NCBI GenBank assembly: GCA_900767195.1
Contig: CAAFYG010000078.1
Span: 32-64,031, forward strand
Origin: Clostridia bacterium
Lineage (GTDB): Bacteria; Bacillota; Clostridia; Christensenellales; Borkfalkiaceae
Direction: 5' to 3'
Length of the DNA stretch: 64,000 bases
In this document: in pieces, positions 1 to 64,000 of the stretch
Position numbering within the stretch: position 1 is the first letter of the stretch
How the letters are laid out: every line of letters starts with the position of its first letter
Made by a program: the position numbers and the translations under genes
The notes under the pieces: generated by a model
The model's database searches: none
Told to the model about the DNA's origin: nothing
Seen by the model: the letters and a program-made list of their open reading frames with translations, nothing else

Positions 1-84
1 GCGCGGCAGATTTTTATAAAAATTTATTTTACCATTCTTATTTTGCAAGAATTTTAACTTTTTTTTGGGAATTTTTTCAAATAG

Positions 85-265
85 AAAACAAGCTACGCCC
101 CTTGATTTTTAGAAATTTTTTGTCAAAAATATTCAGAAAATCAAAAATGGGCTTCGCCCCTTGATCTTCAGAAATTTCTTCCGAAATATTCAAAATATCA
201 AAAATCGGCTACGCCTCTCATCCGCCACCAAATGGCGACAGCTCCCTCCCCCGGGGGGGGGATAA
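85..265. repeat. Cluster of palindromic intergenic repeat units (family member A) ending in a G/C palindrome CCCCCGGGGGGGG
   Basis: Units 'cgccccttgattttcagaaatttcttccgaaatattcagaaaatcaaaaatgggct' repeated in tandem; same units recur at 11060, 22305, 31805, 59948. Confidence 0.7.
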
Positions 266-296
266 AAGGAAAATCCTTAAAACAAGGTAAACTTTT

Positions 297-1253
297 TCAA
301 TTCTCGTCTATATAGTAAAACGAATCGTCGGCGCGGCGGCGCACTTTCTTGAAATTCCCGATCGTTTCGTTCACCGTTTCCACAAACGCGAACGTATCCG
401 GGTACTTCCTGATGATATTCTCGAAATCGATAATCTGATGCCGGCTCACTACGCAGATAATCACATCGCGCTCGGTGTTGCTGTACACCCCCGTGCCGAT
501 CAGTTTCGTAGCGCTGTGTTTCAATTTTTCCACGATTTCCCGATCGATCTCTTCCGCGTGTTTCGTGATAATTAAAAACTTATACGCCGACTTCACGCCC
601 TGCAGACTTCGATTCGCCATAAACGACGAAATAAAGCAATACAAAATGCACATGCACACCGGCTTATAATTGCGGATCACCGCACCTGTAGCCGAATCAA
701 CGTCGGTATACACGAAATACGAGGCAATCGCCACCGTGGCGTTCAGCGCAAAAAGCACCCAGAAAAAATTCAGGTACGGACTTTTTTTATTCACGAATTT
801 CGAAATCACGTCCGTGCCGCCCGTAGAGCCGTTGCGGCGGAACGCAAACCCGTAGGCAAACCCGCTGATCACCCCGGAAATCAGCACGGGGTAGATCGTG
901 TCCGCGCCTTTCGAATCATAGCGGAAGCTGTTTAAAACGTTGGTTTTGCTAAGCAGCAGATACACGCCCGAATAAATCAGGCAATAGGCGAGCGTTTTCA
1001 GCGCAAAATCTTTTTCCACGAAAAAATAGGCAAAAACGCACAGCGGCACGTTGATCACGAGCGACATGTACGCAAGATTCATTTTTCCGCCCGTGAGATA
1101 ATCGATCATGGTTGCCACGCCGTTCAATCCGGACGGCGCGAATTTATTGCGCACCACAAACAAATCGTAATTGAGCGCCATTAAAACCGCCATCGCCGCA
1201 ATGATCGCGTAATCGGTGATTTTTACTTTCGTCATTCGTTTTTCGTTTGCCAT
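297..1253 (-). CDS. YitT family membrane protein (DUF161 N-terminal TM region + DUF2179 C-terminal domain)
   Basis: 318 aa; multi-TM N-terminus, GSTGGTD motif, C-terminal 'KHAEEIDREIVEKL...' DUF2179-like; ATG with GGGAGAAA RBS. Confidence 0.8.
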   Translation of the reverse strand: MANEKRMTKVKITDYAIIAAMAVLMALNYDLFVVRNKFAPSGLNGVATMIDYLTGGKMNLAYMSLVINVPLCVFAYFFVEKDFALKTLAYCLIYSGVYLLLSKTNVLNSFRYDSKGADTIYPVLISGVISGFAYGFAFRRNGSTGGTDVISKFVNKKSPYLNFFWVLFALNATVAIASYFVYTDVDSATGAVIRNYKPVCMCILYCFISSFMANRSLQGVKSAYKFLIITKHAEEIDREIVEKLKHSATKLIGTGVYSNTERDVIICVVSRHQIIDFENIIRKYPDTFAFVETVNETIGNFKKVRRRADDSFYYIDEN

Positions 1254-1304
1254 TTTTTCGTTTCTCCCGCGCCGTTTTCGGCTTACCCTGCCTGCCCTTA
1301 TTTT

Positions 1305-2276
1305 TTATTTCGCTTCTTCGTCTTGCCGGCGGCGGAAATTGCCCGATACCCCCGCCACTTCGGTGTAGTACACAAACGTATCGGGATATTTTTTCAGTAT
1401 GTTTAAAAACTCGGGAATCTGCCGCAGATTCACCACGGAAAAAATCACCGCGCTGTCGCTTTCCGTAAACATTCCCCGGCTGCCTACCACCGTTGCGCCG
1501 TGTTTCAGATTATACAAAATTTCCCCGCGGATTTCCTCGGGGTGTTTCGTGACGATTTTAAATTCCACGGCATTGCGCGAATCTTTCATAAACGCAGCCG
1601 CCACGCGCTCGTACGCGAACATCTGCACTACCGAAAGCAGAATGCTGTCCAGCTCGCGATACACCGCATACGAAATGAATATAATCGCATACGAAATCAC
1701 GGCGATCACGCGCTCTACGTTGAGATACGGGCGACTTTTCTGCACCATGCACGCCACGATGTCCACCCCGCCCGTAGACATGCCGATACGCAGCAACATT
1801 CCCATGCGCGCGCCCAGAATAATGCCCGAAAAAATCGCGGGCAAAAATCTGTCCGTTTCGGTGTGATACTGATAAAAATCGACGCGTTTTAAAACGATTA
1901 AAAACAGCGAATTCAATACGGTGAACGCGAGCGTGCCGATCACGTACCGCCTTTTCAGCACAAACAGCGCGGCAATTAAAAGCGGCGCGTTGAGCGCGAG
2001 CATATACCACCCCGCGTTGACGTTCGTGATTTTTTGCAGCATCGTAGCGATACCGTCCATGCCCGCCGGCGCAAAGTTCGCGGGATAGACAAACACGTGA
2101 AACCCAAACGCGGAAATAATCGAAGCAAGCAGCACCGTGGCGCAATCGATTAGCAGTTTTTTCACGGTTTTGCCGTCCGGTTTGTTTGTTTTGTTATGTT
2201 TAGCCGCGCCGTTTCGGGCGGCGTTTAAAGTAGTTTTTGTATCGTTGGCTTCGTTTTGCGGATTTTCAGCCGACAT
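1305..2276 (-). CDS. YitT family membrane protein, tandem paralog with low-complexity N-terminal extension
   Basis: 323 aa; STGGVD motif, C-terminal 'KHPEEIRGEILYNLKH...' matches upstream paralog; AAGGAG RBS. Confidence 0.8.
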   Translation of the reverse strand: MSAENPQNEANDTKTTLNAARNGAAKHNKTNKPDGKTVKKLLIDCATVLLASIISAFGFHVFVYPANFAPAGMDGIATMLQKITNVNAGWYMLALNAPLLIAALFVLKRRYVIGTLAFTVLNSLFLIVLKRVDFYQYHTETDRFLPAIFSGIILGARMGMLLRIGMSTGGVDIVACMVQKSRPYLNVERVIAVISYAIIFISYAVYRELDSILLSVVQMFAYERVAAAFMKDSRNAVEFKIVTKHPEEIRGEILYNLKHGATVVGSRGMFTESDSAVIFSVVNLRQIPEFLNILKKYPDTFVYYTEVAGVSGNFRRRQDEEAK

Positions 2277-2617
2277 AACCGTTCAAAGCTCCTTGCCGCA
2301 CGGAAATAAGCACCTGCGGCTATAACATTATACGCCATTTGCGGCGGAAAGTCAATAGCTTTTAAAATGCTTTTAAAATGCAAGTGAAAAATTTTTAACG
2401 CTATCCCTGCAAACGGCGCGCCGAAAAAGCACAAAAGCACCGCGCCGAACATAGCGGCATAGAAAAACGGCGTATATTCTTTGCCCGCGCGTGCGGAGCA
2501 CGGTTTCTGCGTAATGCTCGCCGCCGCGTTGGATAAAATCGGCAACGCGATATATGCCGCCGTCATAAAAGCGAGCGGAAAGCGTTGATACGAACTCTGC
2601 TTTATATCATCGAAGCG

Positions 2618-3265
2618 TTACAGTTTAAAGCATTTGCGCACGTCTTTGTACTCGCCGAGCACAAGCAGGTGCGCACCCTCTTCCACCACGGAATTGCAAT
2701 TCACCGAAAGCAGCGTTTTTCCTTCCTTTTTAAACGCGAGAATGTTCACGCCGAAACGTTTGCGGATATCGATTTCGCCCACCGTTTTTCCGATCCACGC
2801 GGCGGGCGGCGTAACTTCGAAAATGCCCGATTCGTCGCCGAGCTCGATATAGTCGCTTAAATTATCCGAAGCGTAGCGGATCGCCGTCCAGTACGCAAGC
2901 TGCCGTTCGGGGTATACGATATTGTCCGCGCCGTTGCGTAAAAGGAATTTCCCTTGCACGTCGTTGCAGGCGCGCGAAACCACCTTTTTCGCCCCGCAAT
3001 CTTTTAAAAGCGACGTGATTTCCAGCGAGGACTGAAAATCGTCGCCGATCGCCACGATGCAAAGATCGAAGCGCGGCACGTCGAGCGATTTTAAAAATTC
3101 CGCGCGCGTGCAATCGCCGATCCGCGCGTCCGTCACGTAGGGCAAAGCGTCGTTCACGCGCTCTTCGGTTTCGTCTACGGCAAGCACTTCGTGATCCATT
3201 TCGCTCAATTTCTTCGCCACGTTCAGTCCGAACCTTCCAAGACCTATCAATAATACGTTTTTCAT
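2618..3265 (-). CDS. ktrA: Potassium uptake system NAD-binding peripheral subunit TrkA/KtrA
   Basis: Start placed at internal MKNVLLIGLGRFG (Rossmann GxGxxG) with AAAGGAGA RBS; ORF frame extends to 3298. Confidence 0.75.
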   Translation of the reverse strand: MKNVLLIGLGRFGLNVAKKLSEMDHEVLAVDETEERVNDALPYVTDARIGDCTRAEFLKSLDVPRFDLCIVAIGDDFQSSLEITSLLKDCGAKKVVSRACNDVQGKFLLRNGADNIVYPERQLAYWTAIRYASDNLSDYIELGDESGIFEVTPPAAWIGKTVGEIDIRKRFGVNILAFKKEGKTLLSVNCNSVVEEGAHLLVLGEYKDVRKCFKL

Positions 3266-3294
3266 CTGATTTTTCTCCTTTTTCCGCCGTGGAA

Positions 3295-4647
3295 TCAACC
3301 CACCGCGATCGTGCCGAGCGGTAAGCTTCCGTCATCGCCGGATCTTCCGCCGAACGCCACCGCCGTAAACAGCGTAAGTCCGCCCACGCGCCCGAAATAC
3401 ATCAGCGCGATTAAAATAATGTGCGAAGCCGCCGAAAGTCCCGCCGTAATTCCCGTCGACAGCCCCACCGTGGCGATCGCCGAAGCCGTTTCGAACATAC
3501 AATCGACAACCGGCAATTTTTCGATCGACGAAATCGCAACGCTGCCCGCAAAAAACAGCGTGATGTACAAAAATGCGATCGTCGCCGCGTCTTTCACCGT
3601 ATCGCTCGAAATCCGCCTGCCGAAGCAGCGCACCTCTCTCCGTTTTCTCACCGCCGCGATCGCCGCGCAAAAAAGCACCGCCATCGTGGTGATTTTCATA
3701 CCGCCGGCAGTAGAGCCGGACGCGCCGCCGATCAGCATCAACGCAATCGTAACCAGGAGCGACGCCTCGCTCATTTTCGAGTAATCCACCGTATTAAACC
3801 CCGCCGTACGCGGCGTTACCGTCTGAAAAAACGAAGCGAGCGCGCGTTCGCCGCCCGAAAGCTCGGCCTTCCATGCCGCCGAAGAAAATTCCGCGAAATA
3901 GAAATACAAAGAAGGAATAAATACGAGCAGCGCGCCGAACAGAAGCACCGCTTTGCTCTGCACGGAATACTTTTTCAGCCGGAATTTGTTTCTGCCGATA
4001 TCGCCCCACACCGAAAAGCCGAGTCCGCCGCTCAAAATCAAGCCGCAAATCGTGAAATTCACAAGCGGAGAGCCTACGAACGCCGTCAGCGAAGAAAATC
4101 GCCCCGTTTCCGCGCCCATTAAATCGAATCCCGCATTGCAATACGCCGACACCGAGTGAAAAACCGCATACCAAAGTCCACGCGCGCCGAACCGCGAACA
4201 GAACGCGGGCATAAGCAGCAGCGCGCCGATCGTTTCTACGGCAAGCGAAAACAGTAAAATAAACCGCGCGTATCTCCACGCGCCTTTGCCTTCTTCGGCG
4301 GAAACCGATTCGAGCATGGTGTTCTGCCCGGAAAGCCTCAATTTTTTTCCCGCGGCAACGGCGAACGTCACGGCAAGCGTCACCACGCCCACGCCGCCCG
4401 CCTGAATCAGCGTAATAATCGTCAGTTTCCCGAATAAAGAAAAATACGTAGCCGTATCGCGCACGATCAACCCCGTAACGCACACGGCGGAAGTCGAAGT
4501 AAACAACGCGTCGAGAAAGGGCGTGCTTTCGCGGCTTCTCGTTGCAATCGGCAGCGAAAGCAGAATACTGCCGAGCAATATCGCCGCCGCATATCCCAGA
4601 ATAATCGTCTGTGCCGAAGTCAGCCGTCTGTTTTTCAAGTGTTCCAT
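3295..4647 (-). CDS. ktrB: Potassium uptake membrane subunit TrkH/KtrB
   Basis: ~450 aa polytopic protein with repeated pore-loop-like segments typical of TrkH/KtrB; overlaps ktrA start; start set at MEHLKN (ORF extends to 4716). Confidence 0.7.
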   Translation of the reverse strand: MEHLKNRRLTSAQTIILGYAAAILLGSILLSLPIATRSRESTPFLDALFTSTSAVCVTGLIVRDTATYFSLFGKLTIITLIQAGGVGVVTLAVTFAVAAGKKLRLSGQNTMLESVSAEEGKGAWRYARFILLFSLAVETIGALLLMPAFCSRFGARGLWYAVFHSVSAYCNAGFDLMGAETGRFSSLTAFVGSPLVNFTICGLILSGGLGFSVWGDIGRNKFRLKKYSVQSKAVLLFGALLVFIPSLYFYFAEFSSAAWKAELSGGERALASFFQTVTPRTAGFNTVDYSKMSEASLLVTIALMLIGGASGSTAGGMKITTMAVLFCAAIAAVRKRREVRCFGRRISSDTVKDAATIAFLYITLFFAGSVAISSIEKLPVVDCMFETASAIATVGLSTGITAGLSAASHIILIALMYFGRVGGLTLFTAVAFGGRSGDDGSLPLGTIAVG

Positions 4648-4728
4648 GCCTATAATTATATCACGCCGCAAAAAAAAGTCAAGCAAACAAAAACCGTTTG
4701 CCCGACTTTTTCCCAAGCTCCTTTTTCT

Positions 4729-5478
4729 CTACCCGATGTTACCCGGCACGCCGCCGAATGCCGCGCCTGCCGCCGCGCCGCGTTCCTCCTCTTCCGCGCG
4801 CCGGCTCTCGCCGCGGAACGCGTACAAATCGAATTCCGTTTCGATATCGAAATCTTCCGCGTTGTCGAAAGCGGCGAGTTTCGATACCGATACTTCGTAC
4901 GCCGTCATCGTCTTTGTTTCCGTTTCGCTGAGTTTTTTCTGATATTCGCGGCTCTGTATCCGCCCCGAAATCGCCACCTTATCCCCCACGGAAAGGTTTT
5001 TCACAAACCGTGCGTTGCGCCCCCATGCGATACACGGAATATAATCGGACTTATTATACGCGCGGTTTACGGCGATCAGCACGTCGGCAATTTCGCGGTT
5101 GAAAGGCGTAGTGCGGTACACGGGCGGCTTACAGATATACCCGCTTAAAAGAATGCCGTTCGGGTTTCTGTTCTCGTCGATTTCCTCGATGTCTCTAACG
5201 AACACCGTGAGCATCAGCCGCGATTTGCCGTTTTCCAGCTTATTATAGCTTCTGAATTGCCCCGACGCCGCCACGAAAGAGCCTTTTTTTAAATCGTGCG
5301 CTTCGATCAGGCGTTCGCTCACCGTTACGGGAAGCACGTCCGCCTGACCGGAAAGCCGCATCACTTTCAGGTAAAATTCGTAGAACCCCTCGCCGTACAC
5401 CTCGTGCGAGAACGTTTTATCCGATACGATCTCCCCCGTCACATACACCTTGTTGTTTTTTTCCGCCGCGTAATTCAT
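4729..5478 (-). CDS. SSB-like protein with two predicted OB-fold segments (single-stranded DNA-binding family, divergent)
   Basis: Second half 'IPCIAWGRNARFVKNLSVGDKVAISGRIQSREYQ...TMTAYEVSV' resembles SSB OB fold; ATG with GGAGGTG RBS (ORF track start is GTG at 5490). Confidence 0.45.
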   Translation of the reverse strand: MNYAAEKNNKVYVTGEIVSDKTFSHEVYGEGFYEFYLKVMRLSGQADVLPVTVSERLIEAHDLKKGSFVAASGQFRSYNKLENGKSRLMLTVFVRDIEEIDENRNPNGILLSGYICKPPVYRTTPFNREIADVLIAVNRAYNKSDYIPCIAWGRNARFVKNLSVGDKVAISGRIQSREYQKKLSETETKTMTAYEVSVSKLAAFDNAEDFDIETEFDLYAFRGESRRAEEEERGAAAGAAFGGVPGNIG

Positions 5479-5564
5479 TGTTGTTTTCACCTCCGTTTTT
5501 CTTGGTTTTTATATGGTTTTTGTTTTTTAAAAACTGCGTTTTTCCGCACACTACCCCGTGCGTT

Positions 5565-6332
5565 TTAATTCGCGGGGATCTGCCGCCCGTCGCTTTTCAT
5601 CGAATAGTTTTCACGGTAAATCATTTCGCCGATCGGCACGAAACGATAGCCTTTGTTTTTCAGCGCGGACAAAATCACGGGCAACGCGTCCGCCGTGTGC
5701 AAGCCGTTGTTGTGGCAAAGAATAATCGAGCCGCTTTTCACGCCGTTTACCACCCGCAGCGCGATTTCCTGCCCGGAAAGGTTTTTCCAGTCAAGCGAGT
5801 CCACGTCCCATTGAATGGTGTACAGCCCCATTTCTTTCGCCGTTTCCACAAGCAGATCGTTGTAATCGCCGAACGGCGGGCGGAACAAATCGACTTTTTT
5901 CCCCGTGACGTTCTCGATCGCTTCGCAAGAAGTTTTCAATTCGCTTTGAATCTGCTCTTTCGTCAGCTCGCTCATTTTCGGGTGCGTGCGACTGTGCGTG
6001 CCGATTTCATGGCCTGCCGCCGCGATTTTTTTCACGTAGTCGGGGTACTTTTCCGCCCAGAACTGCACCATGAAAAACGTACATTTCACGTCCTGTTCGT
6101 CCATGATTTTCAAAAGCTCGTCGGTGTGTTCCGCGCCCCAGGCGCAGTCGAAAGAAATCGCGATCGTTTTATCTTCGCGCTCCACCGAGTAGATGGGCAG
6201 CACCCGCTTTTTTGCAAACGCCGCATACGCCGCCGGCGCGAACGCGTTCGCCGCGAACACCGCCGCAATCAGCGCAACCGCCGCAAAAAACGAAATCGCC
6301 GCCTTCTTCTTGCCTATGCAGAAAATTTTCAT
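5565..6332 (-). CDS. Polysaccharide deacetylase family protein (NodB homology, PdaA-like), N-terminal signal/TM
   Basis: 255 aa; 'TFFMVQFW...GHEIGTHS.TH' NodB motifs; GGTGAAGGA RBS. Confidence 0.75.
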   Translation of the reverse strand: MKIFCIGKKKAAISFFAAVALIAAVFAANAFAPAAYAAFAKKRVLPIYSVEREDKTIAISFDCAWGAEHTDELLKIMDEQDVKCTFFMVQFWAEKYPDYVKKIAAAGHEIGTHSRTHPKMSELTKEQIQSELKTSCEAIENVTGKKVDLFRPPFGDYNDLLVETAKEMGLYTIQWDVDSLDWKNLSGQEIALRVVNGVKSGSIILCHNNGLHTADALPVILSALKNKGYRFVPIGEMIYRENYSMKSDGRQIPAN

Positions 6333-6675
6333 TCCTTCACCGCCGTTTCCCCCCGCCCGAAAGTTTGCTTCTCTATTCTACCGCGCTTCGCCGAGCAAAA
6401 TTTTCGCTTTTTCGGGGGAATTATAAAAAGCTTTGTCGAAAACGCCGTTTTTTCCGCGCGCCCGTCGCCACGCTTTTGTATCTTCACATTATCTTATTCT
6501 TTCCGCGCCGCCGTTATGCCGCTTTTTTGCCTACGATACGCTTTCACGCCGCAAAACCGCCGCAAAAATTTTTAAACGGCATTATTTTAACGATATTCAA
6601 AATCCGTTGTAAAACCGTTGACACCCGAAAAAAAATATGATAAAATAAAATCGAATTTCAAAAAGGAGAGCAAGA

Positions 6676-7521
6676 ATGAACAACGAAGTGTTCGAATCCG
6701 GCGGCGAGCCGAAAACGCAAAACGAGCCGCAAAAACAAAGCGAAATCGAAATCGCGATGCGCGCGGAAAATTTAAGAAAAACGTTTAAACTTTCGGCAAA
6801 GCAGCGCAAAACGCAAAAGACGGCAGAGCGCACGAAAACGGCGGTGGACGGGCTTTCTTTCACCGTAAAAAAAGGCGAAATTTACGGGCTTCTCGGCCCG
6901 AACGGCGCGGGCAAAACCACCACGCTCCGCATGCTCGCCACGCTCATAAAGCCGGACGGCGGCGACGCGTTCGTAAACGGTCTCAGCGTAACGAAAGAGG
7001 CGGACAAGGTGCGCAACGAAATCGGTTTTTTAACGAGCGAATTAAAGCCCGACGAATTTTTCACGCCCTCGTATCTCTTCGATTTTTACGCGGAACTGCA
7101 CGGCATGAGCGAGGCGCAGGCGGCAGAGCGCAAATCGCTTTTATTCTCGCGCTTCGGCGTAGATCAATTCGCCGAAACGAAAATTGCCGATCTTTCCACG
7201 GGCATGAAACAAAAAGTTTCCATCGCGATTTCTCTCGTACACGACCCCGATTTCATCATTTTCGACGAGCCGACCAACGGACTGGACGTACTCACGGCGA
7301 AAACCGTAACCGACTTTCTGCTCGAACAGAAAGAACGCGGCAAAACGGTGCTGTTATCCACGCATATTTTCTCGCTCGTAGAAAAGATATGCGATCGCGC
7401 AGGCATTATCATCGACGGAAAAATGACGCGCGAAGGCGAAGTGAAAGAGCTTACGAAAGAAAAATCGCTCGAGGACGTATTCTTCGACTTATACGCGGCG
7501 GTGAAGGGGGAAAATAAATGA
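6676..7521 (+). CDS. ABC transporter ATP-binding protein
   Basis: Walker A GPNGAGKTT, signature LSTGMKQKVSIA, Walker B IIFDEPTNGLD; AAAGGAGAG RBS. Confidence 0.9.
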   Translation: MNNEVFESGGEPKTQNEPQKQSEIEIAMRAENLRKTFKLSAKQRKTQKTAERTKTAVDGLSFTVKKGEIYGLLGPNGAGKTTTLRMLATLIKPDGGDAFVNGLSVTKEADKVRNEIGFLTSELKPDEFFTPSYLFDFYAELHGMSEAQAAERKSLLFSRFGVDQFAETKIADLSTGMKQKVSIAISLVHDPDFIIFDEPTNGLDVLTAKTVTDFLLEQKERGKTVLLSTHIFSLVEKICDRAGIIIDGKMTREGEVKELTKEKSLEDVFFDLYAAVKGENK

Positions 7522-8666
7522 AAACCATACTCACCATAATGAAAAAGGAATTTGCGCGCATTTTCAAAGATAAGCGGCTTGTGCTGTCGCTGATTTTGCC
7601 GGGCGTGTTGATTTATTGTATTTATTCGCTGCTCGGAAGCGTGATCGGCAATATGTTCACGCCGGGCGCGGATCAGACGTACCAAATCGCCGTAATCGAT
7701 CTTCCCGCGGAAATCAGAGCCGATTTCGAAGGCGTGCCTGCGCTTACCTACGAAGAAATTGCGGCAAGCGAGCTTGAAAACGCAAAGCGGCGCGTAACGA
7801 ACGGCGAAATCGACGCCGTGGCGGATTTTTCGGCATATACGGCCGTCGCAGGCGGAACTGCGGGCGCAAACGGCAGCAGCGTAGCGATATACTTTAATTC
7901 CACCGAAACCGATTCTTCCGCCGCGCAATCGCTTGTTTACGCGATCGTATCGGCGCGGCAAACCACGAATTTCACAATCGCCGCACAGGACATCGCCTCC
8001 GATAAAGACGTATCTTCGATGATGCTTTCGATGATCGCGCCGATGCTGCTCGTAACGTTTATCTACGCGGGGTGCATGTCGCTCGTGCCGGAATCGATCG
8101 CGGGCGAAAAGGAGCGCGGATCTTTCGCCACCATGCTTGTAACGCCCGTGAAGCGCAGTCATATCGCGCTCGGCAAAATCATCTCGCTTTCGGCGGCTTC
8201 GCTGATTTCCGCGGCGTGTTCTTTCACGGGCATCGTACTGTCGCTGCCGAAAATGTTTCAATCGGGAGGCTCGGGATTGAATTTTTCCGCCGCCTCCTAC
8301 GGCGTTTCCGATTATCTCCTGCTGCTCTTCGTTGTTGTTTCCACCACGCTCGTGATCGTTGCCCTGATGTCGCTTTTATCCACCGTGGCAAAGAGCGTGA
8401 AAGAAGCCAATTCGTACGCCGGACCTTTGATGATTATCTTTCTTGTGGCGGCGATGGGCAATATGTTTCTCGGCGATAAAATCGGCTCGTGGGCGTATTT
8501 CGTGCCGATACTCAACTCGGTGAAAGCGATGAGCGAGATTTTCTCTTCCGCGGCGAAAACATGGCAGGTGCTGGCGGCGTCGCTTACGAATTTCGCGGCG
8601 GCGGGCGCGCTTTCGTTCGCGCTTGCAAAACTGTTCGACAGCGAAAAAATCATTTCCGGCTCGTAA
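7518..8666 (+). CDS. ABC-2 type transporter permease (NatB-like)
   Basis: 382 aa, N-terminal TM, large extracytoplasmic loop, C-terminal multi-TM; ATGA overlap with ATPase gene. Confidence 0.65.
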   Translation: MKTILTIMKKEFARIFKDKRLVLSLILPGVLIYCIYSLLGSVIGNMFTPGADQTYQIAVIDLPAEIRADFEGVPALTYEEIAASELENAKRRVTNGEIDAVADFSAYTAVAGGTAGANGSSVAIYFNSTETDSSAAQSLVYAIVSARQTTNFTIAAQDIASDKDVSSMMLSMIAPMLLVTFIYAGCMSLVPESIAGEKERGSFATMLVTPVKRSHIALGKIISLSAASLISAACSFTGIVLSLPKMFQSGGSGLNFSAASYGVSDYLLLLFVVVSTTLVIVALMSLLSTVAKSVKEANSYAGPLMIIFLVAAMGNMFLGDKIGSWAYFVPILNSVKAMSEIFSSAAKTWQVLAASLTNFAAAGALSFALAKLFDSEKIISGS

Positions 8667-8683
8667 CAAAAAAACATATCGCG

Positions 8684-8722
8684 CAAGGGGGGGCGAAATG
8701 AAACCGCCCCTCCTTTTTTCTT
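8684..8722 (+). terminator. Rho-independent terminator after ABC transporter operon
   Basis: AAGGGGGGGCG-loop-CGCCCCTCCTT followed by TTTTTTCTT. Confidence 0.65.
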
Positions 8723-8860
8723 CGATTTCCGCGGGCGCGTCATAAACTTTTTCAAGTCTGTCTGTCATATAATACAGCAAGGCTGCGCTAGGGCGAAACG
8801 GCGCAACGCACGGCGGCGAAAAAAAATCAAAAATTTCCGCGAAAATTTCGCGGCAAAGGT

Positions 8861-8889
8861 TTGACAATTTGTTGTTTCGCTGTTATAAT
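8861..8889 (+). promoter_or_regulatory. Consensus sigma-A type promoter for mgtE leader (TTGACA-17-TATAAT)
   Basis: ttgacaatttgttgtttcgctgttataat read directly. Confidence 0.5.
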
Positions 8890-9117
8890 AGAAATGCGGA
8901 TCGGCAAAAACCGACCGCGCAAAATCAAAATTTTTTACAAGGAGGCAACTACCGTGGACGATCGAAGTAGAGGCGACGATAAACCCGGACTAACCGTTTT
9001 TTCGGCAGACGCCCCCTTTGTTTGTTGTTTATTATAAAACAATAGCGGCGCTTTTGCCGTAGCGGGTATATCCCGTTTTATCCGCCTTTCTTTTTCCGCC
9101 TTAGTGCAAAAAAAAAG

Positions 9118-10791
9118 ATGGAAGAAAAAAATTTAAACGAGCTTCTCGAAAGAGAAGATTTTGAGGGTGCAGCCGAATGCGCTCTCCGGCTCGGCGCGGA
9201 AGAATTTGCAAAAGTGCTTGCCGCGCTTAACGAAAAGTATCTGCAACCCTTATGCCGCGCGCTCGATTCCGATTTCCTCGCGGAAACCTTAATCCTTTTA
9301 GACGCGCCCCTTCAAAGCAAAATCATTTCCACCCTGCGCGACGACGAGTTGCAGGAAGTGATGGACGGCGTTTCCGTAGACGACACCGTGGAAATGATCG
9401 GCGACATGCCCGAAAAAATCGTGCGGCGCATTGCGGAAAAAGAAGAAATCGTCCGCCTTTTCGAAGAGCGGCGTTTTTCCGTGCTGAAACCGCTTCTCTC
9501 CTCGATGAACGCGCCGGACGTAGCGGCGGTTTTCGAAGAAGTGGAAGATGAAGATCTGCCCGTTTTATTCCGTATTCTGCCCAAAGATCTCGCAGCGGAT
9601 ACTTTCGTGGAAATGGATAAAGACACGCGCGAAAAGCTTCTGCACAAGCTGAGCGATCTCGAAGTGAAAGCCGTGATGGACGAACTGTTCGTAGACGACA
9701 CGGTAGACGTCATCGAAGAAATGCCCGCCAACGTTGTGAAGCGGCTGCTTGCGGCGAGCGATAAAGAAACGCGCGATTACGTAAACGAAATTTTAAAGTA
9801 CCCGAAAGACAGCGCCGGCAGTATCATGACGGTGGAATACGTTTCCCTTCGCCCCACCATGACGGTGAGCGAAGCGTTTTCGCGTATCCGCCGCACGGCG
9901 ATCGATAAAGAAACGATTTACACCTGCTACGTTACCGACGCGGCAAACAAGCTGATCGGCTGCGTATCGGCGAAAACGCTGATGATTTCCGCACCGGAAA
10001 CGAAAATTGCCGAAATCATGGACGAAAACGTGATCTACGCGCACACCGAAGACGACCGCGAAGACGTGGCGCGTAAAATTTCCAATTACGGCTTTCTCGC
10101 CCTGCCCGTGGTAGATAACGAACAGCGGCTTGTGGGCATCGTCACGGTAGACGACGCCATGGACGTCATTCAGGAAGAAAACACCGAAGATATCGCGAAA
10201 ATGGCGGCTATGACTCCCACCGACACGCCCTATTTAAAAACGAGCGTGTGGGGAATCTGGAAAAACCGCATACCGTGGCTGCTCGTTTTAATGGTGAGCG
10301 CAACGTTCACGGGGCTGATTTTAAACACCTACGAAGCGCGCCTTTCGGCGATTTCGCCCGTGCTTTTCGCCTGCGTGCCGATGATGATGGATACGGGCGG
10401 CAATGCCGGCTCGCAAGCTTCCGTCACCGTGATCCGCTCGCTCGCGCTCGACGAACTGGAAACGAGCGACGTTCTCAAAGTTTTGTGGAAAGAATTCCGC
10501 GCTTCGATTTTGCTCGGCTTAACGCTCGGAGCGGCGTGCTTTGGCAAGCTGATGCTCATCGATAATCTTTTATTCGGTTTCGAAGGCTACACCCCTCTTC
10601 GCTGCTGCGTGGTATCTTGCGCGCTGGTGCTTACGGTGATCGTGGCAAAACTTGTGGGTTGCACGCTGCCGCTTCTTGCCAAAAAATGCCGGCTCGACCC
10701 CGCCGTGGTGGCAAGTCCTTTCATCACCACGATTGTAGACGCGATTTCGCTGATTATCTACTGCAACCTTTCCGTGATGATTCTGGCATAG
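9118..10791 (+). CDS. mgtE: Magnesium transporter MgtE with duplicated N-terminal MgtE_N domain, CBS pair and C-terminal TM domain
   Basis: 557 aa; two successive MgtE_N-like helical repeats, CBS domains, 'MMDTGGNAGSQ' channel motif. Confidence 0.85.
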   Translation: MEEKNLNELLEREDFEGAAECALRLGAEEFAKVLAALNEKYLQPLCRALDSDFLAETLILLDAPLQSKIISTLRDDELQEVMDGVSVDDTVEMIGDMPEKIVRRIAEKEEIVRLFEERRFSVLKPLLSSMNAPDVAAVFEEVEDEDLPVLFRILPKDLAADTFVEMDKDTREKLLHKLSDLEVKAVMDELFVDDTVDVIEEMPANVVKRLLAASDKETRDYVNEILKYPKDSAGSIMTVEYVSLRPTMTVSEAFSRIRRTAIDKETIYTCYVTDAANKLIGCVSAKTLMISAPETKIAEIMDENVIYAHTEDDREDVARKISNYGFLALPVVDNEQRLVGIVTVDDAMDVIQEENTEDIAKMAAMTPTDTPYLKTSVWGIWKNRIPWLLVLMVSATFTGLILNTYEARLSAISPVLFACVPMMMDTGGNAGSQASVTVIRSLALDELETSDVLKVLWKEFRASILLGLTLGAACFGKLMLIDNLLFGFEGYTPLRCCVVSCALVLTVIVAKLVGCTLPLLAKKCRLDPAVVASPFITTIVDAISLIIYCNLSVMILA

Positions 10792-10886
10792 TCCCCGTTG
10801 TTTTTGGTACAATTTGGCGAACCCGTCTTTTTCGGCGCGTTTCGCCAATTTTTTCACTCAAAGCTTTAAACAATATTCAAAAAAAC

Positions 10887-10915
10887 TTGACATCGCCAAA
10901 GAAAAGTAGTATATA
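10887..10915 (+). promoter_or_regulatory. Near-consensus promoter (TTGACA-17-TATATAAT) driving a 27-codon ORF
   Basis: cttgacatcgccaaagaaaagtagtatatataat. Confidence 0.5.
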
Positions 10916-10946
10916 TAATATAAAAACTCGGCAAGGGGAAACGCAG

Positions 10947-11030
10947 ATGTCAAGAAAGCAAAAATTCGACGGCGGCACGGCAAACGAACTTGCGCGGGCG
11001 GCGGCGAAAGAGTTTTCGCCTGTTTCGTAA
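10947..11030 (+). CDS. Small basic protein, 27 aa (MSRKQKFDGGTANELARAAAKEFSPVS), hypothetical
   Basis: ATG preceded by AAGGGGAAA RBS and consensus promoter 30 nt upstream; below ORF-track size cutoff. Confidence 0.4.
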   Translation: MSRKQKFDGGTANELARAAAKEFSPVS

Positions 11031-11059
11031 CGGATTGCTGCAAACTGTTTGAAATTTTA

Positions 11060-11350
11060 ATAACTGCCTTTGATATAGCCTTCCCCCTCGGGGGAAGGTG
11101 GACAAAGCAAAGCTTTGGACGGATGAGGGGCGCAGCATTTTTATGCGCAGCACATTTTTTGATTGAAATTTTTCCCCTGAAATTTTCAATCAAGGGGCGC
11201 AGCACATTTTTGATTTTCTGAATATTTCGGAAGAAATTTCTGAAGATCAAGGGGCACAACGCCTTTCGATATATAAAAAATCAAGCGGCGAAGCCGATTT
11301 TTGACTTTCCGAATATTTCGGAAGAAATTTCCGAAAAGCAAAAGGCGCGG
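11060..11350. repeat. Mosaic palindromic intergenic repeat cluster (family member B)
   Basis: Contains 'taactgcctttgatatagccttccccctcgggggaaggtggacaaagc...ggacggatgaggggcgcagc' plus tandem 'gattttctgaatatttcggaagaaatttctgaagatcaagggg' hairpin units; near-identical copy at 60055-60250. Confidence 0.75.
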
Positions 11351-11413
11351 CTTATCAAAGAACGATAATTCATTTTCAAGCAACAAATTTTATAAGCATA
11401 AGGAGCATTTTTT

Positions 11414-12127
11414 ATGACAAAGCCCAAAAAGAACCTGCTGATCGTATCGATCGCGCTGTTTGCGCTGTTTTTTGTATTCACGCTGCTTGTCGCCACCGTA
11501 GATGAAGCGGCAGGCAACGCGCCCGGCACAGAAATCGGCTTTTCGCATCTCAACCTTGCGTTTTTCAATGCCACGCACAAAAACGGCGAAATTTCAAACG
11601 GCTGGTATAAACTCACCGAATTTCTCGGCTATCTCGCCTTGGCGGAAGCGGCGGGTTTCGCGGTGTACGGCGTGGCGCAGCTGATTGTACGCAAGAGTCT
11701 GAAAAAAATCGACAAAGATCTGTTCGTGCTTGCGGCGGCATACGTACTGCTTGCGATTTTCTACGTAGCGTTCGAAAAAATCGTGGTAAACTACCGCCCC
11801 GTTCTCGAAAACGGCGAAATCGCGGCCTCCTATCCCTCCTCGCACACAATGCTCACAATCACAATCGCAAGCACCGGCATTTTCATGCTGCGCCGCAGAA
11901 TGACCTGTCGCCCCGCGCTCATTTCCGCAGAAACGCTTTCCGGCGCGGTGATGCTCGTCATGACGGTGGGCAGATTGCTTTCCGGCGTGCATTATTTCAC
12001 GGATATTCTGGGCGGCGTGCTGCTCGCGGCGGCGATCGTAATGCTTTTCGCCGCGTTCCTGCCCGCGCAAAGCGTGCAAGCCGCCGAACAGTCGTTCTCC
12101 ACAACAAACGGAGCAAACAACGAATGA
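11414..12127 (+). CDS. PAP2 superfamily phosphatase (membrane)
   Basis: PSSHT and SGVHYFTD motifs; AAGGAG RBS. Confidence 0.75.
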   Translation: MTKPKKNLLIVSIALFALFFVFTLLVATVDEAAGNAPGTEIGFSHLNLAFFNATHKNGEISNGWYKLTEFLGYLALAEAAGFAVYGVAQLIVRKSLKKIDKDLFVLAAAYVLLAIFYVAFEKIVVNYRPVLENGEIAASYPSSHTMLTITIASTGIFMLRRRMTCRPALISAETLSGAVMLVMTVGRLLSGVHYFTDILGGVLLAAAIVMLFAAFLPAQSVQAAEQSFSTTNGANNE

Positions 12128-12894
12128 ATTTTATCAAAGTAACGCAGGACAATATCGCCACGGAACACATCTGCTGCGCGATTTCAAACGAAAACGACGT
12201 GCAGGTATCTTCGAAAAAGGCTTGGCTGCGCGAACGTTTTCAAGACGGCTTAACCTTTTTAAAAGCGGATGCGCGGGGCAAATGTTTTATCGAATATCTG
12301 CCCGCCGAGCGCGGTTTCGAGCCGATTTCCGCGCCCGGATATATGCTGATTGATTGTTTTTGGGTGGCAGGCTCGCTCAAAGGCAACGGCTACGGCAAAG
12401 AGCTTTTGTCGCGCTGCATTGCGGATGCAAAATCGCAGGGCAAAATCGGGCTTTGCGCGATTTCTTCTGCAAAGAAACGACCGTATCTTTCCGATGGCGC
12501 GTTTTTGAAAAAAGCGGGGTTTCTTCTTGCCGACGAGGCCGCGCCCTACTTCACGCTTTTGTATCTGCCGTTTGAAAAAAGCGCAACCGAGCCAAAGTTT
12601 CTGCCGCAGGCGAAACGCCCGCAAACGCGCGGCTCGGGTTGGGAAATTTTCTACACGAACGCCTGCCCGTTCAACGCGAAATACGCGCCGCTTTTAAAGC
12701 AATTTGCCAACGAGCAGGGTATTCCGCTCACGCTGCGCCTGATCTCAACGCCCGAAGAAGCGCAGAAAATGCCGTTCGCGCACACCGCTTACGCCGCGTT
12801 TTACGGCGGCGAATACATAACCCACGAAGTGCTTACCGATAAAAAACTGCTCGCGCTGCACGAACGACTCGCGCCGCCCGCCGAAGAAAAATAG
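12124..12894 (+). CDS. GNAT N-acetyltransferase fused to YoaP-like C-terminal domain
   Basis: N-terminal acetyl-CoA binding fold 'LKGNGYGKELL'; C-terminal YoaP-like; ATGA overlap with upstream gene. Confidence 0.6.
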   Translation: MNFIKVTQDNIATEHICCAISNENDVQVSSKKAWLRERFQDGLTFLKADARGKCFIEYLPAERGFEPISAPGYMLIDCFWVAGSLKGNGYGKELLSRCIADAKSQGKIGLCAISSAKKRPYLSDGAFLKKAGFLLADEAAPYFTLLYLPFEKSATEPKFLPQAKRPQTRGSGWEIFYTNACPFNAKYAPLLKQFANEQGIPLTLRLISTPEEAQKMPFAHTAYAAFYGGEYITHEVLTDKKLLALHERLAPPAEEK

Positions 12895-12987
12895 CGCGCA
12901 AATTATGATTTTTTCCGAAATCCGAATAACCGTGAAATAAAAGTTTTTATAGTTTTGCATAAAAGTTTTTAATAGTATTAATAGTAT

Positions 12988-13022
12988 AAGCCGCCGAGCA
13001 AATCCTTTGCTCGGCGGCTTTC
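12988..13022. terminator. Perfect 13-bp stem hairpin GCCGCCGAGCAAA-tcc-TTTGCTCGGCGGC with T-rich 3' side
   Basis: Read directly; identical copy at 14133-14170. Confidence 0.6.
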
Positions 13023-13026
13023 AATT

Positions 13027-13625
13027 TTACTTATGCGGTAAATTATTTTCGCTGCTTAAAAATTGCAAAAGAGCAATTTTTTTGGAATCCGGTAATCGGC
13101 GAAAACATTTAAGAAGAATAAATTCTTGCGCCGAAAGTTTGTAAGTAGAAAACCCCGCAAAAAGCTCTTTTTCTGTTATCTCTAATGCGCGACATATCGC
13201 ATCCAAAGTTTTTGCAGACGGAAAATTTGAATTATTCAGAATACGGCATAGCCGAATAAAAACAAGCTTGAACGTGCCTGAAAGGGCGGCGTTTTCGCCC
13301 TTTTTTTCGCGTTCGCCCTTGATGTATCCCGATACACCTATGGGCGATTGCGCAAAAAATCATCAAAAACGCCGTCATTTCAGGTCGCTTCGCGAATTTA
13401 GCGAAACAAATCGCGACTTAGACAAGGCATTTGCGCGCAGTCGTGCAAACGCACAACAAGCACAAATAACACAGTATAAGGCACGATTTGTCCGCTAAAT
13501 CAATTCAAGCTTGTTTCTATTCGGCTTAGCGTTGTACCGGTTATCCCCGCCTTTTCGGCAAGTTTCCAATGCGGTATTTTTCTTTCTTTGCATATTTCTC
13601 TTATTCTTTCCGAAATATTAACCAT
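13027..13625 (-). pseudogene. XRE-family HTH regulator gene interrupted in-frame by a 231-bp insert with stop codons
   Basis: Fragment 1 (13500-13625) encodes MVNISERIREICKERKIPHWKLAEKAGITGTTLSRIETSLN*. Fragment 2 (13027-13272, same frame) encodes ...SNFPSAKTLDAICRALEITEKELFAGFSTYKLSAQEFILLKCFRRLPDSKKIALLQFLSS*, matching the C-terminal motif of the paralogs at 13739, 35616 and 54520. Confidence 0.55.
13251..13525. repeat. 22-bp inverted repeats (gccgaataaaaacaagcttgaa / ttcaagcttgtttctattcggc, 1 mismatch) bounding a 231-bp segment that carries a rho-independent terminator
   Basis: IR-L 13251-13272, IR-R 13504-13525; internal hairpin aaagGGCGGCgttttcGCCCtttttttc. Confidence 0.6.
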
Positions 13626-13738
13626 TTTTTCTCTGTTTATAGCATGAATTTTGTCAATAAAGTAGTTATATATAATATTATACTTTTTTATCTAAAAATT
13701 GTCAACAAAATTTAAGAAGTATTTGATATAATTCAAAT

Positions 13739-14086
13739 ATGGGATTTTCAGAAAAACTGAGAGAAATAAGAAAAGAAAGCGGAATGTCGCAAAAAGAAGC
13801 CGCGCAGAAATTAGGCTTATCGCCAAGCGGATACGCCGCGTGGGAACTCGGGAACACCGTGCCGGACGTAAACCGGGTAAACCGAATTGTGCAGGTTTTC
13901 AACGTTTCGGCGGATTATCTGTTAGAGATCAAAGGCGCGGCGAACGAGCCGTTGGTAACGGTATCCGCGGAAGCGACGTTGCCGAAAAACGAGCGGGAAT
14001 GGCTGAAAGCGTACCGCTCGCTTACGGATGAAGAGAAAAAGCAGGTGGAAGATTTTGCGGAATACATAAAAAGCAAAAGAAATTGA
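13739..14086 (+). CDS. XRE-family HTH transcriptional regulator
   Basis: N-terminal 'LREIRKESGMSQKEAAQKLGLSPSGYAAWELG' HTH_3; C-terminal 'EREWLKAYRSLTDEEKKQVEDFAEYI'; TATAAT 7 nt before ATG suggests a leaderless mRNA. Confidence 0.8.
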   Translation: MGFSEKLREIRKESGMSQKEAAQKLGLSPSGYAAWELGNTVPDVNRVNRIVQVFNVSADYLLEIKGAANEPLVTVSAEATLPKNEREWLKAYRSLTDEEKKQVEDFAEYIKSKRN

Positions 14087-14132
14087 ATAAACGGAAAGCC
14101 TAACGCTTTCCGTTTTTTGCTTCCAAGTCGAT

Positions 14133-14170
14133 AACGAAGCCGCCGAGCAAATCCTTTGCTCGGCGGCTTT
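14133..14170. terminator. Bidirectional hairpin terminator between XRE gene and ftsH, identical to the hairpin at 12988
   Basis: aagccgccgagcaaatcctttgctcggcggctttc. Confidence 0.6.
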
Positions 14171-14202
14171 CCGTCAAAATAAAATATCCGAAATACAAAC
14201 CT

Positions 14203-16140
14203 TTACTTGTCTTTCACGGTGTGTTCGGCAGACTCTTTCGTCATTCTCTCAAACGGATCGATCTCGTGCCGATCTTCCTGCGCGTCCATAAACTCGATCA
14301 CTTCGTTATACGTTGCGCCCTTCATCAGCATCGCCACTTCGTCGGTGTAAATCGTTTCTTTTTCCACCAGCACGCGCGACATATTATCGAGTACCGCCCT
14401 GTTTTCCGTAAGCAGTTTCACCGCCCGCTCATGCGCCGTAGCCACAAGTTTTCTCACCTCGTCGTCGATCGCCGCCGCCGTTTCCTGCGAGTAGCCGTTG
14501 CGCGCTCCGCCGCCGTATTCGTAGTCCATGCCCATAAACACCGGCTGATCGGAATCATACGCCACAAGTCCGAGTTTGTCGCTCATACCCCATTGCGTCA
14601 CCATGCGCCGCGCAATATCAGATACGTGCTGCAAATCCGCGCTCGCGCCCGTCGTCACGTCCTTGATCACCAGCTCTTCCGCCACGCGCCCGCCGAGCGA
14701 CATACAAATGTTATCCACAAGCTTATTATACGAAACGTCGTTATCGTCCGTTTCGGGCCTCGTCATCGTGTACCCCGCCGCCTTTCCGCGCGGAATAATC
14801 GAAACTTCATGCACCGGATCGCAATGCTTGCAAAGGCAAGCCAGCACCGCATGCCCCGATTCGTGGTACGCCGTACACCGCTTATCCGATTCCGTTACAA
14901 CGCGGCTCTTCTTCTGCGGCCCCATCAGCACCTTATTGATGCCGTCGTACAATTCAAGATTGCCGATCAGTTTTTTGCCCTTTCTTGCCGTTAAAATCGC
15001 GGCTTCGTTTAAAAGGTTGGCAAGATCCGCGCCCGAAAATCCCGCCGTAATCCGCGCCACCGTGCGGAAATTCACGTCCGGCGCAATCGGTTTGTTTCTC
15101 GCATGCACCTTTAAAATCTGCTCGCGCCCTTTCACGTCCGGCAAATTCACGTTGATTTGTCTATCGAATCTGCCCGGCCGCAGCAACGCGGGGTCGAGTA
15201 TATCCGCGCGGTTCGTCGCCGCCATCACGATAATCCCTTCGTTCGTTTCAAAGCCGTCCATCTGCACCAGAATCTGGTTCAAAGTCTGCTCACGCTCGTC
15301 GTGACCGCCGCCGAGCCCCGCGCCGCGCCGTCTGCCCACCGCGTCGATTTCGTCGATAAAGATAATGCACGGCTGATTTTTCTTCGCCACGTCAAAGAGA
15401 TCGCGAACGCGCGCCGCACCCACGCCCACGTACATTTCCACGAAATCCGAGCCGGAAACCGAGAAGAACGGCACGCCCGCCTCGCCCGCAACGGCTTTCG
15501 CAAACAACGTTTTACCCGTTCCCGGAGGGCCTACCAAAAGCACGCCGCGCGGGATTCTCGCGCCGAGATCGGAAAAGCGTTTGGGGGTTTTCAAGAACTC
15601 CACCACTTCCTGCAGCTCTTCTTTTTCTTCTTCCGCGCCGGCCACGTCGGAAAAGCGCACTTTCATGTTGTTTTGCATGTGCGCCTTGGTTTTGCCCACG
15701 TTCATCACTTTGCCGCCGCCCGCCGCGCTGCGCATAATCAGGTAAAACACCACCGAAACAAGCACAATGCCGCCGAGCGTCATCAGGCTCGACCAGATAC
15801 TGCCGGAATTCGGATCGGCGAAAACCACTTCGCATCTTCCCGAGCCGAGTTCGCGCCATTTCTCGATGTCTTTGTTGTTCGGATCGTACTTGCTCTGCCC
15901 CGTGGATTTGATATATCTCACGCTTTGATCTTTATACGTGATCGTTGCCTGCACGTTGTAACCGCTCACGTTAATCACAGCCTTATCGCCGTCTTCAAGT
16001 GCCATAATCTGCTCGTTAAAAACGGTATCCGAAACTTCTTCGTATCTCGGCGACATAATGCTGCGGAACAAAAAGAACAGCACTCCCAAAAGCAGCAAGC
16101 CAAGCACTATCCATGTAATTGTTTTGTTTTTCTTATTCAA
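14203..16140 (-). CDS. ftsH: ATP-dependent zinc metalloprotease FtsH
   Basis: 645 aa; two TMs, Walker [20 protein letters not shown] zinc motif; TTG start with GGAGAAAAAA RBS. Confidence 0.95.
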
Positions 16141-16374
16141 AGATTTTTTCTCCTTTCCCGCCCGAATTTCCGCCGTTTCAGCGAATATAATCGGACTTCT
16201 CTTAACATTTTAACACACACCGCCGAATTTTTCAAGCGTTTGGCGGCGCAAACCCCGCTTTTTTATCAATATTTGGAAAAACTTCACAAATCATACACAC
16301 GCGCCGCGTATCCGCCGAAATTTCACGCAAACTTTCGCGCAAAATTCCGTGCGATACTTCCAAAACCCCGCGTC

Positions 16375-18210
16375 TTACTCGTGTACCAGCACGGCTTTGA
16401 TCCGTCGGATTCCCGCGCCGCTCGATTGTTCTTTCACGATTTTGAATTTGCCGAGTTCTCCCGTGCTTTCCGCGTGCGGACCGCCGCAGATTTCGCGCGA
16501 GAAATCGCCGATCGAGTACGTTTTCACCACTTCGCCGTACTTGCTTTCGAAAAGCCCCGTAAAGCCTTCTTCTTTGGCTTCCGCCAGCGAAATTTCTTTC
16601 ATTTCCACGGGAATATTTTCCCTGATTTTCTCGTTCACGAGATCTTCCGTCGCTTTGATTTCTTCTTCCGTCATCGCCCGCGGGAAGTTGAAATCGAAGC
16701 GCAGCCGCTCTTCCGTAATATTCGAGCCTTTCTGATTCACGTCGCTCCCGAGTACCTTTTTCAGCGCGGCGTGCAGAAGGTGCGTAGCCGTGTGCAATCT
16801 CGTGGTTTCCGCTTTGTGATCGGCAAGACCGCACGCAAATTTGCCTTCGCTGCCTGCCTTGCTCTTTTCCTGATGTTCTTTAAAGGCTTCTTCGTACGCC
16901 GCCACGTCCACGGTAAGACCGCGCTCTTTCGCCATTTCCGCCGTGATTTCCACGGGGAAACCGTAGGTATCGTATAAATGGAACGCCTGCTTGCCGCCGA
17001 TCACCGTTTCGGGTACGTACGCGGGATCTTTCGCGCTCATAAACGCGTTTTTGCGCTCGATGCCGTTCACGCATTTTTCAAACTCTTTCAACCCCTGTTG
17101 CAGCGTTTTCGAAAATTTCGTCTCTTCCGTGTTCAGCTCTTCCGCAATGCGCGCCTTGTTGACTTCCAGCTCGGGATACACCGCTTTGTACTTTTCCACA
17201 TACGTTTCCGCGATTTTATAAAGCGCGCCTTCGGGCAGCTCGATTTTGCGCCCGTACCGCACCGCGCGGCGGATAATGCGCCGCAGAATATACCCCTGAT
17301 CGGTGTTCGAAGGCGAAATTCCCTTCTCGTCTCCGATCATAAACGTAGCCGTGCGCACATGATCGAGAAGCACGCGGAACGCCCGCGTCACTTCTTCGTT
17401 TTCGCCGTACTTCCTGCCCGTCAGCTCTTCGATTTTTTGAATCGCGTTTTCGAAAAGATCGGTTTCGTATACGCTCTTTTTGCCGTTTAAAACGCACAGC
17501 GCACGTTCAAGTCCCATGCCCGTATCCACGTTCTTCTGCTTCAATTCTTCAAACTTTCCCTCGGCGGTTTTGTTGAAACGCATGAATACGTCGTTCCAGA
17601 TTTCAAGGAACGCCCCGCACGAACAGTCGGGGTTGCACGTCGGCGAGCATTTCGGCTTGCGGATCACGAACATTTCCGTGTCCGTGCCGCAAGGGCCGGT
17701 AAGTCCCGCAGGCCCCCACCAGTTGTTTTCGCGCGGCATGAAATAGATGTTTTCCTTTTTGATGCCCGCCTTTTCCCAAAGTTCGGCGGCTTCCTCGTCG
17801 CGCGGGGCGGTATCGTCGCCCGCAAACACCGTCACGGCAAGCTTATCGGAAGGAATATGCAAATAGTTTTCGCCCGTTAAAAACTCGTAAGACCAAGGGA
17901 TCATTTCTTTCTTGAAATAATCGCCGAGCGACCAGTTGCCGAGCATTTCGAAGAACGTGCAATGCCGCTCGTCGCCCACGTCGTCGATATCGCCCGTGCG
18001 CACGCACTTCTGCACGTCGGTGAGCCGCTTGCCCGCCGGGTGTTTCTCGCCCAAAAGATACGGCACGAGCGGGTGCATGCCCGCCGTGGTGAAAAGCACG
18101 GTGGGATCGTTTTCGGGAATCAGCGAGGCGGAAGGGATCACCTTATGCCCGCGTTTTTCGAAAAATTCGAGATACATTTCGCGCAAACTTTCGCTTGTAT
18201 ATTCTTTCAT
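16375..18210 (-). CDS. alaS: Alanine--tRNA ligase, short form (catalytic + editing domains; no C-terminal C-Ala/DHHA1 domain)
   Basis: N-terminus aligns to AlaS class II core (FTTAGMHP, FFEMLGNWSLGDYFK); editing motifs HTATHLLH and CGGPH; ORF ends at 611 aa. Confidence 0.8.
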   Translation of the reverse strand: MKEYTSESLREMYLEFFEKRGHKVIPSASLIPENDPTVLFTTAGMHPLVPYLLGEKHPAGKRLTDVQKCVRTGDIDDVGDERHCTFFEMLGNWSLGDYFKKEMIPWSYEFLTGENYLHIPSDKLAVTVFAGDDTAPRDEEAAELWEKAGIKKENIYFMPRENNWWGPAGLTGPCGTDTEMFVIRKPKCSPTCNPDCSCGAFLEIWNDVFMRFNKTAEGKFEELKQKNVDTGMGLERALCVLNGKKSVYETDLFENAIQKIEELTGRKYGENEEVTRAFRVLLDHVRTATFMIGDEKGISPSNTDQGYILRRIIRRAVRYGRKIELPEGALYKIAETYVEKYKAVYPELEVNKARIAEELNTEETKFSKTLQQGLKEFEKCVNGIERKNAFMSAKDPAYVPETVIGGKQAFHLYDTYGFPVEITAEMAKERGLTVDVAAYEEAFKEHQEKSKAGSEGKFACGLADHKAETTRLHTATHLLHAALKKVLGSDVNQKGSNITEERLRFDFNFPRAMTEEEIKATEDLVNEKIRENIPVEMKEISLAEAKEEGFTGLFESKYGEVVKTYSIGDFSREICGGPHAESTGELGKFKIVKEQSSGAGIRRIKAVLVHE

Positions 18211-18265
18211 ATCGGTTTTACCTCTGTTAATTGTTAAAATTCGTTTGTTTATGTTCGCTTACGGC

Positions 18266-19678
18266 TCAGATTTTCGATAAATCGTAGCCGTCTTTTTTGT
18301 CTTTCACCGCGTAGCCTAAGTCCGCGAGTTTTTCGCGCAGCTCGTCGCTTTTTTGCCAGTCTTTCGCCGCGCGCGCCGCCTTTCTCTCTTCCGCGATCGC
18401 AAGCACGGCTTCGGGAATGGTTTCTTCGTGCGCCTTGTCGTACCACGCGAGATATTCGCACGGTTTCTTTTCGAATAAACCGAGCAGAGAGTAGGTTTTT
18501 CGCACCTGCCTTGCAAGGGCGATCGCCCTGCCGTTTTTCGCCGCAAGATCCGCGCGGATTTCTTTGAAAATCGCAAACAGATCGCTTAAAGCAAGCGCGG
18601 TGTTGAAATCGTCGTCCATCGCCGCGTCGAAGTTTTTATCTGCCTTTCCGGCATAAGCAATATCATCGCCGCTTGCCTGCAAACCCGCCGCTTCCGCTTT
18701 ATCCGCCTCGTCAAGCACAAGATAAAAATCGCGCATGTGCTTTTCGGCCTCGGGGAAAAGATCGTTTGTAATATTGATATCGCCGCGGTAATTCGTCTGC
18801 AAAAGCGCGAATTTAATCGCTTCGTCCGAATACTTATCGAGAAGATCGGAAAGAAGCAGACTGTTCCCGAGCGACTTGCTCATTTTCTGCCCGTTCACTT
18901 TGATTAAGCCGTTGTGCGTCCAGTATTTCACAAACCGCTTGCCCGTAAGAGCTTCGCTCTGCGCGATTTCGTTTTCGTGGTGCGGAAAGATAAGATCTCT
19001 GCCGCCGCCGTGCAGATCGATCTGATCGCCGAACGCCGCGCGGTTCATCGCCGAACATTCGATATGCCACCCCGGGCGACCTTTGCCCCACGGCGAATCC
19101 CACGCGATTTCGCCCGGTTTCGCCGCCTTCCACAGCGCGAAATCGTAGGCGTGCTTTTTCTGTTCGTCGTTGTCCACGCGCACGCCGTCGAGCGCGTCTT
19201 CGAGATTGCGCCCCGATAAATGACCGTAGGCGGGATAGGTGTCCACGTCGAAATAAACACAGCCGTCCGCCGTGGCGTAGGCATGACCTTTATCGATCAG
19301 ACCCTGAATGAAAGAGATAATATTGCCGATATTTTCGGTGGCTTTCAGCCAAAGATCCGGATCGTCCACATGGAATCGGCGCATCACGCCGTTGATATTT
19401 TCGATCATTTTCGCCGCGTAAAGCTCGGCGGGAATCCCGGTTTCGCGGGATTTCATAATAATTTTATCGTCCACGTCGGTGTAGTTGCGCGCGTAGGTAA
19501 CGTCGAAACCCTTTTTTTCGAGATATTTGCGCATAATGTCGTAAATGAGAGCCTGATAGCCATGCCCCACATGCGCCTCTCCGGAAACGGTGATGCCGCA
19601 CGCGTACATTTTCACCTTTCCTTTTTCCATAGGGACGAATTCTTCTTTTTGCCTTGTCAACGAATTATAAATTTTCAT
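18266..19678 (-). CDS. cysS: Cysteine--tRNA ligase
   Basis: HVGH (HIGH) and KMSKS motifs, 470 aa. Confidence 0.95.
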   Translation of the reverse strand: MKIYNSLTRQKEEFVPMEKGKVKMYACGITVSGEAHVGHGYQALIYDIMRKYLEKKGFDVTYARNYTDVDDKIIMKSRETGIPAELYAAKMIENINGVMRRFHVDDPDLWLKATENIGNIISFIQGLIDKGHAYATADGCVYFDVDTYPAYGHLSGRNLEDALDGVRVDNDEQKKHAYDFALWKAAKPGEIAWDSPWGKGRPGWHIECSAMNRAAFGDQIDLHGGGRDLIFPHHENEIAQSEALTGKRFVKYWTHNGLIKVNGQKMSKSLGNSLLLSDLLDKYSDEAIKFALLQTNYRGDINITNDLFPEAEKHMRDFYLVLDEADKAEAAGLQASGDDIAYAGKADKNFDAAMDDDFNTALALSDLFAIFKEIRADLAAKNGRAIALARQVRKTYSLLGLFEKKPCEYLAWYDKAHEETIPEAVLAIAEERKAARAAKDWQKSDELREKLADLGYAVKDKKDGYDLSKI

Positions 19679-19699
19679 AGTATTGCCTTTTTGATTTTT

Positions 19700-19832
19700 G
19701 CCTTATTCCAAGGCTTCCCCTTGCTTCATTTTGCTTACCGCAAAATTCAGCAAAAATTGTCAGCCTATTTCATAGGCTTCCCCTCGGGGGGAAGCTGTCC
19801 GTGAAACGGACGGATGAGGGGCAGTAACACAT
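19700..19832. repeat. Mosaic palindromic repeat cluster (family member C)
   Basis: 'ccaaggcttccccttgcttcattttgcttaccgcaaaattcagcaaaaattgtcagcc' + 'ggcttcccctcggggggaagc' + 'gacggatgaggggcagtaac'; shares modules with loci at 22305 and 11060. Confidence 0.7.
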
Positions 19833-19860
19833 TAAGCGTAAAGCAATCAAGAGCGCACGC

Positions 19861-20499
19861 TTATTCGCAAATGAAGAACAAGCCGTCTACGGCATACTCT
19901 TCCATCGCCGCGTCTATCATTTCCGCATTATGCACTTTATTCACAAGCAGATACGAAATCACCACGTCTTTCACCACCGCGTAATCAAAGCGCATGCCGC
20001 AAATTCCCATCAGAGCTTCGGTGTCCTGCACGGAAAAGCCGCAAGCCAGAGCCAGAGTGAAAAGCAGGTTTTTCGTAGGGTAATACGCCCCTTTCAAAAG
20101 CCGCTTTTTCGTTTTTTCGCTAATGTCCGTCACGCTAAGAGCCTGCTCGGCGGTAATCGAATACTTCGCGCAAACGCCCGCAAACACCTTTTTAAACGAG
20201 TACTTCGAGCGGTTACATCGACCGCGCTCGAAAAATCCGAGCGGACGAAACGAAAACGAAAACGTATAATCCGCCATGCGCTCTTTCAGCTGCGATAAAA
20301 GCGAAGCTTTGTTTTCCTGCAAACTCAGCCGCATCGTTTCGGGCGGAAGCGTGTAGGAATAATCCGTGCCGTCCTCGCGCCGCTGCGTCGTCTGCATTTT
20401 GGGCATCACGTAGCCTTTCAGCACGCACATTCTGTCGTAATTGGCGTACTTTTCGCAAAAATAATCGTCGAGATCGGCAACGAAAGCGTATTTTTCCAC
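19861..20499 (-). CDS. Hypothetical protein with C-terminal degenerate HTH-like segment
   Basis: 212 aa; GTG start with GGGAGAG RBS; 'ISEKTKKRLLKGAYYPTKNLLFTLALACGFSVQDTEAL' resembles an HTH_3 core. Confidence 0.5.
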   Translation of the reverse strand: MEKYAFVADLDDYFCEKYANYDRMCVLKGYVMPKMQTTQRREDGTDYSYTLPPETMRLSLQENKASLLSQLKERMADYTFSFSFRPLGFFERGRCNRSKYSFKKVFAGVCAKYSITAEQALSVTDISEKTKKRLLKGAYYPTKNLLFTLALACGFSVQDTEALMGICGMRFDYAVVKDVVISYLLVNKVHNAEMIDAAMEEYAVDGLFFICE

Positions 20500-20826
20500 G
20501 ATTTTCTCTCCCTTACGCCGCCGTTTTTTCTTCGCGAAACCCGCAAAAAAGGTACACCGCGCGCGATTTTAATTATTATAGCATATTTTGCTTAAAAATA
20601 CAACTGTTTATTGCCGAAACGCCGTGCAAATTTTTAACTTTTCTTTTCTCCGTTTCCGCCTCTTTTTTCGTGCGTCTTTTTCGCGCCGGACTGTTGCAAT
20701 TTGTATTTTTTTGTGCGTTTCGATAATTTTTTTATAAAAACTATCCCGAAACACTTGCATTTTTGTGAATTTTGTGATAAATTTTAATAGCAAAGCGAAT
20801 TTACCGAAAGAGGATAACCAGAAAAA

Positions 20827-21585
20827 ATGAAACGCGAAAGAATCGAAGAACTTGCGGAACTGATCAACAAGCGCGGCAAGATGACGCTCGAACAATTAGA
20901 AGAATACTTCCCCAAAGTATCGCAGATGACGCTCAGGCGCGATCTTTTCCAGCTCGAAGAAGAGGGGAAAATTATCCGTATCCGCGGCGGCGCGCTCTCC
21001 GTAAAAGACGTGCAGAAAACCTCGGGCGAGCCGTACGTGAAAAAAACCACCCTGCACACCGACGAAAAAATCGCCATCGCGCAAAAGGCGGCAATGCTTG
21101 TGGACGAAGGCACGTCGATTTTCATCGACGGCGGCACAACGGCGCTCTATTTTGCCAAGGAACTGCCCGATATGAAGTGCAACGTGTTTACGAACGGCAT
21201 CGCCGTGGCGCAGGAACTCGCGCAGAAGAAAAACGTCACCGTCAATCTTCTCGGCGGACTTTTGATCAAAGACAATTTATCCACGGCTTCGCCGCTCGCG
21301 GCGCAGTATTTTGCGGACACAAACTTCGAGCTTGCGATTATTTCGGCGTCGGCGTTCACGCCGGAAAGCGGCTTTTCGTGCGGCGCGCAGGTGGAAGCGG
21401 ATCTTTTGCGTTTTGTGCGCAAAAAGGCGAAATTCGTGTACATGATGCTCGATTCCTCGAAAATCGGCAAGATCATGCCCTACACGTTCGCCCGCCCCGA
21501 AGATATCAACGTGCTGATCACCGACGAAGCCTTCCCGCAGTCGCTCAAAGAGCAATTCAAAGAAAAAGACATCGTGGTGATGTAA
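20827..21585 (+). CDS. DeoR/GlpR family transcriptional regulator
   Basis: N-terminal HTH 'MTLEQLEEYFPKVSQMTLRRDL', C-terminal sugar-binding DeoRC-like domain. Confidence 0.85.
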   Translation: MKRERIEELAELINKRGKMTLEQLEEYFPKVSQMTLRRDLFQLEEEGKIIRIRGGALSVKDVQKTSGEPYVKKTTLHTDEKIAIAQKAAMLVDEGTSIFIDGGTTALYFAKELPDMKCNVFTNGIAVAQELAQKKNVTVNLLGGLLIKDNLSTASPLAAQYFADTNFELAIISASAFTPESGFSCGAQVEADLLRFVRKKAKFVYMMLDSSKIGKIMPYTFARPEDINVLITDEAFPQSLKEQFKEKDIVVM

Positions 21586-21647
21586 AGCGATGCAAAGTGA
21601 TGTAAAACGATGCAACCGGCAACAACCGGAAATAAAACAAACGACAA

Positions 21648-21683
21648 AACGCCCCGGGAGATCATTCCCGAGGCGTTTTTATT
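21648..21683. terminator. Bidirectional rho-independent terminator between DeoR-family gene and LOG-family gene
   Basis: AACGCCCCGGGAG-atcatt-CCCGAGGCGTT-TTTATT. Confidence 0.6.
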
Positions 21684-21700
21684 GTGATTTTATGCGGTTT

Positions 21701-22273
21701 TTACTCTCTGCCGATCCCCTGATGGCGGCGCGTATAGAGATGGATTTTCTCGTTTAAAATTTTCATCGCCTGTTCGGGAGTAGTCACGCCGAACACTTTA
21801 TCGTCCGGCAGATTTTCGTATCGCACCACGTCGTCGAGTCTCATGCCCGCAAGTTTTTCGCTCCATCCGCCCGAATTTTCAAACGCGATCACAAGGCGGT
21901 TAAACGACCAGGCAAACGAATATTCGCAAAGCGTACCCGCGCCGCCGCCGATGCCGATCACCGCGTCCGCATTGGCAACGAGAGCGTTTCTCATCACGTC
22001 GAGTCCCGTCGGCACGGCAATATCGGCGTATTCGTTGGCGATTTCGGTATCGAACGACGGCACAAGCGCGATGGTATCGCCCTCTTTATATTTTTCGCTT
22101 GCGTGCGCGCCTTTCATCACCGCGCGCATAATGCCGCCGAGACCGCCCGATTGCACTCTATACCCGTTATCCACAAGCGCCTTGCCCGTTTCGAAGGCGA
22201 GTTTATATCTGAGCGAGCCTTCTTCCACGGCTCTGTTCCCGATCACGGAAACCACTTTTCTTCTTTCATTCAT
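21701..22273 (-). CDS. LOG/TIGR00725-family Rossmann-fold nucleotide-binding protein
   Basis: 190 aa; 'VIGIGGGAGTLCE' and PGGxGTxxE-like motifs typical of LOG/YvdD-like proteins. Confidence 0.65.
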   Translation of the reverse strand: MNERRKVVSVIGNRAVEEGSLRYKLAFETGKALVDNGYRVQSGGLGGIMRAVMKGAHASEKYKEGDTIALVPSFDTEIANEYADIAVPTGLDVMRNALVANADAVIGIGGGAGTLCEYSFAWSFNRLVIAFENSGGWSEKLAGMRLDDVVRYENLPDDKVFGVTTPEQAMKILNEKIHLYTRRHQGIGRE

Positions 22274-22304
22274 AGCAATATCTCCTTGTTAAAATATCTA
22301 TGCC

Positions 22305-22625
22305 TCTTTCCAAGGCTTCCCCTTGCTTCATTTTGCTCAACGCAAAACTCAGCAAAAATTGTCAGCCTCTTCGTGGCTTCCCCTTGCTTCATTTTGCTCA
22401 ATGCAAAATTCAGCAAAAATTGTCAGCCACTTCGTGGCTTCCCCTCGGGGGGAGGCTCTGCCCGATAGGGCGGTGGTGAGGGGCGTAGCATATTATGCTT
22501 AGCCCATTTTTGGTTTTCTGAATATTCCGGAAGGAATTTCCGAAAATCAAGGGGCGTAGCATTTTATGCGCAGCCCATTTTTTTGATTGAAAAATTTCGA
22601 TGAATTTTTTCAATCAAAGAGCGCA
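22305..22625. repeat. Mosaic palindromic repeat cluster (family member D, largest)
   Basis: Two tandem copies of 'ggcttccccttgcttcattttgctcaaCgcaaaaCtcagcaaaaattgtcagcc', 'ggcttcccctcggggggaggc', 'ggcggtggtgaggggcgtagc', then palindromic 'gattttc...gaaaatcaagggg' units. Confidence 0.75.
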
Positions 22626-22741
22626 ACATAACTCTTTAACGCCCGAATTTTCTTCGGCAAAGAAATGCGAAGCTTATCATTCGCGGCTCAGCCTTTTTAC
22701 GCCAAACTCAACACGCGAATCAGAAGCGAGCGTTTCGCGGC

Positions 22742-23701
22742 TTAAAGTCCGCGAGCCAAAGCGTACGCCCCCCAGATTCCCGCGTCGTTTCCGAGCGTAG
22801 CTTTTTCGATCTTCAAAGGCACGAATTCCACCGAAGTATATAATTTCTTTTCCACCGCCGCGCGAAGCGGAGCAAATAAATACTCGCCCTCGTTCGAAAC
22901 GCCGCCGCCGAGAAGAATCGCTTCGGGGCGCAACACGTTCGCAAGATTCGCAAGTCCCACCGCGAGATGTTCCACATACTCGTCTACGATTTCCTTGCCC
23001 CGCGCATCCCCTGCACGCGCCGCTAAAAACGCCGTCTTACCGTCTACGTTTTCCAGCTTTCCGCCTGCGATTTCCCACATTTTCGTAGTGAGATCCAGCT
23101 GCATTTTCCATTTCGTCAGTCGAATCAGAGCCGAAGCGGAAGTATACGCTTCAAGGCAACCGTGCCTGCCGCATGTGCAGAGCGCGCCGCCTTCGCAAAT
23201 CACCATATGCCCCACTTCCGCGCCCGCGCTTTTATATCCTTCGAGCAGCTTTCCGTCCACGATAATACCGCCGCCCACGCCCGTGCCGAGCGTGATTAAA
23301 ATGCTGCTGCCGTACTCTTTGCCCGCGCCGAATTTCGCTTCGCCGAGCGCGGCAACGTTCGCGTCGTTGCTCATTTTAATCTCGGCAACGCCCGTCTTTT
23401 CGCGCATTTTTTCGCCGAGCGGCACTTTAACCCACCCGTAATTCGCCCAACGCACCACCACGCCGGTCGTCACGTCGATATATCCCGGCACGGCCATGCC
23501 GATCGCCTCCACGTTTTCAGGCGCAACGCCCGCTTCCGCGGCAAGCTCTTTGCAAAGCGCCGCCATTTTATCCACCGTGCCTTCGAATCCGTCCTCCGGC
23601 TTCGTTGCCACAGACTTCTTTTGAATCAGCGCGCCGTCCTCGCCGAAAATCGCGCCTTTCGCGCTCATACCGCCCAGATCGATACCGATGTAGTGTTTCA
23701 T
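22742..23701 (-). CDS. glcK: ROK family glucokinase
   Basis: MKHYIGIDLGG start with AAGGAGAA RBS; ROK zinc motif CxCGxxGCLE; ORF frame extends to 23803. Confidence 0.85.
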   Translation of the reverse strand: MKHYIGIDLGGMSAKGAIFGEDGALIQKKSVATKPEDGFEGTVDKMAALCKELAAEAGVAPENVEAIGMAVPGYIDVTTGVVVRWANYGWVKVPLGEKMREKTGVAEIKMSNDANVAALGEAKFGAGKEYGSSILITLGTGVGGGIIVDGKLLEGYKSAGAEVGHMVICEGGALCTCGRHGCLEAYTSASALIRLTKWKMQLDLTTKMWEIAGGKLENVDGKTAFLAARAGDARGKEIVDEYVEHLAVGLANLANVLRPEAILLGGGVSNEGEYLFAPLRAAVEKKLYTSVEFVPLKIEKATLGNDAGIWGAYALARGL

Positions 23702-24011
23702 TGTGTTCTCCTTACTGTTTTTTATTCGCGGTTTTTCCCGCCGTTCAATTCGCCGACTTATTCGGCTTTCCTGTATTATAACACATTTTCTTGTATTTTT
23801 CAAGACGGGAAAGCAAAAATTTTTCCGAATTTTGTAAATTTTACCGTTTTTTTCGTTATTCTCTCCGCCGCGAGCCGCCGCAACGCAAACAGCGCAAGCG
23901 CGCCGCGCCGTACAATATCCCGCGCCGCCGGCGATAAAATGTGCCGCAAGTTGAATTTCCGGCTCTCTTCGGGAATAAAAGTAAAATCGAGCTTATATTT
24001 TTCCCCGTCCG

Positions 24012-25154
24012 TCATTCGCCCCGCTCAAAATCGCCGAGATAATCCAGGCAGCGGCGGAACGCGGTGGGAAAAGCCACCGTTTCGCGCAATTTTTCCGCCG
24101 AAGCCGCTTCAAACGGCGCGCTTTCCGCCGTCACCGTAAACGCCGTTACGTTCCACTTCACATGCGTGAAAATATGCGTATAGCGATGCTTTTTCAAAAT
24201 CTTCGCGCCCGAAACGCCCTGCTCTTTCAGTATACGCAACGCGCGCGCGTTTTCGTCCGTCCCGCCGCCCGCGCCTGAATCATCGCCGAAATCCACGGTT
24301 TTTGAAGGAAACTCGTTCAAGCCGCGCAAAACGCCCGTATTTCGCTTTCTGAAAGCGATCCCGCGCTCCGTCGATATCACGAACGCGTAAATATTTTCCT
24401 CGCGCTTGGGCTTTTTTTCGGGCACTACGGGGTATTCCGCTTCCGCGCCGCAAGCATGCGCGATACACATTGCGCTAAGCGGACACTCGCCGCACGCAGG
24501 CGAACGGGGCGTGCAAACAAGCGCGCCGAGCTCCATCAGAGCCTGCGTAAAATCGGAACAGCCCTGCGGCGTTTTCGGATAAGCGGGCGCAAGCAAGGCT
24601 TTTAAGCGCGCTTTGAAATTCTCGTCCGAAATTTCCGTGCCGTCTGCGGAAAGACGGGCGCACACGCGCAGCACGTTTCCGTCCACGGCGGGCGCGGGCA
24701 AGCCGAACGCGATCGAGCGGATCGCCCCCACGGTGTAATCGCCGATGCCGGGCAGCGCGCGCAGCGATTTTTCGTCCGACGGAAATTTTCCGCCGTACTC
24801 TTCGCACACGATTTTCGCCGTTTTGTGCAGGTTGCGCGCGCGGGAATAATAGCCTAAGCCTTCCCAGAGTTTCATCAGCGTTTCTTCGTCGCATGCGGCT
24901 AAGTCTTCCACGGCGGGCAGCGCGCTTAAAAAGCGCAGATAATACTCGCGCGCCGCTTCCACGCGCGTTTGCTGCAACATGATTTCCGATACCCACACGC
25001 GATAGGGCGTGGGATTTTCCCGCCAGGGCAAATCGCGCTTATTCGCCGAAAACCACGCCGTGAGCGGCGCGGTGATCGCGCAGAAATCAAAATCTTCCGC
25101 CCGATTTCCGCCGCCCCCGCCGCGATTCTTTTGTCCGTTCCGTCCGTTTTCCAT
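24012..25154 (-). CDS. mutY: A/G-specific adenine DNA glycosylase MutY (with Gly-rich N-terminal extension)
   Basis: HhH-GPD 'LPGIGDYTVGAI', 4Fe-4S cluster C-x6-C-x2-C-x5-C, C-terminal NUDIX-like domain. Confidence 0.85.
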   Translation of the reverse strand: MENGRNGQKNRGGGGGNRAEDFDFCAITAPLTAWFSANKRDLPWRENPTPYRVWVSEIMLQQTRVEAAREYYLRFLSALPAVEDLAACDEETLMKLWEGLGYYSRARNLHKTAKIVCEEYGGKFPSDEKSLRALPGIGDYTVGAIRSIAFGLPAPAVDGNVLRVCARLSADGTEISDENFKARLKALLAPAYPKTPQGCSDFTQALMELGALVCTPRSPACGECPLSAMCIAHACGAEAEYPVVPEKKPKREENIYAFVISTERGIAFRKRNTGVLRGLNEFPSKTVDFGDDSGAGGGTDENARALRILKEQGVSGAKILKKHRYTHIFTHVKWNVTAFTVTAESAPFEAASAEKLRETVAFPTAFRRCLDYLGDFERGE

Positions 25155-25225
25155 ACGCACCCGTTATTTAAGGCAATGCCGCACAGAAATTGTGCGGCAC
25201 TCTTTCTTATGTCAATTCAAAAACT

Positions 25226-28087
25226 TCAAAGCAACTTGAAATCGAAAGCAAATTCGCCTTCTTTTTCTATGCGATATTTTTCCGCCAGCACCGGACCGCA
25301 CGAATTAGATCCTACGCCCTCGCTCGCGCCTAAAAATACGTAAATTTTCTTCGTCTCTTTCAGCTCGAAATCGTGCGCCTTGTCTTTCAGCTCGTCGGCG
25401 GAATACAAAATCGCCGAAAAATCGCAGGGCTGCGCCGCAAAAATCTTCATGGCGGGAAGATACACGCGTTCCGTTTGCGCGTGGTTTCCGCTCTCCTGCG
25501 GTTTTACGTAGCGATGATACCCGTCTTTCGCATGATATTCGTATTCGTCTTTTGCCGCCGAAAGCAGCGTGTCGCGATACGTTTCCTGCGGACCGTACCC
25601 GAAATAACTTATCTTTCTGCCCGATTGTTTCACGGCAAAACGAAGCCCCGTCACGGGCAGAGTGCGCTTCATGTTCTCGCCTTCTTTATAGCTCAGCCGC
25701 ACCGAAAATCCGTCTTTCGTCACGGCGTAAGAAATCGTGTAATCGAGTACGCTCTTTCTGTATTCGGGCAACATTTTCCCCTGCAACGAAAGCTCTCCGC
25801 CCTTGAATACGCCGCCGTGGCGCACGCGGGGCAACGCGTCGTACACGCCGCGCGCAGTCCATTCGTTTTTCGAGTATCTTTCGTTGTCGGTGGGCGCGCG
25901 ATACACGGAAACTTTCATCGGCTCGGCAAGATATTCCTTTTTGCCGCGCTTCACGGAAACGAGATTTCCCGTCGACCGATCGATCGTAAGCGATATATCG
26001 CCGTTTTTCAGCACGTATTCGTATTCGCTTTCGAAAAATTCCTGCGCGGCAGCCTCGGAAATCGTCTTTTTATCGGCTTGTTGCAGCACGATAAAATCGG
26101 AAGAAGTCAGCCCTTCGGCGTCGGTAAACACGGCTTTCAATCCCACGAATTTTCCCGCGTTTCCGCCCTGCAAATCGGGCATGGCAAGCGCAAAACTCTT
26201 CTTACTTCCGGCAGGGAGATCGATCGCGTGCGAAAAATATTCCACGCGCTTTCCGTCCGCCTTGATTTCGGCTTTCGCCACGCCTTTCAACGCCTTGAAG
26301 AAATAGCGGTTTTTCACCGTAAGCCTGCCGTTTTTATACGAAAATTCCGCCGGCTGATACGCGTGCTTCATCGAAAGCGTACCCGCCTTTTCTTTGCGCT
26401 CGGGCGATACGATGCCGTCGATACAGAAATTGCCGTCGTGGAATTTCTCGCCGAAATCGCCGCCATAGTAATACTTTCCGTCTTTCAGAACGCCGTGATC
26501 CGCCCATTCCCAGATAAAGCCGCCCATCAGCCGATCGGAAGAACGAAAAACCTTCCAGTAATCTTCTAAATCGCCGGGGCCGTTGCCCATCGCGTGGCAG
26601 TATTCGCAGTACACCATCGGGCGCGTTTCGCGCTTGTCTTTCAGATAAACGTCCGTCATCCACGAAGGCGCGGGGTACATGCGCGATACAATGTCGAAAG
26701 GATCGGTATAATAGCTTTCCTCGTGTTTTTCCGTAAATTTATGGTGCTGCTCGTAATGCACGAAGCGGGTATCGTCGATCGATTTTATGTTCAGCGCGGA
26801 TTTCACGAAGTTTTTGCCCATATACGATTCGTTGCCGAGCGACCAAACGATCACGGACGGACGGTTTTTATCGCGCCGTACCATCGTTTCGGCGCGCGAA
26901 ACGATCGCGCTTTCGTACAGATCGGAATCGGCGATAAATTTAAAATCGGCAATCGACCAGTTGCCGTCCGTCGTGCTTGCGCCGTGACTTTCCACGTCCG
27001 CTTCGTCGAATACGTAAATGCCGTATCTGTCGCACAGGCGATAAAATTCGGGCAGATTCGGATAATGCGAAGTGCGGATGGCGTTCACGTGATATTTTTT
27101 CATGATAATAATATCGTTTTCCGCGTCCGCAAGCGAAATCGCCGCACCCTTTTCGGGGTGGAATTCGTGGCGGTTCACGCCGCAAAGCTTAATCGGCTTG
27201 TCGTTCAGGTAAAACACCTTGTTTTCGATTTTCAGCGAGCGGAAACCTACTTCTTCGTAAATCTTTTCTTCGCCGCTTTCGATCAGCACGGGGTACAAAT
27301 CGGGAATTTCCGCACTCCAGAGCCTCGGATTTTCAATGAAAAACTCTGCGGTTTCGCCGGATTTCACAAGCTTTTTCTCGTTTTCAAACGTAACGAAACA
27401 CTCGCCGCCCGCAAGGTTTTCAAAAGAAAGCGTCCACCCGTTTTCACGCTTTTTCGTTTTGATAAAATAATCTTCGATCGCGTTTTCGTCGCGGTATAAT
27501 ACGTACACGCTGCCGAAAATGCCCGTAAACCGCCACTTGTCCTGATCTTCGAGATAGGAAGAAGCGTTCCATTTCAAAACGATCACGTCCAGCACGTTTT
27601 CGCCGTCTTTCGCGTGCGATAAATCGAATTCGGTTACGCGGTGCGAAATCTGCGAATAGCCGAGCAGCTCGCCGTTTAAAAACGCGTAGAAAGCGGAATC
27701 CACTCCCTCGAACACAAGGCGGGGGATTCTGCCGCGCTTTTCGATTTTCACGCTGCGGCGATAGTGGAATACGGGAATATCTTTATCGATATACGGCGGA
27801 TCGAACGGGAAGGGGTAGCGGATATTCGTGTACTGCAGATCATCGTAGCCTTTCATCTGCACGCACGAAGGCACGTCGATTTTGTCGGGCAGATTTTCTT
27901 CCGTTTCGCAGTCTTCGATTTTTTTGTGCGCCTTAAAATCCCACTCGCCGTTCAGAGATTGAAAGCGGGAAGATTTTTCTCTGTTTTTATCGTAGCCGTC
28001 GGCTCTGTCGAACGGCGTGTAGTATGCACGCGACGGCAGCATGCCGAAATCTTGCGTTCTTTCCCATTCGCGATTATTTTTAAACAT
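25226..28087 (-). CDS. Glycoside hydrolase family 2 beta-galactosidase
   Basis: 953 aa; 'WSLGNESY' catalytic acid/base region, GH2 TIM-barrel and sugar-binding domains; GGAGTAAAAAC RBS. Confidence 0.85.
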   Translation of the reverse strand: MFKNNREWERTQDFGMLPSRAYYTPFDRADGYDKNREKSSRFQSLNGEWDFKAHKKIEDCETEENLPDKIDVPSCVQMKGYDDLQYTNIRYPFPFDPPYIDKDIPVFHYRRSVKIEKRGRIPRLVFEGVDSAFYAFLNGELLGYSQISHRVTEFDLSHAKDGENVLDVIVLKWNASSYLEDQDKWRFTGIFGSVYVLYRDENAIEDYFIKTKKRENGWTLSFENLAGGECFVTFENEKKLVKSGETAEFFIENPRLWSAEIPDLYPVLIESGEEKIYEEVGFRSLKIENKVFYLNDKPIKLCGVNRHEFHPEKGAAISLADAENDIIIMKKYHVNAIRTSHYPNLPEFYRLCDRYGIYVFDEADVESHGASTTDGNWSIADFKFIADSDLYESAIVSRAETMVRRDKNRPSVIVWSLGNESYMGKNFVKSALNIKSIDDTRFVHYEQHHKFTEKHEESYYTDPFDIVSRMYPAPSWMTDVYLKDKRETRPMVYCEYCHAMGNGPGDLEDYWKVFRSSDRLMGGFIWEWADHGVLKDGKYYYGGDFGEKFHDGNFCIDGIVSPERKEKAGTLSMKHAYQPAEFSYKNGRLTVKNRYFFKALKGVAKAEIKADGKRVEYFSHAIDLPAGSKKSFALAMPDLQGGNAGKFVGLKAVFTDAEGLTSSDFIVLQQADKKTISEAAAQEFFESEYEYVLKNGDISLTIDRSTGNLVSVKRGKKEYLAEPMKVSVYRAPTDNERYSKNEWTARGVYDALPRVRHGGVFKGGELSLQGKMLPEYRKSVLDYTISYAVTKDGFSVRLSYKEGENMKRTLPVTGLRFAVKQSGRKISYFGYGPQETYRDTLLSAAKDEYEYHAKDGYHRYVKPQESGNHAQTERVYLPAMKIFAAQPCDFSAILYSADELKDKAHDFELKETKKIYVFLGASEGVGSNSCGPVLAEKYRIEKEGEFAFDFKLL

Positions 28088-28206
28088 GTTTTTACTCCGG
28101 ATTGATGTTTTTTTCTGCCGATTTCAGCCGATTTTCCCCTGTTTTCAGGGTATTTTATGCCGATTTTCAGCCGTTTTTGCGCGATTTTTTTGTGTTTTTT
28201 TGCCTT

Positions 28207-29262
28207 TTAAGGGCATTTTTCCGCCGCAATATCGCCGTTTTCGGTGAGTTTTTTCACGTTTTCGCGGTCGATTTTATAGGGGCGGTCAAACGTGTTGTTT
28301 TTGAAAATCGCGTTTTTCACGCCCGCGAGATAAATGCGGTGTTCTTCATCTTCGGGGTTGAAAAAGTGATTGCCGTTAAGTACGAGCGTCCCCACCGTTT
28401 TCTTGCCGCCGCACGCCGTTTTTCCGTTTGTCCCGGGGCAATTTTCGCAGCCCGCTTCCGATGTGGGAAAGTACGCCACCGAATATTTTTCTTCGTATTT
28501 ATTGCCGCAGCCGTCCGCCACGTTGTTTTTAAATACGATCTTTTTTACGTACGCCGCGCCCGTATCTTCGCAGTCGCGCGCGCAAAGCGCCGCGCCGCCC
28601 GTACGCGAAAACGTGTTGCCCTCGATCGCGGCTTTGCCGCCCGCCGCATAATACACGCCTCTGCCCGCGTTGTCCGATACGTAGCTGTTTTTCACTTCGA
28701 GATTGCATTTTTCTTCGCCGCGCACCCCCGCGAAATCGCCCGCCGCGCCCGCGGCGCGCACCACGCAGCCGTCGATTTTCACCGTGCCGCGGCAGTCTTC
28801 AAAGCGGAAATATCCCGAGCATTTTTTGCCGTCGCCGTCTTTGAGCAGACATTCCGTTTTGAAAAGCTTCATATTCTTCACGCCGCGCGCGATCACGCCC
28901 GAGCCTTGAAAACGGCGGAATCGCACCCCCGAAAACGTGATATTTTCGCAGTTTTCCGCTATCGCGGCGGGCGCGGGATCGATTGCTTGCGCTTTTCCCG
29001 TTTCTTCGGCGTCAAAGTCCGCCGTAAGATTTTTCACCGTGATATTCTTACAGTCAAAAAACGCGAACGCCGAAACCGCGCCGTGGATTTTCAGCGCCGA
29101 GCCGCCGCCGTCGATCATGATATTTTTCTTACCTTTCAGCTCTACGGCGGCGTTCTCTTGCGCCGGCAGATCGGAGACGTACACATGGTACTCTCTGCCG
29201 TGTTCGAGGACGATTTTACCGCCGTCTTTGATTTCTGAAAATAATTCGCTTAATTCGTTCAT
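28207..29262 (-). CDS. Right-handed parallel beta-helix repeat protein (pectate-lyase-fold; putative glycanase)
   Basis: 351 aa; repeated 'N-x-x-hG/N' beta-helix rungs; GGGGAGAACT RBS. Confidence 0.55.
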   Translation of the reverse strand: MNELSELFSEIKDGGKIVLEHGREYHVYVSDLPAQENAAVELKGKKNIMIDGGGSALKIHGAVSAFAFFDCKNITVKNLTADFDAEETGKAQAIDPAPAAIAENCENITFSGVRFRRFQGSGVIARGVKNMKLFKTECLLKDGDGKKCSGYFRFEDCRGTVKIDGCVVRAAGAAGDFAGVRGEEKCNLEVKNSYVSDNAGRGVYYAAGGKAAIEGNTFSRTGGAALCARDCEDTGAAYVKKIVFKNNVADGCGNKYEEKYSVAYFPTSEAGCENCPGTNGKTACGGKKTVGTLVLNGNHFFNPEDEEHRIYLAGVKNAIFKNNTFDRPYKIDRENVKKLTENGDIAAEKCP

Positions 29263-29328
29263 AGTTCTCCCCGCAAGTCGAATTGTTTGTCATTATTATA
29301 CAGTATCGAAAGCGCGTTTGTCAATCTT

Positions 29329-29937
29329 TTAGCCGACGATTTTATCGGTTTCGACTGTATTCTCCGTGTTTTTTATCGGTTTTTTATCCGAAGGGGCAAA
29401 AAGCGGATCGTTTTTCGCCTGCCGACGATCGCAGAATAAAATGAGAGGCGTGCCTACGGCGTACACCCAGATCGCTTCGCCGAGCGCAACGCTGCCCGCC
29501 ATAGCGAAATATGCGGCAAAAGTGATCGCCGCTCCGTTCGGATCGCCCAGAAACACGATAATCGGCACGAACGCCGCATTGAAAAGCACGGGGAACAATC
29601 CGCCGAGAGCGATTTTCAAAGGCAACGTTTTTTTACCGTCCCGAAAGGCTTTGCCTGCGAGCCGCGTGCAGATCGCCGCAAGCAGCGTTGCCGCCACGCC
29701 CATCGTGATATCGAACACGGCGAACGGCGAGAAAAGGTTTGTGATAAAGCAGCCCGCCGCGAGCGCGAACACCGCTTCCGGATAAAAAAGCGGCAACAAA
29801 CAAAGTCCTTCGGAAGGGCGCACCTGCAACCCGCCGAAAAAAGAAAGAGAGCCGAACGGAACGGTGAGCGCAACGTACAACGCGGCGATCACACCCGAAC
29901 GGCAAAGAGCTTTTGCGGAAAAAATTTTATTCCTCAT
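29329..29937 (-). CDS. queT: QueT-family queuosine precursor transporter (ECF S-component like)
   Basis: 202 aa, 5-6 TM, 'RPSEGLCLLP' motif characteristic of QueT; GAGGT RBS. Confidence 0.7.
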   Translation of the reverse strand: MRNKIFSAKALCRSGVIAALYVALTVPFGSLSFFGGLQVRPSEGLCLLPLFYPEAVFALAAGCFITNLFSPFAVFDITMGVAATLLAAICTRLAGKAFRDGKKTLPLKIALGGLFPVLFNAAFVPIIVFLGDPNGAAITFAAYFAMAGSVALGEAIWVYAVGTPLILFCDRRQAKNDPLFAPSDKKPIKNTENTVETDKIVG

Positions 29938-30033
29938 GTAGTTTTACCTCGGTTGTTTTTATTTTTCGGCTGCCGTTTCCCGGCATGCCGACAAGAAAGT
30001 GTTCTCCGAAAACCTTTCGTTGTTTTTTGAATT

Positions 30034-30660
30034 TTATAATATTTTACGCTGTTTCAGGGCGGCGAGAATATCGGCAAACATTTCTTCTTTTCTCTTTCTC
30101 CCGTCGATTACGATAAACCGCTTTTTATTCGCTTTCGCCTGTTTCAGAAATCCCCGATACACCCTTTCGTGAAACGCCGCGCCCGCAAGTTCCATGCGAT
30201 CGTTTTCGTCTGCGCCGTGCTTGCGCAAAAACGCTTCCGCAGGGGGCAGGTCTATAAAAATCGTGGCGTCCGGCGTAAATTTTTCTATGGCGTACGCGTT
30301 GATCGAAGCTACGAATTTCTCGCCTAAGCCGCGCCCTTCCGCCTGATACGCGAAAGAAGAATCAAAATATCTGTCGCACAGCACGATTTTGCCCGCATTA
30401 AGGGCGGGAGCAACGGTATCGGCAAGGTGCTGCACCCGCGCCGCCGCGTAAAGCAAAGCTTCGCATTCGTCCGTCATTTCCGCGTTCTTCCCGTCGAGAA
30501 TCACTTCGCGGATCGCTTCCGAAATCTTGCCGCCGCCCGGTTCGCGCGTGCTTACGTATTCTATGCCGTTCTCTTCGAAATATTTTTTCAGAAGTTCCGT
30601 CTGCGTGCTTTTGCCGCAGCCGTCGCATCCTTCAAGAGTGATAAACTTGCCTTTTCTCAT
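30034..30660 (-). CDS. tmk: Thymidylate kinase
   Basis: 'ITLEGCDGCGKSTQ' P-loop, 'TREPGG' and DRY motif. Confidence 0.9.
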   Translation of the reverse strand: MRKGKFITLEGCDGCGKSTQTELLKKYFEENGIEYVSTREPGGGKISEAIREVILDGKNAEMTDECEALLYAAARVQHLADTVAPALNAGKIVLCDRYFDSSFAYQAEGRGLGEKFVASINAYAIEKFTPDATIFIDLPPAEAFLRKHGADENDRMELAGAAFHERVYRGFLKQAKANKKRFIVIDGRKRKEEMFADILAALKQRKIL

Positions 30661-30687
30661 TGATTTTTTCGCCTTTTGATACGCCCG

Positions 30688-31689
30688 TTATACGTCGCTG
30701 CGGTAGGTTTCTACGATTTTGCGGATAAACGCATAATTTTCGTACAGACAGTAGCTGTATTCGCTGTACTTGCCCGAGAGCAGATTTAAAAGCACGAGCT
30801 GCATATTTTTCGCGGTGTACGCGCCGTCTTCATCCTGATAGCAGATCAGATTTTTAAGATTCCCCATTCTGCTTTCGTCCGGACAAAGATTGACGCCGAA
30901 ATACCCCGTAACCTTTTCTTCGCGCCCCGAATAGGAAAGCGTGAGAGTAGTTTCTTCGAGCTTGATAATTCCTTCTTCGAGATAGCCTTTCACGGCGAGA
31001 TAATTTTCGCGATACCCGCGGATACGCGCGATTTCGTCTTTTATGCCCTCCTGAATTTTCGCTTCGGTTTTATAGCGTTTGTCTTTCTGCGATTTCACGC
31101 GATTCCGGAAGGTATCTTCCGCTTTTTTCGCGTTGAAACTGTCCGCGTTTTCGTAGCCCTGCGTGTAGTAAAGGTTCAAAAAGTTTTCGGTGGCTGTAAA
31201 AAACGAAGTTTTCGAAGTACCTGCCGCGGTTTCGCCCGGGCCGCCGAACGAAAGGACGGAAGAATACGCGCGAAGAAGAAGATCTTCCGTATACGTGCGG
31301 GATATTTTGCCGCCTTTTCCGTCGTCGATTTCGTAAGAACGAGGGGAAACGAACGCAGCGTTGCCTTCCTGCACGCCCATGCGCGCTTCTAAAAGGGTGT
31401 ACGCCTGATTTCCCGCCGTGGTGAGATCTACAACGCTTGTTTCGATCACGTCGTAGGAAAAGCCGCCCGAAAGAGCGGAGCGTGACGTGACTTTGGAGGA
31501 AAATTCGCCCGTGGGGTTTGTGCCGATATACGCGTACACCGTGAACGTCTGCGCCGGGTTGAGCCGCGCCGCCGTAGTGGTGAATATCAGACTCCACAAA
31601 AAGATCCCCGCCGCGATACAGGCAAGAATTTTAATCCAATCGTAGGAAAGCATCTGAGATAATCGTTTTTTTGTGATTCGAGCGTCCAT
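30688..31689 (-). CDS. Hypothetical membrane-anchored protein (single N-terminal TM, large extracytoplasmic domain)
   Basis: Start placed at MDARITKK with AGGGAAAA RBS; ORF frame extends to 31743. Confidence 0.5.
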   Translation of the reverse strand: MDARITKKRLSQMLSYDWIKILACIAAGIFLWSLIFTTTAARLNPAQTFTVYAYIGTNPTGEFSSKVTSRSALSGGFSYDVIETSVVDLTTAGNQAYTLLEARMGVQEGNAAFVSPRSYEIDDGKGGKISRTYTEDLLLRAYSSVLSFGGPGETAAGTSKTSFFTATENFLNLYYTQGYENADSFNAKKAEDTFRNRVKSQKDKRYKTEAKIQEGIKDEIARIRGYRENYLAVKGYLEEGIIKLEETTLTLSYSGREEKVTGYFGVNLCPDESRMGNLKNLICYQDEDGAYTAKNMQLVLLNLLSGKYSEYSYCLYENYAFIRKIVETYRSDV

Positions 31690-31804
31690 AATTTTCCCTG
31701 TTATCCTGCGGATTTGAGCCGTCTGCGGCGTTTCACGCCGCATGATTTAGTGATTGATTAAAGTTTAGCTGCCAAAGATACAAAAACTTCGCCGTTTGTG
31801 TAAC

Positions 31805-32100
31805 CGCCCCTTGATTTTCAAAAATTTCTTGCGAAATATTCAGAAAATCAAAAATGGGCTGCGCCCCTTGATTGAAAATTTCTGATGGAAAAATTCAATC
31901 AAAAATGGGCTACGCCCCTTGATTTTCAGAAATTTCTTGCAAAATATTCAGAAAATCAAAAATGGGCTGCGCCCCTCATCAGTCGCTTTCAGCGACAGCT
32001 TCCCCCCCGGGGGGAAGCCTATGAAATAGGCGAAGATTAACTTTTAGACGATAGTGTTACAGTCCGTAACGAAACGGGCAATGCCCGCCCCGGGGGGAAG
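31805..32100. repeat. Mosaic palindromic repeat cluster (family member E): three tandem ~55-bp hairpin units plus G/C palindromes
   Basis: 'ccccttgattttcaNaaatttcttgcNaaatattcagaaaatcaaaaatgggctgcgcccc' x3 (middle unit variant), then 'agcttcccccccggggggaagcc' and 'cccgccccggggggaagcc'. Confidence 0.75.
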
Positions 32101-32304
32101 CCTTTTTTGCAACTTCAAAACGAAATTTTTTGCAGAAATAACGTTTTGCAGCTACAAACCGATTTTCGTTGCGTATGCGCGCGAAAGACACGAAGCGCGC
32201 GTATTTTGGAGCAGGAGCGTACAGAGACGTACGTGACTGCGACAAAAGCGCAAGCGCGACAAAGTATTTCGCGATGCAGACACGACGAAAAAACGTGCGA
32301 AAAA

Positions 32305-33852
32305 TTACTTTTTCGGTTTCATGGTGGGGAACAAAATCACATCCCGTATCGTTGCGCTGTCGGTTAAAAGCATGATCAGGCGATCTACGCCCATGCCCAG
32401 GCCGCCCGTGGGGGGTAAGCCGTATTCTAAGGCGTTGATGAAATCTTCGTCTACCTGCGCCGACATATTGCCCGCTTTGCGCTTCTCGTCCACCTGCTTT
32501 TGCATGCGCGCAAGCTGATCGATCGGATCGTTCAGTTCCGAAAACGCGTTGCCGTATTCATGCCCGCAGATAAAGTACTCAAACCGTTCCGTAAACGCCG
32601 GGTTCGAAGCCTTGCGCTTCGCAAGCGGCGAATTTTCCACGGGATAATCGTATATAATCGTAGGCTGAACGAGATTTTCTTCCACGAACGCGTCGAAAAA
32701 GTCAATCAGCACGTAGCCTTTCGTGGAATTCTCGCCATGCGAAAGCTCCACGTCTTTCGCCTTCGCCGCCGCGCGCGCTTCTTCATCCGTCTTCCAATCG
32801 TCGTAGCGCACGCCCGCGTATTTTTCCACCGCTTCCGCCATTGTAAAGCGCGTCCATTCGCCCATGTGAATTTCCGTTCCCTGATACGTGATATCCAGCG
32901 TGCCGCACACGTTTTTCGTCACCGTTTTGTAAAGATCTTCGATAAGATCCATCATGCCTTTATAATCGGTGTACGCCTGATACATTTCGATGGTGGTAAA
33001 CTCGGGGTTGTGGAAAGCGTCCATACCCTCGTTTCTGAAAATTCTGCCCACTTCGTATACGCGATCCAAGCCGCCCACAATCAGGCGCTTTAAGAAAAGC
33101 TCCGTTTCGATCCGCATATACATATCGATATTGAGCGCGTTGTGATGCGTTTTGAAAGGGCGGGCGTCCGCGCCGATTTCGAGCGGCAGCAATACGGGAG
33201 TATCCACTTCGAGATACCCTTTCGAATCAAGATACGCGCGTAACTCTTTCATGATTTTCGAACGCATGCGGAAGGTATTTTTCACGTCGTCGTTCATGAT
33301 AAGATCAAGATGGCGCAGGCGGTATTTCATGTCTTTATCCTGCAAGCCGTTGTACTTTTCGGGCAGCGGCAACAGCGATTTCGTAAGCAACGTAAGCTCG
33401 GTGACGTGTACCGTCACTTCGCCCGTCTGCGTTTTGAATACGAAGCCTTTGAAGCCGAAAATATCGCCGATATCGTAGTCTTTTTTGTACGAAAGATAGT
33501 TCTCTTCGCCGATATCCTGCCGCGTAACGTAGATCTGGATCGAGCCGCTTTTATCCGCGATGTGCGAAAACGAAGCCTTGCCCATAATCCGGCGCGACAT
33601 CATTCTGCCCGCCATCGTTACCGTCTTGCCCTCGTACGCCTCGAAATTCGCTTTGATCTGCGCGCTGTCCGCATCTACGGGGTATTTTACCTGCTCGTAG
33701 GGGTTCTTGCCCTCGCCTTGAAGTTTCGCGAGTTTTTCGCGGCGGATCCGCGCCTGCTCGACAAGCGTTTCCGCCGTCTGTTCGGGGGATTGCGCCGTCT
33801 GCGCCGCGGCGTTTTCCCGGGCTTGTCCTTGATACTGCTTGTTTTCTTCCAT
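32305..33852 (-). CDS. lysS: Lysine--tRNA ligase (class II)
   Basis: 515 aa; N-terminal OB anticodon-binding domain, class II motifs 1-3. Confidence 0.95.
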   Translation of the reverse strand: MEENKQYQGQARENAAAQTAQSPEQTAETLVEQARIRREKLAKLQGEGKNPYEQVKYPVDADSAQIKANFEAYEGKTVTMAGRMMSRRIMGKASFSHIADKSGSIQIYVTRQDIGEENYLSYKKDYDIGDIFGFKGFVFKTQTGEVTVHVTELTLLTKSLLPLPEKYNGLQDKDMKYRLRHLDLIMNDDVKNTFRMRSKIMKELRAYLDSKGYLEVDTPVLLPLEIGADARPFKTHHNALNIDMYMRIETELFLKRLIVGGLDRVYEVGRIFRNEGMDAFHNPEFTTIEMYQAYTDYKGMMDLIEDLYKTVTKNVCGTLDITYQGTEIHMGEWTRFTMAEAVEKYAGVRYDDWKTDEEARAAAKAKDVELSHGENSTKGYVLIDFFDAFVEENLVQPTIIYDYPVENSPLAKRKASNPAFTERFEYFICGHEYGNAFSELNDPIDQLARMQKQVDEKRKAGNMSAQVDEDFINALEYGLPPTGGLGMGVDRLIMLLTDSATIRDVILFPTMKPKK

Positions 33853-33882
33853 TGATTTCGTCCTCGTTTTTTACCCGGCGGT

Positions 33883-34364
33883 TTACTTTTTCGCGAGCAT
33901 GATTTCCTTTACGATAAGTTCGTATGCGTTTCCGCCTTCGGGGCGCACGGTTACGCGGTCTCCCACTTTCGCGCCGATCAGCGCCGCGCCCACGGGCGAT
34001 ACGTTGGAAATCTTGTTTTCGAGAATGTTCGATTCGGTAGTGCCGGTGATTTCGTAAATATCTTCCTCTTCGAGATCCGGATCGTACACTTTCACTTTGT
34101 TGCCGATATGCACTTTGCTCGTATCGTTGTTTTCCGCGATAATTTCCGCGTTTTTGATCTTATAATCGAGTTCTTCGATTTCCATCTCGTTGTTCGATTG
34201 CTCGGTGCGCGCCGCGTCGTATTCCGCGTTTTCGGAAAGGTCGCCGTGCGAACGCGCTTCCGCGATACGCGCCACGATCTCTTTGCGCTTCGTGCCTTGC
34301 AGATACTTCAAAAGCTTCACCGCTTCGTCGTAACCTTTCTGCGTCATCTGAAATTTTTCAGCCA
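33883..34364 (-). CDS. greA: Transcription elongation factor GreA
   Basis: Start at MAEKFQMTQKGY with GGAGGT RBS 10 nt upstream; 'DLSENAEYDAAR' motif; ORF frame extends to 34599. Confidence 0.9.
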
Positions 34365-34607
34365 TGTTGTGTTTTACCTCCGAGTTCTTTTCCTGCTTAT
34401 CCCGCAAAAAAATTTGTATTGCAAAACCGTATTCTGCGTTTTTTTCTTCGCGTTTGCCCCGCGCAAAGTTTCGCTTGCCTCGCGCCGATTTTCGCAGCTT
34501 ATAGCAAAAAAACCGCCCTTTTACAAGGAACGCAAAAAGACAACCGTGACGGTACGCTTTCGTTTTTGCGCAGGTCACGGTTCGTATTCGGTTTTTCAAG
34601 CACCTGT

Positions 34608-34636
34608 ATTATACCTTGAATTTTTCTGTTTGTCAA
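34608..34636 (-). promoter_or_regulatory. Consensus promoter (TTGACA-17-TATAAT) for greA with ~250-nt leader
   Basis: minus strand reads ttgacaaacagaaaaattcaaggtataat. Confidence 0.5.
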
Positions 34637-34653
34637 GGAAAAAGCACGACTTT

Positions 34654-34908
34654 TCAAAAAATATTTTCCAGCGTGAGTTTATCATAGGGGAAACTTTCCA
34701 CAAAATCGCGCGGAAGAAAGTTGACGTGATTGAATTTCGCGAAATTAAAAATGTGCGTTTTCAAAAGCACGGGCGTGGGAACATCGAGCATGGCGCAAAT
34801 CTCGGAAAGATACGTGAAAAACTGCGAGTACACCACTTTGCCCTCGCGCTCGTATACAAACTGTTTGCGGATTTTGCCGCCCTTGATCGCTTTTGCCCAG
34901 ATACGCAT
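34654..34908 (-). CDS. Hypothetical protein (84 aa), weak support
   Basis: ATG start but poor RBS; no recognisable family. Confidence 0.2.
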   Translation of the reverse strand: MRIWAKAIKGGKIRKQFVYEREGKVVYSQFFTYLSEICAMLDVPTPVLLKTHIFNFAKFNHVNFLPRDFVESFPYDKLTLENIF

Positions 34909-35156
34909 CCGATGCCCGCCCTTTCGCTTTTTCGCGTTTTTTCTGCTTTTTTTTCTGCTTTTTATATTCTATATTATACTATGCGCGAGGGCGGTTTGTC
35001 AATTCTTTTCAGGGCGTTTAGAGGCGTTTATCCATGCAATTTTTATTCGGCGATCCGCCGCAATACGGCTTTACAATTCTATATAAATTTATAATCGTTT
35101 CGGGCTTCGGGCTTCGGACTTCGGGAAGTTTTTGCAAGCAATCGGCGCAACCCGTC

Positions 35157-35429
35157 TCATCGAAAAGCGTTCTGTTTTTCCGCGGGGTTCGTTTCAACCT
35201 CTTCGGCGAAATCAACGGGATCGACGGGATCGACCGGCGGTTTGCGCGGAAGCAACCGCGAAGTTTTTATACCGAGTTCGAACGCTTCGTTACCGAGATC
35301 GTCGATTTCCATTCTTTCCCGCGTGGTAAAATCATACTGCGGCTTACTTGTAAGTCCGTTTATATATAGCGCAAGCTTTTCGATTTCACCGCTCAATTCC
35401 TTTAAAACGCCGTATCCTTTTCTATTCAT
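35157..35429 (-). CDS. Hypothetical small protein (90 aa) with PVDPVDPVD repeat, divergent from XRE regulator
   Basis: AAGGAGAAAAACAA RBS; 9-bp tandem DNA repeat gggatcgac x3 encodes PVD repeats. Confidence 0.4.
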   Translation of the reverse strand: MNRKGYGVLKELSGEIEKLALYINGLTSKPQYDFTTRERMEIDDLGNEAFELGIKTSRLLPRKPPVDPVDPVDFAEEVETNPAEKQNAFR

Positions 35430-35615
35430 TTGTTTTTCTCCTTATGAATATGCTGCATATCAATTTTCGGATATATACGAATACTATTCATATTTTTATC
35501 GATTATACCGCAAAATAATATGAATGTCAAGAATATATGCGCGAAATTCTTAAAAATATTGTTATTTTTCGGATAATAAATTAAAATTAGCAACGAGAAG
35601 GAGGAGGCGGACGGC

Positions 35616-35942
35616 ATGGAAAACAGGTTTAAAGAGCTGCGAAAAGAGAAAAACATCAGGCAAACCGAGTTGGCAAAAATGCTCGGCGTGAAACAAACCG
35701 CCGTTTCGAAATGGGAATCGGGGGTAGCCGTACCCGGCGCGGAAAAACTTTCGGCGCTTGCCGATTTTTACGACGTTTCCGTGGATTATCTTTTAGGCAG
35801 AACGAAATTTTATTATCCCGATAAAGTGGGCGAATTTCTTGCCGAAGACGAAAAACTGCTTGTGAAAAGTTATCGGAATTTGCCTGACGAGTGGAAAACT
35901 CAGGTGCGATCGTATATCGATCTGATCAATAAAAAAAGTTAA
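35616..35942 (+). CDS. XRE-family HTH transcriptional regulator
   Basis: 'LRKEKNIRQTELAKMLGVKQTAVSKWESG' HTH_3; C-terminal 'LLVKSYRNLPDEWKTQVRSYIDLI'; GAAGGAGGAGG RBS. Confidence 0.8.
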   Translation: MENRFKELRKEKNIRQTELAKMLGVKQTAVSKWESGVAVPGAEKLSALADFYDVSVDYLLGRTKFYYPDKVGEFLAEDEKLLVKSYRNLPDEWKTQVRSYIDLINKKS

Positions 35943-36148
35943 TTTTTGTCGTTTCGACGAATTGTTTATTGCTTTCCGTGGGCAACGCCGCGCGAAAGCA
36001 TTTTTTTGTTTGCTATTCTTCAATATCCAAGACATTGAAATTTGTAACTATACCATGCAAACGATATTTTTGTAACCCCCGGTTGCTCGTATCGGTAAAA
36101 AAATCCCCGGGAAAGCGTTTGCCCGCCCCGGGAAGTTATTTTTTTAGT

Positions 36149-36781
36149 TCAGCCCGCTTCATTCTCACCCGGCTGCGACAGGGGAATCCATTCGATAAAG
36201 CGGCGCTGCATAAATTCGTCGTTGTATTTCTCGTCGATCGTGCGCTCGATTTTGCTTCTCGGCTCTTTGCCGCTTCTGCGCTGCGCCCATCGCGCCATGC
36301 TCATTGCAGTGACGCCGATATTCACCGCCATGAACGCCGTAAGCGCAACGCACGCCGTTTTCACCGCGCGGTTTTGCGCTTTTTCAAACAGTTTTTCGGC
36401 GGGCGGCACGGCGAAATGCGCGAACAATACCCCCAGCAATCCCCACGCGAGCGTCATTTTCAAACAGATATGCCCGCGCACGTTTAAAAACGATTTCGTG
36501 TAATCCCACGCGCGCATTTTCATGCCGAATTCAAGCAGCAATCCCGCCGCGAGTTCCAACGCCGTGGCGATCGCCGCGAACGCTGCGAATTGCACCGCCA
36601 CGTTTTTGCCGCGCATCAGCACCGCGCCCGCGTAAAGCACCGCCGCCGCGAAACCGTACAGAAGATTGAACGGTCCCCACAGCGTGACTACGTGCGTTTC
36701 CCAATGCCCGTGCGCGATTTTGCAGAAGATCCCTTCCATCAGCACGCCCAGAAGGTTTCCGCCCATAAACAGGCAGAACAT
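36149..36781 (-). CDS. Membrane protein, putative ABC-transporter type IV (PF06541-like) family
   Basis: Polytopic; 'WGP' and 'GFAAA' features; start placed after engB stop (ORF track frame extends to 37045 overlapping engB). Confidence 0.45.
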   Translation of the reverse strand: MFCLFMGGNLLGVLMEGIFCKIAHGHWETHVVTLWGPFNLLYGFAAAVLYAGAVLMRGKNVAVQFAAFAAIATALELAAGLLLEFGMKMRAWDYTKSFLNVRGHICLKMTLAWGLLGVLFAHFAVPPAEKLFEKAQNRAVKTACVALTAFMAVNIGVTAMSMARWAQRRSGKEPRSKIERTIDEKYNDEFMQRRFIEWIPLSQPGENEAG

Positions 36782-36797
36782 CGTGATATAGCTGATT

Positions 36798-37622
36798 TTA
36801 TTCTTCGTTTCCGTCGGTTTCATTTTCGGCTGTTCCGCTTCCGTTTGCGGCTGCCGCGTTTTTGCCGCGCAAACCGTTTCCGCTCTCTGTTGTATCGTTG
36901 TTTCCTTTTTCATTTTCTTCTTCAGTATGCGCCGCTGCGGCGTTTGTTTCGCGGGCAAGGGCGAGAATTTCCGCGATTTTTTCGAGAATTTCCGCTTTGC
37001 CGATATTCTTTTCCGCGCCCGTGGCGATGATATTCCCCGCCGCAAGCCCCGCTTTCGCCGCGATTCTGATTTTCTGCTCTTTCAATTTCATTTTCGAAAG
37101 CTTATCGCCTTTCGTAAGCACGGCGGTGAACGGCACTACGTGATAATTCAGGTAATTCAGCATCTGCAAATCGTCCGCCGTGGGATCGTGGCGGCTATCG
37201 AGAAGCAGGCACACGTGCGCGAGTTCCCGCTTGTTTTCGAAAAATTTATCCAGCGTTTTCGCCCACTTCGCCTTTTCCGCCTTGGAAACTTCGGCGTAGC
37301 CGTATCCCGGCAGATCCACAAGGTAAAATTCGCCGAAATCGAAATAATTCACAAGCCGCGTTCTGCCCGGCGCCGCGCTCGTTTTCGCCAGCCGCTTCTG
37401 CCCCGCAAGCATATTGATAAACGTGCTTTTGCCCACGTTCGACTTGCCGCACACGGCGATCATCGGCTTATCCGCCTTGATAAACTGCGCGCTCGTTGCC
37501 GCCGATGTGACGAATTTCGCGTTTTTTATCACGAGCGAAGGCGTTTTTTCCTGCGCTTTTTCCTGCTCCGCGCCGCTTGCGCCGTTTGCGCCGGCTGTTT
37601 TGTTTTTGTAAAGATATTCCAT
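36798..37622 (-). CDS. engB: Ribosome biogenesis GTP-binding protein EngB/YsxC with N- and C-terminal low-complexity extensions
   Basis: G1 'GKSNVGKST', G3 'DLPGYG', G4 'TKGDK'; downstream of lon as in Bacillus lonA-ysxC. Confidence 0.85.
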   Translation of the reverse strand: MEYLYKNKTAGANGASGAEQEKAQEKTPSLVIKNAKFVTSAATSAQFIKADKPMIAVCGKSNVGKSTFINMLAGQKRLAKTSAAPGRTRLVNYFDFGEFYLVDLPGYGYAEVSKAEKAKWAKTLDKFFENKRELAHVCLLLDSRHDPTADDLQMLNYLNYHVVPFTAVLTKGDKLSKMKLKEQKIRIAAKAGLAAGNIIATGAEKNIGKAEILEKIAEILALARETNAAAAHTEEENEKGNNDTTESGNGLRGKNAAAANGSGTAENETDGNEE

Positions 37623-37702
37623 AATTTTTTACCGTAAAAACTTATCCGCGCCGCCTATGGTAGGGGCGTTTTTGTTTTTATTGCGTTTAAATTAACATTA
37701 TT

Positions 37703-40165
37703 TCAACACGGCATCGGGGCGCGCGTTTCGTGCGGTTCGTGTTTTTCCGCCTTGGTTTCTTCCGCGCGGTGCGTTTTAAAGCCCTCGATCGCTTCTCTGA
37801 ACACTTCTTCGGCGTTCGTGACGGGAAGAAACGTCATTTCTTCGCGGATCGACGCGGGAAGCTCTTCGAGATCTTTTTTGTTTTCGGCGGGAATAATCAC
37901 GCGGCGAATGCCCGCGCGGCGCGCCGCAAGTGCCTTTTCTTTCAGACCGCCGATGGGCAGTACCTTGCCGCGCAGCGTGATTTCGCCCGTCATTGCCACG
38001 CTCTTTTTCACAGGCAACCCGGAAAACGCGGAAAGCACCGCCGTTGCCATCGTAATGCCCGCCGAAGGGCCGTCTTTCGGCGTTGCTCCCTCGGGTATGT
38101 GAATATGCACGTCGCTGTTTTCGAAAAGCCCTTCGTCTAAACCGTACCGCGCCGCGTGCGAGCGGATAAACGTGAGCGCGGCGAACGCGGATTCTTTCAT
38201 CACGTCGCCAAGTTTGCCCGTCAGGCGCACGTCGCCTTTGCCTTTCACGATCGCGGCTTCCACCGTGAGCGTAACGCCGCCCACCGCCGTCCACGCAAGC
38301 CCCACAGCCGCGCCGACTTCCGGCTTTTTCTCTAATTCGCTTCTCGAATAGCGCGGCGCGCCGAGATAGTTTTCTACATTGCGCTCGGTGACGGATACTT
38401 TTTCGTGCTTTTCTTTTGCTTGATTTTTCGTAGCCGTTTCGCCGATTTCGTTCGCCGCACCCGTTGCTCCGGTTTTTCCGATGGCGTCCGCCGCCGAAAC
38501 GGCGATTTTGCGGCACACCGAGCCGATCGTGCGTTCCAGCGTGCGCACGCCGGCTTCCATTGTGTAGCCTTCAATGATTTTTCCGATCGCGCCGTCTGAA
38601 AACGCGGCGTCTTTTTCCGTTAAACCGTTGGCTTTGAGTTGCTTCGGCACGAGATACCGCCGCGCGATTTCCTTTTTCTCTTCGAGCGTGTACCCGGAAA
38701 GTTCGATAACTTCCATACGATCGAGAAGCGGCGCGGGAATGGTATCGAGCGTGTTCGCCGTGGTGACGAACAGTACTTTCGAAAGATCGTACGGCTCTTC
38801 GAGATAGCGATCGCGGAAAGAATTGTTCTGCTCCGGATCGAGCACTTCCAGAAGCGCGCCGGCGGGATCGCCGCGCATATCCGAAGAAATTTTATCGATT
38901 TCGTCCAGCAAAATCACGGGGTTGATCGTACCCGCGCTCTTCATCGCGTACAAAATCCGTCCCGGCATCGAGCCGATATACGTGCGGCGATGTCCGCGGA
39001 TTTCCGCTTCGTCTTTCACGCCGCCGAGACTCATACGCACGAATTTTCTGCCGAGCGCGCGCGCAATCGAACGCGCGATACTCGTTTTTCCCACGCCCGG
39101 AGGACCTACAAAGCACAAAATCGGTGCTTTCATACTGCCCGTCAGCTTTAAAACGGCGAGATATTCGCAAATTCTGTCCTTGATTTTTTCAAGCGCGTAA
39201 TGATCTTCGTTTAAAATCGCCGCCGCGTCCGCAAGTTTTTCGGTATCTTTCGTTTCTTCCGTCCACGGCAGATCAAGCACCTGATCGAGATACGATGTGA
39301 TCACCGTGTATTCGGGCGAAGAGGGCTGCATTTTGCCGAGCCGATCGACTTCTTTCAAAAATTTTTCGCGCATATACCCGGGCAAGTGCTTTTCTTCCGC
39401 CTTTTCGCGGTACTTGTCCTGTTCTTTGCCGTCGTCGCCAAGCTCGCCGTGAATCGCTTTGAGCTGCTCGCGAAGATAATAATCTTTCTGCGAACGCTCG
39501 ATGCTCTGCCGCACCGCGGACGAAATGCGCTTCTCGATTTTCGTGATTTCAAGCTCGTCGTTAAGCGCCTGTTCGAGAAATTTCATTTTCTCGATCACGT
39601 CGGTTTGTTCAAGCACCGCCTGCTTCACGTCGATCCGCACGCGCATCGCGTTCACCACAATGTTTACATATTCGTAGGGGTCGGTAACGAGTTCGAGTTT
39701 CGCCACCGTTTCCTTGCTTAATTTTCCGTCGGCAATCAGCACGTCCGCCACGAGCGCGCGGGTAGCGCGGAAATACGCTTCTTCCATCACCTCGTCGCCG
39801 TGCGCGATTTTCAGTTCGGCACATTCGGCATAGAAACAATCCGTTTTTGTAAACGCTTTTACTTTCACCGCGCGCTTACCCTCGGCAACCACGCGCACCG
39901 CGCCGCCGGGCAGGCTTGTGGACTGTCTGACTGCGGCAATCGTGCCTGCCGCGTACATATCTTCGGCTTCCACGTCGTTTTTGTCCGTGATTTTTTGCGT
40001 GCAGATCAGAAGTTCGCCGCCGAATTCGGCTGCGGATTTTTTAATCGCTTCGATGGTGGCGGCTCTGCCCGCGTCAAACGAGAAAACCGTGCCGGGGAAA
40101 GCCACTTTCCCGCGGAGCGGCACAACGGGAAGGATAATTTTTTTCTTTTTCGTATTCTTTTCCAT
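37703..40165 (-). CDS. lon: ATP-dependent Lon protease
   Basis: 820 aa; Lon N-domain, Walker A 'GPPGVGKTS', protease Ser-Lys dyad 'PKDGPSAGIT'. Confidence 0.95.
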   Translation of the reverse strand: MEKNTKKKKIILPVVPLRGKVAFPGTVFSFDAGRAATIEAIKKSAAEFGGELLICTQKITDKNDVEAEDMYAAGTIAAVRQSTSLPGGAVRVVAEGKRAVKVKAFTKTDCFYAECAELKIAHGDEVMEEAYFRATRALVADVLIADGKLSKETVAKLELVTDPYEYVNIVVNAMRVRIDVKQAVLEQTDVIEKMKFLEQALNDELEITKIEKRISSAVRQSIERSQKDYYLREQLKAIHGELGDDGKEQDKYREKAEEKHLPGYMREKFLKEVDRLGKMQPSSPEYTVITSYLDQVLDLPWTEETKDTEKLADAAAILNEDHYALEKIKDRICEYLAVLKLTGSMKAPILCFVGPPGVGKTSIARSIARALGRKFVRMSLGGVKDEAEIRGHRRTYIGSMPGRILYAMKSAGTINPVILLDEIDKISSDMRGDPAGALLEVLDPEQNNSFRDRYLEEPYDLSKVLFVTTANTLDTIPAPLLDRMEVIELSGYTLEEKKEIARRYLVPKQLKANGLTEKDAAFSDGAIGKIIEGYTMEAGVRTLERTIGSVCRKIAVSAADAIGKTGATGAANEIGETATKNQAKEKHEKVSVTERNVENYLGAPRYSRSELEKKPEVGAAVGLAWTAVGGVTLTVEAAIVKGKGDVRLTGKLGDVMKESAFAALTFIRSHAARYGLDEGLFENSDVHIHIPEGATPKDGPSAGITMATAVLSAFSGLPVKKSVAMTGEITLRGKVLPIGGLKEKALAARRAGIRRVIIPAENKKDLEELPASIREEMTFLPVTNAEEVFREAIEGFKTHRAEETKAEKHEPHETRAPMPC

Positions 40166-40299
40166 ATACTATTTTTACCCCGCGCGCGCGTACTTTAAAC
40201 AATTTTTGCGCCCGCGATTTTTTTCGCGCCTGATAAAGTACAAAGCGGTTTTTCGGAAAAACGCGCCGTTAAAGATTTTTGATTTTTTTTGCAATTTGC

Positions 40300-40477
40300 T
40301 TGACTTTTTTTTAAATATGCCGTAAACTATATTTGCTACACATCTTAATATGCCCGACAAGGGGGAATACTATTTGTAAAAAACGTATTCTCTCTCCCTT
40401 TGTTTGGGCAGATGTGTAGCAACATTGAGGGAAGCCGTTTTTTGGTGCGTTTCCCGCCGGAAGCGCACTTTTTTATT
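40300..40477 (+). promoter_or_regulatory. Promoter (TTGACT-17-TAAACT), ~90-nt long imperfect hairpin leader (13-bp perfect outer IR) and intrinsic terminator upstream of zinc-ribbon/EcsC-like operon
   Basis: IR arms ttgctacacatct (40333-40345) / agatgtgtagcaa (40410-40422); terminator GGTGCGTTTCC-cgcc-GGAAGCGCAC-TTTTTTATT at 40444-40477. Confidence 0.5.
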
Positions 40478-40530
40478 GTTCGCGAATTTTACACGGCATA
40501 TCATAAGAAACTTAAAGGAGGGTATACATA

Positions 40531-40914
40531 ATGAGTATATTCAAAAAACAAATCAAATTCATTTCGGCAATCTGCCCCGAATGTAAGGGAAACTTACAGC
40601 TCGACCCGAAGCTTGAAACGGCGATCTGTTCGAAGTGCGGCGCGCAAATTATCGTGCAGAACGCCCAAAAACCGAAAAAGCAAGGAAAGCTTGAAATCGT
40701 TTTCGACTTCGTGGAACGCCAGCAGGCGCGGCGAAAGCAGGAAAAGGAAGAAAAGCAACAAAAAGAAAAAGCCGAGCGCGAACGCGTTGAAGCAAAACGC
40801 GCCGAACGTAACAAAAAAATTTCCGAAAATCTTAAAGAAAATTGGTGGAAATATCTTTTGATCGGTATCGGCATTTGTCTGCTTTGTTCCGTACTTGCGA
40901 AAGCACTCGGCTAA
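40531..40914 (+). CDS. Zinc-ribbon domain protein with charged coiled-coil linker and C-terminal TM anchor
   Basis: CPECKG...CSKCG zinc ribbon; KR/E-rich stretch; C-terminal 'WWKYLLIGIGICLLCSVLA'; AAAGGAGGGT RBS. Confidence 0.55.
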   Translation: MSIFKKQIKFISAICPECKGNLQLDPKLETAICSKCGAQIIVQNAQKPKKQGKLEIVFDFVERQQARRKQEKEEKQQKEKAERERVEAKRAERNKKISENLKENWWKYLLIGIGICLLCSVLAKALG

Positions 40915-40925
40915 GGAGGTAAATC

Positions 40926-41804
40926 ATGGAAGAAACCGCTAAAAAACAAAGCGCAGTCGAAAAGGCGAAACTCGCCGCCATCAACGCGATCGACGAAAAC
41001 GGCAACGGAAAAATCGATCTGGAAGACGTGATTATCAAAGGCTTGAAAACGCCGGGCATCAAAATCAACCGCGCGGAATTTCTGACAAAAACGCTGAAAA
41101 AGCGTTTTCCGCAAGAAACGATCGACGCGGCGATCGCCGAATCGCCGATGCGTGCGAATATCGCGCAAGCCGAAATCGACAAAATGGCAAACGAAGCGAT
41201 CAATTTCGAACGCACGTGCGTTTCGGGCATTTCCGCCGCGCTCAGCGCGCCCGGCGGCGTGGCGATGGTTGCCACCGTTCCCGCCGATTTAATGCAATAT
41301 TACGCCTATCTTTTACGCATGGCGCAAAAACTGCTGTACTTATACGGTTTTCCGCAAATCGATACGGAAGAAACGGGCGAAAAATTCGACGACGGCACAA
41401 TGAACACGCTGATCCTTTGCTTCGGCGTGATGTACGGGGTAGCCGGCGCAAACAAAGCGTTGCTCACCGTTGCGAAAGCGCTTGGCGCGGGGTTATCGAA
41501 AAAGTTTATGCAAACCGCGGTTACAAAAGGTACGATTTACCCCGTTTTGAAAGCCATTCTGAAATGTTTTAACGTGAAGCTCACCAAACAGCTGGCTTCC
41601 AAAGCAATCAATCATTCGCTGCCCGTGATCGGCGGCGTGATCGGCGGCGGAATTACTTTTTTCTCGTTTAAATCGTGCGGGGAAAAATTGAAAAAAACTT
41701 TGTGCGACACTTATCTGAGCAACCCTGATTATCAGCCGCCGTTTGAAGACAAGGTTCAAAAAGACGCTTCGGAGGATGGCGTAAAAATGTCAAAAAAAGA
41801 ATAA
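40926..41804 (+). CDS. EcsC-family protein (probable)
   Basis: 292 aa; 'GGVAMVATVPADLMQYYAYLLRMAQKLLYLYGF' and 'LPVIGGVIGGGITFF' resemble the EcsC family; AAGGAGGT RBS. Confidence 0.5.
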   Translation: MEETAKKQSAVEKAKLAAINAIDENGNGKIDLEDVIIKGLKTPGIKINRAEFLTKTLKKRFPQETIDAAIAESPMRANIAQAEIDKMANEAINFERTCVSGISAALSAPGGVAMVATVPADLMQYYAYLLRMAQKLLYLYGFPQIDTEETGEKFDDGTMNTLILCFGVMYGVAGANKALLTVAKALGAGLSKKFMQTAVTKGTIYPVLKAILKCFNVKLTKQLASKAINHSLPVIGGVIGGGITFFSFKSCGEKLKKTLCDTYLSNPDYQPPFEDKVQKDASEDGVKMSKKE

Positions 41805-41914
41805 ACCCTTAGGGGTAGTAGCCGATTGAACGCGTTTTTAATTTAAAACTGCACAATAAACGCATACCCGCTTGCGGTTAATCGCAAGCGGGTAAATTTC
41901 CGTAAATAGACGTT

Positions 41915-43150
41915 TTACGCCGACTTTTTATACACAAGCACCGGCTCTGCGCCGTTTGTAATGCACTCTTTCGTAACGATCACCTCTTCCACGTCCGGCT
42001 CGGAAGGGATCTTATACATCACGCCCGTCATCACGCCTTCGAGAATCGTTCGCAAGCCGCGCGCGCCCGTCTTTAAGCGGATCGCCGTCTGCGCGATTTC
42101 CCGCACGGCGTCGTTCTCTACGGTAAGTTTCACACCGTCAAGCCCCACAAGTTTCTGATACTGCTTGATGATCGCGTTTTTCGGCTCGGTGAGAATTTTC
42201 ACAAGCGCGTCTTCGTCCAGCGGGTTTAAATTCACCACGATGGGAAGTCTGCCCACAAACTCGGGAATCAGCCCGAATTTCGTGAGATCCTGCGGCTTCA
42301 CGTCTTCCAGCGCGGAATAATCCACCTCGTCTTTGCCAAGGCGCACCTTGCCGCCGAAGCCGAGCGTGGTATCGTCCTTCCTGGAAGCCACGATTTTATC
42401 AAGTCCCACGAACGCGCCGCCGCAAATAAACAGAATATTCGTGGTATCGATTCTCAGGCACTCTTGCTGCGGGTGCTTTCTGCCGCCTTGCGGGGGAACG
42501 GAAGCCACCGTGCTTTCGATGATTTTCAGAAGCGCCTGCTGCACGCCTTCTCCCGATACGTCGCGCGTGATGGATACGTTTTCGCCCTTGCGTGCGATTT
42601 TATCGATTTCGTCGATATATATGATACCGCGCTGTGCGCGCGCCACGTCGTAATCCGCGTTCTGAATGAGTTTTAAAAGAATATTTTCCACGTCTTCGCC
42701 AACGTACCCCGCTTCGGTGAGCGTGGTGGCGTCCGCCGCCGCGAACGGCACGTTTAAAATGCGCGCAAGCGTTTTCGCAAGCAGCGTTTTGCCGCTGCCG
42801 GTAGGGCCGAGCAGCAGAATGTTGCTCTTTTCGATTTCCACGTCGTCGTCCTTTTTCTCGGCAAGCGAGTTGATGCGCTTATAGTGGTTGTACACCGCCA
42901 CGGAAAGAACGCGCTTCGCCTTATCCTGCCCCACGATATATTTATCGAGTTCCGCTTTGAGTTCGGCGGGCTTTTTCAAGGGGACGGACGCATTTTCCGT
43001 CTTTTCCTTTTCAAGCATCTCGTCGATCATCGTCTTACAGATTTCCACGCAATTTTCGCAGATAAACGTTCCTTCGGGGGAAGCGATCAGCTGCATCACT
43101 TCGCTTTCCTTTTTTCCGCAGAACGAACAATGTCTTTCTTTATCAGCCAT
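41915..43150 (-). CDS. clpX: ATP-dependent Clp protease ATP-binding subunit ClpX
   Basis: Start at [13 protein letters not shown] (zinc-binding C4) with AAGGAGGGT RBS; Walker A '[11 protein letters not shown]'; ORF frame extends to 43201. Confidence 0.95.
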
Positions 43151-43292
43151 AGATTTACCCTCCTTGTGCTTTTTTCTGTGCTTTCTTTCGCCGCATATCA
43201 ACGAATATCATCAATGAATATAAACAAGCGCGCGACTTTCTTCCTGTTCCGGAAAGCTGCGCGCCGTTTTCGTTTTTATCCGGCAGGGGAAT

Positions 43293-43886
43293 TTATCTTC
43301 TGTCGAACACCTTGTCGATCAAGCCGTATTCACGCGCTTCGTCCGCGGACATATAATTATCGCGGTCGGTATCCCGTTCGATAATCGAAAGGTCTTTGCC
43401 CGTGTTTTCGGAAAGAATCCGATTGAGCTTGGCTTTGGTGCGCATGATGTGATCCGCCTGAATTTTAATATCGCTCGCCTGCCCCTGCGCGCCGCCGAGA
43501 GGCTGGTGGATCATAATTTCGGAATTAGGCAGCGCGTAGCGTTTGCCTTTCGCGCCGCTCGATAATAAAAACGCGCCCATGCTTGCCGCCATTCCGATAC
43601 AAATCGTGGATACGTCGCACTTCACGTAATTCATCGTATCGTAAATCGCCATACCCGCCGTAACCGATCCGCCCGGGGAATTGATATACAGGGAAATATC
43701 TTTCCCCGGTTCTTTCCCTTCCAGGTAAATCAGCTGCGCCACTACGGTGTTGGCAAGCGCGTCGTCGATCTCGCCGCTTAAAAACACAATCCGATCGTCG
43801 AGCAAACGGGAATACAGATCGTACGATCTTTCGCCCGCGCTCGTGCGCTCTACAACGTAGGGGATAAGCACGTTCTTTTCTTTCAT
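43293..43886 (-). CDS. clpP: ATP-dependent Clp protease proteolytic subunit ClpP
   Basis: Catalytic triad context '[11 protein letters not shown]', '[12 protein letters not shown]'. Confidence 0.95.
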
Positions 43887-43975
43887 TCGATAGCCTCCGA
43901 TAGATTTTTAACGATTTTTAGCTATTTTAACCGTTTTTTTCGCGGCTTAAACGCTTTTTCACGTTTTTTAAAGAA

Positions 43976-45517
43976 TTATTCGGCGTCTTTCTTTGCTGCG
44001 GTCTTCTTTGCCGCCGGTTTCTTCGCGGCGGGTTTCTTTTCCGCCTTTTCGCCGGAATTTTCCTTCGTGGCTTTCGCCGCTTTCGCAGTCTTTTCCGCTT
44101 TCTCTTCGCCTTCCGCTTTCACGGTTTTCTTTGCGGCGGTCTTTTTCGCGGCGGTTTTCTTCGCCGGCTTTTCTTCTTTCGCTTCCGCGGCAGCCGTTTC
44201 TTCCGCCTCTTCCGAGCCGTCCGAATACGTCATTTCGTTGTTCGCCTTTAAGAAATCGAACAGCTTCGTGATGATAATATCGTTTCTAAGGTAATCCACC
44301 TGACGGGGATCGATCGTCTTTTCGTACTCTTCCGCGCTCTTGCCCACAGATTCCGCCTGCTCGGCGATCTTGGCTTTCACTTCTTCTTCCGTGGCGTCGA
44401 TTTTCTCGTTTTTAATGATCTGCGAGATAATCAACTGATTCAAAACGTTCTTCTTCGCCGCTTCTTCATAAGTCTTGCGGAAGTCTTCCTTTGTCGTCTT
44501 GATAAACGCAAGATAATCGTCGAGTTTCAAGCCCTGATACATCAGCTGATACTCGAAGCGGCGCACGAGGTTATCGATTTCGCTTTCGATCATCGCCTGC
44601 GGAATTTCGGCGGACGCGCCTTTTGCAATCTCGTTTAAAATCGCGTTTTCGGTGTCGTCGTTCGCGCGGGAATCCGCTTGCTTTTGCAATCTTTCTTTCG
44701 TCTTTTCCTTATACGCTTCGATGGTTTCGCTGCCCGTGGCTTCCTTGATAAACGCGTCGGTAAGCTCGGGTTTTTCCTTGGCGAAAAGCGAGTTTAAAGT
44801 TACGGCGAACACGGCCGCCTTGCCTTTGAGATCCGCCGCCTGATAATCTTCGGGGAAAGTGACGTTTACGTCTTTCTTCTCGCCCACGTTCATGCCGATC
44901 ACCTGATCTTCGAATCCGGGGATAAACTGACCGCTGCCGAGCGTTAAATCGAAGCCCTGCGCTTCGCCGCCCTCGAATTTCACGCCGTCTGCCGTGCCTA
45001 CGAAATCGATGTTCGCGATGTCGCCCTTTTCGGCGGCTCTGCCCTCAACGTTCACTTTGCGCGCGTTTCTTTCGAGTATTTTTTCGATTTCGGCGTCCAC
45101 GTCGGCGTCTTTTACATTATACGCGTATCCTTTCAGCTTCATACCCGTATACGCCTCGATTTTTACATCCGGCTTCACGGGAACTACGGCGGAAAGCACT
45201 ACTTTGTCTTCCGCAAGCTCGTCCACCGAAACGTCGGGATCGCCCACAACGGTGAAATCATCTTTCTTTTCGTCGAGAATCTTGCCGTAATTTTCAGAGA
45301 AGAGGATATTTAAGCCGTCTTCATAGAAAACGCCTTTGCCGTAGGCATGTTCGATCACGTTCTTGGGGGCTTTGCCCTTGCGGAATCCGTTCACCGCAAA
45401 TCTGCCGCGCTCTTTTACGTACGCTTTGTTCTGCGCGTCGAGCCATTCGTCTTTGTCGAAGGTCATCGTGATCTTTACGGTGCTTTTTTCAGCTGCTTTG
45501 GTGGTATACTTCATGGT
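43976..45517 (-). CDS. tig: Trigger factor with ~110-aa Lys/Ala/Glu-rich C-terminal tail
   Basis: Start at MKYTTKAAEK with GGAGAA RBS; FKBP PPIase core; tail '...PAKKTAAKKTAAKKTVKAEGEEKAEKTAKAAKATKE...KKPAAKKPAAKKTAAKKDAE'; ORF frame extends to 45655. Confidence 0.9.
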   Translation of the reverse strand, partial: TMKYTTKAAEKSTVKITMTFDKDEWLDAQNKAYVKERGRFAVNGFRKGKAPKNVIEHAYGKGVFYEDGLNILFSENYGKILDEKKDDFTVVGDPDVSVDELAEDKVVLSAVVPVKPDVKIEAYTGMKLKGYAYNVKDADVDAEIEKILERNARKVNVEGRAAEKGDIANIDFVGTADGVKFEGGEAQGFDLTLGSGQFIPGFEDQVIGMNVGEKKDVNVTFPEDYQAADLKGKAAVFAVTLNSLFAKEKPELTDAFIKEATGSETIEAYKEKTKERLQKQADSRANDDTENAILNEIAKGASAEIPQAMIESEIDNLVRRFEYQLMYQGLKLDDYLAFIKTTKEDFRKTYEEAAKKNVLNQLIISQIIKNEKIDATEEEVKAKIAEQAESVGKSAEEYEKTIDPRQVDYLRNDIIITKLFDFLKANNEMTYSDGSEEAEETAAAEAKEEKPAKKTAAKKTAAKKTVKAEGEEKAEKTAKAAKATKENSGEKAEKKPAAKKPAAKKTAAKKDAE

Positions 45518-45816
45518 GTTTTGTTCTCCTGCCGTTTTTTCTTTAATTTTTTCGCTGCATTTTTGCGGCTCGGAAAAAACGTTCTCTTTTTCGTTTGAAT
45601 TTTTTTGCGGGCGCGCTTTCAAGGCGTTTTGCCGCCTTTTTTCGTCCGCTCTCAATATTTTACCATATTCTTTTAAGAAAATAAAGCGATTTTATTTACA
45701 AATCGGGAAATTTCGGTTATAATTTAGGAAAAATGTTTGTTTGTCCGCGCGAAAATCGGCGAATTTTAAAATTTTTGCCGCTTCGCCGCCCGTTCACGAA
45801 CAAAAAGGAGACAACT

Positions 45817-47595
45817 ATGCCGCAGGACGCTTTTCATATCGGAAGGCTCGCGATCGAGCTTGATCATTTGCTCTCGGGGGGCAGAGTCAACCGCGTTTCG
45901 CAAGCGGATAAAGACGAACTTACCCTGATTATATACACCGAAAAAGGCGCGCTTAAACTGATTCTGAACACAAACGCTTCGTTTGCGCGCGTTTGCGTGC
46001 AAAACACCGAAAAACCGCCGCTGCTCGTAGCGCCGTCTTTTTGCATGCTGCTTCGGAAACACCTTTCGGGCGCGCAGCTCAAAAGCGTGAAACAAGTGGG
46101 CAACGAGCGGATTTTAGCCCTGACGTTTCTCTGTTTCAACGATTTTTCGGGCGGCGAAAAGGTGCTTTACGCCGAGCTGATGGGCAAGTATTCCAACCTG
46201 ATTTTAACGGAAAACGGAATTATCGCGGGCGCGCTGAAAAGCACTTCGCTCGAAAACGCTTCGGGGCGGATTCTGTTCTCGGGCGCGAAATACGCTCTGC
46301 CGCCCGCGCAGGACAAAGTTTCTCCTGCCGACGCCGCCGCGATTTCGGAAAAATGGCACGCGTTTTTATCGGGCGTTGAAAGCGAAAACGACGGGGGTAG
46401 CGGCGGAACGAACGCGGATTTTGATAAAGACGTACACAACAACGGCACAGCGGAAAACGCCGGAAAATACGGCGAAACGGCGGCAAAATTTATTTTTTCG
46501 AACGTGGCGGGCATCGCTTTGCCCACGGCGCGGCATATTTTGTCTTTTGCGGCGGCGCGGGGCGTGGCGGCGGAAGATTTTCCCGCTTTTTTCGTGAATT
46601 TCTTTTTACACGAACCGGTGCGGGCGTATCTTGCGGAAGAGAACGGGATTTTTTCGGACTTTTTCGCGTTTGAAACGGAAAACGGCGTAGCGGCGGCGAA
46701 CTTAAACGAAGCGGAAGAAAAATACTACGTATCGCGCAGCGAAAACCGCGCGTTCAACGAGAAAAAATCGCGGCTGTTTTCCGTAGCGAACGCGAAAATC
46801 AAGAAATGCGAAAAAAATCTTGCGGACACGCTGCGGCGGCTTGCCGAAGCGGAAAACGCGGAAGATAACCGCGTGAAAGGCGAACTGATCACGGCGAATA
46901 TCTACAAACTGCAAAAAGGCGACGCGTTTCTGCTCGCCGAAAACTGGTACGAAGGCGGCAAAGAAGAAAAAATCGCGCTGGATAAAACGCTTTCCCCCGC
47001 CGCCAACGCACAGCGGTATTTCAAAACGTACGCGAAAGAAAAGCGCACGAAAGAGGCTCTCGCGCCCCGCCGCGAAGACGAAGAACGCGAGCTAAAATAT
47101 TTTCGGTCGGTGGCGGCGTTCGTTACGCTCGCCGAAAACGCGGACGATCTGACGGAAACGGAAGAAGAATTGCGCGCGCTCGGTCTGCTGCCTAAGGAAA
47201 AGGCGAAAAAGAAAAAAGCCGTCGCCTCCGTGCCTTTCCGCAAGTACGAAATCGGCGGATTTACGGTGCTTGTGGGGCGGAACAACGCTTCCAACGACAA
47301 TCTCGTGCGGCAGCTCGACGGCGAGGATTTGTGGCTGCACGCGCAGAAATATCATTCGGCGCACGCAGGCATTTTATGCGAAGGAAAAAAGCCGCCCGAA
47401 AGCGTGATCGAAGCGGCGGCGCAGCTTTGCGTGTATTTTTCCGAAGTGAAACACGGCGAAAAGGCGGCGGTGGACTACGCGAAGCGCAAGCACGTGAAAA
47501 AGCCGAAAAAAGCCGCGCTCGGGTTCGTTACGTACACCGACTATAAAACGCTGTACGTTGCGGCTGACGCGCACGAAAAGGAACGGGTAATATGA
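45817..47595 (+). CDS. rqcH: RqcH/FbpA-family ribosome quality control protein (NFACT-N ... NFACT-R/DUF814)
   Basis: Start at MPQDAFHIGRL with AAAGGAGA RBS; C-terminal 'GFTVLVGRNNASND...WLHAQKYHSAHAGI' DUF814. Confidence 0.8.
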   Translation: MPQDAFHIGRLAIELDHLLSGGRVNRVSQADKDELTLIIYTEKGALKLILNTNASFARVCVQNTEKPPLLVAPSFCMLLRKHLSGAQLKSVKQVGNERILALTFLCFNDFSGGEKVLYAELMGKYSNLILTENGIIAGALKSTSLENASGRILFSGAKYALPPAQDKVSPADAAAISEKWHAFLSGVESENDGGSGGTNADFDKDVHNNGTAENAGKYGETAAKFIFSNVAGIALPTARHILSFAAARGVAAEDFPAFFVNFFLHEPVRAYLAEENGIFSDFFAFETENGVAAANLNEAEEKYYVSRSENRAFNEKKSRLFSVANAKIKKCEKNLADTLRRLAEAENAEDNRVKGELITANIYKLQKGDAFLLAENWYEGGKEEKIALDKTLSPAANAQRYFKTYAKEKRTKEALAPRREDEERELKYFRSVAAFVTLAENADDLTETEEELRALGLLPKEKAKKKKAVASVPFRKYEIGGFTVLVGRNNASNDNLVRQLDGEDLWLHAQKYHSAHAGILCEGKKPPESVIEAAAQLCVYFSEVKHGEKAAVDYAKRKHVKKPKKAALGFVTYTDYKTLYVAADAHEKERVI

Positions 47596-48128
47596 AAGAT
47601 TTATCTTTAAACAATACAACCGAAAAACCGCGCGCGGAAAATTACGGAATACGGCTTGCCGAAGCGGAAGATTTGCCCGCGCTGCGCCGAATTTACGCGG
47701 CGGCGCGTGAGTTTATGGCGAAACACGGCAACGCGGCGCAATGGGGCTCGAATTTTCCGCCGGACGAGCTTTTGCTTTCGCATATTTCGCGGCGGGAATT
47801 GTACGTTTTCGAAGAAATTTCTATCGGCAACCTTCACGCGGCGTTTGCGCTGGTGCGCGGCGAAGATCCTGCGTATCGAAAAATCGACGGCTCGTGGCTC
47901 TCTTCGTTGCCGTATCTCACGATTCATCGCGTGGCGAGCGACGGCACGGCGCGCGGAGTCTTTTCCGCGATTGTGAAATTTGCGGAAAAAATCTGCCCGC
48001 ATTTGCGGGCGGACACGCACGAAAAAAACGCGGCAATGCGCGCCGCGCTTATCAAAAACGGATTTTCTAAGCGAGGCGAAGTCCGGCTTTCCGACGGTTC
48101 ACCCCGCCTTGCGTATGAAAAACTTTAA
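47592..48128 (+). CDS. GNAT family N-acetyltransferase
   Basis: 178 aa; acetyltransferase fold; ATGA overlap with rqcH. Confidence 0.7.
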   Translation: MKDLSLNNTTEKPRAENYGIRLAEAEDLPALRRIYAAAREFMAKHGNAAQWGSNFPPDELLLSHISRRELYVFEEISIGNLHAAFALVRGEDPAYRKIDGSWLSSLPYLTIHRVASDGTARGVFSAIVKFAEKICPHLRADTHEKNAAMRAALIKNGFSKRGEVRLSDGSPRLAYEKL

Positions 48129-48203
48129 ATAACAATAAAATTTTAAACAACAACCGCCCCGGGGAAAAAAGGCAAATCGCCGCCTTTTCAGACGCGCTTA
48201 ACC

Positions 48204-49733
48204 TTATTTCCGTTTCATTAAATACTTAATTTTTTCAAAAACAACTTTGAATTCGCGGGTTTTAAAGGAAACCGACAAAAACACGGCGTTCGGCAGCGCA
48301 ATGCAGATCGCGCCTTTTAAAAGCAGCCACAAAACGCCCGTTTCGGGCAGTTTAAAACACACGAAGCAGGTGAGCGCGCCCGCCGCCGCCACAACCATGG
48401 TATATAAAAGCATGCGCAGATAGTATTTTGCGGGCGAAAAGCCGAAGTAATTTTTGAAAAACGCGTGCGTTTCCCAAGGCATCGAAACCACGAAAACTCC
48501 GGCTATGGTAGCCACGATTGCGCCGTTTACGCCCATTTTACCGATCAACGCCAGCGAAAGCAGCAGCGTTACCGCGGCAACGGTGTACGGCTTGAAAAAG
48601 TCGTCTTTCCACATGCCCGCCGCGTCTTTGTAGGTGGAAAGAATATCTTTGAATTTCCAAAGGTACAAAAGCAGCGCAAACAAAAATGCGGAAGAGTTGC
48701 CGAGCATTTTATCTTCGTCGCCGTTCATCCAGATGCGCATAAAGTGCTGAAACAGGCACAAAAGCGTGATGGACATCCATCCCACGAGCCACACGTTCAG
48801 AAAGGTGAGCGTATTGAAATCGTCGTAATTTTTCTTTACGTCCGCCGTAACGATATTGTTGCCGATGCCCGCCGTAAGCGCAGTGTACAGCACGGAAATA
48901 ATGGCGATAAGGGAATTTACGATATAGAAATAATTGTTGTACACGCCGAGAGTTTCCAACCCGAGGCGCGAAGAAATCACGATATTCGTGCCGGAAAAAA
49001 TCACCGTGCCGCTTAAGCGATGCCCGATCATCGCGCCGATATTTTTAAAAACGGCTTTCTTTTCCGCCTCGCCGAGCGTATCTTCCGCTTTGTAATCGGG
49101 GTATTTTTTATTGACGTACGCCGATCGCGCGAGATTGACGGATAGCGTGCAAAGCGGCAAAAACACGATATACACGTAGTAATTTTTAAAAATCAGCAGC
49201 ACCGCCACCTGCAAAACGTACATGGCGATATACGAAATCGTCATAATCACGTTTTCGATATCGTTGCGCTGAAACGCCGCAAGCAGCACGCTTTTATACG
49301 CGAACACAAAGTAGCTCACCACCGTGTTGGCAAGGTATATAAAATACAGAATGTATAAATTGATGTCCGCGGGAGCTTCGCCTTTGATCAGTTTTGGCAA
49401 AAACGGCGTAACGGCAAGCCCCGCAACGAGAATCGCCGCGCCCACGATATAATACACCTTTCGGATAAAGCCGAGCAGGGCGCACACAAGCGGCCTGTTA
49501 TCTTCCGCCACGGGTTTGTACATGGCAAACGCCACCACCGTGGAAAAGCCGAGTTCGGAAAGCGACAGCACCTGCAAAAGCGATGTGAAAAGCGAGCCTA
49601 ACCCGGCATATTCGATGCCGAGTTTCCGGATTAAAATCGTGCGGATGGCGAAGGGGAAAAGCAAGCACACCACGCGATAGATAATGCCGCTGACGGAATT
49701 TTTCACGGCGTTTTTCGTTCTTTCTATTTGCAT
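48204..49733 (-). CDS. MOP-superfamily polysaccharide biosynthesis protein / oligosaccharide flippase (Wzx-like)
   Basis: 509 aa, ~14 TM, N-terminal 'KNSVSGIIYRVV...IRKLG' typical of PF01943. Confidence 0.65.
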   Translation of the reverse strand: MQIERTKNAVKNSVSGIIYRVVCLLFPFAIRTILIRKLGIEYAGLGSLFTSLLQVLSLSELGFSTVVAFAMYKPVAEDNRPLVCALLGFIRKVYYIVGAAILVAGLAVTPFLPKLIKGEAPADINLYILYFIYLANTVVSYFVFAYKSVLLAAFQRNDIENVIMTISYIAMYVLQVAVLLIFKNYYVYIVFLPLCTLSVNLARSAYVNKKYPDYKAEDTLGEAEKKAVFKNIGAMIGHRLSGTVIFSGTNIVISSRLGLETLGVYNNYFYIVNSLIAIISVLYTALTAGIGNNIVTADVKKNYDDFNTLTFLNVWLVGWMSITLLCLFQHFMRIWMNGDEDKMLGNSSAFLFALLLYLWKFKDILSTYKDAAGMWKDDFFKPYTVAAVTLLLSLALIGKMGVNGAIVATIAGVFVVSMPWETHAFFKNYFGFSPAKYYLRMLLYTMVVAAAGALTCFVCFKLPETGVLWLLLKGAICIALPNAVFLSVSFKTREFKVVFEKIKYLMKRK

Positions 49734-50893
49734 AAGCGTTTTCCGATTTCTTTTGCAAACGTATTCGCCGTATTTTCCCAGGTGAAGTCTTTGGCGCGCG
49801 CTCTGCCTTTTTCAATGAGTTCTTCGCGCAAAGCCTCGTCGGTGATCACCCGTTCCATCGCTTCGGCAATGGATTTTTCGCTGTACGGATCTACAAGCAA
49901 CGCCGCGCCGCCCGCCACCTCGGGCAAACAGGATACGTTGGAAGTGATTGCAGGCACGCCCGCCGCCATCGCCTCCACAAGCGGCAACCCGAATCCTTCG
50001 AACGTAGAAACAAGCATCAGCGCGCCCGCGCACTGCACCACGGCGGCAATATCGTCGTTTTCGATGCCGTTTAAAAGCACAACGCCGGGCAAGGCGAGTT
50101 TTTCCGCCTGTTCTTTCAGCTCGCGGCTATGATTGGCGATCACAAGCTTATGGTTTTTTCGGATTTCTTCGGGCAGAAGAGCATAAGCGTTTAACAAACG
50201 GGCAAGATTTTTGTTTTCGCGATCCTGCCCCACAAAAAGAAAATACTTTTCTCCGGTGTGGTATTTTTCTTTCACTTCGGCGCGTTTTTCTTCTGTTGCG
50301 GGGGCGGCAAAAAACGCGGCGTCAGTACCGCAGTAATTCACCACGGTTTTGCCTTTAGCCATGGGGTAGTAGCTTAAAATCTCGCTTTCGGAGTGGCGAG
50401 AAACGGTGAAAATCACGTCGGCGTTCTTCACCGCGTTTTTGTACATTTTTTTATGTAGCCATCTCTTAACCGCCGCTTTCAATCCGTTTTTCGGCGCATG
50501 CAGCGGCGTAAGATCGTGAATGATCACCGCGGTAAGACCTTTTGGCTTATTCGCAGGGCAATAATTCAAAGGAAAAATGTATACGTCCGCCTTTTCGCCG
50601 AAGATTTTTTTGTAATTCATGGGCAGAAGGTATTCCGCCGGCGCTAATATTTTTTTCGGATACGCGGTGTTTTTATAGCGTATTTTCACGCCGGGCATCG
50701 TTTCCCGAAAGTCCGCCTCGATCGCAGCGCGCCGCGCGCCGCGCCTTTCTTTGCGCAATAAAAGTACGCCGCCCGTAATTTCCGTTTTTTCCGACAGACC
50801 GGTTTTCGCAAAAGCTTTCAGCGTTTCCTGCAAAACTTTCGTCACTCCGTCGTGCGGATTTTTATTATCGGTTAAATATAACGCTACTTTCAT
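49724..50893 (-). CDS. Glycosyltransferase family 4 (GT-B, group 1)
   Basis: C-terminal 'STFEGFGLPLVEAMAAGVPAI' E-x7-E region. Confidence 0.75.
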   Translation of the reverse strand: MKVALYLTDNKNPHDGVTKVLQETLKAFAKTGLSEKTEITGGVLLLRKERRGARRAAIEADFRETMPGVKIRYKNTAYPKKILAPAEYLLPMNYKKIFGEKADVYIFPLNYCPANKPKGLTAVIIHDLTPLHAPKNGLKAAVKRWLHKKMYKNAVKNADVIFTVSRHSESEILSYYPMAKGKTVVNYCGTDAAFFAAPATEEKRAEVKEKYHTGEKYFLFVGQDRENKNLARLLNAYALLPEEIRKNHKLVIANHSRELKEQAEKLALPGVVLLNGIENDDIAAVVQCAGALMLVSTFEGFGLPLVEAMAAGVPAITSNVSCLPEVAGGAALLVDPYSEKSIAEAMERVITDEALREELIEKGRARAKDFTWENTANTFAKEIGKRLCK

Positions 50894-52488
50894 ATCGTTT
50901 CTTTCTCCTTAGGGATATGTGCGCCTGCAGTTTCCGTCTCTTTTGCTTCTTTTGCCTCTTTTGCCTCTTTTTCGCCTGTTACGCCGCCGGAAAGCATTTG
51001 TTCGGCATACATAAACGTAACGGGAATAATCGTAGCGAAAGCAAAGCCGAGCCAGCCGAGCGTCGTCATCGAAAAGTATACGCATACGCAAAAGAACGCG
51101 CTCTTTTTCGACGTGCGCGCAAACGCCGCGTAAAAGCAAACCAAAAGCGCCGAGCCGGCAAGCCCCACGCTCCCGAGAAGACTGAGCGTAGTGGTATTCG
51201 ATTCCACGTACGAAAGCCCGATGCCGAGAATCGGACGCGCCGCAAAATATTTCAATGCGAAAAACGCGCTTGTAAGCCGCGCTCCCTCCGAAGTGAACGT
51301 GGCGTCGTCGCCTTTCAGCAAACAGAATAAAGAATAACAAAAACTCGACGCCCGCTCATACAGGCGATCGAGATTCCACTTCGTTTTCAACGGCGTAAAC
51401 CCCACCACGAGAAACGCCGCCGCCGCCAGAAGCAAAAATCCCCACGTCCAGAAAAATTTCCCTTTCGGCGAAATGTAAAACCAGAAATACATAAACAGCA
51501 ACAGCACCACGTACAGGTATGCGCCGAAAGACGTGGAATAGGCAAGCAGAAATACAACGGCAAAAAAGAAAAGATTGTCCGCAATTACGGCGCACACGCC
51601 GGAAGAGTACCTTTTATTTTTATCGCCGACGAGCTTTAAAAGCGCGAGAAATCCGAAAAACGAAAAATACGTGGCATAGTGCGACGGCTCTTTATAAAGT
51701 CCCTGATAGCGATCGACAAGCGCAAACGTATGCGGCGTTTCCCCGAAAAATACGTTATAATATCGTTCGGTGAGATTTAAGCCGAAAAATTTTTTCACCA
51801 CGATTTCGAAAAAACCGTAAACGACCATCGCGCGGCCGAGCCAAAGCAGTGCGCCCGCTATTTTCATTCTCTCCGCCCGCGCGCCGAATATCTTCGCCGC
51901 TACGGAAAATGTCGCCACGAGTCTTACCACCACGAACGCCGTTTTAAACATGGCAAAAGACGGCTTCACTTTCACAATTTTCACGTCGATACCCAGCACA
52001 TACCCGTCGAAATCCACAATCACCCCCGGCTTATAGGGGCGCGCGGCGCAGGAAAGCACGCCGAGAAAGATCGAAAAAAGCAAAGCGCCGCCCATAATCA
52101 GCACTCTTTTATCGTACTTTTTACGGCACAACAAAATCAGCGAAAGGCAAAAAACAACCATGGACGCCACGAAATCGTATCCTACAAGTTTGTCGTTTAC
52201 TTTTGCGAAATAGCCGAGATTCGTAAACATAAACGTGAAAAGTTCGAAGATAAACGCAAGCTTAAACCACTGCTCGATAAACCGCGCAAAAAAGCTCTCT
52301 TCCGCCGATTCGCAGGGGGTAGAGGGCGATTCTTCGCATTTTTGCCGCACCGAAACCCGTCCGCGCGCGCGGACGAATAAAGCCGGATATTTCGTTTTGA
52401 CAAACGCCGCAACGGGCAGCGCGCAGATCATCGCGCAAAGCACCCACGCGAACGGCGTTAATTGAATACTCATTTTTCCTCCCGGCAA
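50890..52488 (-). CDS. O-antigen polymerase/ligase (Wzy)-like polytopic membrane protein
   Basis: 532 aa, ~12 TM with large periplasmic loop; within glycosyltransferase cluster; overlapping stop/start with neighbours. Confidence 0.5.
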   Translation of the reverse strand: MPGGKMSIQLTPFAWVLCAMICALPVAAFVKTKYPALFVRARGRVSVRQKCEESPSTPCESAEESFFARFIEQWFKLAFIFELFTFMFTNLGYFAKVNDKLVGYDFVASMVVFCLSLILLCRKKYDKRVLIMGGALLFSIFLGVLSCAARPYKPGVIVDFDGYVLGIDVKIVKVKPSFAMFKTAFVVVRLVATFSVAAKIFGARAERMKIAGALLWLGRAMVVYGFFEIVVKKFFGLNLTERYYNVFFGETPHTFALVDRYQGLYKEPSHYATYFSFFGFLALLKLVGDKNKRYSSGVCAVIADNLFFFAVVFLLAYSTSFGAYLYVVLLLFMYFWFYISPKGKFFWTWGFLLLAAAAFLVVGFTPLKTKWNLDRLYERASSFCYSLFCLLKGDDATFTSEGARLTSAFFALKYFAARPILGIGLSYVESNTTTLSLLGSVGLAGSALLVCFYAAFARTSKKSAFFCVCVYFSMTTLGWLGFAFATIIPVTFMYAEQMLSGGVTGEKEAKEAKEAKETETAGAHIPKEKETI

Positions 52489-53507
52489 ATTTCTTCTATC
52501 TTTTGCTCGATACGTTCCGCCGCTTTTTTATAATCGAATTTTTCGAAAATTTCTTCTCTTTTCGTATGTACAACGGGGTCGGCTGAAAGAATTTTTTCTT
52601 TCAGATCAAAAGCGTCGCCCGTTTTGAAAAACGTAACGTCAAACCCGCCGTAAACTTCTTTAAAAACGGGAATATCGCTTACGATCGGTTTCGTGCCGAA
52701 ATATAACGCCTCGAAGGGCGGCGAGCCGAACCCTTCGTACACCGAAGGCTGAATCAAAAATTCCGCGCGCGCGATCTCTTCATACACTTCTTTATCCGTA
52801 AGCCGGCCCGTAAACGTCACGCCGTCCGCAAGCAATTCCGATGTGTCCGCGCCCGTTAAAAAGTGGTCCTTTTCGCCCACGATTTTCAAGGAAAATGCGC
52901 CTTTCGGCAACGTCGAAAACGCCGAAATCAACGTTTTTAACCCCTTATGCGGTTTCACGTTCCCCACGAAAAGCAGCGCGCCTTTCTGTTTTTTTACGCC
53001 CGATACGTCCGCGTTCGTCACGCCCGCCACGCCGTTGTAATTCAAAAAACACTTGCCCGCGTATTTCGGATAATAATGCTCGCACCGCGAAAGGGTAAAT
53101 CGCGAAACGCAGGAAACCGCCCGCGATTTTTTCATACACCGCTTCAGCAAAAATTTTTTCACCGCCCGATCCGCCGCGCCGCGCGTAGTCTCTTTCATAT
53201 CGAGAAAAATCAGATCGTGCATCACGGAAAATGCCGGCACTTTCACCGAAAAGGGAATGAGAAAATTCGGGGTGAAAAACGCGTCGCACCCGTTCGCTTC
53301 CCGATTGATTCTTCTGATCCCGGCAATCGAATACGGATCGTCGCGGTTGTCCGCGATTTTCGCTCTGCCCGCGTATTTTTCAAGCCGCCCGGCATCGCCG
53401 ATCAGAAGATATTCGTGCTTATCGAAAGTCAGATTTTCGGTGATGCCTTCGCACACCCTGCCGATCCCCGATCTGCCGAGATATCTGCAATCCACCGCTA
53501 TTTTCAT
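52470..53507 (-). CDS. Glycosyltransferase family 4
   Basis: Start at MKIAVDCRYLG; C-terminal 'PSVYEGFGSPPFEALYFGTKPIVSD'; ORF frame extends to 53723. Confidence 0.7.
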   Translation of the reverse strand: MKIAVDCRYLGRSGIGRVCEGITENLTFDKHEYLLIGDAGRLEKYAGRAKIADNRDDPYSIAGIRRINREANGCDAFFTPNFLIPFSVKVPAFSVMHDLIFLDMKETTRGAADRAVKKFLLKRCMKKSRAVSCVSRFTLSRCEHYYPKYAGKCFLNYNGVAGVTNADVSGVKKQKGALLFVGNVKPHKGLKTLISAFSTLPKGAFSLKIVGEKDHFLTGADTSELLADGVTFTGRLTDKEVYEEIARAEFLIQPSVYEGFGSPPFEALYFGTKPIVSDIPVFKEVYGGFDVTFFKTGDAFDLKEKILSADPVVHTKREEIFEKFDYKKAAERIEQKIEEICREEK

Positions 53508-53766
53508 TGCGTTTCCGTCCGTTGTATATTTTTTACGCGCCCAAAAAAATTCTTCCGGCGCAAAGAAAGCGTAAGCTTCGCCCGCAGCCGATAAAGCCGC
53601 TGTTTTTATTATAGCACTTCGCGGCGGCTTTGGCAAGTGTTTTACGCGCTTACGCGGCGTTCTTTCCCGTTCCGGAAATAAAAACCATATAAAAATTCCG
53701 GAATTTCGCGAAAAACGTCGCAAAACTCCGAAAATTTCCGGCGGATAAAAACAAGCCGAACAAACT

Positions 53767-54312
53767 TTATTCGAATTGATTAGCGAGAATATCGGCGGCG
53801 AGCCGCGTGAGCTTTACCGTCTCCGCTTCCGTTTTCGCACCCTCGTTTTTATCGAGAAGCGCCACAATGCCAAGGCAATCCCCGCCCGAAACCACCGGCA
53901 CGATCACCTGCGCGGCAAAGTCCGTTTCGCCCGCCGCCACTACGGGCAACATCTCTCCTCCTTCCGCTTTTGCCGCCGCGTAACTTCTGCGTTCTTTCAT
54001 CAGCTTATCCATTTCCGGCGAAAGCGTTTTGCCTGAAAATTCGCGTTTTCCCTCGCCGAAAGCGAACAAAACCCCGTCGGTGTCGCACACCACGGCAAGT
54101 TTACCGCTTAACTCGGCAAGCGATTTCGCGGCGGACTCGCTGAATTTTTCGATCGTGGCGATGGGCGAATATTTTTTCAGCATCAACTCGTCGCGGTCGG
54201 TGAAAATTTCCAGCGGATCGCCCTCGCGGATACGCAGCGTGCGCCTGATCTCTTTGGGAATCACCACTCTGCCAAGCTCGTCCATTCTTCTTACGATACC
54301 CGTAGCTTTCAT
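53767..54312 (-). CDS. spoVT: Stage V sporulation protein T (AbrB-type N-domain + GAF-like domain)
   Basis: MKATGIVRRMDELGRVVIPKEIRRTLRIREGDPLEIF nearly identical to Bacillus SpoVT N-terminus; GGAG RBS; ORF frame extends to 54348. Confidence 0.85.
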   Translation of the reverse strand: MKATGIVRRMDELGRVVIPKEIRRTLRIREGDPLEIFTDRDELMLKKYSPIATIEKFSESAAKSLAELSGKLAVVCDTDGVLFAFGEGKREFSGKTLSPEMDKLMKERRSYAAAKAEGGEMLPVVAAGETDFAAQVIVPVVSGGDCLGIVALLDKNEGAKTEAETVKLTRLAADILANQFE

Positions 54313-54519
54313 AAATTTGTCTCCTTTTTCACTAAAAACCGCGTGCATGCGGTTTTGTATCCTTTAACAGTTTGTCCGCACGAGAAAAATTTATGCAAAA
54401 ATAATAAAAAAGCTTTTGCCGCGCAAGCAAAAGCGATATAAACTCGTCGAATTTCTCTTCGATCTGCTTATTTTTCGTTTTTTTCGTTGTATTTCAAAAA
54501 AGCGAGATACGAACGCGCG

Positions 54520-54861
54520 TTATAAATCCTGTCGCTCGGCAAGGATCTGCAAATAATCTTTCACGCGCGCTTTATCCTCGGGCGGCAGGCGGCGATACTC
54601 CGCCAAAATCCGCTTTTCGTCTCCGTTCAGGCGCGCGGGGTTGCCGCCGAAGGCGCGGGGCAAGCCGGGTTTTTCTTCTCTTTCCAGAAGTTCGTCGAGC
54701 GTTACGTTGAAATAATCGGCAATCGCGATCAGCGTTTCGTAGTTTGCCTGCCGCGCGCCTTTTTCATAATTCGCAAGCGTATTCGGATTGATGCCGATTT
54801 CCCGCGCCAGCTCACTTCTTTTCAAGCCGTGTTCAAGCCGCAATTCCTTTAAAATCATCAT
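54520..54861 (-). CDS. XRE-family HTH transcriptional regulator
   Basis: 'LKELRLEHGLKRSELAREIGINPNTLANYEKG'; C-terminal 'EKRILAEYRRLPPEDKARVKDYLQIL'. Confidence 0.8.
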   Translation of the reverse strand: MMILKELRLEHGLKRSELAREIGINPNTLANYEKGARQANYETLIAIADYFNVTLDELLEREEKPGLPRAFGGNPARLNGDEKRILAEYRRLPPEDKARVKDYLQILAERQDL

Positions 54862-54885
54862 CTTTTTTCCTTGCCTTTTAAATTT

Positions 54886-55020
54886 TATTCGCCCGTTTTG
54901 AGCAGTTTTTCAAAAAAATCATAACAAACGTCTCTGTTTTTTTGCTTATTTCGTTCAAAACGGATTGACAGTTGCGTGTTTTTATGATAAAATTAACTCA
55001 AAACGGGTTGTTTTTATATA
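54886..55020 (+). promoter_or_regulatory. Promoter (TTGACA-17-TAAAAT) flanked by three copies of a CTCAAAACGG-like motif between divergent XRE gene and small HTH gene
   Basis: cccgttttgag (54892), gttcaaaacgg (54953), ctcaaaacggg (55007). Confidence 0.4.
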
Positions 55021-55056
55021 TAAGACACAAAACGAACGAAAAAAAGGAGCATACAA

Positions 55057-55272
55057 ATGAAAGCGCAGAGCAAAAAGCCGGAAATAGTTTTGGAAATGTA
55101 CTACCGCCTGAAAAAGGGAATGGGTTTAGATGTCGGCGAAATTTCGCGGGAATTCGGTCTTAGCACGCGCACGTTTTATAGATACGCGCGCCTGATCCGT
55201 GCTTTTTTAGCGCAGCATCGGGAAGAATCGCTGATCAAAGACAGCCAAACGGGAAAATACCGCCTCGCGTAA
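55057..55272 (+). CDS. Small HTH-type DNA-binding protein (71 aa)
   Basis: AAAAAGGAGCA RBS; 'GEISREFGLSTRTFYRYARL' HTH-like. Confidence 0.45.
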   Translation: MKAQSKKPEIVLEMYYRLKKGMGLDVGEISREFGLSTRTFYRYARLIRAFLAQHREESLIKDSQTGKYRLA

Positions 55273-55359
55273 AAAACGTCGTAGAAATCGCAAAAAAATT
55301 ATTTTTTTATGATTTAAGGCTTCCCTTTTGGGAAGCCTTAGCGTACTTTTTCGATCAAC

Positions 55360-55809
55360 TTACAGATACTCTTTGAGTTTTGCCTCGAAACTCTCTTCAA
55401 GGGCGATAAGATCCCGCGTGATCGCCGAAATTTCTTTGTCGTCGTTCTCGGGGCGTTCGCCGTAAGAAGTTTTCAGCGAAGTCAGTCCCGTCACCGTGCC
55501 GCGGATCATCATGTCCGCGATATGCGAACGCGAATTATCCGTAAGCGTATTCATTTTAATCGAGCCTTTCATCATAGCTTTTTTCACAGAGCCCGGCTCT
55601 TTCACTTCGAGAGCCTTGTCTTTGGCGAGCATCGCGGCGCGCGCGCTGATTTTTTCGTATTCTTCGTGTTGCCGCACGATTTCGTCTTTCAAAGGCTCGT
55701 CTTCGATTTCCGGCAAAATATCCGAAATCGATTCTAAGGCAAGCTGACAATTTCTGTACACTTCGGCAAGCAATTCTTCGCTTTTTTTACGATCTTTTTT
55801 TTCGTCCAT
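55360..55809 (-). CDS. Hypothetical helical protein (149 aa)
   Basis: Strong GGAAAGGAGAAA RBS; no recognised family. Confidence 0.5.
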   Translation of the reverse strand: MDEKKDRKKSEELLAEVYRNCQLALESISDILPEIEDEPLKDEIVRQHEEYEKISARAAMLAKDKALEVKEPGSVKKAMMKGSIKMNTLTDNSRSHIADMMIRGTVTGLTSLKTSYGERPENDDKEISAITRDLIALEESFEAKLKEYL

Positions 55810-55930
55810 TTTTTAAATTTCTCCTTTCCCGTATGCGCATATTGCCGCAAAGCACACGCGCTTTTTACAAAAAGTATGCGAAAAAAGAACAAAAAATATA
55901 CCGTTTTGCAAAAAAACGGCGCAAAAACGC

Positions 55931-55959
55931 TTGACTTCGCGGCGGCGATATGATATAGT
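55931..55959 (+). promoter_or_regulatory. Promoter TTGACT-17-TATAGT for rplU, followed by hairpin-containing leader (possible L21-leader type element)
   Basis: ttgacttcgcggcggcgatatgatatagt; leader hairpin GAGCCGatagaaaCGGGCTtttt. Confidence 0.45.
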
Positions 55960-56087
55960 ATTTTCCGAGCCGATAGAAACGGGCTTTTTAAGTTTTGATT
56001 TTTTTTCGTTTTTTTGCCTGTCAAGGCGAAAAATCGGCAAAAACAAACGCCTGGAATCTTCGAGACTGGAAAGAGGAGGTAATACAC

Positions 56088-56393
56088 ATGTACGCAATCA
56101 TCGAGAACGGCAACAAGCAGTATAAGGTGGCGGAAGGCGATCTGGTAAGCGTTGAAAAGCTGAACGGCGCAGAAGGCGACAAGGTTTCGTTCAAGGCGTT
56201 GATGGTTTCCGACGGCGACGCGATCAAAGCGGGCGCAGAAGCGGAAAACGTGAAGGTGACGGGTACGATCGTGAAGCAAGGCAAAGCGGGAAAAATCATC
56301 GTTTTCAAGTACAAAGCCAAGAAGAACGAGCGTAAAAAGCAAGGTCACAGACAGCCTTTCACGTCGGTAAAGATCGAAAAGATCGAGCTGTAA
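56088..56393 (+). CDS. rplU: 50S ribosomal protein L21
   Basis: [14 protein letters not shown]...; GAGGAGGT RBS; ORF-track frame begins upstream at 55995. Confidence 0.9.
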
Positions 56394-56440
56394 TTTAAAG
56401 CAAACCGATGGCACAACACTAATCACAAGGAGAAATAAAA

Positions 56441-56725
56441 ATGATTTTCATCAGTTTATTCGCTCATAAAAAAGGTACGGGCTCTTCGCACAACGGGCGC
56501 GACAGCGAGGCAAAACGTCTCGGCGCGAAACGCAGCGACGGGCAGTCGGTGCTTGCGGGCAACATTCTCGTTCGCCAGAGAGGCACGAAAATTCACCCCG
56601 GCACAAACGTAGGCATCGGCAGCGACGATACGCTGTTTGCCCTTGCCGACGGCGTGGTACGCTTTGAAAAAATGGGCAAAAGCAAAAAAAAGGTGAGCGT
56701 TTATCCCGTAGCGGAACAGGCGTAA
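56441..56725 (+). CDS. rpmA: 50S ribosomal protein L27 with 7-residue N-terminal propeptide (MIFISLF|AHKKG)
   Basis: AAGGAGAAA RBS; mature N-terminus [15 protein letters not shown]. Confidence 0.9.
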
Positions 56726-56756
56726 CCGAAAACAGACTTCATTTCAAAACAAACCA

Positions 56757-56792
56757 TAAAGAAGCGACTTTTTGTCGCTTCTTTATTTTTTA
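56757..56792 (+). terminator. Rho-independent terminator after rpmA
   Basis: AAGAAGCGAC-ttttt-GTCGCTTCTT-TATTTTTTAT. Confidence 0.7.
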
Positions 56793-56886
56793 TGCTTTTT
56801 TGCTTGCGTTTTTTACCGTTTTTTGATATAATATCACGCGAAAGCAATCTTATTGCTTTACTATCATTTATAAGGAACGAAAAACC

Positions 56887-57411
56887 ATGAAAAAATTTTT
56901 AAAAACCTTTTTGGCGGCATTTATCGCAGTAATCGCGCTGGCGTTTGCCGCCTGCGGCGGAATATTCGAAGGAAACATCGGCATCAGCGACAACGACAAA
57001 ACAAAAACGGAAAATGCCGTTCGTTTGCTGTACGAAACGGATGATTCTATCAAAAACGGTTACGAAATGAAGTGCAAAATCCGTGCTGAAAAAAACGCGG
57101 ATCTTAACAGAGATTTTATATTTGCCTTATCTTCTTCCGACCCGAATTTTTCGGATTCTTACACGGAATATACGTTATTTATGGCGAGAGGCAGCGATAT
57201 CGCGGCACTGAAGAAAGACGACGGTTCGTACGGGGATTTGCAGTTTATCGTTAAATTCGACGACCTTTCGAAATATTTCGAAGAAACTCAGGAAGAAAAA
57301 AAGGTTTATTTCGTATTACACTCCATAGGAGACGAAAAAAGCATATTTACTTATTCCTCCTCTTCTTACAATTACACTTTCGACGGAAAAAAACTGAAGC
57401 TTTCGTGGTAA
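56887..57411 (+). CDS. Putative lipoprotein (signal peptide with lipobox LAFAAC)
   Basis: MKKFLKTFLAAFIAVIALAFAACGG...; AAGGAACGAAAAACC RBS. Confidence 0.6.
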   Translation: MKKFLKTFLAAFIAVIALAFAACGGIFEGNIGISDNDKTKTENAVRLLYETDDSIKNGYEMKCKIRAEKNADLNRDFIFALSSSDPNFSDSYTEYTLFMARGSDIAALKKDDGSYGDLQFIVKFDDLSKYFEETQEEKKVYFVLHSIGDEKSIFTYSSSSYNYTFDGKKLKLSW

Positions 57412-57529
57412 ATTTTTACAGGAGAAAAAGTTACCGAATCATTTCGTAATCCGGGCGGAAATGCAAAACGTATTTTTTCACAGCGGAAAAAATTTTTTGA
57501 AAATTATGTGAAACCAGGCGTTTATTCGC

Positions 57530-57706
57530 TTGACAAACAAAACGTTATGTAGTATTATAATACGCAGAAAAAGGAAAACTACCTCTTTAATCGGGTGCCG
57601 AGACGCCCGCAAGACGTGAACCCCTTTCAAATTGCCGCCCGCTTTGCGCGCCGTCGGATTGAATTGAGATTTTTTAAAACGCGTCTTGATCAAGGCGCGT
57701 TTTTTT
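57530..57706 (+). promoter_or_regulatory. pyrR promoter (TTGACA-17-TATTATAAT) and leader with candidate PyrR-binding loop (UUUAAUCGGGUGCCGAGACGCCCGCAAG) and intrinsic terminator (57678-57706): transcription attenuator
   Basis: AACGCG-tcttgatcaagg-CGCGTT-TTTTTTT upstream of pyrR RBS. Confidence 0.5.
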
Positions 57707-57781
57707 CCGCAAAAATTTCAGCAAAATTTTCCGCACCGATAAAAAACATTCGGCGAGCCGCGATAAAACGGTGAAAAATAA

Positions 57782-58345
<564 letters not shown>

Positions 58346-58403
58346 AAAATCGGCTTTGAAAATTCAAAAGAAAAAATTTTTTAAGTAAAGGAGAGAAAAC
58401 TTT

Positions 58404-59834
58404 ATGAAACTCGTTTACCAGGTGAAAGACAAACCGCCTTTCGGAAAAACGCTTGTGTTCGCGTTGCAGCAACTGCTCGCGATTCTTGCGGCAACGATCG
58501 CCGTTCCTGCAATCGTAGGAAACGGAATGTCTCAATCTGCGGCTTTGTTTGGCGCGGGCGTGGGCACGTTTGTGTACCTGCTTTTCACGAAATTCAGAAG
58601 CCCTGTATTCTTAGGCTCGTCTTTCGCATTTTTAGGCTCGATGGCGGCGGCGTTTGCCGGCGGCGTATCGATGTCGGTGGGATATCTCGGTCTGATCATC
58701 GGCGCGGGCTTTGCGGGACTTGTCTACGTAGTCATCGCCCTGATCGTGAAAAAAGCGGGCGTAAACTGGCTGAACAAACTGATGCCGGCGGTAGTGATCG
58801 GCCCTACGGTAGCGATCATCGGTTTGTCGCTTGCGGGCAACGCGGTAAGCGATATGATGAAAGGCGGCTTGCAGGTGAATAACTCGCCCGTATGCAACAC
58901 GTACGTAGCTTTACTTTGCGCGCTCGTAACTCTCTTCACCGTGGTTGCCTGCTCGGTTTACGGCAAGAAAATGGCGAAAATGATTCCGTTCATCATCGGT
59001 ATCGTAGCCGGCTATGCGGTTGCGGCGATCTTCACGGGAATCGGCTACGCGGCGAAAGTAGACGCGCTGAAAGTAATCGATTTCACAAAGTTCAAGAATA
59101 TGCAGTGGTATCCCGATTTCGCGTTTATCGAAGCGTTCAAAGGCAATTATGTCTATGGTGCAGGCGGCTCGTTCGGCACTTACCTTCTTACGATTTTCGT
59201 AGCGTATGCGCCCGTAGCGTTCGTGGTTTTTGCGGAACACGTAGCCGATCATAAAAACCTTTCTTCGATTATCGAACACGATCTTCTCACCGATCCTGGT
59301 CTTGACAAAACGCTTCTCGGCGACGGCATAGGCTCGATCGTAGGCGCGTTCTTCGGCGGTTGCCCCAACACCACGTACGGCGAATCCGTAGGCTGCGTAG
59401 CAATTTCCGGCAACGCTTCGGTGGTAACGATTTTCACAACGGCGATTATGGCGATTGTAATTTCCTTCTTTGCTCCGTTCGTAACCTTCCTGGCTACGAT
59501 TCCCAACTGCGTAATGGGCGGCGTTTGCATGACGTTGTACGGCTTCATCGCCGTATCCGGCTTGAAGATGATTCAGAAAGTCGATCTCGAAAACAACAAA
59601 AACCTGTTCGTGGTATCCGTCATTCTTATCGCGGGTATCGGCGGTTTCACGCTGACTTTCGGAAAAGTGACGATCACTTCGATTGCGTGCGCCCTGATTC
59701 TCGGTATTCTCACCAATGTGCTTTGCTCGATCGGCGGCAAAAAAGAAGCGGAAGTCGAAGGCGTAACGGCTGAAGACGCAACGATTGCGGAATCGATGGA
59801 AACTTCCGAAAACGACGAAAACAAAGCGGAATAA
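58404..59834 (+). CDS. pyrP: Uracil permease (NCS2 family)
   Basis: 476 aa, ~12-14 TM, NCS2 signature region; pyrR-pyrP synteny as in Bacillus. Confidence 0.85.
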   Translation: MKLVYQVKDKPPFGKTLVFALQQLLAILAATIAVPAIVGNGMSQSAALFGAGVGTFVYLLFTKFRSPVFLGSSFAFLGSMAAAFAGGVSMSVGYLGLIIGAGFAGLVYVVIALIVKKAGVNWLNKLMPAVVIGPTVAIIGLSLAGNAVSDMMKGGLQVNNSPVCNTYVALLCALVTLFTVVACSVYGKKMAKMIPFIIGIVAGYAVAAIFTGIGYAAKVDALKVIDFTKFKNMQWYPDFAFIEAFKGNYVYGAGGSFGTYLLTIFVAYAPVAFVVFAEHVADHKNLSSIIEHDLLTDPGLDKTLLGDGIGSIVGAFFGGCPNTTYGESVGCVAISGNASVVTIFTTAIMAIVISFFAPFVTFLATIPNCVMGGVCMTLYGFIAVSGLKMIQKVDLENNKNLFVVSVILIAGIGGFTLTFGKVTITSIACALILGILTNVLCSIGGKKEAEVEGVTAEDATIAESMETSENDENKAE

Positions 59835-59907
59835 TTCCGAGAAATAAGTAAGGCTATGCCGCGCAGAACTTGCGCGGCATACAAGCCGAAAAAACGATAT
59901 AGAGTTT

Positions 59908-59946
59908 TACCGCCGCGGGCGATCGTCCGCGGCGGTATTTGTTTTA
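59908..59946 (+). terminator. Rho-independent terminator after pyrP
   Basis: ACCGCCGCGG-gcgatcgtc-CGCGGCGGT-ATTTGTTTT. Confidence 0.6.
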
Positions 59947-59947
59947 A

Positions 59948-60250
59948 TAATTGCCTATACTATAAGCCTTCCCCCCGGGGGGCGGGCGTCGCCCGTTTCG
60001 TAACGCACCCACAGGGTGTTTCGTAACAGACTTTTACAAACAGCTTACAATTTTAATAATTGCCTTTGATATAGCCTTCACCTCGGGGGGAAGGTGGACA
60101 AAACGAAGTTTTGGACGGATGAGGGGCGTAGCCCATTTTTGATTTTTTGAATATTTCGGAAGAAACTTCTGAAAATCAAGGGGCGCAGCTTGTTTTCCGC
60201 TAAGCCCATTTTTTTTCTGAATTTTTTTGAGAAAAAATTTCAGAAAAAAA
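59948..60250. repeat. Mosaic palindromic repeat cluster (family member F), near-duplicate of cluster at 11060
   Basis: 'taattgcctttgatatagccttcacctcggggggaaggtggacaaaacgaagttttggacggatgaggggcgtagcccatttttgatttttt gaatatttcggaagaaacttctgaaaatcaaggggcgcagc'. Confidence 0.75.
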
Positions 60251-60294
60251 CGGCTTATCGCCGCTTGTTTTTTCTCATTAAAATCATTAAAAAC

Positions 60295-60813
60295 TTATAA
60301 ATAAATCACCCGATCGCCTTTCGCTCGCAGAAACTTTTTCACGGTGTACGCCGTGCCTCCCTTTTCTTTTCGCAAAAAAGCAATCAAGGTATCCGCCGCT
60401 TCCGCAAGACGATCGTTGCGATAGCTCATACACCACCTTGTATACTCTTCGAAAAACGTTTTCGAAAGCGTGGGGTCGGCGTTGTCTTTCAGATGCATAT
60501 ACCGAGCGATTTCTTCGTCGTTCATTTTTTCGTACTGTTTTTCGTAGGGAACGTACGCAATCAGCCGTATTTGCGGATACAATTTTTTCAAAGAAAGCAC
60601 ACATTCGCCCGCGAGCATGTCAAAACCGCGCGCCATACCGCAATAAAAATCCGTCGCGCCGTTTTTTATGCAATTTTCTACCGTTTCGTACAGTTTCGCG
60701 GCGGAAAAATCGGGGTATTTTTCAATTTCTCTGTGCCCAGTAAACGCTACGCTTTTTATCGGCTTTTCCATTTGTAAAAGCTCGATTTTCAGTTGTTTTT
60801 GCTGTGTTTCCAT
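60295..60813 (-). CDS. DUF1273 (YpsA-like, SLOG superfamily) protein
   Basis: 'SVAFTGHRE' N-terminal motif and overall YpsA-like layout. Confidence 0.65.
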   Translation of the reverse strand: METQQKQLKIELLQMEKPIKSVAFTGHREIEKYPDFSAAKLYETVENCIKNGATDFYCGMARGFDMLAGECVLSLKKLYPQIRLIAYVPYEKQYEKMNDEEIARYMHLKDNADPTLSKTFFEEYTRWCMSYRNDRLAEAADTLIAFLRKEKGGTAYTVKKFLRAKGDRVIYL

Positions 60814-60827
60814 CGTTTTTTTTGCCT

Positions 60828-61526
60828 TTACAGCGGTTGTTTTCTCTCTTTTCCGTTCCCGCGCGGGTATTTCGCCGGCGTCTGATTTACTTTTTTCACC
60901 ACGGCAAGATTTCTCTCGCCGTATCCTTCGGGCAGCTCATAGGGGAAAATTTCCGTTTTCTCTCCTCCAAGCTCTTTCACGGCGCGTTTCGCTTCATCTA
61001 TTTCCGCCGTATCCGCGCTTTTATAGGCGATAAAAGCTCCGCCTTTTTTCACGAGCGGCATCGAATATTCGCACAAAACGTTCATCCGCGCCACCGCCCG
61101 TGCCACCGCAAAATCAAAATTTTCGCGGTACTTTTTCTCCCGCGCGGCGTCCTCGGAACGCATATTACAAATATTCATTCCAAAAAACCCGAGTTTATCC
61201 ACAATAAACCTTAAAAAATCGCACTTTTTCCCAACGCTTTCAAACAAGGTAAAACGCAGATCTTCCCGCAAAATTTTGAGCGGCACCGAAGGAAACCCCG
61301 CGCCCGATCCGATTTCGGCAACGCTCGCGCCTTGAAAAAACAACTCGCGCGCCGCCGCCGAATCGAGAAAATGCTTATACGTCACGTCCTTTTCTCCGGT
61401 GATCGCGGTGAGATTATATTTTTCGTTGAATTCAAGCAAATAAGCGCGGAAAGCTTCGAATTTTTCGCGATATTCCCCGCAGATCAGCCTTAAATTTTCT
61501 TCTGTATTCACAACGAATTTTTCCAT
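60828..61526 (-). CDS. rsmG: 16S rRNA (guanine527-N7)-methyltransferase RsmG (GidB)
   Basis: 'NLTAI', 'HFLDS', 'ASVAEIGSGAGFPSVPLKI' SAM-binding motifs. Confidence 0.9.
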   Translation of the reverse strand: MEKFVVNTEENLRLICGEYREKFEAFRAYLLEFNEKYNLTAITGEKDVTYKHFLDSAAARELFFQGASVAEIGSGAGFPSVPLKILREDLRFTLFESVGKKCDFLRFIVDKLGFFGMNICNMRSEDAAREKKYRENFDFAVARAVARMNVLCEYSMPLVKKGGAFIAYKSADTAEIDEAKRAVKELGGEKTEIFPYELPEGYGERNLAVVKKVNQTPAKYPRGNGKERKQPL

Positions 61527-61589
61527 ACGTCCATTATATCACAAGCCTGAAAAAAACACAAGTTTTTTTAATACCTCTCTTTATTTTCC

Positions 61590-61900
61590 TTTTTCCACAG
61601 ATTCCACATTTTATTGTTTCTGCTTTTTCCACTTATCCACATTTTCTGTGGATAACTTTTATTTTTTCATAATTATGCATTTTTTTCTTATATTTGCACG
61701 GTCAATTTTCCCACGATTTTGTTTTTCTTCCACTTATCCACATTTTTCTTCCACCTTTCTTCCACAAATTTTATTCTCTTTTCCACATTCTAAAAAAGCT
61801 TGAAAATAAAGGGATTTTTCGCGTTTTTTTTCTCTTATCCACAATTCCACTCCGCCTAATATTATTACTAATATTCGATATGTAATAACAATCAACTGCA
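61590..61900. other. oriC-like DnaA-box cluster plus AT-rich unwinding element
   Basis: Perfect TTATCCACA at 61633-61641 (+), 61647-61655 (-), 61734-61742 (+), 61835-61843 (+); one-mismatch boxes at 61591, 61779; AT-rich 61858-61900. Confidence 0.75.
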
Positions 61901-62016
61901 CGGAAAGAGCCGCAAATTTTTTGGGGATCTAAGAAAAATTTTTTCGTCCGCGCAGATCCTATCGGAAAGGGAAAAACGAAAATCAAAAGAAATTTTTTTA
62001 TATAAAAGATTTTTGC

Positions 62017-62045
62017 TTGCAAAAATACACGGAATATGGTACAAT
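62017..62045 (+). promoter_or_regulatory. dnaN promoter TTGCAA-17-TGgTACAAT (extended -10) with ~120-nt leader
   Basis: ttgcaaaaatacacggaatatggtacaat. Confidence 0.45.
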
Positions 62046-62169
62046 GTACGGGTGAGAATAAGGCTTTTTCTCTGTTTTGTTATCATTTTCTTCTTGCCGC
62101 GGTAAAGCGGAAAGAAACCGGGTATACACAGAAAAAAGAAAAGCCGTTTCAAGGGAGGTTTAGCAAGCT

Positions 62170-63270
62170 ATGAAATTCGTATGCGATTCCATCGATTTAT
62201 CTTACGCGGCAGGCACCGTGGTGAAAGCCTGCGCCGTGAGAACTCTCACGCCCGTGCTTGAATGTATCAGAATGCAGGTGAAAAACGACGGCGTTACGCT
62301 TTCCGCTTACGACGGCGAACTTTCGATCGAAAAAAGCTTTAAAGCAGACGTTCTGGAAGAAGGCGAAGCATGCGTGAACGGCAGACTTTTCACCGATTTT
62401 ATCGGCAAAATCGGCAATACGCAGATCACCGTAGGCACGGAAGAGCAAGGTCTTGAAATTCGCTACGACGATTCGCGTTCGTTTATGCAGGTGCTTCCCG
62501 CCGACGAATTTCCTCGCCTCGACTGCGGCGAAAGTATCGGCTCGTTCGAAGTGGAAGAAGGCAAATTCAAAAATCTCGTGGCGCGCAGTATTTTTTGTTG
62601 CGCGTCCGATGATTCCCGCCCTATTTTAAAGGGCTGTCTTTTAGAAACGGAAGGCGGCATGCTCCGCGCTTCCGCGCTCGACGGCTACCGTATGGCCACC
62701 ACCGAATGTGAAATCGCCGGCGGCGACGACGGCAAAAAAATCGTATGCCCGGCGCGTACGCTCGGCGAAATTTCAAGAATGCTCGCGGGGGCGGATAAGC
62801 TTTTAAAAGTAGAATTTTCGGCGAACCATCTGCGCGTCGTCGTAGACGAAACCACGCTGATTTCTCGCTTGTATACGGGCGAATTCGTAAAGCGCGAGAA
62901 TATTTTCCCGCCTTCATTCACCACGGAAGTCACTTTGAAGCGCACGGAACTTATCGAGAGCGTAGAGCGCGCGAGCGTTCTTATCCGCGGCGAGAAAAAC
63001 AACCTGATCATTATGGAAGTGAAAGGCGGCGCGGTGTACGTAACGGCAAATTCCGAAATCGGCAACGTGGCGGAAAAGGTGAACGCCGTGCTTGAAGGCA
63101 AAGAAATCCGCATCGCCATGAACGGAAAATACGTGCTTGACGCTTTAAAAGCGCTCGACGAAGAAGAGATCGTGATGTATATGAATACGCCGATCGCGCC
63201 GTTCGTTCTGAAAAATAAAAAAAATAAATACGGGGCATATCTCATTTTACCTGTGAGAACAACCGCATAA
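62170..63270 (+). CDS. dnaN: DNA polymerase III subunit beta (sliding clamp)
   Basis: 366 aa, three-domain clamp; 'ARTLGEISRML', C-terminal 'LILPVR'; AGGGAGG RBS. Confidence 0.95.
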   Translation: MKFVCDSIDLSYAAGTVVKACAVRTLTPVLECIRMQVKNDGVTLSAYDGELSIEKSFKADVLEEGEACVNGRLFTDFIGKIGNTQITVGTEEQGLEIRYDDSRSFMQVLPADEFPRLDCGESIGSFEVEEGKFKNLVARSIFCCASDDSRPILKGCLLETEGGMLRASALDGYRMATTECEIAGGDDGKKIVCPARTLGEISRMLAGADKLLKVEFSANHLRVVVDETTLISRLYTGEFVKRENIFPPSFTTEVTLKRTELIESVERASVLIRGEKNNLIIMEVKGGAVYVTANSEIGNVAEKVNAVLEGKEIRIAMNGKYVLDALKALDEEEIVMYMNTPIAPFVLKNKKNKYGAYLILPVRTTA

Positions 63271-63274
63271 ACGC

Positions 63275-63303
63275 TTGACGAGGCGAGCCGTTTTGTGTAT
63301 AAT
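63275..63303 (+). promoter_or_regulatory. rpmH promoter TTGACG-17-TATAAT
   Basis: ttgacgaggcgagccgttttgtgtataat. Confidence 0.5.
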
Positions 63304-63383
63304 AAACGGGATAGTCGCTTTCGGGCGCAAAAAAACGATAAAAATTCGATAAGAGATCTTAAAGATCGTAAGGAGAAACAATC

Positions 63384-63518
63384 ATGAAAAGAACGTACCA
63401 ACCCAAGAAAAGACAGAGAAGCAAAGTACACGGATTCAGAGAAAGAATGTCTACGAAAGGCGGAAGAAATGTTTTGAAGAGAAGAAGAAACAAGGGAAGA
63501 AAGCAGCTTTCCAAGTAA
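63384..63518 (+). CDS. rpmH: 50S ribosomal protein L34
   Basis: [44 protein letters not shown]; AAGGAGAAACAATC RBS. Confidence 0.95.
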
Positions 63519-63705
63519 TCTTTGCGTGAAAAAAAGCGGCGTGCCGCGATAAAAAACGCGTTTCAAAAAGCATTTCCGCGCTGAAAAAAGCGGAAAAAAA
63601 GCCGCATTTTTGCCGTTTTTCGGCGTATGCGGCTGTTCGTTTTATTGATAAACGGCGGAATCCGGCGAAAAATCGCGGCGGAACGCACGAAAAGCGGGTA
63701 GAAAG

Positions 63706-64000
63706 GTGGAGTATAAAAGGCTGAAAAAACAAACGGAAATACAGCAGCTTTTCAGAAACGGAAAGCGCGCGTTTTCGGGCAGTCTTACGCTTTTGTATCT
63801 CCCGGCGGAAGAACATTTTTTCGCGGTATCCGTGGGAAAGAAGCACGGAAAAAGCGTACAGAGAAACAGGATCAAGCGGCTTTTGCGCGAAGCGTACCGG
63901 CTGAATATCAAAAATCTGCGCGGCACGTATAAAATCGTGGCTTTACCGAAGGTAAAAGACGAGTATTCTTTTTCCGCGTTCGATAAAGACGTGAAAGAAA
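63706..64000 (+). CDS. rnpA: Ribonuclease P protein component (partial, continues beyond window)
   Basis: GTG start; 'RLKKQTEIQQLFRNGKRAFSGSLTLLY...NRIKRLLREAYRL' RnpA signature. Confidence 0.8.
   Translation, partial: MEYKRLKKQTEIQQLFRNGKRAFSGSLTLLYLPAEEHFFAVSVGKKHGKSVQRNRIKRLLREAYRLNIKNLRGTYKIVALPKVKDEYSFSAFDKDVKE

Follow-up and report, generated by a model that had tools for sequence, protein, structure and literature searches.

Clostridial RecV-type switches place a 20-30-bp inverted-repeat pair around a few hundred base pairs and bring about a premature stop in one orientation. Invertons in general are defined by inversion observed at read level (bioRxiv 10.1101/2023.03.11.532203). The hallmarks of bacterial MITEs are terminal inverted repeats, a terminal 5'-TA-3' and a target-site duplication (PMC2229807). 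RUP, the repeat unit of pneumococcus, is a MITE for which mobilisation by IS630-Spn1 has been proposed, and TA targeting is the argument that links the two (PMC2229807). Integration at TA is also stated for Tc1/mariner elements in a passage of a further report (PMC2831304), and IHF-site and promoter features have been described for the Correia elements (PMC2229807). Flanking inverted repeats are common to any TIR transposon, and this feature therefore does not discriminate an inverton from a transposon.

The locus described here lies in a 64,000-nt stretch of DNA (the window) and consists of a minus-strand regulator gene broken by a segment with inverted-repeat ends. Three mechanisms had been offered by the first-pass annotation, namely a MITE-like insertion, a recombinase-driven invertible switch and a programmed gene-disruption element. 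Our analysis supports the first of these through empty and filled sites, a TA duplication, conserved terminal repeats of approximately 24 nt and copies sequenced at six other loci (about three more are inferred). The segment is very probably a MITE with a 275-nt non-coding core and terminal inverted repeats of about 24 nt, inserted at a TA in codons 33-34 of the regulator gene. The family is apparently undescribed, its kind is well known and the insertion itself is ordinary; mildly unusual are only its maintained three-stem structure and a possible reuse of its terminator-like end.

The presence of an interrupted XRE/HTH gene on the minus strand was borne out by translation, by the domain match of the reconstruction and by protein search. 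The N-terminal reading frame runs from an ATG at 13625 to a stop at 13500 (minus strand). Its native portion, codons 1-33 (MVNISERIREICKERKIPHWKLAEKAGITGTTL; 13527-13625, minus strand), is colinear with the intact 106-aa orthologs P0001-P0004 and ends at 13527 (codon 33, CTA), with native sequence resuming at 13248. The last two bases of this fragment (TA, 13528-13527) constitute one copy of the target-site duplication. The remainder of the frame (13500-13526, minus strand) is a non-native, element-encoded tail, SRIETSLN plus a stop, as judged from the translation, from the SRILNNS of the orthologs and from the occurrence of the same arm at unrelated loci. The native C-terminal fragment (codons 34-106 plus stop; 13027-13248, minus strand) is out of frame with the N-terminal fragment, and its first codon, codon 34, is TGC (Cys) versus AGC (Ser) in the orthologs. 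The interruption had been described as an in-frame gap of 228 nt. On the minus strand the two pieces occupy different frames, frame 0 for the N-terminal one and frame 2 for the C-terminal one; the gap is therefore not in frame, and removal of the 231-nt interior fails to restore the gene. Set against the intact orthologs, the window has a net insertion of 278 nt and a second assembly (L016) one of 277 nt, not 228 or 231 nt.

The protein reconstructed by deletion of 278 nt matches HTH_26, HTH_19 and HTH_3 (Pfam) and was used as the query for the ortholog search. The alignment to intact relatives gave the uninterrupted gene: P0001-P0004, each of 106 aa, share 90-94% identity with the query and read ...T[TS]LSRILNNSNFPSAKTL... 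/ ...TLSRILNNSNF... in this region. As a result of the insertion the protein keeps 33 native residues at its N-terminus, has an incomplete HTH domain, and ends with 8 element-encoded residues and a stop; 73 C-terminal codons are left out of frame. Because the truncation falls within the HTH and the remainder is out of frame, the regulator gene is a pseudogene, inactivated in this lineage. The disrupted gene still has a strong sigma-70-type consensus promoter (13677-13705, minus strand; TTGACA, 17-nt spacer, TATAAT; 12/12 matches), situated in the intergenic region that it shares with the divergent HTH gene at 13739-14086, and a palindromic terminator hairpin 3' of the gene (12988-13020, plus strand), detected by terminator scan. 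Near-identical palindromic terminator hairpins of about 33 nt (AAGCCGCCGAGCAAA...TTTGCTCGGCGGCTT) were observed at window positions 12988-13022 and 14137-14171, the former downstream of the disrupted regulator and the latter downstream of the divergent 115-aa HTH gene.

Comparison with orthologous loci demonstrated the insertion directly. The window and the ortholog loci have a common neighbourhood, in which FtsH is followed by the divergent 115-aa HTH gene and then by the regulator gene. Empty sites were found at eight loci (L001-L007 and L010): nucleotide alignment showed that L001-L005 and L010 are without the segment, and the protein encoded by L006 and L007 is intact and identical to that of L004 and L005. 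The flanks of L010 are 95-96% identical to the window. The filled site was present in five assemblies, comprising the window, a Logan contig ending within the element (L008), a contig beginning within it (L009), a human-gut contig that begins 24 nt before it (L011), and L016. The filled site of L016 reads ACGC-TA-[275-nt core]-TA-TGCCGG. Among the empty sites the sequence is TCGC-TA-AGCAGA in L010, the closest of them, and ACGC-TG-AGCCGG in those more distant. Since empty sites have one dinucleotide where filled sites have a TA on both sides of the core, the TA is a 2-bp target-site duplication, read from the empty and filled alleles of the regulator locus alone. A side observation concerns P0006 (ENA contig, 1107 nt), an empty-site ortholog (...SRILNNSNFPS...) with the N-terminal part read in another frame, which points either to a separate frameshift of this regulator gene in a different lineage or to an error of assembly.

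The same comparison moves the limits of the insertion slightly outwards from the 13251-13525 proposed earlier. The TA at the left lies at 13249-13250, matching the single dinucleotide of the empty sites (L010: TCGC-TA-AGCAGAATT), and the TA at the right lies at 13527-13528. Between them is the 275-nt core itself (GCCGAAT...ATTCGGC; 13251-13525), placed on the plus strand by its read-through ORF (13268-13498) and delimited by identity to other copies and by full-length profile matches. An extra T (13526 or 13527, the feature being placed at 13526) occurs at the right junction in the window, L008 and L011 and not in L016; it is read as a later 1-nt polymorphism or mutation. This extra T, a 1-nt insertion in the N-terminal gene fragment of L008, and the codon-34 Cys in place of a conserved Ser agree with the decay of a pseudogene.

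The inverted repeat with one mismatch that had been noted at this locus was confirmed. Its arms (13250-13272 and 13504-13526) are 23 nt long and are separated by a 231-nt spacer, and a recount established that they are true reverse complements at 22 of 23 positions. The chance expectation for such a repeat was 0 (100 dinucleotide-preserving shuffles, at most 3 mismatches). A search of the window for the arm with up to 3 mismatches returned exactly two sites, both of them the arms, and BLAST of the segment against the 64-kb window showed a single full copy and no second one. As parts of the element, the left terminal inverted repeat (TAGCCGAATAAAAACAAGCTTGAA; 13251-13272, plus strand) measures 24 nt with its flanking TA and shows compensatory changes with the other arm across copies (helix 1). 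The right terminal inverted repeat (13504-13525, plus strand) is conserved across copies, with changes coordinated with those of the left arm.

A search for further copies of the repeat and interior was productive, with six more sequenced loci and about three inferred ones, all unrelated, so that dispersal to unrelated loci is directly observed. The handle for this search was the 76-codon read-through frame at 13268-13498 (plus strand). Five ORF clusters containing the element came from the first protein search and six more from a profile search, and the approximately three further copies are inferred from read-through ORF clusters P0014, P0015 and P0018. Identity to the window copy is 86-91% in L012-L015 and about 85% in L017 and L018, and the profile matches span the full length of the element. 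The size is exactly TA + 275 + TA = 279 nt in five of the six other loci, with one extra internal base in L018. The ends of the copies follow the consensus TAGCCGAATrrrAAyAAGCTTGAA and its reverse complement, giving terminal inverted repeats of about 24 nt, and the TA is intact on both sides at 5/7 loci (both same-locus sequences counted), the ends of L017 and L018 being mutated.

These copies occupy varied surroundings. One lies on a 67.6-kb contig (L012), with a UxuA-like gene on one side and a short-chain dehydrogenase (SDR) gene on the other. This copy (10021-10299) separates two co-directional genes of a hexuronate-type operon in an orientation in which the terminator-like hairpin of its left end faces the incoming transcript, and a polar effect on the operon is possible. 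Three copies are on short contigs with unrelated flanks (L013, L014 and L015). The copy in L017 (5045-5323) lies beside ArdA and a phage-type integrase (region 1332-5323) on a contig that ends 56 nt past the element; these neighbours place it on an ICE-like mobile island, a possible route of spread between genomes. The copy in L018 (1805-2084) is inside a gene for a HAD-type hydrolase (FDLDGTL motif; region 1449-2433), with the N-terminal half of the hydrolase running into the element and the C-terminal half coming after it. In this decayed copy, with ends CA...TG and one extra core base, deletion of 277 or 280 nt restores the HAD frame and deletion of 278 nt does not. With the hydrolase, this MITE family has inactivated a second gene. 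Metagenome contigs break within or beside the element (L008, L009, L011 and L017) and most element-carrying contigs are shorter than 2 kb, both of which would be expected of a repeat that occurs several times per genome. A 53-nt relic was also observed in the window at 48162-48214 (minus strand), matching MITE profile positions 7-60 (nhmmer E = 1.8e-6) and covering the terminal repeat and the terminator-like hairpin. It directly follows the stop codon of a 509-aa gene (48204-49733), for which it could serve as terminator.

The dispersed copies decide how the arms are to be understood. SRIETSL had been taken as part of the HTH and the right arm as a piece of the gene duplicated in inverted orientation. 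The orthologs read ...TLSRILNNSNFPSAKTL... at this position and the arm is conserved at unrelated loci; the arm is therefore the terminal inverted repeat of the element itself, not a duplicated HTH piece. What had made it look gene-derived is the native flank (GCCG[GT]AT), which resembles the element end (GCCGAAT) at 6 of 7 positions, a resemblance that we ascribe to chance or to a mild preference in target choice. The outer 9 nt of the arm (AGCCGAATA) resemble native codons (AGCCGGATT in the orthologs, TGCCGTATT in the right flank of the window), as they would if a hairpin-mediated or template-switch event had made an inverted duplication of gene sequence on a single occasion, leaving a degenerate pseudogene and involving no mobile element. 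That likeness amounts to 6/7 bases at one offset, with chance estimated at a few percent, whereas the full arm, including AGCCGAAT, is conserved at unrelated loci with different flanks and the interior is common to those copies as well. The dispersed copies refute a one-off local inverted duplication, and we leave it practically no probability. An imperfect 12-nt duplication (CTAAGCCGAATA / CTATGCCGTATT) combined with an inverted gene copy was also considered and was rejected, as AGCCGAAT belongs to the element end in other copies.

The same data bear on the proposed invertible switch, in which the 23-bp repeats would be recombination sites of a recombinase-driven intragenic inverton and a flip of the 231-bp interior would toggle the product. 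The inverted-repeat pair of an inverton is present with suitable length and spacing, and intragenic invertons that recode a protein or add a premature stop are documented (bioRxiv 10.1101/2023.03.11.532203). The flipped orientation would moreover join the N-terminal fragment in frame to a 75-codon open frame. This in-frame fusion is automatic, given that the ORF starts inside the arm, and the openness elsewhere is an ascertainment effect. All 5/5 assemblies with the insertion at the regulator locus, which come from different samples, carry it in one and the same orientation, so that the check for both orientations, made at assembly level, gave no sign of inversion. The flipped 115-aa fusion is absent from a protein database of 5.8 billion clusters, in which the forward-form fragment (P0007) is present. 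The ancestral protein is recovered in neither orientation, since relative to the orthologs the segment in its entirety is an insertion of 277-278 nt. The segment with its TA flanks also occurs at unrelated loci, once inside another gene, and a TA duplication together with dispersed copies are signatures of transposition. Finally, neither the 20 window ORFs scanned nor the syntenic loci yielded a recombinase. An invertase need not be encoded close to its sites, and its absence from the window is therefore not decisive. Altogether the invertible switch is unsupported and we consider it very improbable.

Programmed gene disruption, the third mechanism offered, fared no better. Precise removal of the core and one TA would restore the intact 106-aa frame, as if the segment were excised to restore the regulator in the manner of developmentally excised intervening elements. 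Known intervening elements are far larger than this one. The segment contains no recombinase and none was found nearby (20 window ORFs scanned), and its copies reside in intergenic DNA and unrelated genes, which are arbitrary insertion locations. Its presence or absence is polymorphic among close relatives, and decay has followed insertion: the junction in the window is mutated by the extra T, the gene fragment in L008 has the 1-nt insertion, and restoration would leave a Cys codon at a position where every ortholog has Ser. We consider programmed excision very improbable, if anything a shade less credible than the switch.

Results of the coding analysis agree with a MITE. The read-through ORF of the element has no Pfam match. 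Its variable columns fall at codon positions 1, 2 and 3 in the numbers 16, 24 and 18, without third-position bias, and the amino-acid identity between copies (71-82%) is only 0.4-1.5 sd above the neutral expectation obtained by random placement of the observed nucleotide differences. The read-through frame was consequently rejected as coding by the codon-position and neutral-identity tests. The frame is open in the retrieved copies because they were found via called ORFs, and frameshifts are present in P0017 and P0018. Nothing indicates that the element encodes a protein.

Structural analysis gave a positive signal. As a single strand the whole element folds at -83 kcal/mol (z = -9.5 versus shuffles), and in the predicted fold a stem of the terminal repeats closes two long imperfect hairpins. 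Hairpin A (13276-13385, plus strand; 110 nt) contains helices 2-4, which are 97-100% paired across copies, and hairpin B (13396-13500, plus strand) contains helices 6-9, with 7 pairs showing compensatory changes. Across eight related sequences 96.7% of cells are paired. Both sides have changed in 12 compensatory pairs versus 6.2 +/- 1.6 in column shuffles, and controls in which partners were slid by 1-3 columns gave 0-3 such pairs. These eight related sequences provide moderate evidence that the palindromic three-stem architecture is maintained, and the conserved three-stem fold is itself directly observed. The strong terminator noted earlier inside the segment (GGGCGGCGTTTTCGCCCTTTTTTT; 13283-13306, plus strand) stood in part: a terminator-like GC stem with a T-run exists there, just inside the left end and facing inward, and is conserved in all copies, but it was missed by a consensus terminator scan and forms part of the 110-nt hairpin in the whole-element fold.

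These features raise a reading compatible with a MITE, in which the element doubles as a structured RNA with a function, or as a regulatory module, providing terminators or processing sites. The three-stem architecture kept by compensatory changes and the terminator-like hairpin and T-run just inside the left end of all copies agree with it, as does the position of the 53-nt left-end relic directly after the stop codon of the gene at 48204-49733, and RNA-level roles have been described for the Correia/NEMIS elements (PMC2229807). Compensatory changes in a palindromic transposon can, on the other hand, reflect constraints on DNA ends or hairpins rather than on RNA. The counts of G-U versus A-C favour neither strand clearly, an Rfam scan of 12800-14000 at E <= 10 returned only noise and no family match, and the evidence comes from only eight mutually related sequences. 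We regard an RNA-level function as unlikely, with perhaps a minor chance of being correct. Slightly more doubtful still is the idea that the family is more than selfish DNA, either as a portable, orientation-dependent terminator or RNA-processing module in gut Firmicutes or through an unusual transposition route that depends on hairpin DNA.

With respect to mechanism, the insertion at the TA in codons 33-34 of the gene for a 106-aa XRE/HTH_26-type regulator duplicated that TA. The element would move by cut and paste, with catalysis supplied in trans by a DDE transposase from one of the TA-duplicating families, of which IS630/Tc1-mariner is the likeliest. We propose IS630/Tc1-mariner-type mobilisation, which we consider probable, on the strength of the terminal repeats, the terminal TA, the duplicated TA and the missing coding capacity, and insertion at and duplication of TA is what that family displays. 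Some IS5-family subgroups also give 2-4-bp duplications containing TA. TA duplication is thus not exclusive to IS630, and the family assignment is provisional. With regard to class, the element is small and non-protein-coding, has terminal inverted repeats and a target-site duplication (at one locus) and is repeated at unrelated loci. MITEs are typically, not strictly, shorter than 200 bp and A+T-rich, and in these two respects this element departs from the type, with 279 nt and 48% GC in a window of 50% GC.

Searches for a parent or a longer relative of the element were uniformly negative within their scope. The 20 window ORFs scanned include no transposase, nor do the gene tables of the fetched loci, and a profile search of the window and the fetched loci found no parent element with matching ends. 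An exact 24-mer of the interior is absent from species-representative genomes and viral contigs and has one match in the JGI metagenomes, which is L011, the same regulator locus. The terminal-repeat pattern is absent from the collection of genome contigs, three further conserved or degenerate element patterns are absent from viral contigs, and blastn of the element against plasmid and phage collections gave no match. None of the exact-pattern scans with arm or interior, across genome, metagenome and viral collections, revealed a longer element.

Other features of the window were recorded alongside the element. A separate intergenic repeat family, with a unit of 57 nt (consensus CGCCCCTTGATTTTCAAAAATTTCTTGCGAAATATTCAGAAAATCAAAAATGGGCTG), forms short tandem arrays, each of 2-3 copies, at window positions 92-215, 11016-11294, 19755-19840, 22438-22582, 31805-32109 and 59942-60191, and this family also occurs in the related contigs L010 and L011. 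A different tandem repeat at 22314-22445 has a period of 61 nt, 2.2 copies and 95% matches. The window encodes SpoVT (53767-54348) and DnaN (62170-63270), and its position may be close to the replication origin. The related contigs derive from human gut metagenomes; SpoVT and these sample sources indicate a gut Firmicute that forms spores.

Recognition of the MITE insertion explains the pseudogene and corrects its misreading as an internal gene rearrangement or switch, an appearance that arose because the terminal repeat of the element translates by chance to the HTH-like "LSRIE". Inverton finders that are based on inverted repeats will flag TIR-bounded MITEs inside genes, and comparison of empty and filled sites combined with a search for dispersed copies separates the two cheaply. 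The work also adds an apparently undescribed family of 279-nt TA-flanked MITEs from human-gut Firmicutes, with copies in chromosomal genes, operons and an ICE-like island, that could be used to mark strains and could offer a lead towards an active IS630-like transposase.

In comparison with known systems, the element resembles RUP in being non-coding, in its terminal inverted repeats, TA insertion and dispersed copies, and in gene disruption (PMC2229807). RUP differs in its length of 107 bp, in its Streptococcus host and in having a candidate parent IS with matching ends, IS630-Spn1 (PMC2229807), whereas the present element is 279 bp long, comes from gut Firmicute metagenomes, contains two long internal hairpins and has no parent found. 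Classical bacterial MITEs are in general shorter and more A+T-rich than this element of 279 nt and 48% GC (PMC2229807). With the Correia/NEMIS elements of Neisseria it shares terminal repeats of about 25 nt, a terminal TA, a long stem-loop when transcribed and possible effects on the expression of neighbours (PMC2229807). Correia elements are, however, about 105-155 bp long and belong to another host, and no sequence similarity to them was detected (no Rfam match). Unlike the intragenic invertons (bioRxiv 10.1101/2023.03.11.532203), with which it has in common a 20-30-bp inverted-repeat pair around a few hundred bp within a gene and a premature stop in one orientation, it is seen in one orientation, is missing from orthologs, is flanked by a TA duplication and occupies many unrelated loci. 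The Rickettsia palindromic elements (RPE) are likewise palindromic mobile repeats inside protein-coding genes, but RPEs are in frame and are tolerated in functional proteins (PMC2229807), whereas here a stop and a frameshift destroy the HTH domain.

Follow-up and report, generated by a model that had tools for sequence, protein, structure and literature searches.

A modular family of intergenic hairpin repeats in an uncultured human-gut Clostridia bacterium

Six intergenic loci in the 64,000-nucleotide stretch of DNA analysed here (the window), from an uncultured human-gut Clostridia bacterium, are on balance best read as copies of a modular, non-coding and non-autonomous intergenic hairpin repeat of the BOX/BIME/NIME kind that slippage and ectopic recombination have remodelled. 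The repeat family is unnamed; it belongs to a known kind of bacterial repeat and is not a new kind of system. Its modules follow one polar order, which is constant across related loci ([X/TA or M54], P1, P2, K, AT-rich units, tail), with one head (P1, P2 and K) per cluster, and the repeats are restricted to intergenic DNA.

Six clusters and their modules

The initial annotation described six intergenic regions sharing a set of modules, and all six do carry them. Self-comparison (self-BLAST of the six gaps against the window) gave matches confined to the six gaps, except for one 24-nt match at chance level, and a repeat finder reported the same repeat families in the window (D1, D3, D4, D5, D8, D9, D13 and D17). 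The unit junction GGGGCGNAGCNCATTTTTGAT is present in 7 copies in the window (0.00 expected from shuffled controls) and the 9-mer GGGGAAGSC in 9 copies (0.71 expected). All nine copies of the 9-mer lie inside clusters and none in genes, and the idea of a DNA-uptake sequence was rejected. With filters switched off, a covariance model of the head detected exactly six full heads in the window, one in each cluster. P1, P2 and unit hairpins were found in intergenic DNA only, and the tRNA/tmRNA scan found none.

The head is about 50 nt long. P1 is a G+C hairpin, G[G/C]CTTCCCC-N4-GGGGAAG[C/G], P2 is a hairpin of conserved shape and free sequence, and K is an invariant block, [T/G]GATGAGGGGC, which would be single-stranded in the explanation favoured here. 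M54 modules are 54-nt hairpins located 5′ of P1. The AT-rich units, found in the genus of the window (about 50% GC), are tandem hairpins of 51/57 nt, each ending in a GGGGCGNAGCC mini-hairpin; an array holds zero to four of them after the head and before the tail, and the units of one cluster are all in direct orientation. Of 65 arrays, 58 are directly preceded by K on their own strand. The features of the window are the following, with the basis of each in brackets.

60-101, minus strand: locus 1, degenerate terminal unit and tail, GGGGCGTAGCTTGTTTTCTAT... on that strand (direct reading)
102-217, minus strand: locus 1, two type-1 AT-rich hairpin units, hairpins at 102-144 and 161-201, with a GGGGCGNAGCC mini-hairpin after each (repeat finder D1, D4 and D9, self-BLAST, junction motif)
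211-262, minus strand: locus 1, diverged head (covariance model, 27.8 bits, E 2.7e-6)
11021-11077, plus strand: locus 2, upstream modules, a GTTTCGTAAC block and a TTTTAATAACTGCCTTTGATATAGCC 'TA' block (repeat finder D8 and D13, self-BLAST, 82-85% identical to 60017-60073)
11078-11133, plus strand: locus 2, type ii head, CCTTCCCC..GGGGAAGG, with P2 GGACAAAGC-AAA-GCTTTGGAC and K GGATGAGGGGC (covariance model, 51.7 bits)
11134-11353, plus strand: locus 2, array of three units, a type-2 hairpin at 11159-11193, a type-1 hairpin at 11210-11250 and a diverged type-1 hairpin at 11301-11341 (repeat finder D3, self-BLAST)
19712-19765, minus strand: locus 3, one M54 unit (repeat finder D5, folding)
19775-19824, plus strand: locus 3, type i head with P2 GTCCGT-GAA-ACGGAC (covariance model, 70.1 bits)
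22314-22428, minus strand: locus 4, the focal locus, two M54 units (22314-22367 and 22375-22428) with a 61-nt period, joined by small P0 hairpins (repeat finder D5, folding)
22436-22486, plus strand: locus 4, head, GGCTTCCCCTCGGGGGGAGGC, with P2 CTGCCC-GATA-GGGCGG, which includes a U.G pair, and K TGGTGAGGGGC (covariance model, 65.4 bits)
22487-22627, plus strand: locus 4, two units, a type-1 hairpin at 22510-22550 and a type-2 hairpin at 22583-22617, and a terminal block AGAGCGCAAC (repeat finder D3, self-BLAST)
31789-31968, minus strand: locus 5, tail GGGGCGGTTACACAAACGGCG and three units, type-1 hairpins at 31919-31959 and 31811-31851 and a type-2 hairpin at 31868-31902 (repeat finder D1 and D4, self-BLAST, junction motif)
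31969-32019, minus strand: locus 5, type i head downstream of lysS (32305-33852), with P2 GTCGCT-GAA-AGCGAC and K TGATGAGGGGC (covariance model, 65.1 bits)
32020-32104, minus strand: locus 5, modules upstream of the head, a P0 hairpin GCCTATTTCATAGGC, an 'X' block GGGCATTGCCCGTTTCGTTACGG..., and AAAAAA followed by a second half-palindrome GGCTTCCCCCCGGGG (self-BLAST)
59942-60073, plus strand: locus 6, upstream modules, a TA block and a solo P1-like palindrome (59942-59986), two blocks of a hairpin plus GTTTCGTAAC, and a second TA block at 60051-60073 (repeat finder D13, self-BLAST)
60074-60129, plus strand: locus 6, type ii head with a diverged P1, CCTTCACCTCGGGGGGAAGG (covariance model, 45.4 bits)
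60130-60250, plus strand: locus 6, one type-1 unit (hairpin at 60139-60179) and one degenerate unit (repeat finder D3, self-BLAST)

The head of locus 1 begins 35 nt past the stop of a YitT-family gene (297-1253), and the tail type of this locus, GGGGCGNAGCTTGTTTTCTAT, is also present in other loci. The first GCGNAGC mini-hairpin of locus 2 is extended (GCGCAGCATTTTTATGCGCAGC), and in locus 4 an extended hairpin of this type stands before each unit (GCGTAGCATATTATGCTTAGC and GCGTAGCATTTTATGCGCAGC). The M54 unit of locus 3, whose better-folding strand is the minus strand (sense for cysS), ends 34 nt before the start of that gene; the M54 units of locus 4 are sense to a SLOG-family gene whose start, at 22273, is 41 nt away. 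Locus 6 begins directly past the terminator of a permease gene (59908-59937) and ends before the terminator (60266-60248, minus strand) of a convergent YpsA-family gene.

Tandem units of about 55 bp had been listed among the shared modules of the six regions; they are present at five, whereas locus 3 (19679-19860) has only M54, head and tail (GGGGCAGTAACACATTAAGCG, to about 19860) and possesses no 55-57-nt AT-rich unit. The reported 54-bp unit exists, restricted to loci 3 and 4 with a period of 61 nt. The clusters at 11060 and 59948 are near-duplicates as described, with 82-85% identity over about 124 nt (11021-11145 against 60017-60141). A genuine multi-copy mosaic intergenic family is present, but its modules do not mix freely, the order being fixed and polar. 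The clusters were said to lie between gene ends, often convergent ones, which holds for locus 6, the only locus of the window between convergent genes, but loci 2, 3 and 4 are directly upstream of gene starts (of PAP2, cysS and the SLOG gene, respectively). The polar order, the rule of one head per cluster, the wider distribution of the head and the hypervariability among strains were absent from the initial annotation.

Structure of the head and of the units

Among 44 heads, pairing cells amounted to 94.3%, against 74.2% in shuffles. The covariation score was 0.481 against 0.152 in shuffled alignments; none of 500 shuffles reached 0.481, and the score was at most 0.131 with partners slid. These counts, and those of strand asymmetry given below, take in related copies and therefore overstate the number of independent events. 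The hairpins show compensatory base changes: in P2 double changes affect all six pairs, each of which occurs in up to four types, and the bottom pair of P1 alternates between G-C and C-G. G.U pairs outnumber C.A pairs (18 vs 7), and tandem G.A pairs, U.G pairs and GNRA-like loops are present. Loops of P2 are mostly C-GNA-G or C-AAA-G triloops, or GNRA; C-GNA-G triloops are exceptionally stable in DNA. In the type-1 unit, the apical pairs alternate between U-A and C-G, and conservation extends to a T.T mismatch and a bulged T. Folding of the focal region is far stronger than that of its shuffles on both strands (z of -8.2 and -7.6).

The modules have a preferred folding strand. The strand named here was the better folder in 50 of 55 distinct AT-rich unit hairpins and in 49 of 51 heads, while for M54 the opposite strand folded better in 22 of 22 units. 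In gut relatives a two-part palindrome is common, in which two unlike heads face each other across a hairpin of about 44 nt, about 145 nt in total, and K pairs with its complement; convergent pairs account for 68 of 313 heads in these relatives. P1 and K are invariant across genera, in carriers with a GC content from 46 to 68%.

Two other readings of the head were rejected. A hammerhead ribozyme at CUGAUGAG of type i heads lacks a GAAA strand past the next stem, has a variable core (other heads read GGAUGAG, GAAUGAG or UGGUGAG at this place) and matches no Rfam model; an inactive hammerhead-like RNA listed in Faecalibacterium (PMC3088659) offered no usable link to the heads. A small ORF was rejected because the lengths of loops and stems vary out of frame.

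Distribution and variation among strains

The head is widespread in human-gut Clostridia. It was found in at least 120 human-gut metagenome stretches with a GC content of 46-68%, with 225 heads in 951 kb of gut-metagenome stretches. The AT-rich units were present in just 18 of 126 gut-metagenome loci, and their junction was detected in only three related uncultured Clostridia genomes; four further single matches in other phyla equal the roughly four expected by chance, by our own estimate for a pattern of 19 specified bases. Recurrence of the family is thus not limited to the six loci, and extends to the three related genomes, the gut-metagenome stretches and 20 conspecific strain contigs. The initial annotation had not recognised the element as a named one, and Rfam gave no match: a scan of the window found none at gathering score or with E<=1, and a scan of six related loci with two-part elements found none on the elements with E<=0.1. 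The search of a plasmid collection gave no match, that of a phage collection gave unannotated faecal virome fragments only, and a literature search on the motif strings and UMGS509 retrieved nothing relevant.

UMGS509 possesses an orthologous head after lysS with a different P2, and so the element is kept at lysS in two species. This retention, together with the invariance of P1 and K across genera of very unlike GC, would also be compatible with selection for a host function.

Ten strains were compared with the window, with 97.8-99.0% identity over 12.5 kb of coding DNA. Locus 4 differs in all eleven strains, window included, with a length of 340-607 nt, at least four head types, one, two or four M54 units and one to three AT-rich units. 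Locus 3 has at least five P2 types and lacks the head in two strains. Locus 5 is without any element at one extreme and has a head with three units at the other, with zero, one or three units in other strains. The head of locus 2 recurs upstream of PAP2 in six strain loci, scoring the 51.7 bits of the window in L040, L041, L042 and L048 and 51.0 in L043; L045 has a higher-scoring head there (61.0 bits). Turnover among conspecific strains is thus very fast. Most differences look like replacement of whole intergenic alleles, not to clean insertion or excision, and in some strains the element is missing at the same locus with nothing else changed. Inter-strain recombination, without transposition, could account for much of the variation.

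The element had been proposed to be mobile, which may hold, and two cases bear on this. L045 alone carries a near-copy of the lysS cluster, of about 400 nt, after tmk, at a site that is empty in other strains; the insertion lies directly after TTCA, as in the empty site, with no clear target duplication. In five strains two overlapping genes are separated by an insert of about 375 nt that has two heads and is accompanied by a 10-bp duplication; the outer parts of this insert were unique in the sample examined. However, no consistent target duplication and no associated transposase were found for the family. No target duplication was found among 31 distinct two-part elements, and the clusters of the window lack terminal inverted repeats because they have one head each; the two-part elements of about 145 nt in relatives have inverted repeats in a loose sense. 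A MITE would differ from these elements by its fixed-length target-site duplication (0 of 31 two-part elements, and a single 10-bp case). Clustering of the proteins encoded beside heads revealed no recurrent family, only ordinary genes. A DUF559 gene is flanked by head arrays, at probably one orthologous locus only. The idea of an integron-like cassette was rejected, as the two-gene cassette at 40531-41804, which is present or absent, has no heads at its borders.

Origin, possible functions and known relatives

In the explanation that we favour, unit numbers would change via slipped-strand mispairing or unequal crossing-over, and heads would be exchanged among dispersed copies by ectopic recombination (gene conversion), with the invariant blocks as homology. 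Whole clusters would now and then reach new intergenic sites by a route that mostly leaves no target duplication. The constraint on hairpin shape probably acts on the single-stranded form (ssDNA or RNA) of one strand. For the host, the elements may mostly be tolerated passengers; when transcribed, they would add stable hairpins to 3′ or intercistronic RNA.

The likeness to a BOX element, seen in the initial annotation, is borne out by the architecture, with terminal modules and a variable number of tandem internal units. Similar to BOX of S. pneumoniae and S. suis (boxA-boxB(n)-boxC; PMC3049150), the family has fixed end modules and internal units of about 45-60 nt that fold alone, varies in unit number by strain, has no coding capacity and gains extra modules in related species (boxD/E/F in BOX; M54, X and TA here). 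However, the host lineage is another one and the modules appear to be unlike boxA/B/C. The clusters of the window also have one head with no inverted partner, conserved blocks that frame hairpins of free sequence, head types swapped at one locus between strains, and a head that spans genera of 46-68% GC.

REP/BIME sequences of Enterobacteria and Pseudomonas (PMC3184786) are likewise short (20-40 nt), multi-copy extragenic imperfect palindromes in mosaics with linker motifs, enriched near gene ends or between convergent genes and at sites of genome plasticity, without target duplication. A strict REP/BIME assignment does not hold: BIMEs alternate REP orientation, whereas the units here are AT-rich direct tandems of 51-57 nt, and the GTAG head is not conserved, since the middle base of GCGNAGC is free (T, C or A). 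In addition, no REP-associated transposase was seen in 1.4 Mb with an approximate query.

The Neisseria repeat dRS3 has the form ATTCCC-N8-GGGAAT, to be compared with CTTCCCC-N4-GGGGAAG of P1. Like NIMEs, in which RS blocks are framed by dRS3 inverted repeats (PMC3184786), the family has variable blocks within a short conserved CCC...GGG inverted repeat, and variable loci whose alleles are shuffled by recombination. It differs in its Gram-positive gut anaerobe hosts, in that no link to phage integration or surface-antigen loci was seen, and in the K block, the P2 hairpin and the tandem AT-rich units, which have no NIME counterpart.

The elements could instead be host-functional RNA, the heads and two-part palindromes being elaborate, often bidirectional terminators or 3′-end stabilisers selected at gene ends, with repetition secondary. 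We regard this as unlikely, while giving it some weight. The hairpins are very stable, the element is kept after lysS in two species, and 8 of 15 two-part elements have convergent genes on their two sides, with a gene end often 4-60 nt away. In these genomes of 60% GC, an initial TTT or a final AAA was seen in about 40% of the outer flanks of two-part elements, and at least four A in the 6 nt outside P1 were found in 20% of heads against 6% in the background. There is a precedent in pneumococcal SPRITE (PMC3049150), which has terminator-like ends close to gene 3′ ends, as do the two-part palindromes in high-GC relatives, and such a role would also resemble that of E. coli REP in mRNA decay. 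However, SPRITE is one long stem with a U-rich tract, which most heads lack, and several clusters of the window are upstream of genes. P1 has the strong G+C hairpin of an intrinsic terminator, but a real A/U tract accompanies a fifth of heads only, and none of the P1 hairpins of the window was flagged by a consensus terminator scan. At five loci, scans for promoters and terminators gave no consistent signal, and none convincingly framing the clusters. Locus 6 sits between the canonical terminators of its two neighbouring genes, and loci 3 and 4 precede genes that need expression. Relative to the upstream gene, 35 heads point the same way and 25 the opposite way, with no fixed relation of the structured strand to gene direction. 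Furthermore, the element is absent at the same locus in some strains with no other change, and ordinary terminators do not need conserved sequence.

It is rather improbable that the clusters are REP-like or IS200/IS605-like ssDNA elements, of which an HUH/tyrosine enzyme encoded elsewhere would cut and paste one strand beside a short target without duplication. Such a process would agree with a strand that folds better regardless of gene orientation, with the conserved mismatched and bulged bases of the type-1 unit, with the C-GNA-G triloops in P2 and the GCGNAGC mini-hairpins, and with the lack of target duplication. The outer flank of heads has the consensus TT[A/C]AA, with A at position -1 in 74%, and the insertion in L045 follows TTCA. 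Against it, tblastn with IS200 TnpA and the E. coli REP-associated transposase gave no match to a Y1/HUH transposase in the 1.4 Mb of element-rich DNA searched, although the approximate queries make this a weak test. The six heads of the window show no bias to replication direction (four plus and two minus within a single replichore). P2 varies freely in sequence, unlike REP hairpins, which each family conserves; there is no conserved GTAG, and one insert has a 10-bp duplication. The head might also serve, in the form of ssDNA, as a site for structure-specific recombination or transposition, read by its shape and invariant blocks in the way of integron attC sites and REPs, and its user might be an enzyme common to many human-gut Clostridia; we give this proposal a small chance. 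It would explain free-sequence hairpins in invariant frames, GNA triloops, strand asymmetry, and the swaps of heads and arrival of whole clusters at new sites without target duplication.

Independent small-RNA genes, with a promoter in the 'TA'/P0 region, a start at P1 and an end at GGGC-GNA-GCCC mini-terminators with U5, are very unlikely. The better-folding strand is that of such a transcript, U.G pairs, tandem G.A pairs and GNRA-like loops occur, and each unit junction consists of a short G+C hairpin and then U5-7. The TA type has a conserved GTTTGAAAT block some 30 nt before P1, and a promoter-like site with 10 of 12 matches is located just upstream of the locus 6 head. However, no promoter-like site was found at loci 2, 3, 4 or 5, M54-type clusters have no such upstream block, and 4-bp stems are too weak as terminators. 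Make-up and copy number vary by strain, which is unexpected for a functional RNA gene, and there is no Rfam relative.

The least credible alternative is that the clusters are protein-binding arrays, the halves of the type-1 unit being two CodY-like boxes, so that clusters would titrate or recruit a global regulator. The 15-mers GATTTTCTGAATATT and AAATTTCTGAAAATC, conserved parts of this unit with a variable stem between them and centres 22 nt apart, each match the CodY box AATTTTCWGAAAATT (PMC5314169, PMC10415144) at 13 of 15 positions, and the window has 24 matches with up to three mismatches (8.6 expected), 14 of them in clusters; nevertheless, any AT-rich TTC/GAA palindrome resembles this box, type-2 units and heads do not match it, the count outside clusters equals chance, tblastn for CodY with an approximate query found no match in 1.4 Mb, and the positions of the clusters have no link to genes of amino-acid metabolism.

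Returning to the modular intergenic repeat, its definition by head, two-part palindrome and lineage-specific add-ons is usable to mask and annotate metagenome assemblies, which often break at such elements. Strains with 98-99% identity differ in their clusters, which can therefore be used directly to track strains, much as BOX-PCR is in pneumococci. That invariant blocks frame hairpins of free sequence over a range of 46-68% GC points to selection acting on a single strand in its folded form, and gives a definite starting point in the search for the protein or process by which that strand is read. If the elements terminate or stabilise transcripts, they would shape expression beside housekeeping genes such as cysS and lysS.

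Repeat clusters of the window and their module order

The initial annotation had proposed that the focal region 22305-22625 (locus 4) and five other intergenic loci carry one repeat family, and both self-BLAST of the six gaps against the whole window and a repeat finder confirmed these as genuine repeats. The six gaps match only one another, and their repeats are all sorted into common families. The unit junction GGGGCGNAGCNCATTTTTGAT is present in 7 copies in the window versus 0.00 in shuffles, and the 9-mer GGGGAAGSC in 9 copies versus 0.71, all within clusters and none in genes. Folding of the focal region was much stronger than that of shuffles on both strands (z -8.2 and -7.6). The neighbours of the clusters are ordinary chromosomal genes, including YitT family, mgtE, PAP2, cysS, a SLOG gene, ROK, lysS, a permease, and a YpsA-family gene. 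The search of the window against Rfam, even at E<=1, gave no family match, and no tRNA was found in the window.

Once oriented to one strand, named R (plus at loci 2, 3, 4, and 6; minus at loci 1 and 5), all clusters share one module order.

Modules of the clusters, 5' to 3' on the R strand
Position 1, upstream modules (optional): X blocks and a TTTTAATAAYTGCCTTTGATATAGCC block, or M54
X block, upstream module: hairpin plus GTTTCGTAAC
M54, upstream module: 54 nt, one or two copies, linked by small P0 hairpins
Position 2, head: P1, then one base, then P2, then K
P1, in the head: G+C hairpin G[G/C]CTTCCCC-N4-GGGGAAG[C/G]
P2, in the head: hairpin of 5-9 bp, its sequence varying among copies
K, in the head: block [T/G][G/A][A/G]TGAGGGGC
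Position 3, AT-rich units: 0-3 per cluster
Type 1 unit: 41-43-nt hairpin TTGATTTTCTGAATATTTCGGAAGAAATTTCTGAAAATCAA
Type 2 unit: 35-nt hairpin TTGATTGAAA..TTTCAATCAA
End of both unit types: GGGGCGNAGCC mini-hairpin, extended in some copies
Position 4, tail: end of the cluster

A covariance model built on 44 heads detected a single full head in each cluster, six in total, and none elsewhere in the window; four are on the plus and two on the minus strand, inside one replichore as indicated by GC skew. Among all loci examined, K lies immediately upstream of 58 of the 65 AT-rich arrays, on the same strand, and two more arrays are at contig ends.

Other features were observed in the window. The gap 61527-62169, between rsmG/gidB (60828-61526, minus) and dnaN (62170-63270, plus), contains three 29-nt repeats (61617-61645, 61718-61746, and 61819-61847; 101-nt spacing), each with a perfect DnaA box TTATCCACA; dnaA is absent between these repeats and dnaN, and GC skew shifts from -0.18 to +0.11 near 62 kb. 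This gap is probably the chromosomal replication origin. T-tract repeats with 10-11-nt phasing (CGATTTTCAGCCGTTTTT...), a spacing typical of intrinsically curved DNA, were found at 28108-28220, in the gap adjoining a GH2 gene, and also at 60783-60842 and 55997-56026; they show no kinship with the cluster modules.

Distribution, structure and strand preference of the head

The range of the family is wider than was visible from the window alone. The unit junction pattern was found in 34 stretches of three uncultured Clostridia reference genomes (UMGS509, CALARO01, and CALAFO01), which do not include the window's own genome; four single matches in unrelated phyla are about chance level by our own estimate. 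UMGS509 is syntenic with the window at 84-89% nucleotide identity, and its orthologous element after lysS has two units versus three in the window, and a different P2. The head pattern was present in at least 120 metagenome-contig stretches, nearly all from human gut, and in six more in viral contigs, where the unit junction gave no match. In total, 225 heads were located in 126 loci (951 kb, GC 46-68%), with AT-rich units in 18 loci and M54 in 14; thus, the head forms the broadly distributed core, to which a lineage of about 50% GC has added units and M54.

In high-GC contigs the usual form is a two-part palindrome of 139-155 nt, in which a type ii head (GCC..AAGG, K = GGATGAGGGGC) opposes a reversed type i head (GGC..AAGC, K = CTGATGAGGGGC) across an imperfect hairpin of about 44 nt. 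The two K blocks pair over 10 invariant base pairs, and compensatory variation is found in P2a, P2b, and the central stem. The outer flank consensus is TT[A/C]AA, with A at -1 in 74%, and a genuine A tract lies outside 20% of heads versus 6% in the background. Eight of fifteen two-part elements sit between convergent genes. Neither a match in Rfam nor a consistent target duplication was found for the two-part palindromes. Contig L064 (1410-1760; also L142 and L119) carries a 117-aa DUF559 gene (Vsr-like endonuclease fold) with head arrays on both sides, in which consecutive tandem heads vary solely in the P2 loop or stem. Since these arrays are probably one orthologous locus, they do not indicate a general association of DUF559 with heads.

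The share of paired cells in the head alignment was 94.3% versus 74.2% in shuffles, and the covariation score was 0.481 versus 0.152, reached by none of 500 shuffles and falling to 0.131 or less with partners slid by 1-3 columns. Double changes occur at all P2 pairs, with up to four pair types, and the bottom pair of P1 is G-C in some heads and C-G in others. In type 1 units the two apical pairs switch between U-A and C-G, and the units retain a T.T mismatch plus a bulged T. These patterns indicate that head and unit structure is under constraint. All of these counts include related copies and therefore exceed the number of independent events.

Of 55 distinct unit hairpins, 50 fold better on the R strand, as do 49 of 51 heads. 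M54 folds better on the opposite strand (22 of 22), because its U.G run reads C.A on R. Heads contain 18 G.U versus 7 C.A pairs, and tandem G.A pairs are also present. P2 loops are mostly triloops C-GNA-G or C-AAA-G, or GNRA, and in GCGNAGC the free N is the central base of a triloop of the C-GNA-G type. GNA-type triloops are unusually stable in DNA.

Turnover among conspecific strains

Twenty conspecific gut-metagenome contigs were found by exact look-up of two window proteins; the first ten match the window at 97.8-99.0% identity across 12.5 kb of coding sequence.

States of three clusters among strains
Locus 4 (focal): 11 of 11 sequences distinct; 340-607 nt; M54 in one, two, or four copies; one to three units; four or more head types
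Locus 3: five or more P2 types; head missing in two strains
Locus 5: no element, a lone head, or up to a head with three units

Locus 5 states and the three divergent haplotypes of its flanks are freely combined. Exchange of alleles between strains may explain a large part of the variation. Changes in unit number would be as expected from slippage or unequal crossing-over, and head replacement at a fixed locus with P2 types existing elsewhere would be as expected from ectopic recombination via the invariant blocks.

Two events resemble arrival at a new site. In L045 only (1853-2356), a composite of about 400 nt lies directly 3' of the tmk stop codon. It comprises X, M54, a head, and three units, and is nearly a copy of the cluster found some 1.5 kb away, downstream of lysS. 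In the window (29938-30033) and nine other strains this site is empty, and no clear target duplication was seen at the composite. The second is an insert of about 375 nt with two back-to-back heads in five strains, L175 (3767-4154), L179, L180, L182, and L183, at a site where the window has two genes with a 10-nt overlap (49724-49733). A 10-bp duplication, TTATGCAAAT, flanks the insert and leaves both reading frames intact; the outer parts of the insert are unique within the sample examined. Such rare whole-cluster arrivals show that the clusters have some ability to reach new sites; a mobilising enzyme was looked for in the sequences examined and none was identified.

A head-bearing cluster lies upstream of PAP2 in the window (11031-11413) and in six strain loci (L040-L043, L045, and L048, about 20.0-20.5 kb), with the same or a near-identical head in five of the six and a different one in L045. 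Beyond it lies mgtE in the window; in L040, L041, L042, and L048, the four strains read there, a TetR-family gene takes this place. A YoaP-like neighbour (12124-12894) was found in some strains only. As gene order differs beyond this cluster, clusters coincide with gene-order breaks. Other polymorphisms were also present. A distinct element of 161 nt, whose terminal inverted repeats are AAGGCAACGCC...GGCGTTGCCTT, occupies the gap between DeoR and a 212-aa gene in L039, L041, L043, and L044, and is missing from the window (empty site 20500-20826) and six other strains; it represents a classical MITE-like insertion polymorphism within the same species. Between clpX and lon, on the opposite strand, is the two-gene cassette 40531-41804, which encodes a zinc-ribbon protein of 127 aa and a protein of 292 aa without Pfam match. 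The cassette is missing in L176, L178, L181, and L183, is replaced by a 78-aa gene in L177, and has no heads at its borders.

Nature of the family

Taken together, the data fit a modular repeat that is non-autonomous and of the BOX/BIME/NIME type (PMC3049150, PMC3184786). The main alternative is that the elements serve the host as terminators or stabilisers of RNA, which is supported by their position and by the U tracts of a minority. However, locus 6 sits between two canonical terminators, clusters precede cysS and the SLOG gene, presence differs between strains, and there is no orientation bias: by rough gene calls the R strand runs with the upstream gene in 35 cases and against it in 25, with no fixed relation. 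A reading of the clusters as small RNAs lacks promoters, as no promoter-like site was found at loci 2, 3, 4, or 5.

Each of the two conserved halves of the type 1 unit matches the CodY box at 13 of 15 positions, and the window holds 24 CodY-box-like matches versus 8.6 expected, the surplus coming wholly from the clusters; this resemblance may serve as a lead only. The best such site outside clusters, AATTTTTTGAAAATT (57491-57505, one mismatch), is in the gap between genes 56887-57411 and 57794-58345.

The repeat family is genuine and unnamed, and as a modular repeat it belongs to a known class of bacterial intergenic repeats. It is notable for its polar architecture with one head, for invariant frames around hairpins of free sequence over a wide GC range, for an intrinsic strand preference, and for very rapid turnover at the strain level.

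Follow-up and report, generated by a model that had tools for sequence, protein, structure and literature searches.

The gene context rnpA–rpmH–dnaA–dnaN is regarded as conserved throughout Firmicutes, and the origins of both B. subtilis and C. difficile are currently modelled as consisting of two parts, with dnaA looped out. In these bipartite origins dnaA lies between two clusters of DnaA boxes, with rpmH–rnpA divergently oriented on the far side. The unwinding part of the Firmicute origins with a basal unwinding system (BUS; incC of B. subtilis, and oriC2 in the dnaA–dnaN spacer of C. difficile) contains TTATCCACA boxes, with tandem boxes, a GC cluster, TAN/TAC trios and an AT-rich DNA unwinding element (DUE) located immediately upstream of dnaN. 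In the BUS model, DnaA recognises the boxes through its domain IV and the trios through its domain III.

The DNA analysed here (the window) was a stretch of 64,000 nucleotides from a member of a clade that includes Candidatus Scatosoma, Gallimonas and Coproplasma genomes and is placed by GTDB in the Christensenellales. No description of the origins of Christensenellales, Scatosoma or Borkfalkia was found in the literature. Inspection of the features described below suggested that the spacer between rsmG and dnaN is very probably the chromosomal oriC, which would be monopartite, DnaA-dependent and of the Firmicute BUS type, with dnaA unlinked. It shares with the B. subtilis and C. difficile origins all elements of the unwinding part listed above, but not their bipartite layout.

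Gene order at the rsmG–dnaN locus

On the minus strand, the locus started with a YpsA-like SLOG-family gene (60295–60813, Pfam PF06908) and rsmG, encoding the 16S rRNA m7G527 methyltransferase (60828–61526; Pfam GidB, 143 bits; NCBIfam TIGR00138 equivalog, 155 bits with a cut-off of 99.5). On the plus strand, it continued with dnaN, encoding the sliding clamp (62170–63270; three Pfam clamp domains; TIGR00663 equivalog, 233 bits with a cut-off of 137.65), rpmH, encoding ribosomal protein L34 (63384–63518; Pfam and NCBIfam equivalog cut-off passed), and rnpA, encoding the RNase P protein (63706–64000; Pfam), which was truncated by the window end. Past the window end, rnpA was followed by yidD–yidC–jag. 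The position of rpmH–rnpA behind dnaN on the same strand, which had been noticed in a sequence-only reading of the window, was confirmed by the gene calls and by the gene order of the clade. Compared with B. subtilis and C. difficile, the locus therefore differed from the canonical layout on both points: there was one spacer without dnaA instead of dnaA between two box clusters, and the divergent neighbour was rsmG, transcribed away from the putative origin, instead of rpmH–rnpA.

Candidate promoters were found upstream of dnaN (62017–62045, plus strand; TTGCAA, 17 nt, TG-n-TACAAT, with an extended −10) and upstream of rpmH (63275–63303, plus strand; TTGACG, 17 nt, TATAAT, 11/12 matches). The −35 and −10 blocks of the dnaN promoter were kept in 10 species, while the adjacent spacer sequence had diverged. 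No tRNA was found in the 64-kb window, and an Rfam scan of 59.5–64 kb gave no match above noise. A dnaA remnant inside the spacer was ruled out, as its 643 bp showed no ORF similarity.

DnaA boxes in the spacer and within rsmG

The rsmG–dnaN spacer was 643 bp long (61527–62169) and had a GC content of 32.8%, compared with ∼50% in the window. It had been read as containing at least four perfect and at least two one-mismatch DnaA boxes together with an AT-rich tract, and the count gave exactly four and two, along with AT-rich tracts. Perfect TTATCCACA boxes were located on the plus strand at 61633–61641, where the box forms the left arm of the palindrome TTATCCACAttttcTGTGGATAA, at 61734–61742, where a TTCCAC half-site precedes it, and at 61835–61843. 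The fourth was in inverted orientation on the minus strand (61647–61655), and the TGTGGATAAC at this position was unchanged in 10 aligned species. Both one-mismatch boxes were TTTTCCACA on the plus strand (61591–61599 and 61779–61787), and two-mismatch boxes were found at 61758–61766 (TCTTCCACA, plus strand) and at 61625. Thus, 8 boxes with no more than two mismatches, 4 of them perfect, lay between 61591 and 61843; in the literature an oriC box cluster is taken as at least three DnaA boxes with a mean spacing of <100 bp in intergenic DNA.

The 64-kb window contained 7 perfect boxes against 0.18 expected, a number that was reached in none of 100 shuffles. The spacer, which makes up 1% of the sequence, held 8 of the 29 TCCACA cores of the window. 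Across 88 loci, the 1.5 kb preceding dnaN contained 1.36 perfect boxes per kb, compared with 0.15 per kb elsewhere.

Another perfect box was located within the codons of rsmG (61195–61203, plus strand; xT-GTG-GAT-AAx). Of 76 species, 56 had the box at this codon position, whereas codon usage predicts 3.4% given the peptide x-V-D-[K/N]. Synonymous-site constraint holds this DnaA box inside rsmG, which makes it a clean case of an origin element overlapping coding sequence.

The unwinding module

The perfect box at 61835–61843 could be assigned as the proximal box of a BUS, anchoring the unwinding module. A degenerate second box, AATTCCACT, abutted it (61843–61851, plus strand; TCCAC core conserved), followed by the GC cluster CCGCC (61852–61856, plus strand) and by six DnaA-trios, TAA TAT TAT TAC TAA TAT (61857–61874, plus strand), which started 13 nt past the perfect box and lay 296 bp ahead of the dnaN start codon. 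Under the published BUS rules, the box may have up to two mismatches and the spacer up to 16 nt, and three or more NAN trios are required; the values here were a perfect box, 13 nt and six TAN trios. The trio string was closely similar to the experimentally mapped CACCTACTACTATTACTACTATGA of C. difficile oriC2, and the module occupied the spacer that immediately precedes dnaN, as in a canonical Firmicute origin. From the position at and after the trios, the DNA unwinding element was predicted at 61857–61899, with 23% GC at 61860–61899. The other AT-rich element beside the boxes was a conserved, very AT-rich tract between the two box groups (61656–61700, 17–23% GC; 17% at 61660–61699, compared with ∼50% in the window), which held a weak promoter-like match.

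In an alignment of the spacers of 10 species (dnaN identity of 61–100%), every trio kept its T and A unchanged. The TGTGGATAAC sequence, several boxes and the TA of the trios were all retained although the rest of the spacer had diverged. The box–trio pattern occurred once in 73 kb, whereas 0–0.05 occurrences were expected. Of the 84 species loci, 69 had a single copy of the module, and in 66 of these it was located no more than 900 bp from the 5′ end of rsmG.

Strand asymmetry

Raw GC skew tracked gene orientation in this genome, and therefore the orientation-controlled coding-strand GC3 skew was used instead, with 718 genes from ∼84 species and the core genes excluded. In the left flank the GC3 skew was −0.122 for plus-strand genes and −0.036 for minus-strand genes, and in the right flank it was −0.020 and −0.126, respectively, orientation relative to the core being partly confounded with gene family in this test because the same blocks tend to share direction. 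The best-fit skew switch lay at 0 kb in the subclade of the window, and the other subclades had it at −1 kb; in each case this position is that of the spacer with the BUS. At the level of the clade, the leading-strand switch thus falls at the spacer. In the single genome the left 62 kb fitted this pattern, while the right flank comprised only 10 genes and was too short to show a switch. The spacer had been called a textbook oriC from its boxes and AT-rich tract, and the combination of boxes, GC cluster, trios and AT-rich DNA with the clade-level switch of strand asymmetry bears out this description.

Of the coding DNA located up to 10 kb from the origin, the larger share was directed toward it, which is atypical for Firmicutes.

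It was also considered that the box cluster might be a secondary DnaA site, serving dnaN promoter control or titration like datA or the B. subtilis clusters (DBCs), with the true oriC elsewhere beside an unseen dnaA. There was no dnaA at the locus, the flanking tmk–holB–PSP1 block was directed toward it, and the right flank of this species alone showed no clear skew switch. Moreover, non-origin clusters do occur in the clade, such as the one in the Scatosoma-like subclade, where the cvpA/gerAC spacer contains 4–8 perfect boxes. Nevertheless, we regard this explanation as unlikely. The datA locus of E. coli and the DBCs of B. subtilis are likewise intergenic and dense in high-affinity boxes, but they have no trios and no DUE and do not coincide with the switch of strand asymmetry. 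The cvpA/gerAC cluster of the relatives resembles them in these respects. This locus does not: its spacer contains a complete unwinding module with trios and DUE, one per locus and conserved at base level, and the clade GC3 switch maps to this spacer, whereas the second cluster lies away from the switch at +7 kb. As for promoter control, the conserved dnaN promoter lies ∼150 bp past the trios, and variable spacer sequence separates it from the boxes. The cvpA/gerAC cluster itself was ruled out as an origin, as it had no trios and was off the skew switch.

Search for dnaA

The sequence-only reading had noted that dnaA is lacking upstream of dnaN, and indeed no DnaA-like ORF was detected by tblastn or hmmsearch in the 64-kb window. 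A dnaA gene just outside the window would have spoken against the reading, but in this species none was detected between −72 and +11 kb, a region that includes a 10-kb extension to the left of the window. At the level of the clade, no dnaA was present within ∼10 kb in any of the 80 GTDB species representatives or at any of 88 or more loci, and no DnaA homologue was detected in 1.69 Mb of origin-proximal DNA from ∼85 species (the window and 90 loci), the search reaching ∼10 kb to either side of dnaN in each species. The queries (E. coli DnaA for tblastn, and a profile of E. coli and B. subtilis for hmmsearch) were validated and, as positive controls, detected DnaA in Monoglobus and Subdoligranulum loci. 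A second dnaN search that started from the most divergent member and was aimed at a canonical relative again returned the non-canonical order. When a homologue search was run with Monoglobus DnaA, whose source was chromosomal fragments that PLSDB wrongly lists as plasmids, the matches listed were Monoglobus variants without a clade dnaA. Nor was a clade dnaA picked out among the 150 of 8255 DnaA representatives listed.

Since neither the window, nor the region between −72 and +11 kb, nor the 1.69 Mb from ∼85 species contained dnaA, the initiator is one that we infer and have not seen; its gene is almost certainly encoded elsewhere in the genome. The earlier suggestion that dnaA was relocated or rearranged agrees in part with these results. 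The conserved boxes and trios point to relocation, which we infer rather than demonstrate because the clade dnaA was not found. The arrangement is no one-off event, however, but an old one that is fixed in the clade.

These null results would also be expected if the clade had no dnaA at all, so that another initiator read the boxes and trios, or replication did not depend on DnaA, which is the case for some cyanobacteria and endosymbionts. Zero homologues in the origin-proximal DNA and no clade dnaA among the sequences retrieved from database searches are in line with this idea, but the search covered only ±10 kb around dnaN. Furthermore, the consensus boxes and invariant-TA trios are under strong purifying selection, even at synonymous sites of rsmG, while dnaN is only 50–60% identical. 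The idea is therefore highly improbable. It is equally hard to believe that a whole clade of ∼85 or more free-living gut Clostridia species lost dnaA while an unrecognised protein came to read a selected DnaA-type origin.

Conservation across the clade and assembly support

Each of the 80 retrieved GTDB species representatives showed the order dnaN–rpmH–rnpA(–yidD)–yidC–jag, as did metagenome contigs, several of them 0.2–1 Mb long. Members of the clade include CALARO01 (SRR1747025_bin.37), with a dnaN that is 98% identical, UQPN01 (UMGS509), CAJLRM01 with a contig of 705 kb, NODE_1 of ENA ERZ14651220 (825 kb), a contig of 1.03 Mb and JGI Ga0137307_100032. The species of the window is widespread, one of its proteins being indexed in 209 blocks of the contig collection. 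In the subclade of the window dnaN is the right-hand neighbour of the origin, and in the larger subclade ypsA lies between the origin and dnaN; the YpsA-like gene adjoined rsmG or dnaN in nearly all clade loci. Between two species (loci L005 and L006) the core block was inverted in place; after such an inversion, its genes still run with the forks only when the block itself contains the origin. The arrangement in which rsmG and dnaN–rpmH–rnpA diverge from oriC, with dnaA unlinked, is ancestral and fixed in this large clade of uncultured gut Clostridia.

An assembly chimera or misjoin at 61.5–63.5 kb that deleted dnaA, to which only the unusual order and the probable origin of the contig from a metagenome assembly might point, can safely be ruled out, since the junction recurred in an independent assembly from another sample (99.86% identity, 8 mismatches in 5889 bp) and the order was common to 80 species-level genomes. 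With the junction seen in ∼85 related species, the unusual gene order is conserved and is not an assembly error.

Proposed initiation at the spacer

Following the models for B. subtilis and C. difficile, initiation at this oriC may be pictured as follows. DnaA encoded elsewhere would bind the high-affinity boxes at 61591–61843 and the rsmG-internal box at 61195. An ATP-DnaA oligomer would then extend from the tandem boxes (61835–61851) over CCGCC onto the top-strand trios (61857–61874), where it would stretch and open the AT-rich tract that starts with the trios and runs to ∼61900. The helicase would be loaded at the opened tract and two forks would depart, the leftward one co-directional with rsmG–ypsA and the rightward one with dnaN–rpmH–rnpA–yidD–yidC–jag. 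Transcription of dnaN and rpmH would each be driven by a sigma-A-type promoter of their own.

Comparison with known origins

A species-rich gut clade apparently operates the Firmicute unwinding module out of one spacer that has no dnaA beside it. If confirmed, this would mean that the bipartite layout and the linkage of dnaA to oriC are dispensable in Firmicutes, as would be the autoregulatory and gene-dosage coupling that results from this linkage. For origin-finding and for peak-to-trough growth-rate tools, the combination of rsmG, BUS and dnaN could serve as a reliable anchor in these uncultured genomes, where the rule of starting at dnaA would mislead. The locus is a useful comparative case and not a new mechanism.

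The sequence-only reading had taken the order rnpA–rpmH | dnaA–dnaN as present in nearly all bacteria. This was overstated, as dnaA is unlinked from dnaN and/or oriC in cyanobacteria, in E. coli and in Monoglobus pectinilyticus. In cyanobacteria, where dnaA has moved elsewhere, oriC lies directly upstream of dnaN with no dnaA beside it, as a phylum-wide rule; likewise, the origin goes with dnaN and not with dnaA throughout the present clade, although ypsA intervenes in the larger subclade. Cyanobacteria differ in belonging to another phylum, in their box motif (TTTTCCACA) and in that no rpmH–rnpA behind dnaN has been described. Some of them replicate without DnaA, whereas the trios found here argue for DnaA.

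The oriC of E. coli is located between gidA and mioC. In E. coli and other gammaproteobacteria, the origin is likewise beside the gidA(mnmG)–gidB(rsmG) operon and apart from dnaA. However, E. coli has a weak BUS score and its dnaN stays with dnaA, whereas dnaN stays with oriC here; also unlike in E. coli, mnmG/mnmE do not adjoin rsmG in this locus. Another order of Clostridia, the Monoglobales, provides a case of unlinked dnaA and dnaN in M. pectinilyticus, which is represented by assembly fragments with plasmid labels. Its dnaA has divergent rpmH–rnpA–yidD–yidC–jag as neighbours and is itself followed by mnmE and dnaD, and its dnaN keeps recF–remB–gyrB. The split in M. pectinilyticus is thus nearly complementary to that of the present clade.

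Gene order around the rsmG-dnaN spacer

The gene calls and coordinates of the sequence-only reading were found to be correct: rsmG (60828-61526, minus strand, leftward), dnaN (62170-63270, plus strand, rightward) and rpmH (63384-63518, plus strand, rightward) clear the NCBIfam equivalog cut-offs. A YpsA-like SLOG gene (60295-60813) is also read leftward on the minus strand, and rnpA, read rightward on the plus strand from 63706, is truncated at the window end. The rsmG-dnaN spacer (61527-62169) is 643 bp long, with a GC content of 32.8% versus ~50% in the window. Rfam and tRNA scans added nothing to the origin-region anatomy.

A 19-kb ENA contig from a separate sample aligned to 58112-64000 (5889 bp, 8 mismatches), and continued beyond the window with rnpA-yidD-yidC-jag and then seven minus-strand genes. 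The core ypsA-rsmG | dnaN-rpmH-rnpA(-yidD)-yidC-jag was also present on relatives' contigs of 36 kb to 0.8 Mb (dnaN 87%, 64% and 61% identical). The assembly artefact that had been considered for this junction was ruled out by the second-sample contig and the identical core in relatives.

When one genome was scanned for each GTDB species, 80 loci were obtained, all from MAGs, with dnaN 50-98% identical, which were labelled Candidatus Scatosoma, Candidatus Gallimonas, uncultured Clostridia or Catabacter. The noted order, dnaN followed by rpmH-rnpA in the same orientation, proved to be real, as dnaN-rpmH-rnpA lay on one strand in 80/80 loci. A second search with the most divergent member as the query brought in additional groups, Candidatus Coproplasma among them (GTDB Christensenellales/Borkfalkiaceae, genomes of 1.4-1.7 Mb), with the same core and parB-parA-ftsH on the left. 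Between the retrieved loci L005 and L006, the core block (~6 kb, ypsA-rsmG | dnaN...jag) was inverted in place; under such an inversion, transcription of the core genes and replication keep the same direction only with an origin inside the block. It was also observed that a gerA/box-cluster block swaps sides between loci L055/L059 and L041. All of these are small inversions with the origin at their centre.

The YpsA-like SLOG gene was a constant neighbour of rsmG and oriC in ~85 species, located downstream of rsmG in the window subclade; the largest subclade has it between oriC and dnaN. Another gene of the SLOG family (LDcluster4, 21701-22273) has a single perfect DnaA box (22167) within it. 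A short intergenic repeat family was dispersed in the window (~84-224, 11021-11353, 19772-19833, 22497-22584, 31805-31984, 32062-32104 and 59942-60250) and present at 14094-14284 of locus L001, with units of ~65-190 bp, 79-92% identical and in tandem at some sites. The copy at 59.9-60.25 kb had no Rfam match, and blastn of other species' loci revealed no copies.

DnaA boxes and the unwinding module

Four perfect TTATCCACA boxes are present in the spacer, at 61633 (+), 61647 (-), 61734 (+) and 61835 (+). A single mismatch is found in the boxes at 61591 and 61779, and two mismatches in those at 61625 and 61758. These counts agree with the at least four perfect and at least two one-mismatch boxes claimed earlier. 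In the whole window, 7 perfect boxes were observed versus 0.18 expected, and no shuffle reached 7. Across 88 loci, the 1.5 kb upstream of dnaN had 1.36 perfect boxes per kb, versus 0.15 per kb elsewhere. A fifth perfect box (61195-61203) lies within the rsmG reading frame at codons xT-GTG-GAT-AAx, and was found there in 56/76 species, versus 3.4% predicted from codon usage given the peptide x-V-D-[K/N]. Because its nine bases are kept while the adjoining residues vary (V/I/A; K/N), the DNA motif itself is under selection.

The basal unwinding system (BUS) was defined for B. subtilis and has been looked for across bacteria as a box with ≤2 mismatches, a spacer of ≤16 nt (within which a weaker box and a GC cluster are permitted) and ≥3 NAN trios, the box-to-trio spacer lengths peaking at 10-13 nt. 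The window sequence fits this definition. The 61835 box is directly followed by an abutting degenerate box ATTCCACT and CCGCC, and then, with a spacer of 13 nt from the 61835 box, six trios (TAA TAT TAT TAC TAA TAT, 61857-61874) lead into a 23%-GC tract, which bore out the AT-rich tract claimed before. The trio string is near-identical to C. difficile oriC2 CACCTACTACTATTACTACTATGA, which was mapped beside a DnaA-dependent melting site there. A strict BUS pattern (box ≤1 mismatch, ≥5 TAN) occurred once in 73 kb of the window species versus 0 in 100 shuffles. About 150 bp beyond the trios and AT-rich tract, dnaN has a sigma-A-type promoter with an extended -10 (62017-62045; TTGCAA, 17 nt, TG-n-TACAAT), and rpmH has its own near-consensus promoter (63275-63303).

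When the spacers of 10 species (dnaN 61-100% identical) were aligned, identity per column averaged only 46%. The invariant or almost invariant elements were TGTGGATAAC (61647-61656), several boxes, the TCCAC motif in each of the two BUS boxes, T and A of all six trios, and both dnaN promoter blocks (-35 and -10). A relaxed BUS pattern gave exactly one match in 69/84 non-redundant species loci, and 66 of these 69 matches were within 900 bp of the rsmG 5' end. In loci such as L041, the BUS was near rsmG although the rsmG block is 5 kb away from dnaN. Since in the largest subclade ypsA separates the module from dnaN, the module travels with rsmG and not strictly with dnaN.

A conserved tract of 17-23% GC (61656-61700) separates the box palindrome from the box group that follows, and a sequence within it (TTCATA, 17 nt, TATATT) weakly resembles a promoter. 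The tract could serve as an additional unwinding site or be bound by an accessory protein, or it could be what is left of an earlier dnaA promoter/oriC1.

The large Scatosoma-like subclade has a further cluster, of 4-8 perfect TTATCCACA boxes, in the spacer where cvpA and gerAC converge (cvpA->|<-gerAC), ~7 kb downstream of dnaN (for example, L041:17546-17964; L034:1447-1916; L055:3511-3926). This cluster had no DnaA-trios, moved along with gerAC in rearranged loci and did not coincide with the skew switch; it resembles a cluster for DnaA titration or regulation. In the window species it was not present within +11 kb.

Strand asymmetry

Raw GC skew was negative over 1-56 kb and positive from dnaN on, which in the window genome merely follows gene orientation. 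Therefore, coding-strand third-position GC (GC3) skew was measured by orientation and side for 718 predicted genes of ~84 species, excluding core genes; orientation relative to the core was partly confounded with gene family in this test. On the left flank, the values were -0.122 ± 0.011 for plus-strand and -0.036 ± 0.013 for minus-strand genes, and on the right flank -0.020 ± 0.014 and -0.126 ± 0.011, respectively. The replication-associated term was ~+0.04 to +0.05 for the leading strand on both flanks, with the strand reversed between them. The best-fit switch point was 0 kb in the window subclade (rsmG|dnaN spacer) and -1 kb in other subclades (rsmG|ypsA spacer), which are the BUS-bearing spacers; the fit was poor at +7 kb. 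In the left 62 kb of the window species, GC3 skew was +0.052 for minus-strand and -0.116 for plus-strand genes, as expected, and the right flank held just 10 genes. The GC-skew support sought for an origin here came from the clade-level GC3 switch and not from the raw skew.

Near the origin (~84 loci, -11 to -2.5 and +5.5 to +11 kb from dnaN), coding DNA was mostly origin-ward (236 kb versus 169 kb outward on the left, 177 kb versus 136 kb on the right), opposite to the usual Firmicute co-orientation. An OKR_DC-tmk-holB-PSP1 block always pointed at the core, on either side.

Absence of dnaA from the locus

The noted absence of dnaA was confirmed, as neither tblastn with E. coli DnaA nor hmmsearch with an E. 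coli + B. subtilis profile detected it in the window or in 90 loci (1.69 Mb). No DnaA homologue was found within ~10 kb either side of dnaN in the GTDB species loci (0/80), and a dnaA just outside the window was not found either, from -72 kb to +11 kb in the window species. The query sequences were validated: E. coli DnaA scored 252 bits on Pfam Bac_DnaA, and B. subtilis DnaA shared 86% identity with its Priestia counterpart. In a positive control, that tblastn recovered DnaA from the loci of Monoglobus (2e-94) and Subdoligranulum (1e-85). In a homologue search with Monoglobus DnaA (from PLSDB), the matches listed were saturated by Monoglobus variants, and an exhaustive search among representatives listed 150 DnaA representatives out of 8255.

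The nine-base boxes and the trios are the DnaA recognition elements, bound by domain IV and domain III, respectively, and both are under strong purifying selection across species with dnaN only 50-60% identical. This conservation suggests that dnaA is encoded elsewhere in the genome, and makes a clade without any dnaA highly improbable.

Proposed mechanism and comparison with known origins

The analysis demonstrates the sequence elements, their uniqueness and conservation, the gene order throughout the clade and the strand-asymmetry switch. The mechanism is predicted from work on B. subtilis and C. difficile: DnaA would bind the boxes of the spacer, and ATP-DnaA would extend from the 61835-61851 boxes along the top-strand trios, opening the AT-rich tract to about 61900, where the helicase would be loaded. 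The predicted machine is a standard DnaA/BUS origin, and a new mechanism would be opened only if dnaA proved missing from the clade. The arrangement, which was not found described for Christensenellales-like Clostridia in the literature consulted, should be a mild surprise for replication specialists and of practical use in orienting MAGs of the clade and in peak-to-trough growth estimates.

In the canonical Firmicute bipartite origin, dnaA lies between two box clusters and rpmH is divergent; both features are missing in this locus. The cyanobacterial rule is similar, with a dnaN-linked oriC and dnaA translocated, and so is the dnaA-distant origin of E. coli, which is gid/rsmG-linked. The gene context around dnaA was described as conserved in Firmicutes. 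In Monoglobus pectinilyticus, of another Clostridia order, dnaA and dnaN are on separate records, L094 and L095 (PLSDB NZ_OY725739.1 and NZ_OY725740.1), which are chromosome fragments deposited as 'plasmids'; a perfect TTATCCACA box was not found near either gene. The dnaA record carries divergent rpmH-rnpA-yidD-yidC-jag, and dnaA followed by mnmE-dnaD-ATPase, and the dnaN record carries response regulator<-|dnaN-recF-remB-gyrB. Since dnaA and dnaN are unlinked there too, split in the opposite way, the 'conserved Firmicute context' has more than one exception.
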